DNA of 60,361 bases, counting the filler, from Aduncisulcus paluster (taxonomy: Eukaryota), in assembly GCA_024181965.1 (NCBI GenBank). It is 4 parts of 4 records of this genome, joined end to end, with 100 filler letters (N's around TTAATTAATTAA, not from the genome) between each part and the next. Parts side by side here need not be neighbours in the genome. Positions count along the whole stretch, not along the records: positions 45,128 to 60,361 come from BQXS01010923.1; 3 more parts are not named here. One strand, given 5' to 3'. Positions within the stretch are counted from its first letter, which is position 1. Each line of letters begins with the position of its first letter. Shown here in pieces: positions 1 to 60,361 of this stretch. The notes below the pieces were generated by a model. It had not been told where the DNA came from. It worked only from the letters and a program-made list of their open reading frames with translations, and searched no databases. The position numbers and the translations under genes were made by a program.

Positions 1-122
1 GCAATTGCTAAGGTTTTTATTCATTTATAACTTACATTTTTAACAATTATTTTACTTAATTTATTAACAACTATATTCATTCATTTATTTTTTTATATTT
101 ATCAGAAGATCGAAGATGTCAT

Positions 123-141
123 TTTTTGGTGGGACACTCTG
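123..141 (-). mobile_element. Terminal inverted repeat (right end) of a DNA transposon extending off the window start
   Basis: TTTTTGGTGGGACACTCTG is the exact reverse complement of CAGAGTGTCCCACCAAAAA at 3605-3623, which precedes a hAT-like transposase ORF. It truncates the adjacent gag remnant. Confidence 0.7.
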
Positions 142-403
142 AATTTTTGTTTCTCCTCTGGCGACGCATCTGTCCTACTGTGTCCTTCTTTGGGCGTTTT
201 GTTGGGTCTTTTTTATAACAATTTTCTTCTGTGTGATCATATCTCTTACAGAACTCACATTTAACCCTCCCAGTCTTGTCTTTGTTGAAGCTTTGGTCTC
301 TTCTTCCATAGTGTCTGTGTTTCCTCTGGAAATTCTGCCAGAACTTCTCTACCAGCTTCCACCAATCAACCAATTCGTACCAAATAATATTCATAGATGT
401 CAA
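142..403 (-). pseudogene. LTR-retrotransposon gag remnant with CCHC zinc knuckle
   Basis: CEFCKRYDHTEENC matches CX2CX4HX4C; the frame runs into the TIR at 141. Confidence 0.7.
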
Positions 404-874
404 GAAAACAAAATAAATTCAAGTTGACGATCCAGAGCATTGTTAATTGCAAATATACAAGATAAAATAGAACAAAATTTATTGTAGATCAGAAAAGGAA
501 GAATCATCATCACTTCTAGCATCCCGATCCTGAGGATCGCTAATTGCATCGGCATTCTGAGATCGTACGTCGGACAGTTGGCTTGACGTTAATCCACTAT
601 GACCACTGGCAGAATTCGCTACGGAAATTTCTAGAACAGCCGTTGTCCAATCATCAATGCGCTGTAAATATAGATCTAACAGTTCGGACTCATCGGGAGT
701 AGGATGAAGCTCCTGCTTATACAGGTCTATCCTCCGTTTCAAGCTTGACGATTTCAGTTTTATATATGATAAGACATGTGAAGTCTTGGCTGCCAGGTGT
801 CATAAAACACGAAAATATCACCGTCGGGTTTATGATCGAACAGCGGCCCGAAATATGAATCTCGTCTAATTTCT

Positions 875-1490
875 TTGATGACGATTAAAAAATCAGTGAT
901 AACCCAAACTCCTCTTTGTAGAATCGTGAAGATCGTTGATTTAGAATTTCAAGAAAAAGTCAGAAATTTATTTAAGCCATTTAAGTTGATTCCAGCATCA
1001 TTATATAGGCATGAAGCACCCTTACTTGCAGAAGATCAAATCAATGTTGATTCTTACATAAAAGACAGAGAAATATCGTTAATTTTAGATAAGGCCACAT
1101 TCCGAGGTGTAAACGTTTTAGCAATAGTTGTGAAAACATCAAATCATATATATTCATTGAATTATGTAAATATATCCAAAATTAAAAAAGGATTTACAGA
1201 AGAATATTATTCTCAATCTCTCATATCCCAGAATCCGGCAAAAGGGACCAAAAGAAAAAGACAAGTTTCATCTCTACCCTCAATTAAGAACTCAAAAATG
1301 GTTGATACGGATGATGAAGAATTTGACAATCCTGCAAAAAATTCATTTCAGTCAAGACCAAAGAAAAAGTTGTATCAGAAGTTCTGAAAAAGTTAGAGAA
1401 ACATTGCATCCATTTATCAAATATAAATGTCATTACAAGAGATAGGGAACCAAACATGATTAGTATTTGCCAAAGTATAAGCCACGGTAA
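875..1490 (+). pseudogene. Frameshifted hAT-like transposase fragment
   Basis: ISLILDKATFRGVNVLAIVV (first catalytic Asp strand). After a frameshift near 1360 it reads VLKKLEKHCIHLSNINVITRDREPNMISIC (second Asp). Both motifs parallel the ORF at 3797-4927. Confidence 0.6.
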
Positions 1491-2017
1491 ATCGGTATTA
1501 ATGATATTATTGCATGGTATTTTTGGGACAATAGTGGCAGGATATATTGATATAGGAATGATAAAAGAATCATTATTTAAGAAGGCACTTGCAAGAGAAT
1601 TGAAAAGAAGTTATGCCGCCGAAAAAGAAACTGTAACAGCTTGTCGATACGAGTTTGCAGATTATTGCTTCAAGAGCAAGGGACATTCATTCTTTATTGG
1701 TTATAAGATGCATTGTCAGGGAGAATGGTTATGCAGGGTACCTGACCCTATGAACAACCCAAAAGTAATAAATTTGCTCACAGCAACATTGTTTGAGTAG
1801 GCCTAAATCACAGAATTTAAATTCTTTGCTATTATTCGAAAGAAATTGACCAATTTTTTTCTTAATTTATTCTACTAATAATAATCAGGCAAATACATGT
1901 GAGACTGTGCCAAATTTATTGTTTCTTGGAATCCTTACACTTCCCTTTTTTCATGCAGGGTCCTGCACCATCCTGCTACAATAAAATTTATAACTTCCGG
2001 AGACGACAACAAAACTA

Positions 2018-3100
2018 ATGTCCTATCCAAAAATAACATTATCTCTTGCGGAAAAAGCTACTGCTTTACAAGAAAACGAATTTTCCGGGAAGACGCTTTC
2101 GAAAGAAGAACGAACCCGACTTTTATGGGATTTGTTGGCTACTGACATCCCGGATGAGATTATATCAGCCTTCGCTGGAAAAAATCTTGGAATGTCCCAA
2201 AAGAAAGACATTATTAAAACAGAACCAGGATCATCGAAGAAGACGGAGAAAATTGTTACAGCACCAACAAAACCCTTATTAAAGTCATGCAGTCGTGACG
2301 ACTACAGAACGTTCGTCGACAAATTCGAGAAATACAGAACGGCTACTGGTGCGAGTTTCTCAGACGATTTCGTATCCACAAGAGCCTCCATGGAGTGGCT
2401 CGTCATGAAGCCAACCAGCTGTATGGGCGATATCTTTATTATTGGATTGAGGGATTACTATACCCCAGCGAGTTGGACCGAACTGGAGGGAAATCAGGAA
2501 GGCGTTTGCGAAAGGACTCGATCCCTCGAAAAGATCCGAGTGGCGATTACAGACATCGCTATTGAGGCAGCGTACTGCCGGGAGCTGTACGAATCTCGTC
2601 AGAGCGACGTGATCAGTCTTATTCTAAGCCGTATAACTAATTACGGACTGAAGAAATACGTTGAGAATGGTCTTAGAACTCCAAGACCAAACCTCAAGGA
2701 CATCCTAGAGAGAGCAATCGAGTACGATGAAAGAAGTATGATTGCTAGGGCGATGACCGACACCGACAAACGCTCTTCAAAAGATAAAAAAAGGCAATGG
2801 GAAGTATTGTCCCCATTGTAGGAAGAAGGGCCACACAAAGAAAGAATGCTTTAAACTCCATCCGGAGCTCAGAAAACAAAAAACTGGGAACGCTTCAGTG
2901 AGACGCACTTCCAGTAAAGAAGATGAGTACTACTTCACCCCGGAAGTTCGTAGAGTGGATTCTTTACCAGATGTCCTGATCCCGGTACTGCTGGACACGG
3001 GAAAACGCAACACCATACTAGATGCACTTGTGGACACAGGTACACTATACTGTTTCGTTAATTCAAGAATGTCCAAGAAAAATACGATTTTCTCGTGCAA
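2018..3100 (+). pseudogene. Ty3/gypsy-like gag - zinc knuckle - aspartic protease remnant
   Basis: Gag-like ORF 2018-2821. The +1 frame after the A7 run near 2786-2792 reads GKYCPHCRKKGHTKKECFKLHPELR (CCHC) and continues in frame to ALVDTGTLYCFVN (retropepsin DTG motif). Confidence 0.8.
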
Positions 3101-3265
3101 TATCATACAGAATATTGAACGAAGAATTAAAAAATCATTAGAACCTGTAAAAATCAAATTCCCATATTCGATTCTACTCGACAAATATCGAACATCAGTA
3201 GTACTGATGATTTAAATTAAGAATAAGCTTCGTTATTATGCAATTAGATATGTATATTTGTCTGA

Positions 3266-3370
3266 AATGCAGATCTTGATACTTTAACAAAGGCCATTCT
3301 TGAGGTCATTAAAACTGCAGGAATTGAGAAGAATAATATCTCATCTATCCTCACAGATGTCATGATTCTC
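3266..3370 (+). pseudogene. Short hAT-like transposase fragment
   Basis: Reads NADLDTLTKAILEVIKTAGIEKNNISSILTDVMIL, similar to ATDLAKAVTNLLLKHKIRKSSIVAIITDREPTMIL in the 3797 ORF. Confidence 0.5.
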
Positions 3371-3604
3371 ATATGATTCTATTTATAGACCATCATTCCA
3401 TCTGTATAAACAATAAATTTGGCTTAGTTTATTATTAATATATTGGGTAATTTATAATTTTGATATTGTATTTATATATTCTTTATTCCATATTCAATAG
3501 TGATAAGCCATTTTAGAACTCTTCATCATGTGGCGTGAGAAAATTTTATATCGCTATTGATTTAATCTGTTTCGTCCTACAACACACCATTTTAATTATT
3601 ATTC

Positions 3605-4927
3605 CAGAGTGTCCCACCAAAAATGGAGGTGTTTAAAAGTTTAATAAATAATATTTAATTATTCATATTTATGAATTGTCTGAATAAAAATATTAAAAGA
3701 AGTTGATATTATATCTTTTTCTTTTCATTACGAAGCATTTTTCAGACATGTCATTATTTCTCTATAAACACAATTATTTGAACTTAAATTAAGAAAATGG
3801 AAACCAATATACTACCATCTGATCTAATTGATAAAATTATGAAGGAAAAAATCAATGGTTCTACCGTTCTCAATCATCATCAAAAGAGACGGAAAATTTC
3901 TAAAGAGTCCCTGAGACTCCACATTCAAAACACCTTTTTCCTGACACCATCCAAAAAAGTCTATCGTAAAATTTGTGATTCTAACAGGTTATCAATTAAT
4001 TCTCGTTCTATTGCGTCCCATATGATCTCTAATTCTCATATAAGCAATATCTCTCCCCAGGAGTTACCTCTTAAACGAAGATACTCAGAATTAGAAGATT
4101 TAGCTTTAGCGAGAAGATATGCAGAACGCCTTATGGTCGATTCTCTTCTTAAAGTTGGATATTCTGTCTCTTCGATTGCTCTGATTTATAATATCCAATT
4201 AATAGCAGCAATTCAAGCAGTGAAGCAAAGTTTTCAGATCTCCAGATCTACAGCATACAGAATTAGGAATGATTTACTTAAAACAGAAGAACCTGGTGCA
4301 CTAATGGCCCATTTCCCAAATTTCTTTTCAATAATCCTAGATAAATTTAAATCGGGATTGAAACATATTTTATTTATTATGCTGTATTCTAATGATATTT
4401 GTTTGGCCTTTGATTTTGTTGACATTTCTGAATTAGTTAAGAAAAAATTATGTCATCATGAAATTGGTGAGGAAGAGGAGTCCGCGGGAGAATTTGAATC
4501 CGAAGATCCAGATAGCAGTATAATAGAAAGTGAGAATTCTGAAGATAATACCATTTATTTTGAACCCAGAGTGTCGATTGAAATGTTTTCTGCCCGAGCC
4601 ACTGATTTGGCCAAAGCTGTTACAAATCTTTTACTTAAGCATAAAATCAGAAAGTCAAGCATTGTGGCAATTATAACTGACCGAGAACCAACAATGATTC
4701 TCATCACAGAGACTCTGATTCGACAAGGTTTTGGGATGGTCAAAACCCACTGTACCTCCCATGTTATATCAATATTATTGCAAAGATTTACTAAATTAAG
4801 GCTTCCTACTATATCCCAGTTTATTCACAGAATTTCTAAATTCCTTGGTGTCCAAAAAGAGGCAAGATCCATGGAAAGAGATGTACTAGCTGAGCAAATT
4901 TACTTGAAAAAAGGACGAACCGTGTAA
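3605..4927 (+). mobile_element. 3'-truncated hAT-like DNA transposon: left TIR (3605-3623) plus transposase ORF 3797-4927
   Basis: TIR CAGAGTGTCCCACCAAAAA. The ORF has FSIILDK (D1), AIITDREPTM (D2) and the hAT CxxH motif HCTSHVISILLQ. The catalytic Glu region and right TIR were not found. Confidence 0.75.
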
Positions 4928-5945
4928 TCTAAAAATAGACTTCGAGAATTACAAAGAACAAGGAAATAAAATTAAAATAAGATAAAAATAATAAATGGAT
5001 ATTGAATATTGAACCGATTTTTTGCAACAATACTCTCTAAAGCGCCGTTTTATCCCTTTGGATGTTGCTTGAATTGAACTTATGGATCCATGATGTGTTT
5101 TAGCCGTGATGTGTGAAATGATTGAATTCTGATTATTATTAATACAAAGGTTGCAAATCGTACATCTTAATTTGGAGGAGGTTTCAAAAATTAAATGTTT
5201 TTGGTCATTTTCACCAATTTTTAAAATACGCGGATTGTGTAACTATAAGGTAATAAATAGACTTTCCTTATTTTCTTGCAATACTATTGTTGCAAATAAA
5301 TAGGGGTTGTTGCGAAACAACTTTATTGTTTTGAAACGATCGGCTTGTTGTGCAACATGTCTGTCTTTTTTGCAACAGCTCTAATATATTAAAAAAAATA
5401 TGGCCAGAAGATTTATAACAGAATTGTCGCAGGAAATTCATGATGTGTCTGGAGACATATCTGGATTAAGTGAAGAATCAGGATTTGAAGAAGAAACTGG
5501 AGATGATCAATTTGGGGAAAGAACTGTTAGTAATAGATTTTTACTGGAATTAATGTTGGATCGGTTGATTCAACTTAAATCAATGAAACGGCCGGGGATC
5601 GTCGTAGTAATAAAAACTTACACCTTTTGGTGACCCAAATTTACTTTCATCGGGGATTTAAACCCGGTATCGGATCAGGGCAATTATTCGTTTGCCTGAT
5701 GTTTATAACGACGAAATAAAAGATATAACAAAATATAAAATAGATAATACTATTATAAAAATCATTAGAAAAATAAAATAAATGTTCGTGAGAGAGATTC
5801 ACAAGATTGATCTCTTTTGCTCACGCTACATCAAGTAATTTTGCTAGCCCAAAGGATTCGCTACCCTTTGAATTAATCAAATTAACAATAATTATTGTTA
5901 AAATTAATATTTTAAATTTGATTTTATTATTTTGTTAACTTTTAT

Positions 5946-6960
5946 ATGCCGGTATTCCATTCCCCGCCCAACAAGCAGCCTGGCGGGACTGCCCCACCTT
6001 TAATCCAATATGGAACTAATTTGAACCCCTCTGAAGAGGAGGAGGAAAAATTCCTATGGAAGCAATGCTCCATAAACAACAAACTCAAATCGATGCACTT
6101 ACCGATGCTGTACAGAAGCTTACTTCAATGTTACAATCCATAGTGCAGAAAGAAACCCCCGTCAGTCACTCTTTGGCTCAAAAACATGAGTTGATTACTC
6201 CTACTCAAACGCCAAACTTAACTCACTCATGCCTACCTCTACCACGGAGCCGACCACCACCCAATCCTCTTGAAAGAGAGGAACTCGAACCTTTGGAGAG
6301 AAAAGAATTAGAACCTTCTTTGTTCCAGCCTGATATCTCTCCTCCAAATCCCTTTCACGTAGTCCCCATTCCTCCCCCGGTATTAACGGAAATCAACATA
6401 AAGAANNNNNNNNNNNNNNNNNNNNCTCCTACTCAAACGCCAAACTTAACTCACTCATGCCTACCTCTACCACGGAGCCGACCACCACCCAATCCTCTTG
6501 AAAGAGAGGAACTCGAACCTTTGGAGAGAAAAGAATTAGAACCTTCTTTGTTCCAGCCTGATATCTCTCCTCCAAATCCCTTTCACGTAGTCCCCATTCC
6601 TCCCCCGGTATTAACGGAAATCAACATAAAGAAATATCAGGATTTCATTGCTGAACACAAAGCTTATAAATTAAAGGGAGGTGGACAGCCCATAAGTCAA
6701 TGCTTATCAGCATCCGTATGTAGATTGCTAAAGTTCTATGCTCCTCCAGGTGCCAAAGACAAATCCTTACTTGACCTATTACAGGACCGATTAGCACCCA
6801 AAACAGATCAAGACTTATTCTCAAGACTCAAAGAAGTAGAAATGCAGTGGAACAACAACCTTGACTGTATCCACGATTTTAATGCACGCTTCTTGGCTGT
6901 TCTAGATTCAGGCGTTTCTCTGGCAAAACAGCGTCCGACGAGTATCGCAATGTATAGCCT
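5946..6960 (+). pseudogene. Ty3/gypsy-like gag remnant (frameshifted; inflated by assembly duplication at the 6406-6425 gap)
   Basis: PPVLTEINIKKYQDFIAEHKAYKLKGGGQPISQCLSASV motif shared with other gag copies here; Pro-rich N-terminus; abuts pol fragments. Confidence 0.65.
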
Positions 6961-7455
6961 CGTTCCAGCAATGTGATCAATACGTAATCATATTGTTGCA
7001 TAAACAGAAACCATCTGGCTATCTTGGTGTCTTGCTCTTTGCCATAAACTGTAGGTTTCTGTGGTCGGTCTGAATAGAGTAATGGGAAGTCCATAACAAA
7101 TGTCACGTAACTTTTCCAGACAAAACTTTATAGCAAAGCATTCCTTCTCGTTAATACTCCATTTTCTCTCAGCCTCAGTAAACGTTGCTAATGAAACGAA
7201 TAGTTCTTTCTTCAGGCCCATTCAGCTGTAACGGGACTCCACCAACTCTGTATCCACTAGCATCCGTACGAAGAACGAAAGGTAGGGAATAATCCACGTG
7301 ATGAAGAACTGGTCCTCAGGATAAAATGGTCTTGACTTCCTCGAACCAGCGTTCATTTCTTCAGTCCATTCGAAATCGACTTTGGACTTTGTTTTCTCTG
7401 TGAGCTTGGCCATAATGTCCTGGAACTTGGGTATAAATGCCCGATAATACTATTA
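6960..7455 (-). pseudogene. Ty3/gypsy reverse transcriptase thumb/connection and RNase H, multiply frameshifted
   Basis: Across frames: YYRAFIPKF..FEWTEE, PVLHHVDYSLPFVLRTDASGYRVGGV, AERKWSINEKECFAI, KIARWFLFMQQYDY. Confidence 0.9.
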
Positions 7456-7459
7456 TTGG

Positions 7460-8311
7460 AGGGAAGTTGTGGATTTCAGATCTCTGGATATTTCTTTATC
7501 AATTCCATAGCTTCTGGGAATGATGGGTCGACAGTAATTTTCGCCATCTCTTCCTCGGACGATCCTAAGCTTGTGGAACTTTTCGCCATGAACATTTCGT
7601 CCTCACCACATCTGGGATGGAATCTTCTAAGCGTGTCCCGATCGTTGTTTTCATGATTCCCGTCTGTAAACACCACTTTGAACCAATTACCATAGACTCA
7701 CCTGGAATTATAGCACTGGCTATGACCTGAATAGGTGCTTTGACTTGGTCTGCGGTTTTTATGTTCGTTGTTGTTAGACTAATCTTAAACATTTTTGGGT
7801 GAGTCTCTGAACGTCCATCATAAGATACAACAACAAGAACATCCAAATCAACCTCCTTAGCTCCAGTAAGCTTGCTTAACACTTCCGGTCAGCCATCTTT
7901 AACGCCTCCAATTCTTCATAAAGTTCAGTTTCATGACCCAGCTTGAAATGTGCGTCAAGTGAGTGCGATAACTTCGGTTTCATCAAAATCATCCACCTCT
8001 GTATCTATCATCATCTTCACAGTTTCAGATATGCATCCATAGGAGCTTGCTTTACCACCATCCCGCTTATAGGCTCTAAAGTCAGCTTTAAATTTGAAGT
8101 ATTCCTCCTTGCTGAAGTCCTTGAGAGTAGGAGCCTTTAAAACACTTGCTTCAGATCTCTTTGCACACTTCTTGCACTCCCGTCAATGGGAAGTGGTTCC
8201 ATTTTTTTGTTTCTGTAGTTCCTCGAGTACCAACCTTGCGGATTCCTTCAAATCCTTCGGTTTCTTCTCGGATCTGCTATAAGATTTTCTGAAATTTAGC
8301 TTTCCAGGCAT
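7460..8311 (-). pseudogene. Ty3/gypsy-like gag and protease-like remnant
   Basis: ATG at 8311; after an in-frame stop it reads APTLKDFSKEEYFKFKADFRAYKRDGGKASSYGCISETV (shared gag motif). A downstream segment ending VIGSKWC resembles a retropepsin C-terminus. Confidence 0.6.
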
Positions 8312-8443
8312 TGAAATTCTTGTTTCGAAAAAAATCACCGAATATAATCCCAATATCAATTTATGATGTGAAAAATTTTCCAACTAATTTTTCTAATTTT
8401 GTAGAATTTCAGTTAATATTAACTGTAACCGTTGGCAAATTTA

Positions 8444-8660
8444 TTAGTCGTTTACAATATCATCTTCTGACTGTTGAAAGTTTTTCTTCCAGTCTTCAGA
8501 TTGTTCACTTTGAGCAGCCTTGACGGCTTCAACTATTCTTTTTCCCGTATTGACTTCCCCAATCATGAGAAGATTACCTTGAAGTCTGCTTAGCCCGTCA
8601 GCTACTGCATTGTATACTCCTGGCATATGGTGTAATACAAACTGAAACTCGCTCAGAACA
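8444..8660 (-). pseudogene. Ty3/gypsy RNase H C-terminal fragment
   Basis: LSEFQFVLHHMPGVYNAVADGLSR matches the conserved HxPGxxNxxADxLSR motif. Confidence 0.85.
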
Positions 8661-8939
8661 CTTCTCGCAACTTATGAGAAGCCGGAACAAGCGGAAAGAA
8701 AGAGGCTCGACAACCAGGGATAAAAGGGAAAACGAAAGAAAAGAAAACGAAAGAAAATTATTAGAGCTGTAAAGGAAGGTAAAATAAGAACAAAACGAAA
8801 CGTACAAACGCAAAACGGAAGTTTGATAAATTGATCAAAATCGAATCACGATTTGTTCTCAATTTACATATCACAAACCGGGAAAAGTGATTAAAATTTA
8901 TGCCACCAAGGACAAGAAGAAATGTTACCGTTGAAAATG

Positions 8940-9590
8940 TCAATGAACAGGAAGAATCAGAGCGTTCGGAGGAAGAGGCGCCGGACACAACCGAAGAAGT
9001 GGCAGAGGCGCAGGAAGGAGTCTTGCTGGACGGGAAGATTTCTCTGAATAACGTCGTTTGTTTTTGTTTCTCTCAAACGATTGTCTGGGTGGTTCTGCCT
9101 CACCGTAACCAGCAGCATCCTCCTGTGCTTCGCTGACGATCTGACATTGTTCCAGAATTACCCTCGTAAAGTCAGATAGTGACTTATCCTCACACTGAAG
9201 TGCCACATCCAGTCTCGTACGAAAGCGAGATAATAGGATATTATCGAGCAGCGTTTTTACAATAATGTCCTCATTTAGGGGATCTTCCGGGTCCACAGTA
9301 TCAAGTAGTTGATGTAGGCGCTGTACAAAAAAACTGACAGAACGTTCGTCCGCCTTGCGGAGTTTTAAACGTTGTAATTCATATAATACGTCCAACGCGG
9401 ATTTTTTTCCATAAAAATCCGATATTTTTTTCAAGAAAACCTTCTCGGTAGCGACAGGAAGTCCATCATCAGCAGGATTTGGAATAGCTGGGTTCACAAG
9501 TTGACATTTCCCGATACTCTCGTAGATCTTCCGGATTGGTGCTGTAATACACACAAATAGGGCAGCTTTTCCATTCAGAGCTCGGTATCT
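8940..9590 (-). pseudogene. Ty3/gypsy-like gag remnant, cut by scaffold end
   Basis: RYRALNGKAALFVCITAPIRK matches the shared gag motif; helical capsid-like region follows. Confidence 0.55.
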
Positions 9591-9690
9591 NNNNNNNNNN
9601 NNNNNNNNNNNNNNNNNNNNNNNNNNNNNNNNNNTTAATTAATTAANNNNNNNNNNNNNNNNNNNNNNNNNNNNNNNNNNNNNNNNNNNN
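9591..9690. other. Artificial scaffold-concatenation spacer
   Basis: N44-TTAATTAATTAA-N44, giving stops in all six frames. Confidence 0.97.
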
Positions 9691-10322
9691 AAAATCTTGT
9701 GAATGTAACCAGATGACTCGGGAATCTTCAAAAGTGATTTTAATTTGCAAATTCCTTCGACTAAAGAATCTTTGTGAAGTTTATACCTGTAAAATAGAGG
9801 TATTCTATGGATAAAATGTAAATTGCTACAAATGACGGACCAATGTTTCTGAAAGTCATCCATCGAGACTTTTGAAATTTCTAATGCTTTCATAGACTTA
9901 TATAAAGAGGTGTAACATTCGTCAAATCCCTGATAATTAGTAAGAAACTCATATCCATTTAAAAATATACAATTGGCATAAGAATAAACAGAATGATATT
10001 GAAAACGTTCTGTAGTTGGAGTATTTCCTAATATAAGATCGGTAATATGTTGATAAACTAACCAATCAGTTTTGGGGAGAGAAGAAGCGAATTTTTTTAG
10101 CTCCTCTGAAGTATCAGAAAAACTTCTTGAATTTTCCATCAAATTCTTCTCAAATTTGTCACATATTTCATCTAATTTGTTCATTTTTTTGATATATGGG
10201 TTCACAGAATGTGAAGGAGTAGACGTAGAAACATCTTCAAGATCATCGTCGGACTCAGAGAGATTGAGCATCATAGATGTCTGAGTTTTAGGTCTAGGGA
10301 GGTAGTGGTGTTTTGGTGCCAT
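9691..10322 (-). CDS. Hypothetical protein, 3'-truncated at scaffold edge (possibly TE-derived)
   Basis: ATG-initiated open frame of about 210 codons running into the spacer; no recognised motif. Confidence 0.45.
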
Positions 10323-10857
10323 TGAAATCTAATTTAATGGTCCCAAATGTAAACAAATATCAATTTGGGGCTCGAAAGTATGAGGAATTATGATATGCTC
10401 AAAATAGGGGAGGATAGGACAATATACAAGATAAATTGTTTTGATAATGTTTATTTTTGCCCATAATATCGGGAATTTCACCATAATCCCATCGGAAAAT
10501 TTTTTTTCAAAAAATTGAGACAACAAAGGTATAGAGAAGAAATTTCCCTTGAAATATTTGTTTTGATGAATATGAAAGCCAATTTTAACTCTTCTTCTCT
10601 CCACAATTCTACCATAGCACATATAAATGCCCATTTACAAACCGGGTTTCTTTGTTTATCACTTGGGATGTTAAAAAATTCAGTTATAAATTAATTATCT
10701 TAATGAGCAGAAATTTTGTCCATTTTGAAGGGGTAGAATCCTATCGATGTTGATCTTTCGCCGAAAGGTCGATTGTGAATGCCGAGAATATTTGGTATTC
10801 TATATTATATTCATTTTAACTTTATTCAATCTCTATAATTAGATTGAACATAATTAG

Positions 10858-13233
10858 ATGTTTTTGTTTATTGGAAATGAGGCTGTACGATATGGTAAGG
10901 CTATCTACTTCATTGCTAACTTTAATCACATATCTCTTCCATTATATTCCAAATCAGGTATACCTACCAGTGTTTTTATAAGTAATGATAGTTCATGCGC
11001 AAAATCTGTTCTTTCCGAGATTCCTTGGGGATTGGGCGTTGGGAATCGAATCTTTTCAGTGCGTAAGAAAACTCTCCCCACTGATTCTTCCGTTATTCAG
11101 AGCAAGAAAACAGTATCAAAATCAATTCAATCAAAGTTTGTTAACCATAAAAATGAGAAAGGATCGAGCTCCTCAAATCGAGATTCTTCTTCCTCTCGGG
11201 CTCAATCCCTTTATTTTTTCAAACCATTTATAACTCATTCATCTCTTACACAACAATTAGAACCTATATCCATATTTTGCCCCATTAAATGTCTCACATC
11301 TCTTGAACCCTATCTTCATTCTTTAAGTTCTCAGCCTTTTCCGTTGTCAAAGTCTTCTCATCCATATTCCAACAATTCTAGTGAATATTATGCACTTCAA
11401 CTTGTTAAAATGTTTATTGATAAACAATATTGTGATGATCTTAGTTCCCTTCACGAAAGTTGTGAGAAACAGGAGAGAAAGAGGAAAATTGAGATGCAAT
11501 TCTTTTCTAGGGTTGTGTTCTGTGATAAATTCCCTCTTCTTCCCACATTTTCCCTCTTATTACTCCTTAACATGCTTGATGGATGCAGTGGTGTAAGTGA
11601 TTCCACTCCTTTGTCTGCTTCCTCTGCTTCTCGAGGCGTCCACCCCTCGCCATCAAGCTATGGACACATGTCTTGTGCATCATCAACCCTTCATTTGTTT
11701 ATATCTCCATATGATTCTTTCTCTTCGGCCATCTATTGTGTGTTGGTGGATATTATATGGTGCATTCGAAAGGGAATCGAGTCGAAAAATGAAAGGGAGA
11801 GGAGAGAAAAGGAGATAATTCGTGAACAACAACAGAGAAGGACTTTGGAAAGGGCGTTTAAACGAAAGAAAAGCAAATCAAAAACTCAGTCTGTTAAAGG
11901 TGAAGCAGAAACAGCTGATTCTCACTCTTCAGAAGTATGTCTTGAGTTTGATAAAATAGACGACTATTTCGAAGAGAAACATAAGGAAAGTAAGGGCGGA
12001 TATTCTAATGAATTTGATCCCCATACTGTATTTGAAGCTTCTTCTTCTTTCTCAAAACATCCAAAAATATCAGAAGAGGGGGGAAGGGGGAAAGAGACGG
12101 ATGATGGGGATTTAAAAACCTTTCAATGGTGTGAAATTCTTATTGATTCCTTTCCAATCTTATCTAAACTTACAAGGATCAATATTGTAACGCATTGTAT
12201 GATTAAACCATCTGCTCAAGTTCAATTATCTCCTTTCGCAAGCCTAAATATAGCACATGTACTCACAATTGGTCTAAAAATAGGTATCCCAGTTATTTTC
12301 CACAAAGAGAATTCCATTTCTTCAACAATTTCATCCTCTCCAAGTATTTCATCTATTATTCCTCAAGCTTCTCAACAAAAGACTACGCCGAGAATATTTT
12401 CAATGCATTCGAAAACAATGGATTATTGGTATTCAAATCAATATGTTCCCTGTTGTGAATGTCATATGATGACTCCCAGGAGTTGTCTGGGAGAAGTTGT
12501 GCAATCAGTGGTCCGAAATGATTCAACTGTGTCGATATGTCTAAGTATTATAACCTCTTTATTATCACCAAAGTTGCTGCATTCGCTTTGTGAAGTTCCC
12601 AGGCAGATATCATTTTATTATGCCGTTTCTGTGTGTAAAGGGAAGAAAAGGGATATTCTGCGACATCCCAGGGCACAAAATATCCTTCAATCGCTTGTTG
12701 CAGCCTTGAGACGTGATAAGATCCTTTCGTTGAACTCAAAGCATGGAACTCAAACAACACATAGCTCTTCTTCAGAGCCTTTGATTAAGACATACTCAAT
12801 ATTAAAATATCACGCAACGGTCTTGGGATTAGATGTTAGGGATACAAAGCAGATGGGAGATGCTTTTTCTCATTCAATATCTGGTTTGTCAAAACGAATG
12901 AAACCCATCCCTTATAACGAGGATGTGTTTTGTGTGGAGACTCTCTCGTCGGTTTCAGCAACTAAACCATCCTCTCCATTTGTTTTGCAGTTTCCTCTCC
13001 TCGATATTTATCAAATTATCTCGGGATTTATCTCTGGCGATACTGTGTTATCTTATTTTGCTCAAACATTATCTTCTTTACTAATCCTTCAATCGGCAAT
13101 TAAAAAGGGAGCTTGGCAAAGAGTAGTGGCAAAAGATGGTGATATGTTACTATTTAATGTTGTCGTTCAGGAGTTGGCTAGATTGGTTGAATCATTCAAT
13201 GAAATGCTAGTATCTAGAAATAAGCTTGCATAG
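10858..13233 (+). CDS. Hypothetical protein (791 aa), possibly with a short upstream exon 10747-10794
   Basis: Long Ser-rich ORF with a charged coiled-coil insert. A candidate GTATTC..TTAG intron at 10795-10857 would add 16 codons in frame. Confidence 0.75.
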   Translation: MFLFIGNEAVRYGKAIYFIANFNHISLPLYSKSGIPTSVFISNDSSCAKSVLSEIPWGLGVGNRIFSVRKKTLPTDSSVIQSKKTVSKSIQSKFVNHKNEKGSSSSNRDSSSSRAQSLYFFKPFITHSSLTQQLEPISIFCPIKCLTSLEPYLHSLSSQPFPLSKSSHPYSNNSSEYYALQLVKMFIDKQYCDDLSSLHESCEKQERKRKIEMQFFSRVVFCDKFPLLPTFSLLLLLNMLDGCSGVSDSTPLSASSASRGVHPSPSSYGHMSCASSTLHLFISPYDSFSSAIYCVLVDIIWCIRKGIESKNERERREKEIIREQQQRRTLERAFKRKKSKSKTQSVKGEAETADSHSSEVCLEFDKIDDYFEEKHKESKGGYSNEFDPHTVFEASSSFSKHPKISEEGGRGKETDDGDLKTFQWCEILIDSFPILSKLTRINIVTHCMIKPSAQVQLSPFASLNIAHVLTIGLKIGIPVIFHKENSISSTISSSPSISSIIPQASQQKTTPRIFSMHSKTMDYWYSNQYVPCCECHMMTPRSCLGEVVQSVVRNDSTVSICLSIITSLLSPKLLHSLCEVPRQISFYYAVSVCKGKKRDILRHPRAQNILQSLVAALRRDKILSLNSKHGTQTTHSSSSEPLIKTYSILKYHATVLGLDVRDTKQMGDAFSHSISGLSKRMKPIPYNEDVFCVETLSSVSATKPSSPFVLQFPLLDIYQIISGFISGDTVLSYFAQTLSSLLILQSAIKKGAWQRVVAKDGDMLLFNVVVQELARLVESFNEMLVSRNKLA

Positions 13234-13459
13234 ATTATATCAATGCCAAAAAATATTTAAGTTATCGGATATTGTGTGGTGATTTCGTCAACAGACTATT
13301 CATTGTTCGTTGCCGAAGTAAATAGAATGATATCGACTATTTTGTCTTCTTATTTCGGAATATATTCCTTAATAAAATTAATTTTATTTAGAGTTAATTT
13401 ATTTCATTGTCCTTAACAGAAAATATAGAAATCATCTTGTTTTGGTCCCGATAGCAGCG

Positions 13460-14365
13460 ATGACGATGAATATTGACACGTTTCAAATATTATGCACCAT
13501 CTTGATAATAATGTCTGGAATAATTGGTGCTTTTTTACCCAGTATGTTGAGGAAATGTGATAATGCTGATAGGGCCATATCTCTTGCCAATGCTTTTGCA
13601 GGTGGTGTATTTATTACAGCTGGGTTCATGCATATGCTTGCTGAAGCCAATGAAAATTGGGAAGATCTTCTTCCTGATGTTGATTTCCCTATTTGTAATT
13701 TGATCGTTGTATTGACATTTTTCTTAATTCTTGCCATTGAACATGTTTTCGTTCCTCAGGAAAAACTTGAACAATGTCATGTCCATAGCATTGAGTCTGC
13801 AGCTCTTCTTGGAGACAAGGAAGAAGGAGAGGATCATGACCATCACCATGGTGGCCACGAGCACCACCACGAGCACCATCACAGCCATGGAGAACCAGAA
13901 AATACGTTTATTACTGTTCTTGTTACTCTTATTGCACTTTCTGTTCATGCATTTTTGACTGGTATTTCTCTTGGTCTTCAATCTGATATGAGCGATGCTG
14001 CTTTCATGCTTATTGCAATCGTTGCTCATAAATGGTGTGAAGTGATGGGAATGGCCATTGTTATCATGCGTACTCCTGGCATAAAACGTTGGCAGACTAT
14101 CGGTGCTCTTTCTCTCATCATTCTTATTACTCCTCTCGGTCAAGCCATTGGTGTTATTATGCTCCACTATTCCAGTGATACTGTTGCTGCCTGGATGACT
14201 GCTATTGGTGATGCCATGGCTGGTGGAACATTCACCTATGTGTCAATCGTAGAAATGATTGTGCCTGAGTTCAGTAATAGATCTACAAGCAGTGTACAAG
14301 TGTGGAAACTGTTGCTCGCTTTGCTTGGAGTTGCCATCATGTCCCTTGTTGCTCTTGTCATGTAA
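13460..14365 (+). CDS. ZIP (SLC39/Zrt-Irt) zinc/iron transporter
   Basis: NAFAGGVFITAGFMHMLAEA, His-rich loop HDHHHGGHEHHHEHHHSHG, ALSVHAFLTGISLG, AIVAHKWCE, GGTFTYVSIVEMIVPEF; about 8 hydrophobic segments; first ATG at 13460. Confidence 0.95.
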   Translation: MTMNIDTFQILCTILIIMSGIIGAFLPSMLRKCDNADRAISLANAFAGGVFITAGFMHMLAEANENWEDLLPDVDFPICNLIVVLTFFLILAIEHVFVPQEKLEQCHVHSIESAALLGDKEEGEDHDHHHGGHEHHHEHHHSHGEPENTFITVLVTLIALSVHAFLTGISLGLQSDMSDAAFMLIAIVAHKWCEVMGMAIVIMRTPGIKRWQTIGALSLIILITPLGQAIGVIMLHYSSDTVAAWMTAIGDAMAGGTFTYVSIVEMIVPEFSNRSTSSVQVWKLLLALLGVAIMSLVALVM

Positions 14366-14916
14366 GGAGTGTGATACATGGAGTCTCGGCCATTTATCGA
14401 TTCTCCCCCAATTTGCTGATCTTTATGAACAAAATATTAATATCTATGATGTCCTTTCTATCTTTTTCATTTCTTGTGGCAATCAATTAATAATGATATG
14501 AATATATAATATATAATATTTAGTATATGCTATCCATAATCCTTCTAGCTCCAAAATATTTTTTTTTGTTTGTTTTTTACTCACAATATCGCACAAAAAA
14601 AGTCAAATGAATACCATTGAAATCTCATTTAAATAATTGGGGGAACCGATGTTACAAAAGGACAAGGTTATATGATTATCTAAATATAGATTCTTATAAC
14701 GGTTGAATAAGTTGTTTTTCTTCACTCTGAATAATATACAAAAAATAAAAGGCTCATTGATAGTGAATTAAGAAATAATTTTTAAAAAATCAAATCAAAT
14801 ATGTTCTGTTCAAAGTTTGAACGTTCAAACTAAAAGTAATCAAGCGATTGTATAATTTAAATAAATGAAACAATCGTCCATCAAATGTCATTGACTTTTT
14901 ATCAATCATATTATAA

Positions 14917-17900
14917 TCATTCATCATCATATGTCAATCCTGCAATTTTGAGATTTTCATCCATTTTCTTTCTGAATCCTTTCAAATTCTGAAGCAATTT
15001 CTGCTGAGTATCCAATATATCAGAGAGTTTGGCTTGTTGTTCGAGAGTTACTCGACCCATATCTTTGTCAACACGTTTCATAACACTGTAAATTCCAGTC
15101 ATTTGTAACTTCTCAAGCTTCTTAACAATCTTACCACAAGCTGAATGTCCAATGCTGTGAGTTCCAGCCAATTGTTCTTTTAGATGCTTCACATCTTCAA
15201 CGATAGGTTTGACTGAGTTATATCCGCAGCTTCCACAACCAACGCCACGGATGGTACCCCTAATCTTACTCATCTCTTCACCACGCTCCTTGTGGATTCT
15301 CTGAGTGTGGGAGTACAAAGTGTGGATATCACCGTATAAATGGCAGAAACTGAGGCGTAACTTCGACAATTCGCTCTTCAATACAGCATTCTCAACACTG
15401 GCATCCTGAATGGTGTCAGTTTGTTGTTTGCTTCGCTGTTCAACGTCATCGAGCACGGCTTCACGCTTCTTGACTTCTCTCATGGCCTCGTATAACCGTC
15501 TCTTGGCCTGTTCGAAAAATCTACGAGCCATCATTCCTTTCCTGCATTCTCCTTCCAATATACAGACCTTCTGATAGAGCTTCCTGTTGCTCGAGTCCGA
15601 TTTGCTCAACAACACACGGGCACTCTCAAGTTTCGCACGTAAGGAAGACACTGTGTCGGCAGATGACAAGGGAAGAGGAGCAAGGTGCTGAGACATTGTG
15701 TGCATTTGTGTCTGTTTGCTCAACACATAACCACCTTTGTCACTCACATAGGCATCGGATGAAGGATGGGAAGAACCAGAGTGGGGAGCTAAACGAGAAC
15801 CAGTGGAAGCAGAGAGAGAAGGAGCAGAGGCATAGGATGAAACACCACTGCCTGGACCTTGGACAGGAGAAGATCCACTGCCCTCGCCAATACTGATGAG
15901 ATCTCCAACAGCTTCTCCACTGCCACCGCGGCNNNNNNNNNNNNNNNNNNNNTTTCGCACGTAAGGAAGACACTGTGTCGGCAGATGACAAGGGAAGAGG
16001 AGCAAGGTGCTGAGACATTGTGTGCATTTGTGTCTGTTTGCTCAACACATAACCACCTTTGTCACTCACATAGGCATCGGATGAAGGATGGGAAGAACCA
16101 GAGTGGGGAGCTAAACGAGAACCAGTGGAAGCAGAGAGAGAAGGAGCAGAGGCATAGGATGAAACACCACTGCCTGGACCTTGGACAGGAGAAGATCCAC
16201 TGCCCTCGCCAATACTGATGAGATCTCCAACAGCTTCTCCACTGCCACCGCGGCCAATGACATTGTTCCCATGCTCGTTCACAGTGACAGGAGTACCTCC
16301 GAGGGAGTAGACCTGTTGCTCGAGGGAACTCTGAGCATTCATAAGAGTCAAAACCTGCTTCTCGAGAGAGCCAATACGCCTGGAGAAGACATTGTAGAGT
16401 TCAGGAACAGGCAAATCGCTTTCGAGGTCTTGGTTGATGCTCTCCAACTCTGACACCTTGCTTGTGAGCTTGGAAATATGGAGTTCGGATTCTGTTTTGA
16501 GTTCATCATAACGCATTTGAAGATCTGAGAGACGTGACATCATGCGTTGGACTTCTGGAGAGGAAGAGAGGGCTGAGGTGTTAGGAAGGATTCGAGAATG
16601 CTGGGTTTCGGCAACATGTTGTGGGTGAGCTGGAGAAGAAGGAAGATCCTCCTGGGCAATAATCCGTGAATGGGGCATTCTACTACTTGTAGCTTCTTGA
16701 GGAGGTGGGGGTCCATCATAAAAGGGGGCTGAAATGATGTGAGAATCAGGAACAGTATTCATATTGGTTGGAGCGGGGCGTGGATGACTGTAACCTTCAC
16801 CTTGCAATGGATTCTGATGGTATTGTTGCCTCTGAAGCCTTCCTTGCTCAAATTGAGAACGTTCAAGGTCTGCTTTAGTTAACTTTGCTTCTAATTGTCT
16901 CTCTTCTTGGAGCAACCTCTGTTCCTGTTCAACCTCAAGGGCAGCTTTCTCCTCCTCTTCACGAAGACGTTCCTCACGTTCCATGGCTTCCCTCTTGAGT
17001 TGTTCACTCTTTGTGATGGATCCTGAGTGCTGTCCAGAAATGCCAGTAGCAGTAGCAGTAGCTGTAGGAGAGTAGGGATGGGAATCCATTGGCCCAGAGT
17101 GGAGTGGACCTGGGGAAAGATCTTCTTTCACGCACAAAAGTCGCTCGAGCTCAACTTCATGGATGCCAACAAAGCCAAGCTCATCCTCTTGTACGTCACC
17201 AATAACACCAATCTCAGTGTGCATGTGGATCTGAAGGAAAGAGAAGAGATCTAACAAAGAGGCAATGGAAGCTGGACAGATTGGCTGGTCATCGTCATCA
17301 TAAATGGGCTTGGTTTGGAGAGATTCCTCTGATGTGGAGTGAGAATGCTCGCCTTTCGGACTGGGTTCTACGTCTGAGGGTTCGTTGATGCAGATTACAC
17401 CGTATATCTTGCAGAAACCGCACAAGAGAGGGATCAAGAGCTCATTAAGGGCAGTGGAGGGACGTGAGACGGCAGATACAAGCTCACTCTGGCCTGGTAA
17501 GTGTCGAAGGGGACTGCGTGACATCAGAGATGCAGATAATGAGCCAGAAGAAGACCCATGAGTCGGAGAGGCTGTCTGAGAGTTCCGGCAATACATTCCA
17601 ATCTCTTTCAGACTCTTGAGAACGCTATGGATCTGTTCTTGACGAACCTTGATTTCTTTTTTAGATTCTGAGCCCTCTTTGCCCATTCCCGTTGCCAAAT
17701 CAACCACTTGGACGGTACTGATGATATTTGTGGATCTATTGTAGAGAGAAAGACGAACAAAAAGATGGGCAGTGGTACTCTTGGCATACACATGCTTTAA
17801 GGTGCGCTTCCAACTCACTGAATGAGCTAAACATGAATATAAAACGGATAAAGCATCGGAAAGAGAGTCTATGGCAACGGATGTCATATTTGAAGAATCT

Positions 17901-18499
17901 AAGTTCACAGGGGGGGCAGATGGAAGTAGAAGATCAAAAACATCCTCTCCACGAAGTTCAAAAACAGACATACCAAAGGCAAAGTTTGGTGAAGATGTTG
18001 TCAGAGAGAGAATTGAAATTAAAAGTTGGTGAAGAATAGAGGAACTGTCAGATCCATATCTATATTGACTTTTTGACACAGATTCTTCTGTTTCACCCTG
18101 CCCAATAAGGGTTTTGGTAATTCCACTTCCAGATACACCACAGCCGATAACAAGAGCATTGTATCCATTAATAACCCAATCTGATGCATCAGTGGCAATA
18201 TCAATTGCTAATTTTTCCTGATTTTCTTGAGAATATACCCCAGAAAAACTATATGTTTGATATTTCTTAGGAGTTCTATTGAAAGGCAAAATATTGAGAA
18301 GGATGATGAAATAAAATCAGAATAGTTGGTAAATATAAGTACTATTATAAATGTAAAATACATACTTAACGGTAACAGTGTTATCTTCAACGTGAAATTG
18401 GCTAGGACCAGTGGTTTTCTGGGATCCGATCATTACATAAGAACTTGTTGAACCATCTGGCGATTTTTGATCATATTGTTCTAAATATGACTTTTTCAT
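14917..18499 (-). CDS. Kinesin-like protein with degenerate motor motifs and long coiled-coil tail; intron 18276-18365
   Basis: YSFSGVY, GYNALVIGCGVSGSGITKT, MSVFELRGEDVFDLL, STTAHLF, VVDLA and ALNELLIPLLCG occur in kinesin order. A GTATGT..AATAG intron joins VTVK/TPKK in frame. The two ORFs in the track join once the duplicate around gap 15933-15952 is collapsed. Confidence 0.8.
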
Positions 18500-18693
18500 G
18501 CTTTAATACTACAAGTAATATAATTGTTAGCAATTTTGGGTTTTTCACCTTCATGATCAGAATAAGTAGAAATAATATAGTATTATCAAGAATTAGTTTA
18601 TCAAATCCTAATGCTAACCAAAAAATCCATTTTCATTCTGACGGATTTGATGAAAAATTAAATGTCGATTTTGTTCACTAAAAGAAGGGCACT

Positions 18694-19491
18694 ATGGAAA
18701 TTAAGCCAATTATTGATTTATTCAAGCAAGTATCTGTTGTTGTAAGCCAAATTGAGTGGAATGGACCTTTTGTTTACATGGTCCTTGCCATTCATTTACT
18801 TTTTTCTGCGTTCATCGTTAAATCAAGGACTTCAGATGTTTTGATGTCTATTAGCATTATTGGTCTTCTTGGGTTATTGCTTTATTACCGGTTTTTGCCC
18901 ACACACATCTATGAATTTTTGAGTCTGTGCCTTCCCGCCAATTCTGAGTTAATCATTTCTCCCGCCATCCCATTTGTTATGTGGTTCCTCCCCATTGCCA
19001 TTAACTCCATTTTATGTGTTATCTTTGTTGTGCAACTTATTTTCCAAAAGAACTTGTCAACTGAAGAGTGGAGAGAAACCGAGACTCAACAGAATTCTAT
19101 TCCCACAATGAAGGAGGGTGAGGTCGAAAAGGAAGAAGAAAGTGAAGAAAAGAAGGAGAGCGGCGAAGAAGAGGAAGCCGAAGAAAAGGAGTCTGAATCC
19201 GAGGAAAAGAAGGAAGAATCTGAAGAAAAGGAGTCTGAATCTGATGAGAAGAAGGAAGAATCTGAAGAAAAGAAGGAAGAGGAGGAAGAGGAGACCAAGG
19301 AAGAAGAGACCAAGGAGGAGACTGAAGAGACTACTGATGAGAAGAAAGAATCCTCAACTGAAGAGTCCAAATCTACTGAACCCAAGGAACAACCCAAAGC
19401 CAAAAAGGGAAAGGGTAAAGGTAAGGGTAAAGGCAAGGGTAAAGGTAAAGGAGGAAAGGGAAAAGGAAGAAAGAACATAGGTCACCACTAA
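18694..19491 (+). CDS. Small membrane protein (TMEM18-like) with Glu-rich then (GK)n tail
   Basis: IEWNGPFVYMVLAIHLL start and three hydrophobic segments resemble TMEM18; E/K/S low-complexity tail and KGKGKGK repeat. Confidence 0.7.
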   Translation: MEIKPIIDLFKQVSVVVSQIEWNGPFVYMVLAIHLLFSAFIVKSRTSDVLMSISIIGLLGLLLYYRFLPTHIYEFLSLCLPANSELIISPAIPFVMWFLPIAINSILCVIFVVQLIFQKNLSTEEWRETETQQNSIPTMKEGEVEKEEESEEKKESGEEEEAEEKESESEEKKEESEEKESESDEKKEESEEKKEEEEEETKEEETKEETEETTDEKKESSTEESKSTEPKEQPKAKKGKGKGKGKGKGKGKGGKGKGRKNIGHH

Positions 19492-19611
19492 TAAATATTG
19501 CTTAATCAAATTTTAATCTTACTATCTTTTGATTAAGCTTGTGATGTTTATGATATTAATGTTATTCTGTATTTTATTCGTGTTTTTCGAATGACAACAG
19601 ATTGAATGTTT

Positions 19612-20446
19612 CAGGGGTGTTCACTTTTACCCGAAGGAAAATGTGCACAGCCTGAACCGCCATGGTCCGACTACCTACAAGTAGGTTATCAGTTCCGGCG
19701 TGAAAATTTAAAGTTTAAGATCAAGATCAGGGGTTACATAGAGCCTCCCAATGGATCTCCCGCCTGAAAAAGCGTTTTTTAACCGGGGACTTACCCGAAA
19801 CGTCAGGTAGGGGAGATCCCATCTCAATGGAGGTCAACTCATACATTATCAAGTTGATACTCTACAACGAGAATTGATCAAGAACTCGGATTCAATCCGA
19901 TTTTTATGTCTAAAGACAACTTGTATTCAGTAATACTCTATATAACCAGAATTGATCAAGAACTGTACAACTGTACGAGAATAAACAAATGGATACCATG
20001 GCTTGAAGAGCCACCTAATAGAACCTCCCTCCTGAAAATCATTTTTTACCGGTTCATATATTCCGAAGATAAATAAAGCGTTATTCCGAAACGTCAGGTG
20101 AGGGAGACATCCACTAGGATCAAGTTCTCCATAATCAGAATGGTAATCCATTTTGGAATTAGAGCATGGGTCTTTTCTTAGTTTACCTGAAATAACTCCT
20201 ACCCGACTCTCCACAAAGAAGATCACATGAAGGGCAAGAAAAAAAGGAAACAGATCTCGATGAGATTGAGATGACAAAAATAGTTGACATGACAAACTGT
20301 AAACTGTTAGATTCTATCATATCAAAATTAATTGAACAGTTTATATAGTAAAATTATAATACGTTTCCAAGTATTTCATCAATAGAACTCAAATTTAGGG
20401 GAATCCATGGGGTAAGACGCTTTAGGGGTAAAAGTGAACACCCCTG
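19612..20446. mobile_element. Non-autonomous hAT-type element (MITE), 835 bp
   Basis: Perfect 21-bp TIRs CAGGGGTGTTCACTTTTACCC (19612-19632 and 20426-20446) flanked by 8-bp TSD GAATGTTT (19604-19611 and 20447-20454). Confidence 0.93.
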
Positions 20447-20471
20447 GAATGTTTTCTTCGAAAATAGCCAA

Positions 20472-21788
20472 ATGGAATATCTTAAAAACATTAAAAGTGC
20501 TTTAAAAGAGTTGATGGATATAGAATCGACGTATTCAAACTTTCTTATTTCAAGTCAACGGAATCTGGAGAAAATGCTTGAGAAGCCTACTTCTGACGGA
20601 CATACAGAGAAATTTGACAGCAGCTCGCAAGTGTCTAGTGAATTGAGAAAAGCAAAAGTCCATGTTGAAGGACTTCATAAAGGAATGAAGGGTTTATTGC
20701 TCAAATTTAATTCAACTGTGAAATCTGTAAATTCATTTCCTTCTTTAATTGATAAACCTTTTAATAGGTGCGACACGTTAAAAACACTTGCCCGTTTTTA
20801 TGCTCGTTCGGGTATGGTAACTGTGGCCCAGAAAGTTGAGGATAGGAGAGCTCTTGAAATGGAAAAAGAAAAGGGAGAGACTCATGAGGCACAAAAATCC
20901 AAGACAAAGGATATAATTTCGAAAGATATCAAATATGGAAAATCAACGTTGTTAGTTCCAAAGAAATCAAATTCAAATCAGGTTATTTTGAATAATTTAA
21001 GTACAATAACAACGCTCAAGAAATGTTGTGATAAATTTGATATTGATTGGATAAGAAAATGGATAAATTCTCTCTCAGTTCCTCATCCTTCTCAACCTAT
21101 ATTTTGTCACGTTGAAAAAAAGCTCTTAGTATCGGTGAAATTGGCAATATTGCGCGCAATAGTTGTGAAAAAAATTAAATTTGGTGGCAAAACCGATTCT
21201 ATTTCTGAAATTTATGATTCTATGGATTTAGGGAAGTGGAAAGGAAATGAGAAAGAGAGGGCAATTAACATCTGCAAAAATCTTTTACTGGCAGCAAGTT
21301 TAATTCGTCCAGTAAGATATCCATTTCGTCCTTCACCAGGAATACCTTCACAAAATAAGTTAAAAGATGAATTATCTTGCAGATCAGCACAGAAATCATT
21401 ATCTAAAGCATGTACAATTTTGGCAAGTTGGAGAGTTGGAGAGTCAGAGATTTCACCACTTCCGGCATGTATTCAGGCAGGTATCAAGATTATTGGTCCA
21501 TTATGTGAGATGAAAGAAAGGATTCCTAAGTGGCAAGAAGAATCTTTTATAACACTTCCATACTCACCCAAGCACTATATAAATCCGTATCATGGGGTAT
21601 TTTTATGCCCAGTTACACATGAAATGACAAATGATTCCATTGAAACGACTCCCATGCGTTTAGAATGTGGTCATGTAATATCCGGAAAGGCAGTTGCTCA
21701 ACTCAGAAGCGGAGCAGGATCTGTTAAATGTGTATATTGTTCAAAACACTCACATATAGATAACATTGAAAAGGTCCAAATCATATAA
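20472..21788 (+). CDS. RMND5: CTLH/GID complex degenerate-RING E3 ligase subunit (Rmd5/Gid2)
   Basis: C-terminal YHGVFLCPV..PMRLECGHVIS..VKCVYC, preceded by CRA-like SPLPACIQAG. Confidence 0.8.
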   Translation: MEYLKNIKSALKELMDIESTYSNFLISSQRNLEKMLEKPTSDGHTEKFDSSSQVSSELRKAKVHVEGLHKGMKGLLLKFNSTVKSVNSFPSLIDKPFNRCDTLKTLARFYARSGMVTVAQKVEDRRALEMEKEKGETHEAQKSKTKDIISKDIKYGKSTLLVPKKSNSNQVILNNLSTITTLKKCCDKFDIDWIRKWINSLSVPHPSQPIFCHVEKKLLVSVKLAILRAIVVKKIKFGGKTDSISEIYDSMDLGKWKGNEKERAINICKNLLLAASLIRPVRYPFRPSPGIPSQNKLKDELSCRSAQKSLSKACTILASWRVGESEISPLPACIQAGIKIIGPLCEMKERIPKWQEESFITLPYSPKHYINPYHGVFLCPVTHEMTNDSIETTPMRLECGHVISGKAVAQLRSGAGSVKCVYCSKHSHIDNIEKVQII

Positions 21789-22183
21789 ATTATATGATAT
21801 AATAAATTTATGTTCATGGATTAATTGCTATTCACAATGGAGAGATATAAGATAGAATATCAACAAACATCAGCTAGAGAAAAAAATGGTGTAAAAACGT
21901 CAATGTTTAAGAATTAAGAAAAGAGAAGACTATTAGAGCTCCTTGAAATTCTCTGACAAATTTTTTTCACAAACCCGCCAGAATTCAGAAAATAAAAGAC
22001 AGATAATCAGAAACAAGAAATAAAAAATACAGAATAGGATTCAAACAAAAGTCAAAATAATAAAATAATAAATAATAAACAAATAAACAAATTTCAACAA
22101 AGTATCAACTAACTAAATGATATTATGGGTAATAAAATAGAAATACACTGTAAAACACTTATACAAACATAGAGAACGAAAAC

Positions 22184-25100
22184 TTATTTTTCTTCCTCTT
22201 TTTCCTCCCAAATTTTCTGATACTGTTCAGATAAAGAATTCTTAACTTCTAACTCTCTCTTATCAATGCGATCTTGGGATTTTAAATCAATAGTTCTTTT
22301 GCTTTCTTGTATTTCTTCTTCAGGGGCCGATAAGACTTGAATTCCAGACAAGGAACACCATTTCATTCCAGATCTTGATTGAATGCAAATAAATTCAATT
22401 TCTACAACATTCTTAACCATTATATTTATCGAAAACCATGATGATATGTGTTCCTCATCAAAAGTTACTTCAAATGGGATAATAGCACCTTCATTGGTGA
22501 TAATATTAACATCAAGATACCTTGGGACAGAATGAGACTCTGCAACAGCCATGAATATTGAGGAAACATGGCAAGGAGCAGTGGCGAATGGTAATCTGAG
22601 GGTGTAGAAGGATATATGATTCAGCCCAGAAAAGCACAATGGAATAGTATGACTCAAGTCACGATATACGAAGGCTGAACACTCTGATCTATTAATAGAT
22701 ACAAGAAGAGGTGACGTCCAGGGAATTGGTGGGGGATATTCGGCACTCTCCTCAGAATTTAGATAGGAATATGCTTCTTTATGTGTCCACTCCGCCATTA
22801 TTGCTCGCATTGCACGTTGTTTCATTTCAGAATCAAACTTTTCGGCGAATTTCAGGAACATTTCCTCACTGAGCTCAATTTGAATTCCACAAATGGACGA
22901 CCAAGGATATGAATCCCACGAACGAATTGTTTGGAAATCACAACACGTCACATCTGACAAATGTACAGGAAGTTCAAAATATCCTCCAGCATTCTTCTTT
23001 GGGAATGAGAATGATTTTGTTATCAAAGAAGATGAATCATGTTGAGATTCATGTTCATTTTTGATGGTGAATGTGATGGAACAATGTCGAGGAGGTGAGA
23101 AAGTATCACCAGAAACATATATAAAAATAGAATCAATATCTTGAGGAAAAAGAAGAGGAATGTGAATTGAATAGAAGGAGAAATTAGAGGAGGATTCCTC
23201 AAATACTCTATATACAGATTCACCAGACCGATCTAGGAATATCGGTGTGCTAATATGACTACTTCTTGGATGTGTTCTGTGAGAGGAATGAACAGGGGAA
23301 TCATCAAAAGATATCAATGAACCTCTCAGGTGTGCATTATCCCTAACAACAAGCGAGGGAGATGTCCTTGGCTCTGTTGGTAGTATGTCAGACTCTGTCC
23401 ATCTAGTTTGTGTTGCTTTCTTATCGAACTCTTTGATGGCTTCCATGTAAGATGATAAATCAGCCTTAACTTTTGGGGACGAATATTTGATGATTTGTAA
23501 TGTGTGAATTGTACACCATCGAAGCCCACTCCAAGTGTCAATAACTGTAAGCTTAATTCCGATGACATTCTTAAGTTTAACAGGAAGAATAAACCAAGAT
23601 GAAGCCTTGGTGTATTTGAATTTGTACGATTTTACAACCACTTCTCGATTGCATAAAACAAATTCAATATCGATGATTTTTGGAAGGTTCATAAAGTTCT
23701 CATATTCGGATAAGAGATGAATGGAGTCAATTGATACTGCTTCGGAGAGATGAACAAGTGGAATGCAGAGAGAATAGAAAGAAATGGGTGACCTTGATTG
23801 TAATTTCTCTCTAATGTTATGACATCTATTTGCACATGATCCAAATATATTCATATCATTGCCTATGAAAGAATCCCAAATGTTTAGGGTCAGAGGAGAG
23901 TCCACAGGAATAATAGAACCTTCGGAGATCTTTCGTTTGGTCCAGATTGCATCAATGATTGATGATGACTTGGATGGGGATTTAAGATGTTTTTTGCATA
24001 CCATTTGTTTGGATGAGGTAGAGGAAAAAAGTCTAATTTTGGAGGCTTTGCAATAACTAGGAGTTCTTGGTGAATGATAACTCCAATCTTCTTCACAAAT
24101 TATAGAGAAACGAAGAACATTATTTTGATGAATATCAAACGAAAAGCCCCCTTCTTCATTTGGAATGGAGCTTTGACAAACTATCTTCTTTTTTTCGGCA
24201 GAATAAAACACAAATTTTAGCTTTCTGGGAATTTCATAAACAAATTCTATTTGAAGTTTGTCAAGGGATGTGGGTGCACAAAATGAGATATCAATGCTAT
24301 GAAATTGGAGTTCTTGGTCCTGGTAAGGAACATTTCCTTCAAAAATGGAGAAGAGATCATCTTCATTTCCTTCAACTCCATCAAAGGAAATGGAAAGGTT
24401 TGATGGGGAAATCACTTTGGGATGCGACATATCAAAAACATGGTGTATTGATTTGGGTATTATCTTTCTCTTTCGAATTTCAGGCATAGAAGAAGGAAAG
24501 TAATGGAGAGGAGTGAAATAGAAATCGCTAATCTCACAATCGCATAAAGAAATAGAATCTTTGATTGCACCATCACAAATTTTTTTCTCTGACCAATTTG
24601 TCAAACACATAATTTCATATTTTTTAACATTTCTTTGTGATAGTGGAAGGGAAAGAGATTGAAGGAAAATATTTGGAATAGTTGATCTAAACCGATGTGT
24701 TTTACCTTTAGATGTATGTAGAATGATTAAAATTTGTTTTGGAAGCGGAAAAAGGCCAGTAGAAAAATGAAAAGACCCAATTGATGTTGGAGAAGAAAAC
24801 GACAGAGTTAAATGACAAAACTTGACACATTCATCTTCAACTGGAAATTGTAAGGATATTTTATCAAAAGAAATTGATTTAATTATGACTAATTCAGGGA
24901 NNNNNNNNNNNNNNNNNNNNCAAACACATAATTTCATATTTTTTAACATTTCTTTGTGATAGTGGAAGGGAAAGAGATTGAAGGAAAATATTTGGAATAG
25001 TTGATCTAAACCGATGTGTTTTACCTTTAGATGTATGTAGAATGATTAAAATTTGTTTTGGAAGCGGAAAAAGGCCAGTAGAAAAATGAAAAGACCCAAT

Positions 25101-25331
25101 TGATGTTGGAGAAGAAAACGACAGAGTTAAATGACAAAACTTGACACATTCATCTTCAACTGGAAATTGTAAGGATATTTTATCAAAAGAAATTGATTTA
25201 ATTATGACTAATTCAGGGACAGGATAAATCCTTTCTTTTGCAGGAATATCAAGATATTTGTCGTGAATATTGGAAGAAATGAGATCATAATTGTCAATTG
25301 ATTCCTTTCCTAATGGTTGACTCACACTCAT
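22184..25331 (-). CDS. Protein with about five tandem copies of a lineage-expanded beta-sandwich-like domain
   Basis: Repeated pattern F.(S/H)(L/I).(I/L)P....I.S..I....P..I.I.F....F....W/F..LPV...V...I. ATG at 25331. The two ORFs in the track join once the duplicate around gap 24901-24920 is collapsed. Confidence 0.8.
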
Positions 25332-26126
25332 AATATTAATTGTTGCAGAAAAAAAGAAAACGCTATCGAGACTGTTATTGTTATGTTATCATAATTTCGA
25401 ACAAATAAAAGAGGGAGAGACAAAGGTTATTTATAATATAAGAAATATTTATTGAAGTAGAAAGCTGAACAATTCGGGAAAAGTCAACTTTCTGAAAACT
25501 ATGTCACAATGGGAGATATCTGGAGAAAAAAAACATTTGCTTGCAAATATAATTCCAAATCCTATAATAAGCATCAAAGAATGATAACAAAATGCAATTA
25601 ATTCCAGATCTCTCCCCAATAAATGTGAATAAAAAAATGGAGAAAGAAAAAATGATATTTTGAATTATTCCCAAACAGATAGATTTTAACGATCGTTAAA
25701 AAATATGATATATATGGACAATAAATATATATATGTAAAAAAAAAATGAAAAAACACTGAATATTGGAATACAAAACTACAAAAATAAGGAAAAAGTAAT
25801 ATCTTCCTCCAAACTTTGTGTCACAACTGGGTATGAATAGCACATAAAAGGAGGAATATGATCATAAAAGGAAGCAAAATCATCTAAGATGATATGAGAG
25901 CCCAAGGAAGAAATATCAGAACTAAATAGATATTAGAATATAAGAAATTAATAATAATAAGAATCTTCGTTGTACTATCGGAACTATCGGAAAAGAAGGA
26001 GAAGAAAACAGAAGGACACATTCTATTCATATTCTCACCACATTTCACCACACTAACATACAAGAGAGAGGGTGAATATTGTTTTAATTATACCATCAAT
26101 AATCTAAATAAACTCTTATCAATATA

Positions 26127-27569
26127 TCAACGATCTCCAGATTTCATCGATCCGAGGGCAGGAAGAGCAACAAACCCTCCGCTAGCAACTCCAGACTTCT
26201 TAGTCTTTGTTGAGGTCGAAGAAAGAGAAGGGAGGGCGTGAGAATGTCCAAAAATAGTCTTCTTGGAGCCATGTTTAATGGTCGGCGATGTGGAATGGGT
26301 TGAAGGCAAGATTGTAGTGCTGTGNNNNNNNNNNNNNNNNNNNNTCATCGATCCGAGGGCAGGAAGAGCAACAAACCCTCCGCTAGCAACTCCAGACTTC
26401 TTAGTCTTTGTTGAGGTCGAAGAAAGAGAAGGGAGGGCGTGAGAATGTCCAAAAATAGTCTTCTTGGAGCCATGTTTAATGGTCGGCGATGTGGAATGGG
26501 TTGAAGGCAAGATTGTAGTGCTGTGACGGTCTTTCTTCTTTTCATCTTTCTTCTTGCTACCTCCTTTCTTGGATATGAGGGAGGGCATCCGAGGAGAAGT
26601 ACGAGTGGTGATAGACGACGAGCTTGAACCAGTCCTCTCAGAGGAATGGGGTGCAGGCTCACTCACAATGCCACGAGGGGTATGGAGAACGGCTCTAACA
26701 TCACTAAAATAGGGGTGGGCGAGGGCTTGCTTGGCAGAAATGCGCATATCGGGGTTATATGTTAGTAATTTCGTAAGGAGATCAAGACAATCGGACGTGG
26801 CGTGTGGAAGAAGCTTTGGAATCCCACAGCCTTGTTTATGGGGGAAATTGAAGTCAATGTGTTGCGAATGGGAGTGTCTCTTCATTCTCATTAATAAATC
26901 CTGAGGAGGAGTACCCAAAACATCATGAATTTTCCGAACTTGGTCAACTTCATGAGTTCCGGGGAATAGAGGGTAGAGGGCCATTATTTCGAAGAAAACA
27001 CACCCAACCGCCCATAAATCCATCTTATGATTATACCATCCATCGGTTAAAAGACACTCTGGGGCTCTGTACCATCTGGTAGAGATGTATTCTGTAAATG
27101 GAGGCTTTGAAAAAACACCACGGCAGGAACCAAAGTCAGCAAGCCGCAATTGGTCACCGGTTATAAGAATATTCTCAGGTTTAACATCTCTATGAAATAT
27201 TCCCCCATGATGAATCGCATGGATTGCACATAATAGTTGGTACATGTATAATTTGATTTTGTTCTCGGGTAAATAGTGTTTTCTTCCTCTAATTAGCTCG
27301 TATATATTCATATCCATCAATTCAAATACCAAACTCAGTCTCCCAGCCGCCCGATCAAAAATAACTTCATGCAACTTGATAATATTTGGATTCGTACTCA
27401 ATCTCCTTAATGCCTGAATTTCTCGTAAATTATTAACGTGTTCGACGCTATCAAAACGGGCTTTCATCCTTTTTATGGCAACTAGGCGACCAGTCTGAAT
27501 ATTTTGAGCTTTTATCACATCTGAGAAGGTTCCTTCCCCCTTTTTGGAAATCAATTTATATTTATGCAT
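26127..27569 (-). CDS. MOK: MAPK/MAK/MRK overlapping kinase (MOK/RAGE, LF4-like)
   Basis: KKGEGTFSDV, VNNLREIQALRRLS, HRDVKPEN, DFGSCRG, TEYISTRWYRAPECLLTDG. True length about 413 aa after removing the duplicate at gap 26325-26344. Confidence 0.95.
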   Translation of the reverse strand: MHKYKLISKKGEGTFSDVIKAQNIQTGRLVAIKRMKARFDSVEHVNNLREIQALRRLSTNPNIIKLHEVIFDRAAGRLSLVFELMDMNIYELIRGRKHYLPENKIKLYMYQLLCAIHAIHHGGIFHRDVKPENILITGDQLRLADFGSCRGVFSKPPFTEYISTRWYRAPECLLTDGWYNHKMDLWAVGCVFFEIMALYPLFPGTHEVDQVRKIHDVLGTPPQDLLMRMKRHSHSQHIDFNFPHKQGCGIPKLLPHATSDCLDLLTKLLTYNPDMRISAKQALAHPYFSDVRAVLHTPRGIVSEPAPHSSERTGSSSSSITTRTSPRMPSLISKKGGSKKKDEKKKDRHSTTILPSTHSTSPTIKHGSKKTIFGHSHALPSLSSTSTKTKKSGVASGGFVALPALGSMXXXXXXXHSTTILPSTHSTSPTIKHGSKKTIFGHSHALPSLSSTSTKTKKSGVASGGFVALPALGSMKSGDR

Positions 27570-28336
27570 ACTTGGAAAGGATAAGAACTATATTTATACA
27601 AGATCTGGATGTAAACCGAAGAAAAAAATTGGTGAGTCTTCTTCACCGAAGTTCAGGAGGGTCTTTCCACAAGTCAAATGTGAAAGAATAAATAAATAAC
27701 GCAGTAGAAGTTATATTGTATAATACGTTTGGGGTTTATTCTTTTGGATACAGGAGAAATATAGATTTCTTTGGGCGCTAGTTATGTAATAAAATCACGA
27801 CAGTATTATATGAAACAATTATTAAATTACACCATCTAGAAGGTTTAAGTTCAGGTATTGGTAAAACATTTTAATAGCGCCGTACAAGTTTTACATGATT
27901 TTCAAAAAAAACGAGAAGGGAAAAAAATCCAATTTTGCAATTCCAAAAGATAATATAGGAGATAAAATTGTTTTATTTTATTATATATTGATGATATAAA
28001 AATGTTTTGTGNNNNNNNNNNNNNNNNNNNNAAATATAGATTTCTTTGGGCGCTAGTTATGTAATAAAATCACGACAGTATTATATGAAACAATTATTAA
28101 ATTACACCATCTAGAAGGTTTAAGTTCAGGTATTGGTAAAACATTTTAATAGCGCCGTACAAGTTTTACATGATTTTCAAAAAAAACGAGAAGGGAAAAA
28201 AATCCAATTTTGCAATTCCAAAAGATAATATAGGAGATAAAATTGTTTTATTTTATTATATATTGATGATATAAAAATGTTTTGTGAAAACCGCTCTTGC
28301 TCACAATATCGGAGGTATCCGTTTTATTTCTCTTCA

Positions 28337-31300
28337 ATGAGTGATTCCATTAAGAAAGAACATGATGTTTTTGATTCTTTCGTCGATGATTTAACAGAAC
28401 AATACCACCAAGAACTAATGCAACGATCCCAGTCTATCCCAGACAAGATTGATGAATCTCATTATATTCAGGAGCATACATCACCTATATTATCTCCGCA
28501 AACCCAACAGATTTCAGATCTGCGTCCCCCACCTCCTGTCAACTTTGTTTCTTCAAAACTTGCTCAAAATAATGATCCTTTTGAATATAAAGGATCTCCA
28601 AGTCTTCCAAGAGAATCTACAGAAGATTATGATGAAGAATACTCCCCTGTATCCCAATTAACTCCTCAACAACGGAAACAGTTTTATGAACGGCTTGCAA
28701 CTCCCAAACATCCTTCTCCCTCGCCCAAATCTTCATCTGCTTCCAAAAAAAGGAAGCCTTATAATAGTAATGCTTTCAAATCATCTATTTTATCCCAATT
28801 GACATTTTCTGCCAGACTTTTGTCTGAGGAGCCTGGTCCGAAGCTCCCAGAGACCAGTCTGAGTGCTTCCATTCCCCTCACCAAACAGCAAATTCAGATG
28901 CAACAGATTCAACATACAATTGATAGAATAGAGCAACGAGGCAAAGATCGAGAAGATCGTCAGAAAGAAAGGAAGGAACTCTCCAAGCAGGAAGTAGATG
29001 TACAATGCACATTCTCGCCCATGATTGCAGAGAAGAGTAAGCTTATTATGGAGGAAAAAGCAAGGTCTCAGGTGCTTCCCACTGAGTTTGATGATGATGC
29101 TGAGCGTTATGAGCTCTCCTCCCATACTTCCCATGGGGCTGTCGATCCCAAGGATGTTGTGGCAAGAATGGAGGTTGAGGCTATGATTGTGAATGAGAAG
29201 AAACGTATGAAAATGGACCAGCATTGGACGAGTACATTCCCTTTTCAACCGTCCTTATCGAAACCTCCTGTTGAGATTAGCGAGCGTCTTGAGGCTAAAC
29301 AGAAGTTTATTGAGCATACCGATCCCTCGGCCAAGATTGTTTTCAACAGGATATCCCATCATCGTGAGTATCATCCTCCTGACGACTCAAAGGAGATGGA
29401 AGGTGTGACATTCCAGCCAGAGATCAACCCAGAAAGTGAAAAACGAGTACAGTTGCATTCCAACAGGGAAGGAACGATATTTCAACGCCTGAGCGCTCGT
29501 GGCAAACTCCATGCACAGCGTTTGGTTGAGATCAGGAAAGAAGAGGAGAAAGATAGAGTAATTGCTGATCGAAAGTTGGGGAAAGTGGTTGAAACCCAGA
29601 TGACCCTCATCAAAGATGGTCGAGATATGCATCCTGTTGTGTCCAGTATCACCTGGATCGATGGGGAGGCCAGCAGAGCTCCCGTGAAGAAAGAGTTTCT
29701 TGAGAAACAAAAGAAATATCTTGAGAAACGTGCAAGAAATAGGAAGAAGAAAGAAAAGGAAATATATGATGAATTGATGAAACCCAATGTGAAGAAGACA
29801 AAATTCACCAAAATGTATTTGAAACGCAGAGCAGAGAAGGAGAAAATATTGCAGCAGCATGAAAGCCAACACGCTACAAAATCCAGGAAGAAACGGGAGA
29901 AGAGACGTGGATCCTCTGGAATCGTTGGTGAGGGTACCGATGAGTCCAGTTATGAATCAAGTTCGTGTGAATACTCTTACTCCGACCAAACAGGAGAGGA
30001 GGTGAGAGAAGGTCAGGATATTACCACTGACAACACTCATCAACAAGCTGGGAGCTCTGCCACTCCCCGTATTGATTATTCGAAGTTATCTGAGAAGTCA
30101 TACAGATATAAGAAAAGACAGAAGGAGCTACAAGAGAAGAAAGAGGAGGAGTTTAGATCCGCTTATACCTTCAAACCGGAACTTATCGCCTCAAAACGGG
30201 AAGTTACCGGCTCTCTTCTCGATGCTAAGCATGGAGGAAGTCGTGTCGGTCACCCACAAACCATTCATATGTGGGAAAATGTCGAGAGGACCATTGCTCG
30301 TAAAAATGTCCAAATTGCCACGAAACGTGCTGAAGAAGAGGATAAAATTATGATGCAATATACTTTCTCACCGTCTATAAATAGGGCTTTCCCTGTTGAA
30401 TCTGTTGTGGGTAAGCATATTTCCTCAGGTAAGCCTGTTGAAAAGATTGGCAAACGAGGAGAGTCAAACTTTTTCCAAGATAAAAGCATACCTGTTGTCC
30501 ATGGCATGAGCCATTACCTTGCAAGACAACACCAAGCTAAGGCCAACCAACGTCGTGTGCTTGAGAGAATGTGCAGGATTGAGAAGGGAAGAGCTGCTAA
30601 ATCTCCTCCAAGAGCTCGTAAGGGCAGTGTGGATTCAGGCGATGTGCAAAGTAGTGTTGTCCAGTCTTCTGTTGGTGTGAATCATAAACACTCAGCGACA
30701 TTTGAGGTTGGTGGGATTGCTGGATCCGCCCTTGGAATGGCTCAACCTCCCCCGCCTTCCATTGCTGAACTCTCCACTGTTCAACCTGTCAGTGCGTTCG
30801 ATGGGGCTGCGGATTTCAAGCAAACGCTTGAGGTTCATTCTCAGCTCAATCGCGGGGAGAGTATGAGGGAACAGGAGCAGAAGAGGAAGCAAGAACAAGA
30901 AAGGAAGAGACGTTTGTTGCAGGAGGCTATCGGGTCGTACACTCTATCGCGAGAATCTCCTCAAATCGGCACAATATCGGAAGATAGAGATATAGGTATG
31001 TCATCAACTTCTGCTAGGCCAGCACGTTCATCAAAGACATCTGGGAGTCGGTCACAACGCACAGATACAAGATCAAGGGGGCACTCTTCCTCTTCCACTG
31101 GTGGTCTTACAAGTGGCTCATCTTCATCTCCTGCCTATGGATACAGTAGTTCCAATAATCTCTCTGTCCATACTCGTTCTGTTGTATCAACTCATCGTAA
31201 GGATTCTGGGGACCTTCCTTCCTCCGATATTGGCAGGAAAAGCAGTGAAACTGGGCTTCCCATTGCATCACCGTCTGCTATCCTGCTCTCTCAGAATGCT

Positions 31301-31780
31301 CCTTATAACCCTGCTCATTTTGAACGGTCTCATATGGCCCACGGTGGTCTATTGCTCCCCTTCTCATCGTCTTCTCCAAGAACTTCCATGGCCCAGAGAG
31401 CTGGAGGAGGAAGTGGTGGGCATGGCTACTCACAAGGATCCATCCAGCAGTCACATGCATCTCAGACTGCTCGCAGAACAAGACAGGCAAGCAATTCTAA
31501 GTTGGACGTTGGTTTCACTATCATCCCAAGCCCTCCTACTGAGAGGTCATCACGTGTTCAGAGTGCTCGCTCAAGCACAGCCTCTTTGCGGCAACAGGGA
31601 TTCGTACCGCGGCATATGAGTCATTTGCAGAAGACGGATAATGCTTCTTTGAGCAACACGAATGAGTTTAGTCGTGTTGATAGCATTCCTGGTCTTTTGA
31701 AACAAATGGATGGAGTTTTTAGTTATGATGCTGATTGTGGAGAGATCGACAAGACTCTGAGGGATTGTATTAAGAAATAG
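28337..31780 (+). CDS. Large charged protein with dispersed (C/Y/V)TFxP repeats
   Basis: Single ORF over 1100 aa with CTFSPMI, FPFQPSL, VTFQPEIN, YTFKPEL and YTFSPSIN, plus FYERL/IFQRL helices; ATG at 28337 preferred. Confidence 0.85.
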   Translation: MSDSIKKEHDVFDSFVDDLTEQYHQELMQRSQSIPDKIDESHYIQEHTSPILSPQTQQISDLRPPPPVNFVSSKLAQNNDPFEYKGSPSLPRESTEDYDEEYSPVSQLTPQQRKQFYERLATPKHPSPSPKSSSASKKRKPYNSNAFKSSILSQLTFSARLLSEEPGPKLPETSLSASIPLTKQQIQMQQIQHTIDRIEQRGKDREDRQKERKELSKQEVDVQCTFSPMIAEKSKLIMEEKARSQVLPTEFDDDAERYELSSHTSHGAVDPKDVVARMEVEAMIVNEKKRMKMDQHWTSTFPFQPSLSKPPVEISERLEAKQKFIEHTDPSAKIVFNRISHHREYHPPDDSKEMEGVTFQPEINPESEKRVQLHSNREGTIFQRLSARGKLHAQRLVEIRKEEEKDRVIADRKLGKVVETQMTLIKDGRDMHPVVSSITWIDGEASRAPVKKEFLEKQKKYLEKRARNRKKKEKEIYDELMKPNVKKTKFTKMYLKRRAEKEKILQQHESQHATKSRKKREKRRGSSGIVGEGTDESSYESSSCEYSYSDQTGEEVREGQDITTDNTHQQAGSSATPRIDYSKLSEKSYRYKKRQKELQEKKEEEFRSAYTFKPELIASKREVTGSLLDAKHGGSRVGHPQTIHMWENVERTIARKNVQIATKRAEEEDKIMMQYTFSPSINRAFPVESVVGKHISSGKPVEKIGKRGESNFFQDKSIPVVHGMSHYLARQHQAKANQRRVLERMCRIEKGRAAKSPPRARKGSVDSGDVQSSVVQSSVGVNHKHSATFEVGGIAGSALGMAQPPPPSIAELSTVQPVSAFDGAADFKQTLEVHSQLNRGESMREQEQKRKQEQERKRRLLQEAIGSYTLSRESPQIGTISEDRDIGMSSTSARPARSSKTSGSRSQRTDTRSRGHSSSSTGGLTSGSSSSPAYGYSSSNNLSVHTRSVVSTHRKDSGDLPSSDIGRKSSETGLPIASPSAILLSQNAPYNPAHFERSHMAHGGLLLPFSSSSPRTSMAQRAGGGSGGHGYSQGSIQQSHASQTARRTRQASNSKLDVGFTIIPSPPTERSSRVQSARSSTASLRQQGFVPRHMSHLQKTDNASLSNTNEFSRVDSIPGLLKQMDGVFSYDADCGEIDKTLRDCIKK

Positions 31781-33678
31781 TTATTTTAATTTGTGATTTC
31801 AAATTATTAATTATAATATCTATTCTTAGAATGTAAAATTGATCATATTTATTCTTTTCTTCTCTATTTCGTTTTCTATTTACTTTGGAAAGCTTATATA
31901 CCTCACGACTCATCATTGATTTATTTGTTTCTATCTCATGTTTCCAAAGACATTCCCACTTGATTGTATCCATTATTGATGAGATACTATGAATATATCT
32001 ATTGCGAATTCTTGGATTCGAATGATCGAAATGAAGCCGAAGAAAAGTAATATATGAAAGTTGATTGTAATGTCATGTGATTCGTAACATCTTTCTTTTC
32101 CATTCCTCAATGGTTTATATTGTTAAATATTGTAATAGTAAGATACAACAATATTTTGGCCTGTTTGAACTATTTTTGGGGTGGTTCATTGCAGACTTTG
32201 TTCCAATAAATGTTTTATTTCTCATTTTTATGTCTTAATAACAGTTTCTGTGAGGACCTTAATCAAGAAATACGTGGGTTGGTTCGGAATATCGACTAGA
32301 AATTTAATAGTTGAACATGTTGTCGCTTTTTGAATTTGAACCTCAACGAACTTTTCTTTATTTGTTTATCCATGTTAATAATAATAACCCCCATTTTTAT
32401 CATTTAGTCAATGTAAATATTATTTACAATGTGAATATGGCGGTCGAGGAAGAGTAGAACATTGATGATCTGGGTTATCACCACTCTCTGAGACATCTCT
32501 TGCCAACATAAAACGAACATCTTACCTCTTTCAGCTCTCATCATGAGATAGATGATCTATACAGAAGTCTGATAAAACCAACGAAAACTTATTAAAAAAT
32601 CGTGATTCGTGAGAATATGAAAGAAAGAAACTCATAACTGGCACGAATATACTGTGTACCATACTGTACGATACTGTGGAGATGAGACATTGGCAAATAT
32701 CCACCGGGTGGACTCCACCACAACCGACACGATTAGTATTCATTGAATACGATCAGATTCCTTTACTTAGAATCCCTAAATTTGCAGAAATTCCAGATAA
32801 AAAAACGAAAGAACAAAGAGTATACACTAGAATACAATATAGTTCCAACGAAAATCTAGAAAAATAAAGGAATAAATAGGAAAGTGTCAAATATAAAAAG
32901 TCCAATAATAAGACCATATTGTGATAACTAAGCTCCTAAACGCAAACAACAATACGATAGATATAAATTGATAAATAGATCATGATAATTCTGGCTTCAA
33001 AAAGTTCTTCAGAATTTGATGAAAAAAATTAGCCAATGAACAGGACAGAACACTGTAAATTTAAATTAAAATAGAATAAAATCTTTTTGTAAATTCACAA
33101 ATAATGTAAAAAAAAAGATAAATAGATGATCCCTCAGATACCCCAAAATTAGAACATTCTCAGGCCAAAAGTTTCTCAAGAATATCAATGGAAAATATTC
33201 AGGACGATGAATTTGACAACATAAAAATGACTTGCTCATGAGGTGGACCAAAAACGGTAGAATCGAGGCTAAAAATGGAAAACAGAAAAAGAAGGTGTCA
33301 AGACCAATCGTGAAAAGAGAAAAGAGAGAAAAAAAGAGAGAAAAAAATAACATGATGAAGAAAAACAGAAATGCAAATACACAAAACTATTGAAAGGATT
33401 GAATGCACCGAGTTCTCGAAAGTAACAGCAAAACCACGTCGTTCTATTGCCACAAAACAGTAAAATATAATGATATTAGACATGACAAAACCCATCGGAA
33501 GTCCGAAAGGCGTAATTCTTCAGTGAAAAGGTGGAATATGAAGAGGACATCCATAGAGAAAAATTAAGTCATGTACAGTACGTTTAAAATGATTATTTTT
33601 AAAAAATATGAGACGAGAAACAGGATAAGGATCTCAAAAACATTTAAAACTGTAACAAATTGAATCGAGAAGATTATT

Positions 33679-33778
33679 NNNNNNNNNNNNNNNNNNNNNN
33701 NNNNNNNNNNNNNNNNNNNNNNTTAATTAATTAANNNNNNNNNNNNNNNNNNNNNNNNNNNNNNNNNNNNNNNNNNNN
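33679..33778. other. Artificial scaffold-concatenation spacer
   Basis: N44-TTAATTAATTAA-N44. Confidence 0.97.
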
Positions 33779-34031
33779 TAACCAAAGAATGTAACAAAAA
33801 CCTCTATATCGTTGAGCATAATTTGACAAGAGGAAATCATACACAATCGGAGAAATAAAAATACAAAATAACACAATCAAATCGGAAATACAATTATTTT
33901 CTCTTCAAAAATCTTCTATAATGATCTAATTCCAATGAATTCTTATTTTTTCCGAACTACTGAAAAACAAACAAATAACAAATATATACAAAATAAAAAT
34001 TAAATTAATTTTTTTTTACTTTTATTAAATA

Positions 34032-35383
34032 TTAAAAATCATTATGTAACCGTAACAGCTCATCTATAAGGGGTGTTGCAGGAAAGAAAAGACTTCTGGT
34101 AGCTCCAACAACATGGGGTGCAGATGGAGCAATAAAATGTCCGATATTAGAAAATCTTTTAACACTTCTTCTCACATCATATGCGTCAATGTGTGAGACT
34201 GTCTTGACAATCTTACAAGGAGCAACTTGGCAAGCCAAATGTAAATCGGGTCTATAAAAGTCATCGTAAAACGTAAGATCTGATTTTACAAGAGAAGCAG
34301 GAGAATAACTGGAAGATTTTGACAATGAAGATATAGTTTGTTGAGAATTACGAGATTGATTGGATTTTGTGAGCAATTGGACTTGACCTAACTTCAAGGG
34401 TGTTTGTGAAGAAGAAGAGGGAGAAGAAGAGGGAGAGGAAGAGGAAGATAATATTTTTTGACGCTTATTTTGGACATCTTGAGAAACTTTGGCCACAGCT
34501 TCAATCAAATTACCAAGCAATACAAGGTCATAATCGACAGCTTTTCCATCCCATTGATTTATCGAAATAACTTTAGTGCCATCAGAAAACAATGAAGTGG
34601 GCGTAATCCGATTCAACAATTGCTTTTTCTGACGTTGTATTTTTTTCATAAATTGGGTTTCGTTTGAAAATGATTTAAATCCACATTTTCCAAGCAGATT
34701 TCCAGTGACTTTGGACAAAACACTTCCAAGACCGACTATATTTTTACCCATGAATCCCCATAATCGTCCAATGGAAGATTCTTTCATATTATCGTAAAAA
34801 CCGGTTGTTGTGACACCAATCACAGTGCCAGCCGAAGCTTCTGCTTTCCGACCCAATTTAGTTCCAGCATTCGCAGCAATCACAGCACAGCCCCCGTTAT
34901 TTCCTGGAATTCCCCCAAATAAACCATAACGGGGCACAAGAATATGACTGCTTCGAAGGGCATGTTTAACACATATTTTCTCAGGATCGAGAGAGGCGAG
35001 AGTTCTGGTTCCAACAATATGAGGTCTAGCAGTGGCAAGAACTATTTCACAATAGCGAGATATCCGTTTTATAAAATCTTCCGCGCCAGGACGGGTGATT
35101 ACCTGTGAAGCACCATTCGGTAATTTCTTTGTCGCAAAAATTGTTGAATCAACATCTAAAATAATGGTTAAAACGTGGTCGATGTCTCTTGGTTTATCAA
35201 TCTTCGAAATGCATGATTTTGGGATAAATGATTTTCGAACTGAATACAAATCTTGCAGCGTTTTCCTTCCTTCCTTGAATCCAACATAATATGTTCCATA
35301 ATAGGCTAAAAATATTTGTTAGTACAGAGATATATAAGGGATAAAATAAATTCCTTTAAAATTATCTTAATTTAAGAACCCAT
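34032..35383 (-). CDS. FCP1/SCP (NIF) HAD-family phosphatase-like protein; predicted intron 35306-35379
   Basis: LTIILDVDSTIF (DxDxT), RPGAEDFIKRISRYCEIVLATA, LDPEK, ISINQWDGKAVDYDL. ATG-G/GTTCTT..TACTAAC..TTTAG splicing gives 426 codons in frame. Confidence 0.8.
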
Positions 35384-35856
35384 CAGCAAAACAATATTTC
35401 ACCATGTTCAGAAATGTCTGCCAGGGATAACTGTTTTAAAAAATCTCATCCTGGGGTAAAAGATTAAGTTTAGGTTGGAATCTAAACTTAAATCGGCAAG
35501 AAAAGTTATGATTGTGATTGGATTGTTTGATTTATATTTAGACATCATGAGTGGATGTGATTTCTTATTAATCCTGTGTTTATGAAAATAATTAAAGAAA
35601 TATTTTAAAGAGATTGTTTTTTTAATCAATAAAAATTTCGACGATTCAAAATTTTCTTTCGAAATGGGCGATGTTCCTCTATATCAACAAATCAGACTAT
35701 TAAAGGAAATCGCCATTATGTATTGTATTATATTTGATTAATCTTCGCTTGTTAAAATGCTTAAATTAGTAAATAATGCTTCCTCTGAACTATGGAGATT
35801 TTTTTGCCTTTGGGGCTGCTTCATTCAATTTGCATGAACCTTTTTTTATGGATTAA

Positions 35857-37080
35857 ATGTTAGAATCCATATTTGAAGGATTTATCGATGGTATTATCCA
35901 TATATCCATTGCCATGAATGAGATAGTTGATATGAAAATCAGGACACGATGTATTCATGGATTTCGACAAAATAAGCTTTCTCCATCCCATCCTTTTTAT
36001 CATTATCTCGAATTCATTCGTCAATATATTAAACATCTCCTTGAACCCCCATCATATTTTCGTTTAGAGTTTCTATTTGATGGTGCTGTTGAATCGGGGT
36101 TTTCTTCTTCAATTGGTGATTTTCACCGAAGAATATCTCGTTATTCAGTCCCTCCCTTTCTCCATCAACGTTGTATTTCGCTATTTCTTGATGTTCATTC
36201 CCTTTCTTCCTGTTTCACCCTTTCATCTGATCTTCTTGGACTTGCCAAAGTTCACATTGATGCAACTTACCGCGCTATCCTTTATGCTATGATTGTGGAT
36301 AAAAAATCAAAGATCCAAGAATGCTGGAAATGGATGAAAACTGCTCCTCCTCCGTCTGATGAAGTCAGCATCAGAGAAAATCTCAACATGTCCTTTGACG
36401 ATGCACCTGAGATATCGATGCCTAGTAGGAGACCGACATCAACAAACCCAACGGATGTACATCCCGTTCCCATAGTTGGCAGATCACTAGAGCATCCATC
36501 CAGTTATAATAATAACAATACTGTAGACTCATCATCTGCATCAACAATATCTGCATCTACAATAGCTGCATCTACAATATCAGCATCAACAATATCTGCA
36601 TCAAAAACAGGTTTAGATGACAGTGTTTATGATGATAGTCATTATAAACGGGAGAAAAGGGACGAAGGAGAGGGAGAAGAAAGAGAGGAAGAGGAAAGAG
36701 AGGAAGATGAAGGAGAAAAAGAGGAGGATAGTAGTATGGATTTTCCGATGCCAAGGTCTCAATCTGCTTACTCTGGGTCAGATACCGGTTTCTTGGGCCA
36801 GAAAGTAGTGCATAATCGTTCAATACATACATATTTATATTCTTCCAGTCAAAAAACTCCAATTTCTCATATGAGTCTTGATGAACAGCATTGTATGTCC
36901 TTTTCTTTCCCGGGGGGACAACGTATTCGCAAAGAAACACCCAAAAATACGGCATGGATTGAACGTAAAGTTGATTCTATCTATTCATTTCTTATTGAAG
37001 AGTGTAATATCAGTATTAATGTTGGATTGATTACAGGAGTTGTAAAAGTTCCAACTATCGGACATTATAAACGAGAATAA
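35857..37080 (+). CDS. Hypothetical protein with acidic low-complexity insert
   Basis: 407-codon ORF; 5' end uncertain. Confidence 0.7.
   Translation: MLESIFEGFIDGIIHISIAMNEIVDMKIRTRCIHGFRQNKLSPSHPFYHYLEFIRQYIKHLLEPPSYFRLEFLFDGAVESGFSSSIGDFHRRISRYSVPPFLHQRCISLFLDVHSLSSCFTLSSDLLGLAKVHIDATYRAILYAMIVDKKSKIQECWKWMKTAPPPSDEVSIRENLNMSFDDAPEISMPSRRPTSTNPTDVHPVPIVGRSLEHPSSYNNNNTVDSSSASTISASTIAASTISASTISASKTGLDDSVYDDSHYKREKRDEGEGEEREEEEREEDEGEKEEDSSMDFPMPRSQSAYSGSDTGFLGQKVVHNRSIHTYLYSSSQKTPISHMSLDEQHCMSFSFPGGQRIRKETPKNTAWIERKVDSIYSFLIEECNISINVGLITGVVKVPTIGHYKRE
36532..36603 (+). repeat. 15-bp coding tandem repeat (ASTIS) x4
   Basis: GCATC(A/T)ACAATA(TCT/GCT/TCA) repeated. Confidence 0.8.
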
Positions 37081-37271
37081 ATTTTAGTTACATTGTTTTA
37101 TATGTTTTGGATTGTTAATTTCGATTTGGCGGATAGTTTTTTTTCGAGAAAATACAAATCATGTTTTGCTCGCCAAAGAAGGAAACAAGCTTCAATTTAA
37201 GTAACTTTTTTTTGAGGAAATAATAGTTTGATTGTCTTTATTGCAATAATTTATTGAAATATATTTAATTT

Positions 37272-38366
37272 ATGGGAGTTAGTGAAAAAATTGCTGAGAT
37301 TGAGTTCGAGATGGCCAGGACTCAAAAAAATAAGGCCACAGAACATCATTTAGGAATGCTTAAAGCTAAACTTGCGAAATTACAACATCAACTCCTTGAG
37401 CAAGGCTCTGCTAAAGGACCCAAAGGTGAAGGATTTGATGTAGCCCGTAGTGGATCAGCCACCGTAGCCTTGATAGGTTTCCCATCTGTAGGAAAGTCAA
37501 GTCTCCTTGCGTCCATCACAGATGCCAAGTCTGAAGCAGCAGCCTATGAATTTACGACTTTGACCACTGTCCCCGGTATAATGCGTCTAAATGATAGCCA
37601 AATACAGGTTCTTGATCTTCCCGGTATCATTGAGAATGCTGCCGATGGAAAAGGTCGTGGAAGACAGGTAATTGCCGTTTCTCGGACAGCCGACCTTGTT
37701 TTGATGATGCTTGATGCTCAAAAGGCCACTTATCAACGTGAAAGACTGACATACGAGATGTGGAAGATGGGAATTCGGTTAAATGAACCGCCTCCAGATG
37801 TCACAATAACTAAACGAAAGTATGGTGGGTTCAAATTCAATTCCATTGTTAAGCAGAGTGTCCTCACTGAAGATTTGGCGCGTAAAATTGCGCACACATA
37901 CCGTTTATTCCATTGTGAGATCCTTGTACGTGAAGATATCACTGTTGATCAATTTATCGATGCCCTGGAAGGAAACAGAGTGTATATCCCTTGTTTATAT
38001 GTTGTTAACAAAGCAGACGCAATTTCCATTGCAGCATGTGAACATTTCGCTGCTTTACCGGACACTGTGCTCACCTGTGTCAAATGGGCATCCAATCTTG
38101 ACTTTCTCAAACAGCGAATATGGGAAAAACTCGGGTTAATTCGGATATATTTGAAAAAAAAGGGGGAACCGATTGATCCAATTGACGATCTTCTTATTTT
38201 GAAAAATGGGTCATCGGTGACGGAAGTATGCCGGAAATTGCATCGTGATCTCGCAGATAGCATTAAATCGGCCAAAATTTGGGGTACGAGTGTTAAACAT
38301 GAAGCTCAAAGAGTTGGTATGGGACATATTGTTGAAGATGGCGATGTTATAACACTTATTAAATAA
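37272..38366 (+). CDS. DRG2: Developmentally regulated GTP-binding protein 2 (Obg family, TGS domain)
   Basis: EMARTQKNKATEHHLG, VALIGFPSVGKSS, YEFTTLT, DLPGII, GRGRQVIAVSRTADL, NKAD, WGTSVKH..QRVG. Confidence 0.95.
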   Translation: MGVSEKIAEIEFEMARTQKNKATEHHLGMLKAKLAKLQHQLLEQGSAKGPKGEGFDVARSGSATVALIGFPSVGKSSLLASITDAKSEAAAYEFTTLTTVPGIMRLNDSQIQVLDLPGIIENAADGKGRGRQVIAVSRTADLVLMMLDAQKATYQRERLTYEMWKMGIRLNEPPPDVTITKRKYGGFKFNSIVKQSVLTEDLARKIAHTYRLFHCEILVREDITVDQFIDALEGNRVYIPCLYVVNKADAISIAACEHFAALPDTVLTCVKWASNLDFLKQRIWEKLGLIRIYLKKKGEPIDPIDDLLILKNGSSVTEVCRKLHRDLADSIKSAKIWGTSVKHEAQRVGMGHIVEDGDVITLIK

Positions 38367-39361
38367 TGATTAGATTCTAAATTGTTTAATATATTAATAT
38401 AAAATTTACTAAATAAATAAAAAAAATAAAACAGTTTAGATCGATGATAAATCTAAAGTAGCTTCAACCTGATCATCGTGCATCTATGCAATGATTGTAT
38501 GGGCCATGAGAAGTTTGTCCTTTCCTCTTCAAGAGGAAACCTGAAATTCAGGTGTCATGGGTCGTCGTGCTGCCTCCTTCCTTGGAAAATTCATCTTTGA
38601 CTATGGTAAGAAGTCGGTGAGGGTCTGTCTGTGCCTAATGGCGCGCAAGTGGTGTTTATGAGCCACCTCAGTCGGCTACTGATGACGTCCGATGCAGTCT
38701 TGCCATGGCTATTGCCGGCCGATGTGCGGAATGCTCTAAGAACCTAAATAGTAAAACGCATTTTTAGCTATCACGAATGATTCTAGTAGAAGTTCTCATA
38801 ATAAATCCGTTTCATGAGGATCATAATGATATTTAAAGGAGTATAGAATAATACTATAATATTATACTATATTCAACGTATTATTTTCTATAATTCTAAT
38901 GCTGTTTTTGATTGATTGGTAATCTTTGATAGGGTGATTCACCATATTGCTACAATAAAGATTGCTATAATCTGGATCTTGTTCATCAGCGCATGTATAT
39001 ATTTAACGAATAAGTTGGAGAAACCCTATCAGCATAGATCACATTGGAGAGACTAGATAAGTTTGTGTGATCCACATGGGATCCTGTTTGACCACTCTTG
39101 GCATGGAGGCAGTTCATTGATTTGAGGGTATAAAAGAGATTCACCGACAAGGGAGAGGGCGACGTGACGGGCTTCATGGGCAGACTTCGACAAATTTCTT
39201 CGTCCAGTCCAGGAACTCCCCTCTTGGCATGGACGAGGGAATGCTGACCCTCAGCAACATCATTCCAGTCACACATGATTCAACCAATATGACACGCTAA
39301 GGGGTTGGTTGTATGTAGATTGGTGTTAGAAGATGTGTTGATAGTTCATCTTTGGGGTATG

Positions 39362-39773
39362 AGTTACTATTTCTTTATAGTAGAGCTTTGACATATGATA
39401 GATGCCCCACATTCCAAAGACAAGGACATAGAGCAGTGAACTAGTACAAAGCTCAGTATCAAATGAATTTAATGATCAGGATCTGGCATTGAAATGTTGG
39501 ACAAGAGTAAACTGAAAGGAGCAAAGAGAAAGAGATGTTCTATAAAACAACTCATGTTTAAGCGCTAGTTGTTGGTGGTGTGTTTTGCGTTCGAGAATGT
39601 TATCTGGTAGTTTATCTTTAGAGTTTATAGGATGTGTTACTATTTCTTCATGGTAGTGCTTTGACATATGATCAATATGATAGATGCCGACATTCCAAAG
39701 ACAAGGAACATAGAGCAGTGAAATAGCACAAATCTCAGTATTAAATGTATCGGATGATCAGGATCTGGCATTG
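39362..39773 (+). repeat. Diverged direct repeat of about 135 bp, two copies (about 39362-39491 and 39636-39773)
   Basis: Shared blocks GTTACTATTTCTT, GCTTTGACATATGAT, ACATTCCAAAGACAAGGA, CATAGAGCAGTGAA, ATGATCAGGATCTGGCATTG. Confidence 0.85.
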
Positions 39774-40352
39774 GAGTTGGAGTTGGATTTGACTGCGGGG
39801 AAATGTCATGTTCCATGAAGCATCAGGGGATTAGATTCGTAGCAGTATACAGACATACGTATACCATCGTATTCCGAGTTCTTGATATTTTTGATTGTAA
39901 GCAAAAGCAAGTGAAAATGAAACAGAAAGGCAAAGATAAGGATAGAAATGAAATGGAAATATATCCATGTTATTGAATAGCATTGAAATCGTTCATAAAT
40001 GTTCTTGACGCGTGAAATGGAACTATATCCAGTCCTGAGGGTTCTCCAAAAGCCTGAGATATCGAGAATAAACACCATGGCATGGAAATGGAAATAAAAC
40101 ATGTTTTTATCATTTACCAGCATTTAACTCGTTTATATGCGTTTTTTTTAAATTTTTCAATCTTATCTATTGAAGGGTTGCTTGTTCAGTCTGTTGGCGC
40201 AGATGTCCATTTTTTCTCGTCGTACAAGCAAATTGTATGTTTACTATATGTCACATCTTTTATTAAATGTATATTAAGAAATATTTTAACCGGATTCATT
40301 CATTATTCTGCTTGTTTTTATATTTTAGATAAGAAATTCTATCTCTATTCAA

Positions 40353-41597
40353 ATGAGTTCATCCACAGATGCTGTTAGTCAAACTGTAGAACCTGAGTTT
40401 GTTCATGAAGGATATCGCTATTGTTGTCCAGTTCCAGGAGATTCCCCCAATGTTAAGAGTGCAGCATTTCCAACAATCAAAGCAATTGATGGAACCAAGG
40501 AAGAAGGTGATTGTGAGTACGATCAGAGTTATAATGCACAAAGGATGATGAAAGGAGGGTATATTTTAAGACAAGTTACCCAAATCTCCATTCCTTTCTC
40601 TTCATCTTCCCCAATGAAAGGGGCTTATATCTGTCTTGATGGTGATTCTTCACCTCCATCACACCTTATCTTCACTCTCACATCTTCAAATGGTGATAAA
40701 ACATCCAAGAAATACGATTTTCCTGAATTTCATCGTATTCATAAATTTGAAAATTATCGTTGGTATTTCCTTCCTGTTGATCTCCCTGATGTTGTTCTGT
40801 GTGAGATTACAGGGAAAGGAAGAGAGAAAGAGTTTTTTGGAATCCTCTCCCTTGTTTTCATAAGAGATGAAACTCCTGAAGAAATCACATCTCGTGAAGC
40901 CAGAGAGAAACTATGGTCTGAAGCTCCGATTGTGAAACCAGAGTTTGTTAAGGAAGGTGGTAGAGATTCTTTTCTCATTCTACGAGATGATCCAAAGCTT
41001 GTTGATCCTTCATTCTCAATGGTTAAGTGCAAGAATGATTCGGTGAGTAAGGAATCTATGGATTATGATCAGAGTTCAACAGCACAAAGAATGTTAAAAG
41101 GGGAGGATTATGTTGAATTATCCCATCTTTCCATCCCTTTCCCATCACCTAGTCCAATGAAAGGTGCTCATATCTGTGTTCATCAGCGTTGGAGTTCACC
41201 CTCTCTTCTCTTCACTTTCACTGATTGTGATGGTAAGAAGATAAACAAAAAGTATGAATTCGCAGAACACGAACATGGATATGAATGGCACTTCCTTCCT
41301 ATTGATTTGTATAACGTTGTATTGTGTGAGATTGAAGGGAAAGGAAGGTGTGAAGATAAGAACAGTCGAAGTTTCTACATCGAATCCCTTGTTTTCCTTC
41401 GAGGTGATGATATTCCCACCTCTCCTCCTCTTCTTACTCCTGTTCCTGTTCCTTCCATTTCCTCCAAGACACCCACATCAGCTTTGTCTTTGCCATCAAA
41501 ACCTGTGAGAAGAAGAAGAAGAAGAAGAAGACTCTATTCAAATGAGTTCATCCGCAGATGCTGTTATTCAAACCGTGGAACCTGTGTTTGTTTATAA
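40353..41597 (+). CDS. Lineage-expanded two-domain repeat protein, tandem unit 1
   Basis: Two copies of YDQS..AQRM.KG..SIPF.S.SPMKGA.IC..FT.T..G.K..KKY.F..W.FLP.DL..VVLCEI.GK. Confidence 0.85.
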   Translation: MSSSTDAVSQTVEPEFVHEGYRYCCPVPGDSPNVKSAAFPTIKAIDGTKEEGDCEYDQSYNAQRMMKGGYILRQVTQISIPFSSSSPMKGAYICLDGDSSPPSHLIFTLTSSNGDKTSKKYDFPEFHRIHKFENYRWYFLPVDLPDVVLCEITGKGREKEFFGILSLVFIRDETPEEITSREAREKLWSEAPIVKPEFVKEGGRDSFLILRDDPKLVDPSFSMVKCKNDSVSKESMDYDQSSTAQRMLKGEDYVELSHLSIPFPSPSPMKGAHICVHQRWSSPSLLFTFTDCDGKKINKKYEFAEHEHGYEWHFLPIDLYNVVLCEIEGKGRCEDKNSRSFYIESLVFLRGDDIPTSPPLLTPVPVPSISSKTPTSALSLPSKPVRRRRRRRRLYSNEFIRRCCYSNRGTCVCL

Positions 41598-42585
41598 AGG
41601 ATCGGGGGTTTGTTGTCCAGTTCCAGGAGATGCTTCCAATATTAAGAGTGCAGACTTTCCAACAATCAAAGCAATAGATGGAACCAAGGAAGAAGGTGAT
41701 CGTGAGTACGATCAGAGTTCTTGGGCACAAAGGATGATGAAAGGAGAGGGTAATACAGGACATTTTACCCATATCTCCATTCCTTTCTCTTCATCTTCCC
41801 CAATGAAAGGGGCTTATATCTGTCTAGATGATGAATTTTTACTCCCAACACATCTCATCTTCACTCTCACATCTTCAAAGGGTGAGAAAACATCCAAGAA
41901 ATACGATTTTCTTCAATTTAAAGATGTTCTTTGGTTTTTCCTTCCTGTTGATCTCCCTGATGTTGTTCTGTGTGAGATTACAGGGAAAGGAAGAGAGAAA
42001 GAGTGTTTTAATATCCTCTCCCTTGTTTTCATCAGTAGAGAAGAAACTCCTGAAGAAATCAAATCTCGTGAAGCCAGAGAGAAACTATGGTCTGAAGCTC
42101 CAGTTGTGAAACCAGAGTTTGTTAAGGAAGGAGGTATAAAATATATTCCCATTCCACGAGATGATCCAAAGCTTGTAGATCCTTCATTCTCAATGGTTAA
42201 GTGCAAGAATGATGCGTTTAGTAAGGAATCTGTGGATTATGATCAGAGTTCAACAGCACAAAGAATGTTAAAACGGGGAGGTAGTGTTTACTTATCCCAT
42301 CTTTCCATTCCTTTCCCATCACCTAGTCCAATGAAAGGTGCTTATATCTGTGTGGATGAATGGCATAGTTCACCCTCTCTTCTCTTCACTTTCACTGATT
42401 GTGATGGTAAGAAGATATTCAAGAAGTATGAAATCGCAGTATTTGAACATCAAGGTTATGAATGGTATTTCCTTCCTATTGATTTGGATAATGTTGTATT
42501 GTGTGAGATTGAAGGGAAAAGAATGCGGATTGATAAGAATAGTCGATGTTTCTGCATCTACTCCCTTGTATTTACTATGCCATAG
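41542..42585 (+). CDS. Lineage-expanded two-domain repeat protein, tandem unit 2 (probably the same gene as unit 1 across a frameshift)
   Basis: Near-identical paralog of 40353-41400; its frame extends upstream as EEEEEEEEDSIQM. Confidence 0.85.
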   Translation: MSSSADAVIQTVEPVFVYKGSGVCCPVPGDASNIKSADFPTIKAIDGTKEEGDREYDQSSWAQRMMKGEGNTGHFTHISIPFSSSSPMKGAYICLDDEFLLPTHLIFTLTSSKGEKTSKKYDFLQFKDVLWFFLPVDLPDVVLCEITGKGREKECFNILSLVFISREETPEEIKSREAREKLWSEAPVVKPEFVKEGGIKYIPIPRDDPKLVDPSFSMVKCKNDAFSKESVDYDQSSTAQRMLKRGGSVYLSHLSIPFPSPSPMKGAYICVDEWHSSPSLLFTFTDCDGKKIFKKYEIAVFEHQGYEWYFLPIDLDNVVLCEIEGKRMRIDKNSRCFCIYSLVFTMP

Positions 42586-42904
42586 GAAACCATTGCAGCT
42601 GAACGAGTATCTCTACTTCCATGGAAATAATTAAAGAAATTGTATAAAATGCTAATATTGTGTGAAGAATAATAATAAAAAATACACACACATAAGATAT
42701 GTGGGCCAGGGGATGTTTCATTTCCAGGAAATCTAAATAAAATAAAGTAAAAAACAAATATAACCCCGAGGGTGTAGAATTTCAGATCATATATCTAATG
42801 ACAACTGTACATCTCACATATCCTATACAATACTGTGCTATCCTATCCTATACTGGTTGAACATCAAATGAAACTGAGAACGGATGACTAAACAATAGGG
42901 ATAT

Positions 42905-43020
42905 GAAGCATCATGGAGCATCATGTATAAGAATAGATCAGAATAGATCAGCATAGATCATCATGGAACATCATGGAGCATCATAGATCAGCATGAATCA
43001 GCATAGAGAGTATCATGATC
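42905..43020 (+). repeat. Degenerate 10-bp tandem repeat (AGCATCATGG / ATCAGCATAG)
   Basis: About 11 units such as agcatcatgg, atcagaatag, atcagcatag, atcatcatgg, aacatcatgg. Confidence 0.8.
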
Positions 43021-43037
43021 GATGATTGATAGATATC

Positions 43038-43522
43038 CTATTGGCCATAAGATTTCCTCTTTTTCATCTTTTTAGATATCTCCATTGTCTTGAACGATCT
43101 CCGTTTCGCAGATTTTTGTTTCTCAATCGCGGCTTTCTTGATCGCTTTTTCTTCTTTTCTCGAGACTTCTTGGAGAAACGACCTATTCATTGGTTTACGC
43201 TCTTCTCCTTCTTTTGAGTCTTTTGGTTTCAAACTAATACCGTCAGATTCCGTCTTTCCTTGGATCAAGGCTTGTAAATTTGTATGATAAGTCTCAACTT
43301 CGGGATTGAAGCCTCCAAAACTTCTCCTTCCTGCGTAATAGAAGATTTTGATTTTTGATTTGTGTTCTTCTTTCTTTTTGTCATCTTGAAAAAACTAAAT
43401 ATGACGGGATCAACCAATAATAATGAAATCATAAACAAAGTTGGATCAAATCAATAAAATCGAACAAATGGAAAATGGAAACGTACTGAAAATCTTTCAA
43501 GATCCTTATCTTTGCTCATCAT
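43038..43522 (-). CDS. MPHOSPH6: MPP6-like nuclear exosome cofactor (130 aa); intron 43395-43486
   Basis: Exon 1 MMSKDKDLERFS, a GTACGT..TTAG intron, then exon 2 FFQDDKKKEE..AGRRSFGGFNPEVE. GR.SF.GFNPEVE is the MPP6 signature; basic C-terminus. Confidence 0.75.
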
Positions 43523-44059
43523 TTTTCTAGTTCCGGTCCAAAAGACAACACAAAATCGGGATTTAAATATGTATTGGTTTACATCCGTATAAATAGAACA
43601 TCCTCCCAGATCTTTGTGATTGAAACCTTCCTTTAGATCAATTAAATTTATTACAATTTGTATTGTTTGTTTGTAAGCTATAACAAACTCCAAGAACCAA
43701 TTCCTGGACGATATGATAACTTTCAAAGACAACTAAATGTCATGAATGGAAGTTATATCCATACTTGACGAGATATTAATCACTGTAAATGCTTTTTAAT
43801 AATACTGTGGATGAAGAAATGAAAAACACCATCTTGTGGCTCATTACTTGATATAATTCATCCATATATCATTGTATTGTTATAACCATAATAATACCAA
43901 AAAAATAACATTTCTTGAAATAACTGAACTAACTCGATCCATCTCTTTTTTTCAAAAATTAAAAAATAACTTTTTAACAAAAGGTGGAATTAAGAATCTA
44001 AGAATTAAGAAATCGCTCATTCTTCTTTTCATTATCACAACACCTACTTAGATCATTCC

Positions 44060-45027
44060 ATGGCCAAAAAATCATCTAAATGCTACAACTATATGAAACA
44101 TGATTCAGCGAACAAGCTTATCTTGCGAGAAGGAAAAGTGATCTGTGATATTGGTTGTTGTGGGAAACTCTTAACATGCACTTCCAGTGTGATTTCCTTG
44201 CATTTGAAACGAATGCATCACATCAACATTTCAAAGCAATGCACTAAATCTACGGCTATCACCGCACCCACAGCAACGATTACTGATGGCACTACTTCTT
44301 CTCCTCCAACTGTTCATTCACATTCCCAATCACCACTACATTCCGAATTGTCTGCATCCTTCCCCAAAGCTGATAGTCAACAACAACATCATTCAACATC
44401 ACCAGACCCACACTCATCACATCCACACTCATCACATGTTTATCCATCCTCAGACTCTTGTCCCTCAACCATTCATCACATCTCACATGACACTCTGTGT
44501 AAGTTCGTGTTTAAATATTCCCTCCCATCGTGTGTGTTCACAGATCCAATATTTGACCTTGGTTCCTCATCGCTTTCTGGTGTTTCCTCATTGGATTCTT
44601 CCTCAGTGGATTCTTCTTGTTCTAATTTTAGAACTAGAACTGGAACTGGAACTGGAACTAAAATTAGAACAGGAGCAGGATTAGGAGCAGGAGTAGGAGC
44701 AAGAGCAGGAGCAGGATTAGAAAAATGCAGCTGTCCCTCTGTTCCATTGTCCTTACTTCAGCAGTCGTTGTCAACCTCTCATGAAGACCCTCTGTTGAAA
44801 CTTAAGCAACAATATCGTTTGTGTGAATCACATATAGGCACTAAATATCCCATGGCTGTCCGCTCTTGGCAGACTAACTTTGAGTATAAATATAGAATTG
44901 CACATGCGGATAGCTCCCAGCATCGAGTAGTTGGATGCAAGAGAAGAGAAGAGGAAGAGGGAGAGGAAGAAGGAGGAGAGGAAGTTGAGGTTTCGAGTGT
45001 TGATGACAACCAATCGTGCTCTTCTTC
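44060..45027 (+). CDS. BED zinc-finger protein derived from a hAT transposase N-terminus, truncated at scaffold end
   Basis: CDIGCCGKLL..SVISLHLKRMH (BED-like), then LCKFVFKYSLPSCVFTDPIF (hAT dimerisation-type motif). Confidence 0.6.
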
Positions 45028-45127
45028 NNNNNNNNNNNNNNNNNNNNNNNNNNNNNNNNNNNNNNNNNNNNTTAATTAATTAANNNNNNNNNNNNNNNNN
45101 NNNNNNNNNNNNNNNNNNNNNNNNNNN
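45028..45127. other. Artificial scaffold-concatenation spacer
   Basis: N44-TTAATTAATTAA-N44. Confidence 0.97.
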
Positions 45128-46630
45128 CTTTAATTTTCCTTTCTTTTTCTTTCTCTTTCTCCCTTTCTTTCCCCCTTTCTTTTCCTTGTTGAATCATTCG
45201 ATCTTTTGATTTCTTCCCATCTTCGATTTTCTGATCATTTTTAATACTTTCATTCTGGGCCTTTGCAGCTTCCTGAGCGATAGACTTGAACTGGTTCCGC
45301 ATTTTTTCCCGCCTTTTCTCGGGAATTCCGAATGTATAGAGAGGGTAATGTATCAAAGCTATGAGAACAGGGAGACGGACAAGAACACGGGATACAAGAT
45401 CATGCGAAAAAACATATAAGGAAGTTCTCGCCTCGTCTTCATACACAAGCTCAAATTCAGACTTTTCTTTTTGTGTTGAACTATCTTTAGATTTTGAGAA
45501 AGAAGAAGACGATGCTTTAACTTTATCTGCAGAAGGACGTAAAGAGCACCCACAATATTGTCTTGTAAAGATGCGGAAGTCGTTCAGAGTCCACTTTGTC
45601 ACAGGACAAATACAATCCTCCACATCTTCAATATTCTTTGAAGCAAGCTTTTTCAGTTCTCGTTCCACTATCTTGGTCAGAGTCATAAAAAAGGTGGAAA
45701 TAAAGCGTTGTGAGCTAAAGGAGCTCGAGAGATTAGAACGGAGGGTTGAAATGACCTTTTGAGGCGGGATAGAGTGGAATAATCGTTTCCAAGGATCGTT
45801 TGGCGGCTTTAATATTCTTTCAAGGTCGCTGTAAAGAGATGAAGAGGACTCAGTAGATTCATCTGAACTTGAACTCACAACATCGCCTTCTGACAATTCT
45901 GAGGACGAGGAATCTGACCTTTCTTCTTCTTCAGAGGATTCATACGAGTAAGAGTTGTCTGGATCAGATGATTCTTCCTCGCTATACTCTTTTTTAGGTA
46001 TTTTAGAGTGAGAAGAACCAGAATTAACAGATTCGGACCTTTCTTCTTTTTTCACCTTTATCTTCTGCTCTTCTTCTTCTTTTTTGACTTTGATTTTTCT
46101 ATATTTTCCATCTGGATCGTCAACAATAAGTTTGATACCACCAATAGAACATTTGTGAGAGAAGACTAGTGTCATACTGGTGCATTTTTCAAATGAAGGA
46201 AGCGTAAACTTCATCCAATTAATTTTGGACGACAATGGAATGAGTTGACATTTAAATTTTGATCGAGCTTCGGCATTAGTAAGCTTCAGAGAGAAATCCA
46301 ACTGGGTAGTAACTCTAATTTTGAGAAATAGATATTTTACAAATGATTGCGGGAAAGATAGATATATTTTAGAAGAAGTTACAAAGGAAAATTTTTCTTC
46401 AATCTTAGATTTGATATTTTGGCGAACGATTTTTTTTCCTGATGTACCTATAAGATTTTCAATACGATCGATGTGAAGATCAGAGAGTTTTCTATCAATT
46501 AACCAATCGGAAAGTCGAGAATGGAAAGCTTTACCCTCAAGAATGGAGATAGCTGATTGAAATTGTTAATTGGAGAATTGGAAGAGAATAATAGGAAAAT
46601 ATGCAACATCTTTAATTATAACATACCCAT
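45128..46630 (-). CDS. Hypothetical protein, 3'-truncated; start-codon intron 46553-46626
   Basis: ATG-G/GTATGT..ATTAAC..TCAG/CT gives MAISILEGKAF.., open in frame through the 46301 ORF. The N-terminal beta-rich region resembles the expanded repeat domain. Confidence 0.75.
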
Positions 46631-47149
46631 ATTAATTAATTCAATGTATTATAAGAATGATTAATCGTGCTATAGCCAGGAAAACAAGAATGTTTTTGGA
46701 TGGGAAATCATTAAGCTCAAAATCATATTTATCAATTAATTTATTAATGTTAAGAGAAAATATAAGTTGAATTTGGTGTGATACTATAAAAATAATCAAT
46801 TCTAAAACATGTTCCACATTTTCTAGAGATTGTTCATGGGCCACGGGTGGCGAATCATGAAATTCAAAACAAATCAAGTAATTCCCCGAATTATTTTATT
46901 TGGAAAATCAAATTATTTTTATATTAAAAATCCCTATTCAGGGAAAAATAAATATTTATTGTATTGAACTGGGACAATGAAAACGATATCGCCCATCTTA
47001 GTAATGCAGATTATTAACCCCAATCAAATCATTAATTTTTATTTTGATAAGAATTGGGCATTTTTGTGTTTCTTTTTGCGCTAAGTGTATTTTTTTTTGC
47101 AAAATATGAAGATAACTATTATTTTGTCCCATATTACGTTTTATTACTC

Positions 47150-48487
47150 ATGAGTCAACGTGTTCAAGATATTCCACCTCTTCCTCGACTTAGTTTCGAA
47201 CCTCAAAATGCAATTGAAGAACAACATGTGTCTCTTGAACCTCCACAAGCGCCTGAATCTGGAAGTAGATCATATTCTTCACAATCTTCTTATTATTCGT
47301 CAGGTATTTCCAAATTAGGGAAGAAACAAAAGAAAAAGAGAAGTAGAAAACCAACAATTCCCAAAGTTTATTCAAGGCATGAACGATCAAATGTTTTTTC
47401 TTTGGGTGAAGCACAAGATTGGTTGACAGTATTTTATGAGATGATGGAAGGATTTGTGAAGAGTCACGTTGAAATGCAACACTCTTTGGTAGAATTGTCT
47501 AAAAAACAAGATAAATTTATATCAAGAGTGGAAATGAAATTAAAACCCATTGCAAAGATTCAAACTGAATTGCGAACTGCTCTTGATGTCAAATGGCCGA
47601 CGCCAAGTCGTTTAATTCAAATGGAACACGCAATTAAGTCATTTGATTCTAGATTCACTCCAATTATCGAAAGAGTAATCATACGGCACATGGTTGCTTC
47701 TGAAACCAAATCATCACGTCATTTGGAGCTACGGGACTTTATTGTTGATGAAATCAATCCGAAGAATCCAGAGCTCACCGAGGAATTAGCCCTATATTTT
47801 CAGAAGCTCGATGCTTCGGATCGTGAGAGTATCATTGAATATATTGACAAGCGGGTTGCATCAAAGGTAAGAGGAGTCAAAAAATACACAAAAGAAACAC
47901 GTGTGACATGGTTGAAGAAATACGGAAAGCTTGGAATTTGGGATGATGCTATTATGGGCCCATGGGTGGAAAACGGTAGACCGGCAGGGAAACGTGGAAG
48001 AAGAAGAAAAAATGGAAAATTTGCCAGTGATAATGATGATGAAACAGATAAACCTGAGAGACAAGGTGATGAATTGCCCCAGAGCATTACCGATGATGAA
48101 GGGTCAGAGGAAGACGAAATAACGAATACTAAGCACACGAGTAGAAAAAAGGGTGTAAGTCTCGGTGAGAAAAAGAGAACCCAACCGAGAACAGGTATAA
48201 CTCAGCAATCTGGGAAGAGGAGGACGCGTGGAGACGATATTCTTGGAAAGGGAGAAGGGGAAGAGGAAAGCGGTCCTTTTTATAGCTTACCCTTGGAAAA
48301 GAGAAAGAAAGTCACCAACAACTATGAAGAGGGAGAGGACGAGGAAGAAGATCGTATTGACTTTGATAAGGATGATGAGGAAGAAGAGGAAGATGATGAG
48401 GAAGAAGAAGAAGAAGAGGAGGATGAAGAAGAAAGAAGAAATGGGAGCCTTTGGGGACAATTGGCAAAAAAATATCAGCGAAAGTGA
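47150..48487 (+). CDS. Transposon-borne accessory protein (basic patch, coiled coil, helical domain, acidic tail)
   Basis: Intact 445-aa ORF lying wholly between the TIRs; ATG at 47150. Confidence 0.75.
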   Translation: MSQRVQDIPPLPRLSFEPQNAIEEQHVSLEPPQAPESGSRSYSSQSSYYSSGISKLGKKQKKKRSRKPTIPKVYSRHERSNVFSLGEAQDWLTVFYEMMEGFVKSHVEMQHSLVELSKKQDKFISRVEMKLKPIAKIQTELRTALDVKWPTPSRLIQMEHAIKSFDSRFTPIIERVIIRHMVASETKSSRHLELRDFIVDEINPKNPELTEELALYFQKLDASDRESIIEYIDKRVASKVRGVKKYTKETRVTWLKKYGKLGIWDDAIMGPWVENGRPAGKRGRRRKNGKFASDNDDETDKPERQGDELPQSITDDEGSEEDEITNTKHTSRKKGVSLGEKKRTQPRTGITQQSGKRRTRGDDILGKGEGEEESGPFYSLPLEKRKKVTNNYEEGEDEEEDRIDFDKDDEEEEEDDEEEEEEEEDEEERRNGSLWGQLAKKYQRK

Positions 48488-48546
48488 AACCATAGCTTCC
48501 CAAAAAAATACTTGTTCAACTATTATCTGATTCAATTGAAATTTAT

Positions 48547-49250
48547 TTATTTATCCTTATGTTTGGGATTAAGAATCAATTTACAAAAAACGAAGTTATC
48601 GCTATCATTGAGTGGACAAACCACTGAAGAAATAGGAATAGATATGGTATCAGAACAATATGATGTCTTTTGAGTAAAGGCAGCAGCTGATTTAATACAT
48701 TCTGTAACTCGTTCTTCAGTCTTGTTGGGTTTAAAAAGAATAACCTGAAAGAGGCTCAACAAAGCTTTCATAGCTGCATCTAACATAATTGTTTTCCAGT
48801 TTGTATTGGAAAAGGGAGTATTGACCGGCCATATCCTGACACCAATAGAACTCATCTTTTTTTGGGCGAAGTTTTGTTGGTGGGATGGGACTTTTGAGCT
48901 GAAGGGCATCGATGGCCAATTGGGCAGCAGTCTTGTGGTACCGCTTATACCGCATAATTCCTTGTTGTCTATTCATGCTTCGCTCCCATGGCACACTGTC
49001 CAAATTTCTCATGCACCCATAGTTGATGATGGCCTCTTCAAAGTGTGCTGGGATAGCATGGAAACATAGAACAGTGGTGTTCATCGAAATTTAATCCTAG
49101 ATGAAATTTCTTGGGTATTTATAGGCTTTAGAGAGACTTTCCCATCAGTATTCAAGGATTATGAAATGAAGACTTTGGAAACTGATCCCAGGCCGCCTGT
49201 ATGACGTGTCTGGAGACCTCTGTTTTAAACCAAAAACTGAAGTTTTTCTG
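48547..49250 (-). pseudogene. CACTA/EnSpm transposase C-terminal remnant (frameshifted, middle deleted)
   Basis: FHAIPAHFEEAIINYGCMRNLDSVPWERSMN..AQLA matches the H..H....I...G.......(F/W)ER catalytic-Glu region. A +1 shift at the T run near 48733 joins it to the 48547 ORF. Confidence 0.72.
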
Positions 49251-49764
49251 AAAGAAAAATTTATATAGCAAAATATTACTTATCAAAAGGAAGTCTTTGT
49301 TTATTTCTTTTCGCACAAAGCAGAGTTTGCCGTCATATAAATAAAAAAAAAAAAAAAAAAAAAAAAGTATTCGATTCAACTAAGTATGATGCTAAAATAG
49401 TGTTTCGGACAGACATCTGTCTTAATAATATGTTAGATAATAAAATTGACTAATAATATCGTTATTAACGGTTAATATTACATACTGTTTAGGGTAGGAA
49501 ATTCAATCAAATATAGTAATTTTTATTAATAATTTTGATTATTTTGTAAAATAAAATATTATTAAGAATCAAATATAATATTATGATTAATATTGAAAAT
49601 TAATTTTTTTTATTGTTAATTGTTAATCTATTGGATTAACCCCGTCTGAAAAATTATTAATATTTGATCAATAATCCCGGCAGCCAAATAATCAATTTGA
49701 TTTTATTTGATTCGAAAAAAATTGCTCGCCACCCGTGGGCCGCTTTCCTATCTGAAATATCACC

Positions 49765-52700
49765 TCACTCAAGGCCAGAAAAGAAGAAATCACTGCTTCC
49801 ATTTAGTTCGAGAAATATTTTATACCTATATCCATCTATCGGGACGATATTCCAGACATCATGAATACGGATTCTGATCATATCTTTTTCATCAGAAGAA
49901 CACACTTGAACGTTCGGAACATATACACAATAGGCTCGAATAACATCATCAAGAAGCATAACGTTCACTACTCTGCGAACATCAGACTTGGAGACAGTTG
50001 GGATGAAAGAACATATTTTTCCAATGGAACATGAACCAAATCGGTAACAATTTGAAATAATTGCATTCCGAATTATTGAATTGTACAATCCATTATGATG
50101 TATTGCCCTTTTATGGAATAAATCCTCTTCTTCCATCTTGGTTTGAGAACCTTCATTCAAAAACATTGGAGAGAAAGGAGAAAGGGGATAAGAAGATGAA
50201 CATAACGGGTGAACAGCCGCCTTTGAGAAACCTGTGGACGCTGCTCCAGGCTTCCTCCCAATAAACTCACTTTGAACGTTGATTGAGATCATTTCAGTTC
50301 CATCTTCATACTGTTCGACCTCAACTTCCCTCCAATCATCCACCTGTTCAGTTGAAGAGCTTGATGGTGTCTTATGACGCCTGTGTGAGTGTCGATGCTT
50401 GGAAGAACTATCCTTCGTAGTATCGGTCTGATCTCCTCCACTCTCCAAAATAGTAGAAGTTGGTGTGGGTGGTTGTTCTTTTCTACTACGATGACGTGAC
50501 CCTCTTCCTTCTCCTCTCTTCATTTTAAGAAGTTCTTTAGGTCTAACCTTGACCATTTCTCCATCAATCCCACACAATCCATGCCAAAGGCCAAGATTGA
50601 ATGAAAGAAATGATAGTTGGGTCTTACCGGAGGCAGAATCAAAGCTGTCCAACGATGGTTGGGAAATATTTTCATTCGCGTGTTTCTTTAATTGACTCGA
50701 AGAGAAATGCCATTTTTGGGCAGTTCTGAATGTCCAAGCTCTGCTTTGAGCTCCAATGGCTAGAATAGAGCAGTGATAATATAGAAAACTAAGTATGGAA
50801 GAGAGTAAGAATTGACCATCAGAATCAAGAGGAATTGATGTACACAAGGATTTGATGGAAGAAACGTTTGAATACGCATCCACCAGATCTCCAGTATTGG
50901 GGGTAGAAGAAGTANNNNNNNNNNNNNNNNNNNNCAACGATGGTTGGGAAATATTTTCATTCGCGTGTTTCTTTAATTGACTCGAAGAGAAATGCCATTT
51001 TTGGGCAGTTCTGAATGTCCAAGCTCTGCTTTGAGCTCCAATGGCTAGAATAGAGCAGTGATAATATAGAAAACTAAGTATGGAAGAGAGTAAGAATTGA
51101 CCATCAGAATCAAGAGGAATTGATGTACACAAGGATTTGATGGAAGAAACGTTTGAATACGCATCCACCAGATCTCCAGTATTGGGGGTAGAAGAAGTAA
51201 AAGAGGTAAAAGGTAATGGATCGATAATATTTTTGATAGGGGTTGATATCTTTGAGGTAAGAGAAGAATGGAGGATTCCAGTTTCTCCAGATTCTATAAT
51301 TAGACCAAGAACAAGACAAATCAGTTGGAATAAGGAGTATGGGTTATAATTATAAGGTGGAGCTAAGAACCGAGAGAGCAGACGTGAAGAGGAAAGGACA
51401 GGAAATAGAGACAAAGTATCTTTGTTCAATTTAGCTATTTTTATAGGTTCTTCCTCTCTCTCTTCTTCTTCTTCACATTCCTTCTTCTCTTCTTCTTCTT
51501 CTTCTTCCTTTTCTATGGTTGTACCAAGAATATCCTTCCTTTCATTGAAAACACAGGCCAGTTCTTCCTCTACAGTTAATCTCACCTGAGCAGATAAGCT
51601 GAAAGAATCAAGACCACGCAGAGCATCACTGATGAAAGAAATCTGCTCAATAGTTGGTCTACAAACAATAAACGCTGGTTCCTTCTCTTTCTCTCCTCTT
51701 TCTTCCTGCATATCTCTTTCTTCCTCTCTTCTTCCTTCCTCATTCAATTCTATGATAGTTGGCACCATCCTTTCTTTCTCTTTTTGTCGATCGATTTGAA
51801 TTCTCCATAGTCTGACCTTTCTCTCTTCTTCTTCCACGTCATCCTCTTTTTCGTTTGTGGCACCCCATTCTTGGTGGGTCACAAGACGACGCACGCCAGA
51901 AGAAATCGTCAGAGGGAACTCATCGTTCTCAGTACTCGTTTCATTTGAGGTTGGTTTGTTTGATTTGGATGATAGAACTCTCCGCTTTCCGGCTGAAACC
52001 GAAGCTGAGGGTGACGAGACGGCATTTCCATCGGTTGAATCTCCTTGGTTAAGTATAGAAGACTGCTCTGAGCTTGTAGAGAGTGCTTTTTCATGGTTAG
52101 ATATGGAATTCCAAGATGTCACACGAATCCTTCCTCGCAAAAACTCGCAGATAACACCTAATGAAAATCCTTGTGGAAGGAAGGAAGCAAGAGGAATAGA
52201 TAAGAGATTGAAAACATTCTTTAATTCAGGAACTTGGACCAATGAGGTCTCATTTCTATTTATAGCATCTTTATGCATCTCTTGAGAAAGTTCTTCTGGT
52301 TCAGACATTGCGCCAAACATTATATTGGTACTTTCTTCGTCTTCTTCGTCTTCTTCGTCTTCTTCTTCGTCTTCATTCATATTGTATTGTGTAGTATATG
52401 ATTTTGATCCTTTGAATTGTTTCCTTAACAGACGTCTTGCATCCTTTCTCCTCTCTTTTCCATCAATTCCCAAGACCTCATCAAGAGCACTGGTATTTTC
52501 TTCCTCGGCCTCTTCCTTTCCATCAGTGATATCCATAGACTCATTGCTCCATATAAGCGAAGTACTGACCAAAGCTCCTCCGATGATAGTCGTTGGAAGA
52601 CAGAGTTTTAGAAGGGAGTTGGCATGGGAGGCAGTAATACAATGCGGAAGCATAGAGAGAGAAAGAGGAGTCGATTCTATCAAAGGAATGAGCATTGTGT

Positions 52701-55700
52701 TTGACTTGAGTGGGTTTGAGTCAGAAGTAGCGATTGTACGAGGGTATTTAATAGTCTTTACAGAGGAAGAAGAGATGGACGGATATGAAACACTCTTCTT
52801 CTCTCTCATGACTCCACCAAGACCCAAATACAACAGAGCATATGGAAAATCAATAGAATACTCAACATCAAGACCCCTGCAGAGCCTAGTAATCGAGAAA
52901 GGCGTGTAAGACATGTCAGAACATATTGATTCTCTAACAGCAATGCTCTCTCGGTATCTGCTGGCCAAAATAGGGAGACACGAGGAAATCGAATACAGAT
53001 GATGAGGTGAGGCATTGAGGGTTGAATGTGAGGCAACACAGGATAGAGAACGACTGAATCGGAGAGAAAACGGGAACACAACATGGAATACATTTGCTTT
53101 AAAGGTAGAAATAAGACGAATCATCGGAATCACATGCATATCGGGTGGAAATGTGGACACATCAACTTCTTCTGGTTCCTTTTCAGCTCCATTTCCTGAT
53201 GATTCCTTCGAGACAAAGATCTCTCGTTGTTTCCACAGAGTTCTAAGATCATTCGAAGTGACTCCATGATCTCTCAAAGAATTCTCCAATGAATTTACAA
53301 GGAGAAGGCTAGCGTATAATCTCTGAATAACGGGAGGTTTTACACGGTTCCGGAGTCGAGCTTCAGTTCGTCTGGCATTGACATATTTCCTTTCTTCTTC
53401 CATTTTTCTCCAGTCGGTAGAACCGTGGTGTTTGTCCACGCTTCTGGTTGAACGATAAGATAGGACTAAACGTAAAAATATTGCAATCAACGGAGGAATT
53501 TCAACAGCCCCTTGATGCAGAAAAGTAGACTCAATTGACAACAAAAGCTTGTCAATGATCTGTGTCAAAGCTTGATCTTCTTCAAACTCATTGATTTCCT
53601 GTTCTTCTTCGGCATCTGTTTGGAGTTGAGTCATTGAACTCACATTACTCTCTGTGGTGGTTACTGTTTCCTCAGTTGTCCTATCTTTCTCTCCTTCCTT
53701 CTCTTTCTCTTCTCTTTCTTGCTGCTGCTGTAAAGTTAAATCATGATCACCTATAACCATTTGCGTTGTTGTATTGCTGGCATGTTCTAATATTAGATTC
53801 CTTGTTGAAGGGACAACATCACTGAACAACGATGCAGTTTCTGGAAGGGTGATCGCATTGGCAGCAACATTCTTCGCAATTTCACGTCTCCTTTCAATTT
53901 TTCTTTGTTCTTCTTGGAAAGCCTGGCTTGAAGCCGTTTGGTTCTTTTCATCTCTTATTCTCTTTTCTTCCTCTTTTTGTTGAGCAACCTTGGCTCGTTT
54001 CTCTTTCATCTTAGCTTCCTTCTCTTGTCTTCTCTGTTCCTTTTCTTCTGCCTTTTCCTGGGCTGACATCTTATACATAAGCTCTGCCTTCTTCTTTCTC
54101 TTTTCAAGCAACGCGTCCTTCCTCTTCTTCTTCTTTTCCTCTATAGCTCTCTCCCTCTCTTCTCTTTCGCGAATATCATCAGAATCTTCACCAAGTGCTT
54201 CAATTTCCATGGTTCTATCATATTGGAACCAACGTTTCTTCCATTTTTTCATCTGATGGAACTTAATACCCGAGGACATCATTGGGGGAGTTGGGAATAT
54301 GGATGAATATATCTGATTGAGGGGCACAAATGAACGGAACAAAGATCGTGTCGATGTCACAATTACGTTGCCCTGATCATCCTTGGCAATGTCCAACTCT
54401 TCAATCTCTTCCCCTTCAAGAATATCTTCCTCTTCTTCCATTTCTTCTTCCTCATCCTCATCTTCAAGCTCTGCCTCTTCCTTGACATTATGAAGGTGTG
54501 CTTGATTTTGAAAGAATGAATTGGGATCATAAAACACTTTTTGAGCAACTTCCATTCCAAATATTTCCTTGAACCGGTCCTCTTCTTCCCACACCTTCTT
54601 TTTCTCAAGCTCCAATAAATGTGTAGCCTCTGTTTCATTTCTAGCACAAACCACAACTTTACCCACATCTCTGACGTCTTCAAACCAATCACGTCGGAGG
54701 AATAATTCCTTTAAGACCTGTGGGAATACATTGCTATTGGTACGAATAATGGCTGAATACGACTCAAAGTGACGATCCCTGACAATTTGAATGATTAATT
54801 GGGATATATTCGCACTCAGGAGAGCAAAAGCTTTGTCAACATCAGAGATGGAATGAATATCAACTATTTGTGGAGATATTGGAGGGATTGGAGGAACAGG
54901 GATTTGATCACGGCTTCTTGATTTGAGTTTGGCGTGCATTTCCTTGGGATGTTTATACCACCCTTGTCGTTTTAGCCAGACATTTTCCCATTCTTCTTCC
55001 CATTGTTTCCTTGAAATGCACATTATGACCTTTTCTCCATCATATAACATTGTTGGAACAAGAATTCGATTGGCAAGGACATACAAAATATCGTGATTGA
55101 TTGAATCTATTGGGAACTCAGCAAAATCATCCAACAAGGGGAGTGTTGATGCGCTAAGTCGATCGGCTTTGATATTGCCAACTGGGATTGCCCACCCCAA
55201 CTTGACCAACACAGACACAAATCTTAGGGTTGAACTATTATGGTGTGTAAGATGGTCATACCTTTGGATATTTGAAGGATGCACTGGGGGAAGTGTGAAT
55301 GAATGGGAACAAGTTCCGAATGGAACAGGATGTGGATTTGGAGAGAAGAGTAAAGGATGGTGAACAGGGTCGAGAGACTCATCGAACTCTCTCAACAATG
55401 GCCATTCAATAATATCGTGGAAACAAGCAGAGGAACATGCAGATGAGTTCATCACAAGTGGAGCAACTCCCAACTTTAGATGGGTATTTGCACGGACTTC
55501 AGATACACTCCAGGCTGCCGAACTACAGAATATAGGCACGGGAAGAGGTGAATAAGTACATAATGCATGAAGGTTACGAATATTCCAAGGATCATCAGAA
55601 ATAGTCGATTCTTCTTCCTCAATATCCATGGTTGCAGGTATCACATCATCGTTCATATCCAATTCCAAGGTGGGATCATAAAACTTAATAACATATCCTT

Positions 55701-56598
55701 CACGTTCATAAATAGCCTGTTTCACAGCATGTTGAAGACGTCTCATCCTTTTTTGAGTGACGCAGAGTCTGGCAAATACAGGATCATCCTTTGGAAGTCT
55801 TATATCTTTCCCCTTCACCAACAGATGGAGTGTGTTCCCATCAATGTAAGGATATTGAGGTCTTATCTCCTCCTCACTCTCCTCCTCTCTTGTCAACACT
55901 CTCTTTTCACCCTCCGTTTCTCCAATGTTTGTTCTAAAGAGTCCTCTCTTATCATCGTAGTCCTTGAGAATAGTCGAAGATCCCAACACAAGTAACTTCT
56001 CAATGCGGGTTCTCCACCTTGTCATTCCCCTCAAAGCACAATGGGCACTCGAGGCAGGTCGAGGGATACCATGTGACGATGAACAACCCTTGAGATAAAC
56101 GGACACAGGAACAGGAGGAATGATATCCAATGAACACGACGGGATAGTTAGCACAGGGGGATCGGGCATGGGTGGGCGAGGAACAGAGGCCATGACATCT
56201 TCAAGTGTCAGTGAAGGATCAGAAACTTGGGAAGTTACATTAAGATCTTCACTTCTTCCTTCCTCTTCCTCTTCCTCTTCCTCCTTTTCCTCCTTTTCCT
56301 CCTTTTCCTCCTTTTCCTCTTCTTTTTTCTTCAGCTTTAGTGAGGATAGTTCCTCTTTCTTTTTCTCGACTTCTCTTAACCACTGGGTTTCTCTGAGCCT
56401 TGATTCATTGAAATAATCACGCTGTTTCTTAAACTGCTCCAAAATAGTCAACGATAGAGTTATAGGAACTTGCGTATTGATAAAATTCACCATGTGTTTC
56501 CAAAACTCACGACTTAATTTCTCTTCTTGTTCTTTAATTTCTTTTGCTTTCTTTCTTTTGTCCTTTTTGAGAGAGTCGCAGAATTGTCCAGGGGATTT
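49765..56598 (-). CDS. GTF3C1: TFIIIC B-block-binding subunit, C-terminal part (frame-split from the upstream ORF)
   Basis: The 2242-aa ORF frame stays open back to 56598 and overlaps the upstream ORF; winged-helix-like C-terminus. Assignment rests mainly on continuity with the N-terminal part. Includes a duplicate at gap 50915-50934. Confidence 0.6.
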   Translation of the reverse strand, partial: KSPGQFCDSLKKDKRKKAKEIKEQEEKLSREFWKHMVNFINTQVPITLSLTILEQFKKQRDYFNESRLRETQWLREVEKKKEELSSLKLKKKEEEKEEKEEKEEKEEEEEEEEGRSEDLNVTSQVSDPSLTLEDVMASVPRPPMPDPPVLTIPSCSLDIIPPVPVSVYLKGCSSSHGIPRPASSAHCALRGMTRWRTRIEKLLVLGSSTILKDYDDKRGLFRTNIGETEGEKRVLTREEESEEEIRPQYPYIDGNTLHLLVKGKDIRLPKDDPVFARLCVTQKRMRRLQHAVKQAIYEREGYVIKFYDPTLELDMNDDVIPATMDIEEEESTISDDPWNIRNLHALCTYSPLPVPIFCSSAAWSVSEVRANTHLKLGVAPLVMNSSACSSACFHDIIEWPLLREFDESLDPVHHPLLFSPNPHPVPFGTCSHSFTLPPVHPSNIQRYDHLTHHNSSTLRFVSVLVKLGWAIPVGNIKADRLSASTLPLLDDFAEFPIDSINHDILYVLANRILVPTMLYDGEKVIMCISRKQWEEEWENVWLKRQGWYKHPKEMHAKLKSRSRDQIPVPPIPPISPQIVDIHSISDVDKAFALLSANISQLIIQIVRDRHFESYSAIIRTNSNVFPQVLKELFLRRDWFEDVRDVGKVVVCARNETEATHLLELEKKKVWEEEDRFKEIFGMEVAQKVFYDPNSFFQNQAHLHNVKEEAELEDEDEEEEMEEEEDILEGEEIEELDIAKDDQGNVIVTSTRSLFRSFVPLNQIYSSIFPTPPMMSSGIKFHQMKKWKKRWFQYDRTMEIEALGEDSDDIREREERERAIEEKKKKRKDALLEKRKKKAELMYKMSAQEKAEEKEQRRQEKEAKMKEKRAKVAQQKEEEKRIRDEKNQTASSQAFQEEQRKIERRREIAKNVAANAITLPETASLFSDVVPSTRNLILEHASNTTTQMVIGDHDLTLQQQQEREEKEKEGEKDRTTEETVTTTESNVSSMTQLQTDAEEEQEINEFEEDQALTQIIDKLLLSIESTFLHQGAVEIPPLIAIFLRLVLSYRSTRSVDKHHGSTDWRKMEEERKYVNARRTEARLRNRVKPPVIQRLYASLLLVNSLENSLRDHGVTSNDLRTLWKQREIFVSKESSGNGAEKEPEEVDVSTFPPDMHVIPMIRLISTFKANVFHVVFPFSLRFSRSLSCVASHSTLNASPHHLYSISSCLPILASRYRESIAVRESICSDMSYTPFSITRLCRGLDVEYSIDFPYALLYLGLGGVMREKKSVSYPSISSSSVKTIKYPRTIATSDSNPLKSNTMLIPLIESTPLSLSMLPHCITASHANSLLKLCLPTTIIGGALVSTSLIWSNESMDITDGKEEAEEENTSALDEVLGIDGKERRKDARRLLRKQFKGSKSYTTQYNMNEDEEEDEEDEEDEESTNIMFGAMSEPEELSQEMHKDAINRNETSLVQVPELKNVFNLLSIPLASFLPQGFSLGVICEFLRGRIRVTSWNSISNHEKALSTSSEQSSILNQGDSTDGNAVSSPSASVSAGKRRVLSSKSNKPTSNETSTENDEFPLTISSGVRRLVTHQEWGATNEKEDDVEEEERKVRLWRIQIDRQKEKERMVPTIIELNEEGRREEERDMQEERGEKEKEPAFIVCRPTIEQISFISDALRGLDSFSLSAQVRLTVEEELACVFNERKDILGTTIEKEEEEEEEKKECEEEEEREEEPIKIAKLNKDTLSLFPVLSSSRLLSRFLAPPYNYNPYSLFQLICLVLGLIIESGETGILHSSLTSKISTPIKNIIDPLPFTSFTSSTPNTGDLVDAYSNVSSIKSLCTSIPLDSDGQFLLSSILSFLYYHCSILAIGAQSRAWTFRTAQKWHFSSSQLKKHANENISQPSLXXXXXXXTSSTPNTGDLVDAYSNVSSIKSLCTSIPLDSDGQFLLSSILSFLYYHCSILAIGAQSRAWTFRTAQKWHFSSSQLKKHANENISQPSLDSFDSASGKTQLSFLSFNLGLWHGLCGIDGEMVKVRPKELLKMKRGEGRGSRHRSRKEQPPTPTSTILESGGDQTDTTKDSSSKHRHSHRRHKTPSSSSTEQVDDWREVEVEQYEDGTEMISINVQSEFIGRKPGAASTGFSKAAVHPLCSSSYPLSPFSPMFLNEGSQTKMEEEDLFHKRAIHHNGLYNSIIRNAIISNCYRFGSCSIGKICSFIPTVSKSDVRRVVNVMLLDDVIRAYCVYVPNVQVCSSDEKDMIRIRIHDVWNIVPIDGYRYKIFLELNGSSDFFFSGLE

Positions 56599-59595
56599 TC
56601 AGGGTTAAGAATAGATTCTTCAGACTGAACAGTGCGATCGGTTGTTTGATCGTTTTCAGTATCCTCATGCATTTCATTTTCGGGAACAATACTTTCAGGA
56701 GCATGATCCAATAGCCACTTACCATAAAATGTTTGATAGTCAACCCCGCCAATCGTGATTTGTTCAGATTTCCAACAGTCCAGGAGAGCTCTGAAAATAG
56801 TCTTCCTATCAATTTGTCTGACCCTTTGAGGGATCGAAGGGATGTAAGGAAGGTCTTTCTCTTCATCGTCTCCAAATATTATCGAAGACGAGGAGGAAGA
56901 GGAAGAGGAGGAGACAAAGCCAGATGATGTACTGAGAGAACTCTGTGATTTACGAGGAGATGCTAGGAAGTAATCTTCAGCATCAAGAAGAGCAGAAAGC
57001 CCACCTGTCTTTCTTCTTGTTTTCGCCCTTTCTTCTCTCCACTTGCCTTCCTCTTCTTCAGCCCATTCACGTTGCCTTCTTGCCAATTCTCTTTTTTCCT
57101 CGTGTTGGATTCGACGCAATTTCTCAGTGTTTCTTTGTTCCGTCACAGTCTCAAATTCCACCCATGATTGCAGACTTGCTTTAAGTACTTTGATTGTTAT
57201 AGTGGGTCGAGTTGAAGGTATCCAGGCTTCGTGAGAAATTGAATATGGAGTTAGTTCGAAAGGTACAAGAAGAGACACAATGAAAGAATTCATTTTAGAT
57301 CGATCAAAGGACATTTGAGCACCTTTCTTTGATGAAACAGAGGGAGATAATGCTGAGAGTTGAGCATGAGATGGATCACCGGAGGGGGGATTAAGAAGAG
57401 AAGAGGGTCCAAGGGGAGAAGATGGGGGTGGTCGGCTCAAACCGGCATTAGTATCGGTTGATACCGGTTGTTGGGACAGATAAGGAGTGAGAACTGTTTG
57501 TTTTTCTGATGGTAATGATGGAATATGTTTCAAGAATTCCAATGAAACCTCATCAGAGTAGGATTCTGATGATTGAAGTTGAATTTCTCCCTCATCAAGT
57601 CTTGGAATATCATCCAATATTGTAGAATTATCAAATATCTTAACATCTCCAAGAGTCGGCTGTGAGAATTTGGCCCATCGTCTCTTGAAATCCATCCTTG
57701 CCCTTTTCCTCTCATTATCTATTCTTTGGAATGTAGACTTCCACCCATGCCACCCGGATACTTTTTTCATTTTCATTAACTCCCCACGCAAAAATGTTGC
57801 CCTGGATTCTGTGGAAAGGCTATAAAACATATGATGTTGCTTATCAACAAGTTTCTTGATAGATTCGAGTTTCCAGGACTTCGCAATGATATCAAGCTGT
57901 TTCCTGGCCATTTTTGAACACCTCCTTGGGAGATGATCAAGAAGAAGGAATAGGTTGAGAGTATCCGAATGTGTGAAAGAAGATAGGATGATTGAAGGGA
58001 TGGAGAAGAAGAGAGTAGATACTATTCCTCGATATGAAAATGCATTCGTAACAGGATTGGAACACACAAAGCGCTTGAGAGAAGAAGAAGGTTCAGAGGG
58101 TGATGACATGGCTTTTGAGGATAATATTGGGTAATTATGTTGTGAAGCTTGAAGAGAAGTGGCACTATCTTGACGTTGGATAGAGTGTAAGTCAGTTAGG
58201 TGCTCAGCCTCTGCTGGGGCATTCTCAAGGTTCTGAATGACTGGACATAGAAAACACATTCGTTTCCCTCTGACTTCTTTCTTAAGAATTCCTTGCTCAA
58301 CAACATTTCCACTGCCACAATTCATAGTCACAAGGGCAAAAGAATGCGTAACAGGGGTGTAGGGGTTGAAAAGAACATTAGGCGGATCAATACCGTATGT
58401 TGTGGAATCAATACCGTCTAAAACCGGTGAAGATGAGAGATCCTCGGGGGTTGGGGATTTAGAAGATGTTTTGACTTGCTCACGGCGTAATGTTCCATCA
58501 TTCCAGAGGGTAATTGCTTCCCTAATATTCTGAATAAGCCTCTTTGTGCATGCAACTTTGGCATCGGGTCCCATTAAATCCTTTGTATATTTCCCCAAGA
58601 ACTCTATGAATGGATTGAGGGGAACTGGCATAGAGTGCGAAAGAAGAGGTGGGAGAATAGCTTTGATATTTTCAAAAATAAGTGAGATGGGAAGGGAATC
58701 GGAAGGGAGTCCATAGTCGTTGGGAATGTCATCAGGAGATATCAACAGTAACTTAGAAGTTTTAAAACGACGCCTCTCTGCTTTAGAAAATTTATAAGAT
58801 GATTTCTTTTTACCTTTTTGAGTCGAATGTTCACCAGACTCTTCAATTTGAAATTTTTCCCAATAACGAAGCATATACACATGTAGGGCCTCTATAATAG
58901 AAGTTTTCAAGACGAGTGGGCAATCAACATCTGAGAATCTGGGTTGAGGTTGGGGGGCGAAAGGTTTTAAAAATACAAAATTACTTGGTTTTCTAAGTTT
59001 ACCATCTCGAATGGTTGCTCGAACAATGATATTTTCTTCAATGAGTGGTAAAAGGGATGAAAACATTGATGCCGGAGACAATTTAACTGTTTTCGAAAGA
59101 CAAACCTGATCCACTCCTTTTTCTCTAGAACGTCCTACAGCATCTAATATTTTAATAACAACATCAATGGGCTGTAAAAATGAAGAATAATTCCAAGCTT
59201 TCAAGATAAGCGAAAATCTAGCAACTATAGAGTCCTGTTTAGCAGTAATGTGGGGCAAAAGGAGAAGATCCTTCCATAATTGATTTAATATTTCATCCGA
59301 TACATTTATATTGTGATATTTAACTAGCAATTTTGATAGACGGGATTTGTCAGTGCCTATATGTATAATTAAGAAGAAACGGAGCAAAACCAATATAAAA
59401 TAAAGAATATAAGATTAATTGGCAAGTTATTAGTTATGAAAGATAAAAAAGTTAGTTGATCTAATCAATAAATCATTTAAAACACAAGTAAAACGCAAAA
59501 TCGCATATACAATACATACCTTCTTTTCCATCCAAAGCCACCTCTCTCAATGCTATTTTAGTCAATTTGCCATATGATATCGGTGGAGTTGACAT
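56514..59595 (-). CDS. GTF3C1: TFIIIC B-block-binding subunit (Tfc3/tau138), N-terminal part; intron 59357-59519
   Basis: Exon 1 ..ALREVALDGKEG (cf. LLDEVALEGLDG), GTATGT..ATAG intron, ILDAVGRSREKGVDQVCL (B-block domain), IDRKTIFR motif. Confidence 0.8.
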
Positions 59596-59897
59596 TATAA
59601 ATATTGCAGAGGGTACAAAAGGACATAAATGAGGTAGAGCACCATATAACAATATTCTATTATTTTTAGTCATTTTGGTTATCATAATTTGTTTAATGTT
59701 TTAAAAATTTAAATACAATATTGTGCTACATTTATGAATTACGGTGCTATATCGTTTTTGTTCCTAGCTGGAAATGAGTATTAATCAAATAAGTTTCCTA
59801 TCTCAAATCATTTTTATTGTACTATTTATGAAACAAATATCTTATTATATCTTGAATAATAATATTGTCGGACAAATTGATTATTTTGGATTGCAAT

Positions 59898-60361
59898 ATG
59901 GAGCCCTTCCAAAAGAGTATCAGTCTTATAAGCGAACTAATTACCAAGATCGAGAGTGAATCCGGAATTTCTGCGCCAATCACTGCTATAAAGCCCATAG
60001 AAAAGAAAGAAGAAAAGGTCGAGAAGAAGGAAAAGAAAGAGAAGAAGGAAAAGAAAGAAAAAAAAGAAAAGAAGGAGAAGAAGGAGAAGAAGCCAAAAAA
60101 TAAGACCCCAGCTGTTAAGTGCCCACCTTTGGTTCAATCTTTCCACAAGGCTGCCATTGTTTGTGGAAAAGTCACAAAATGTGTTCCCCTGGAAGGTAGT
60201 GAGAAGCTCTTCCTCTGTCAACTTCAAATCAGTGAATCTGAAAGTCGTGAACTTGTGACTGGTCTTCAACATTATTATGAGGCCTCCGAACTTGAAGGAA
60301 AGATGGTTGCTTGTATCGTTAACTTGAAGCCAGCTAAACTCGCAGGTGTCATGTCTTATGC
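59898..60361 (+). CDS. tRNA-binding OB-fold protein (Arc1p/AIMP1/EMAP II-like), runs off window end
   Basis: MEPFQKSISLISELITKIE.., (EKK)n linker, then IVCGKV..SEKLF..RELVTGLQHYY..LEGKMVACIVNLKPAKLAGVMS. Absent from the ORF track because it has no stop in the window. Confidence 0.9.
   Translation, partial: MEPFQKSISLISELITKIESESGISAPITAIKPIEKKEEKVEKKEKKEKKEKKEKKEKKEKKEKKPKNKTPAVKCPPLVQSFHKAAIVCGKVTKCVPLEGSEKLFLCQLQISESESRELVTGLQHYYEASELEGKMVACIVNLKPAKLAGVMSY

Follow-up and report, generated by a model that had tools for sequence, protein, structure and literature searches.

The stretch of Aduncisulcus paluster DNA that was analysed here (60,361 bp, hereafter the window) contains an element with sharply defined ends, located at positions 46842-49737 in a short spacer between two minus-strand host genes. 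It begins with CACGGG at 46842 and closes with CCCGTG at 49737. These letters belong to a perfect 12-bp terminal inverted repeat (TIR), of which the left copy, CACGGGTGGCGA (46842-46853, plus strand), was read from the sequence and seen in repeat searches, and the right copy, TCGCCACCCGTG (49726-49737, minus strand), was read from the sequence as its reverse complement. Beyond the perfect 12 bp of the left TIR, imperfect complementarity (73%) continues to about 46877. Both ends are bordered by GGC (46839-46841 and 49738-49740), which is the only match between the suffix of the left flank and the prefix of the right flank (3 bp; GGGC before the element and GGCC after it). We regard this triplet as a target site duplication (TSD), a call made from the GGC/GGC flanks of this one copy. 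The right end of the element lies 27 bp past the stop codon (49765-49767) of a 2242-aa minus-strand ORF. This is the distance that a preliminary description of the locus had given; the name "TFIIIC" that it applied to the neighbouring protein found no support in Pfam or PDB. The window is intron-free and gene-dense, which speaks against a host from the animals. Among the 120 matches listed for its DRG2 orthologue, named fungi, animals and protists are all equally close (53-56% identity); the best match is a record labelled Pleurobrachia bachei (61% identity over 72% of the query).

GGC accounts for only 0.62% of trinucleotides (a frequency of 0.0062), so that an identical triplet at both flanks is improbable by chance. 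When up to two mismatches were allowed, the TIR 12-mer was found at these two sites only in the whole 60,361-bp window, which is a weak test as 18 of 100 shuffles also had at least two matches. Perfect 12-bp inverted repeats are not rare per se, with 236 pairs spaced 0.3-15 kb apart in the window versus 95.7 in shuffles; the count of 236 omits the 46842/49737 pair because C46841 and G49738, the 13th pair outwards, are by chance complementary as well. Pairs that are GC-rich (at least 9 G/C of 12) are a different matter: the window has two, whereas shuffles average 0.025 and none of 200 reached two. The two are the TIR pair of the element and a GGAGG-type pair at 16700/28526. Together with the perfect TIR and the GGC on both flanks, this excess upholds the earlier claim of a transposon with sharp ends.

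A second copy of about 392 bp, from which the interior is deleted, was detected in contigs of a public sequencing run of the same organism (X1). It consists of a 130-bp left arm (46842-46971, plus strand) and a 262-bp right arm (49476-49737, plus strand), both common to the window element. The left arm is documented by a contig covering 46881-46971, a variant contig that stops at 46911 and the joint itself, at which a contig fuses 46971 to 49476, leaving out 2504 bp, with no letters shared; the right arm is documented by a contig over 49476-49737 with no differences listed. In the variant contig the left arm carries A>G at 46876 and at 46880, and the two copies are thus nearly identical, with two differences in 392 bp. 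A joint without microhomology or duplication is expected of a deletion derivative and not of an insertion into a small element. X1 contigs break at 46971/2 and 49475/6, and also exactly at 49737/49738. The contig over 49476-49737 stops at the last TIR base while the flank contig begins at 49708, and this 30-nt overlap is what a branch in a 31-mer graph should give, which means that 49738 is the first position at which the short copy departs from the window. A second copy that shares the termini and leaves the window sequence immediately beyond 49737 identifies a mobile TIR element; further copies with these termini were what the preliminary description had proposed to look for. The X1 depths (2171 and 2017 on the arms, 1283 and 1240 in the interior, 1271 in the flank and 940 at the joint) are consistent with the arms being present twice, depth not being a copy number. 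Such close similarity between the copies suggests that the element was active recently.

Both sequencing runs (X1 and a second run, X2) derive from one sample, perhaps the source of the assembly, and are therefore not independent of it. Cover of 45200-46727 is almost nil in X1 and X2, the window's own version of 46842-46880 is absent, and X2 does not cover the element arms; such holes carry no proof. No run contig links 46841 to 49738 as an empty site would, and since contigs drop rare variants this does not imply absence. Within the 60-kb window no further copy of the TIR or of an interior part was found, the only matches being to GAA repeats. A 20-mer from the left end gave 0 matches in metagenome contigs and 0 in viral contigs. 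Prokaryote genomes gave two matches to it, each from an Archangium MAG, which were rejected as chance, as they lie in DNA of 67% GC and do not extend past 20 bases.

The interior of the element contains an intact 445-aa ORF on the plus strand (47150-48487) and, tail to tail with it, minus-strand ORFs, so that the ORF scan bears out the arrangement first described; the convergent stop codons are 59 bp apart. In the 445-aa protein the N-terminus is Ser-rich and basic, the middle is predicted to be all helical, and a GRP/Arg-rich stretch precedes an acidic tail; the protein belongs to no known family (0 Pfam-A families at E<=1 and at E<=10). Homology searches returned only the protein itself, both with the whole ORF (8000 scored candidates, the word filter being saturated by the acidic tail) and with residues 70-285 (532 candidates), and no host paralogue was found in a collection of 5.8 billion proteins, which yielded only the query. 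Back-translated residues 80-285 gave 322 pattern matches in metagenomes, of which 0 were confirmed. The codon signal of the ORF (0.298 per codon) is host-like, that of the DRG gene being 0.299. An AF2 model of residues 80-285 made without alignment was all helical at low confidence (pLDDT 49.2), and the best neighbours in a language-model atlas (0.89, below the 0.9 bar and treated as a lead) were clusters with several members, hypothetical proteins of Mucoromycota and Basidiomycota. X2, which is only guessed to be RNA, has contigs over 47184-48334 and 48443-49181 that show no differences. In X1 the two interior ORFs each look single-copy; they are without relatives in the collections searched, and nothing links them to transposition. 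Most simply, the 445-aa protein would be an element-specific accessory or DNA-binding protein with a TNPA-like role, or else a captured gene.

On the minus strand, a 117-aa ORF (48731-49084) with the residues H9-x4-H14 ... G23 ... E34-R35 is overlapped by a 120-aa ORF in a different frame (48547-48909), and the two are read as one putative coding region of roughly 180 aa that has been frameshifted. The frame of the 117-aa ORF has a weak codon signal (0.064 versus -0.02 to -0.11 in non-coding controls). In the 120-aa ORF the codon signal lies in the right frame. From the start of the 117-aa ORF at 49084 to the right TIR, stops are abundant in all three minus-strand frames. A loose H..H..E pattern, defined after seeing the sequence, occurs once among the 20,743 residues of the window's ORFs. 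For none of the three ORFs of the element did Pfam-A, with Transposase_21 and DUF4218 among its profiles, give a family at E<=1 or E<=10. In a phmmer search of 1.84 billion representatives the 117-aa ORF matched itself and one spurious repeat protein, and PDB, which holds RAG1 and Transib, returned nothing for the 117-aa ORF (at E<=10) or the 120-aa ORF, the latter having been compared with Pfam and PDB only. The PF13960 profile had no match in one genome and 14 control genomes. The language-model atlas gave the 117-aa ORF a best value of 0.84, again below 0.9 and a lead only; a cluster of which 11% of the members carry DUF4218 stood at rank 14 (0.82), likewise a lead. The AF2 model without alignment was poor (pLDDT 52.6). 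The label of transposase remnant given to this region consequently finds no support in homology, as neither Pfam-A, phmmer nor PDB showed similarity to CMC transposases, and what speaks for it are the H-x4-H...ER spacing and the 0.82 language-model match. That the ORF pair represents the last, frameshifted, roughly 180 codons of a transposase is quite possible, if somewhat doubtful.

A third feature of the interior is a 212-bp retroposon with a poly(A) tail (49154-49365, plus strand; a SINE or a 5'-truncated LINE tail), delimited from the sequence and from X1 contigs, which was missing from the preliminary description. It is flanked by a 7-bp duplication, AGTATTC (49147-49153 and 49366-49372), and ends in a run of 24 A (49343-49366), the last of which may be part of the duplication. 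The pile-up of X1 contigs at about 49150-49330 shows loose ends at several 5' points besides those before 49152. The 3' poly(A), the flanking target duplication and the many copies indicated by the pile-up are features of non-LTR retroposons. Neither Rfam nor ARAGORN found a tRNA, 7SL or 5S head or any other tRNA or Rfam match in it. Two snoRNA-like Rfam matches elsewhere in the element, inside the 445-aa ORF, were dismissed as chance (E 0.34-0.38). The retroposon is a later insertion into this copy.

By its ends and the length of its duplication, we infer that the element would be most like the CMC (EnSpm/CACTA-Chapaev) group. Its CAC...GTG termini and its 3-bp TSD, the latter taken from one copy's flanks, agree with what the literature gives for EnSpm (5'-CAC..GTG-3' termini and a 3-bp TSD; PMC12730594) and for Chapaev (CAC/GTG ends that do not vary, and duplications of 3 to 4 bp; PMC4079192). 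To this extent the earlier assignment to a CMC family stands, while the part of it that supposed similarity to CMC transposases does not, Pfam, phmmer and PDB having returned nothing of the kind. As a non-autonomous copy need not encode a transposase, the window element may still be a CMC member. The likeness to EnSpm/CACTA extends to short TIRs, possible subterminal repeats and internally deleted non-autonomous derivatives. The differences are a terminus of CACGG instead of the strict pentanucleotide CACTA, the lack of a Transposase_21/DUF4218 signal, two convergent ORFs without relatives and a subterminal motif of marginal support. Chapaev shares the CAC/GTG ends and the duplication length, but the Chapaev3 elements of PMC4079192 insert at TWA and not at GGC, and the window element offers no transposase for placement.

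To call CACGG ends undescribed was an overstatement. In a preprint (bioRxiv 10.1101/2025.05.19.654958), CNEST, a CMC element of Cryptococcus neoformans, is given TIRs that start with CACGG, along with a length of ~7.2 kb, 33-bp TIRs, 2-bp TA duplications and a large CMC-type transposase. The window element shares this start but measures 2.9 kb and has a perfect 12-bp TIR, a 3-bp GGC duplication and no recognisable transposase, and a TA duplication of the CNEST/ESTA type is ruled out by the GGC/GGC flanks of the window copy. The CMCT clade is characterised in PMC12730594 by H(3-4)H ahead of the last catalytic E and by duplications of 2 to 5 bp, and a CMC transposase signature of C(2)C / H(3-4)H / DDE is reported there and in PMC4079192 at second hand. 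Repbase assigns non-autonomous elements by an equal TSD length and by termini whose positions 1-11 can be aligned, with one mismatch allowed, to those of a classified element. The ~392-bp copy resembles MITE-like derivatives in that it consists of arms only; it is the one such copy seen, and nothing indicates that the form has multiplied to high numbers. Transib/RAG1-like elements resemble the window element in CA..TG termini and in H(3-4)H before E. The H-x4-H-x19-E spacing of the minus-strand ORF equals that of H937/H942/E962 in mouse RAG1. Transib elements generate 5-bp duplications, and the PDB search at E<=10 gave no match to RAG1 or Transib chains.

Taken as a whole, positions 46842-49737 are probably a copy of a CMC-like class II TIR transposon, a non-autonomous deletion derivative that moved in trans. 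With neither space for a full transposase nor any vestige of one, this copy would be unable to move on its own. Counted for the CMC reading was H9-x4-H14 followed by E34, which fits the CMCT signature; counted against the main reading were the absent transposase similarity, CACGG in place of CACTA, and language-model leads that are all <0.9. It is rather unlikely that the element belongs instead to a non-CMC superfamily, known or undescribed, with a 3-bp TSD, a coincidental CAC..GTG and a minus-strand ORF unrelated to CMC. No CMC transposase signal is detectable by Pfam, phmmer or PDB, the termini leave CACTA at position 4, canonical Harbinger elements also have 3-bp TSDs (PMC12730594), and Repbase would classify such an element only via alignment of its termini to known ones. 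Yet CAC..GTG with a 3-bp TSD is an EnSpm/Chapaev hallmark (PMC12730594, PMC4079192), CNEST supplies a CMC element with a CACGG start, the H-x4-H...E spacing fits CMCT, and Pfam detected neither DDE_Tnp_4 nor a Myb/SANT-like domain of PIF/Harbinger type in the three ORFs, although the TSD length would fit. An origin by chance, with an inverted repeat around two ordinary host genes, could appeal to the 236 perfect 12-bp pairs and to the lack of another copy inside the 60-kb window; it is extremely improbable given that none of the 200 shuffles reached the observed GC-rich count, that the same rare triplet GGC stands at both flanks, and that a contig fuses the two arms and the shared sequence ends exactly at the TIR end.

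The remaining readings concern the interior proteins. The 445-aa ORF, and perhaps the minus-strand ORF, may be host-derived cargo (a Pack-type transduplicate) or a host gene inside the element, and not transposition proteins; codon usage indistinguishable from host genes, an intact frame that looks single-copy in X1 against two-copy arms, and the lack of relatives in TE-rich or other collections would all suit this. We consider it unlikely, as no host paralogue was found among the 5.8 billion proteins, as long-resident elements also acquire host codon usage, and as fungal hypothetical clusters at 0.89 are the sort of neighbours, a lead only, that TE-borne ORFs give. A new CMC/Transib (RAG1-like) lineage with proteins beyond recognition is very unlikely; here the minus-strand protein would keep H-x4-H and the catalytic E, and the 445-aa protein would be an AT-hook-like end-binding factor, still in use because a near-identical deletion copy exists. 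The host in this reading is a compact, intron-poor, fast-evolving eukaryote. An autonomous element, in which one or both orphan proteins are unrecognised transposition machinery, can draw on the intact 445-aa ORF and on the recent activity suggested by the near-identical derivative (2 differences in 392 bp), but we hold it to be highly improbable: the 445-aa middle is predicted all-helical, with no beta-sheet of an RNase-H-like DDE core (in a poor model, pLDDT 49), the minus-strand ORF is frameshifted and has only about 180 codons, and a retroposon has inserted inside this copy.

On the preferred reading of a CMC-like non-autonomous copy, the annotation of the locus is corrected, in that a mobile element encloses two "hypothetical genes" and, in addition, a third repeat, the retroposon. 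The exact ends, the TSD and the short derivative provide the means to trace the family through the genome, and the suggested recent activity adjoins the 3' end of one gene and the promoter of another. In other respects the element is an unremarkable member of class II, from a new family of a kind already known, and without a transposase it adds little on CMC elements unless the orphan proteins are functional.

We posit that a DDE transposase whose gene lies elsewhere in the genome would recognise the TIRs, and perhaps AATCAAAT subterminal motifs, excise the element and re-insert it with 3-bp staggered cuts, from which the GGC duplication would result; the poly(A) retroposon would have entered this copy in a later step. 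The candidate binding site, AATCAAAT/ATTTGATT, occurs five times over the 392 bp that the arms make up, at 46906-46913 on the plus strand and at sites starting at 49505, 49567, 49695 and 49705, out of 20 occurrences in the whole window. Its enrichment is marginal (P about 0.04), some 8-mer reaching five copies in 4.2% of 2000 arm shuffles, and the highest 8-mer count was 2-3 in each of 12 other AT-rich stretches of 392 bp.

The element at 46842-49737 is a real, precisely delimited, non-autonomous terminal inverted repeat (TIR) transposon with CMC-like ends (CMC being the EnSpm/CACTA, Chapaev and Mirage supergroup). It represents a new family of an already known kind; a short sibling copy exists at least once, and the element holds two orphan ORFs and one nested retroposon. 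The left TIR, CACGGGTGGCGA (46842-46853, + strand), is matched by its reverse complement ending at 49737, and GGC lies immediately outside both (46839-46841 and 49738-49740). Beyond 12 bp the complementarity is imperfect (40 nt at 73%). The outer pair 13 (C46841/G49738) is complementary too, and the flanks, read as a direct repeat (GGGC before the left TIR, GGCC after the right), have exactly GGC in common. Allowing up to two mismatches, the 12-bp TIR matched the window at the two element ends only. Perfect 12-bp inverted repeats as such are common in the window: excluding the element's own pair, there are 236 with a spacing of 0.3-15 kb, compared with 95.7 in Markov shuffles. Two pairs with at least 9 G/C of 12 are present, namely the element TIRs and a pair at 16700/28526; shuffles averaged 0.025 such pairs, and two were reached in 0 of 200. 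As GGC also accounts for just 0.62% of window trinucleotides, the GC-rich TIR pair with GGC on both flanks, as claimed in the preliminary description, is real and not a product of chance.

A public sample with two sequencing runs (X1 and X2), possibly the source of the assembly itself, carries the element stretch and bears out the existence of another copy with the same termini. X1 contigs cover 46881-46971 (depth 2171), 46942-48364 (1283), 49476-49737 (2017) and the stretch from 49708 into the right flank (1271), and one further contig (940) links 46971 straight to 49476; these depths are not copy numbers, according to a warning of the tool, and we take them only to agree with the structure of the graph. 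Contigs overlap by 30 nt each at 46942-46971 and 49708-49737, as expected at a branch point of a 31-mer graph. Two sequences are thus common over 49476-49737 and diverge exactly past the last TIR base; 46881-46971 is likewise common to two sequences, continuing either into the interior or with a jump to 49476. Another X1 contig (depth 1000) stops at 46911 and differs by A>G at two positions, 46876 and 46880; it represents the other copy's left end. Its match is estimated to start at about 46843, at the TIR, an indirect value from bin depth that assumes that this contig and the 46881-46971 contig alone fill the bin 46728-46918 (mean depth 793).

The short form therefore measures about 392 bp (a left arm of 130 bp, 46842-46971, and a right arm of 262 bp, 49476-49737) and differs from the window copy at two arm positions. 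Its junction shows neither microhomology, with no letters shared, nor duplication, which fits a deletion derivative. Since interior and flank contigs are equal in depth, it is not an allele of the 46842-49737 locus, and the near-identity of the copies together with the different flank points to recent transposition. Of 20 occurrences of the motif AATCAAAT/ATTTGATT in the window, five fall within the two arms (392 bp). Any 8-mer reached five copies in shuffled arms with P = 0.042, and the highest 8-mer count was 2-3 in each of 12 other AT-rich segments of 392 bp. We regard the motif as at most a candidate binding site.

EnSpm elements are described as having CAC..GTG termini and a 3-bp target site duplication (TSD) (PMC12730594), and Chapaev elements an invariable CAC/GTG and a TSD of 3-4 bp (PMC4079192). 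Our element is like both in its CAC..GTG ends and 3-bp TSD. The wider CMCT clade, i.e., CMC plus the RAG1-like Transib, is described there with CA..TG termini and TSDs of 2-5 bp (PMC12730594). CNEST, a CMC element of Cryptococcus with 33-bp TIRs, shares the CACGG start, whereas its TSD is TA (bioRxiv 10.1101/2025.05.19.654958) and that of our element GGC. The Repbase rule classes non-autonomous elements by the length of their TSD and by how terminal positions 1-11 align. Judged by its ends, the element resembles a CMC element and would work like one. The defining CMC transposase feature was looked for in the window copy and not found, and we therefore do not file the element as a proven CMC member.

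The transposase question turns on two overlapping - strand ORFs in different frames, of 117 aa (48731-49084) and 120 aa (48547-48909). The H..H..G..ER motif reported for this strand is present in the 117-aa frame (H9-x4-H14, G23, E34-R35), and its H-x4-H-x19-E spacing presumably equals that of mouse RAG1 (H937/H942/E962). H(3-4)H preceding the last catalytic E is described as common to all CMCT transposases (PMC12730594). The loose pattern of the 117-aa frame, defined after the fact, occurs once in the window's 20,743 ORF residues. The transposase identity itself found no support in similarity: the - strand ORFs matched no Pfam-A family (E<=1, E<=10), including the proposed Transposase_21/DUF4218, and nothing in the PDB, and an exhaustive phmmer search of 1.84 billion representatives with the 117-aa ORF returned the query itself and one tandem-repeat protein only. 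In a language-model atlas, its best score was 0.84, and rank 14 (0.82) went to a cluster of which 11% of the members carry DUF4218. The codon signal is weak in the 117-aa frame (0.064) and 0.19-0.28 in the second, and stops occur throughout all frames of the - strand upstream of 49084. A possible place for a frameshift between the two ORFs is an A7 run near 48860; X1 and X2 contigs match the region without differences, so the frameshift is present in the data. Overall, we consider a transposase remnant conceivable, with the odds leaning somewhat against it; if it is one, it no longer has either catalytic D residue or the C(2)C motif.

The + strand ORF (47150-48487, 445 aa) is intact and host-like in codon usage (0.298 per codon compared with 0.299 for the DRG gene). 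Its N-terminus is Ser-rich and basic; a GRP/Arg-rich stretch follows, and the tail is acidic. Pfam yielded nothing for the ORF, at E<=1 or at E<=10; it gave low-complexity matches only in the PDB and retrieved only itself from a 5.8-billion-protein collection, whether queried whole or with residues 70-285; none of 322 pattern matches in a metagenome scan was confirmed. Three atlas matches of 0.89, under the 0.9 bar, were to hypothetical proteins of Mucoromycota and Basidiomycota in multi-member clusters. An AF2 model of residues 80-285 was all helical, but poor (pLDDT 49).

Absent from the preliminary description is a retroposon nested in the element, whose insertion is younger than the element copy. 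An AGTATTC duplication (49147-49153 and 49366-49372) encloses a 212-bp segment with a run of 24 A at its end. X1 and X2 contigs stack on about 49150-49330 with a summed depth of 43,000-149,000, compared with about 1,270 on neighbouring contigs, and loose contig ends lie before 49152, 49223, 49264 and 49283-49292. A multi-copy poly(A) retroposon whose 5' truncation varies gives just this pattern. The segment matched no tRNA or Rfam family and had no further copy within the window.

The right neighbour is a 2242-aa - strand ORF (49765-56493), the stop codon of which lies 27 bp from the element, as previously described. Its naming as TFIIIC is unconfirmed, as Pfam gave it no family at E<=0.01 and its sole match among PDB chains was of low complexity and not to TFIIIC. 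At 46600-46630 (- strand), an ATG is directly followed by GTATGT and, 17 nt on, by AG; judging from the sequence, the gene downstream of the element may have a short intron here, just past its start codon. The host, a eukaryote, is compact and fast-evolving. The window is gene-dense, and in all three recognisable genes (DRG2, protein kinase and ZIP transporter) Pfam domain matches run without intron breaks. The intron-free DRG2-type GTPase (37272-38366, + strand) reaches only 53-61% identity among the matches listed: 53-56% to named orthologues from fungi, animals and protists, and 61%, over 72% of the query, to the nearest match, a record that bears the label Pleurobrachia bachei.

Other repeats were also observed in the window. 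A 19-bp perfect inverted pair faces outward at 96-141 and 3605-3650, with GGTGGGACACTCTG ending at 141 and CAGAGTGTCCCACC beginning at 3605, as though one element had its right end at the first repeat and a different one its left end at the second. Just inside the second, an ORF (3797-4927) weakly matches the hAT-associated DUF659 (21.3 bits, below the 34.7 cut-off); pair and ORF possibly belong to hAT-type transposons. Each of the six 20-N gaps (6406-6425, 15933-15952, 24901-24920, 26325-26344, 28012-28031 and 50915-50934) lies between direct repeats of 181-300 bp that are 100% identical; these are assembly or scaffolding artefacts duplicating sequence. One gap lies inside the 2242-aa ORF, with the same stretch on either side of its X run. 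At 40343-42572, a segment of about 1.17-1.19 kb is duplicated in tandem (84-91% identity). The duplication spans the adjacent ORFs 40353-41597 and 41542-42585, neither of which contains a Pfam family, and just downstream of them lies an array of a 10-bp unit (ATCA[TG]CATAGA-like, 42893-43017).
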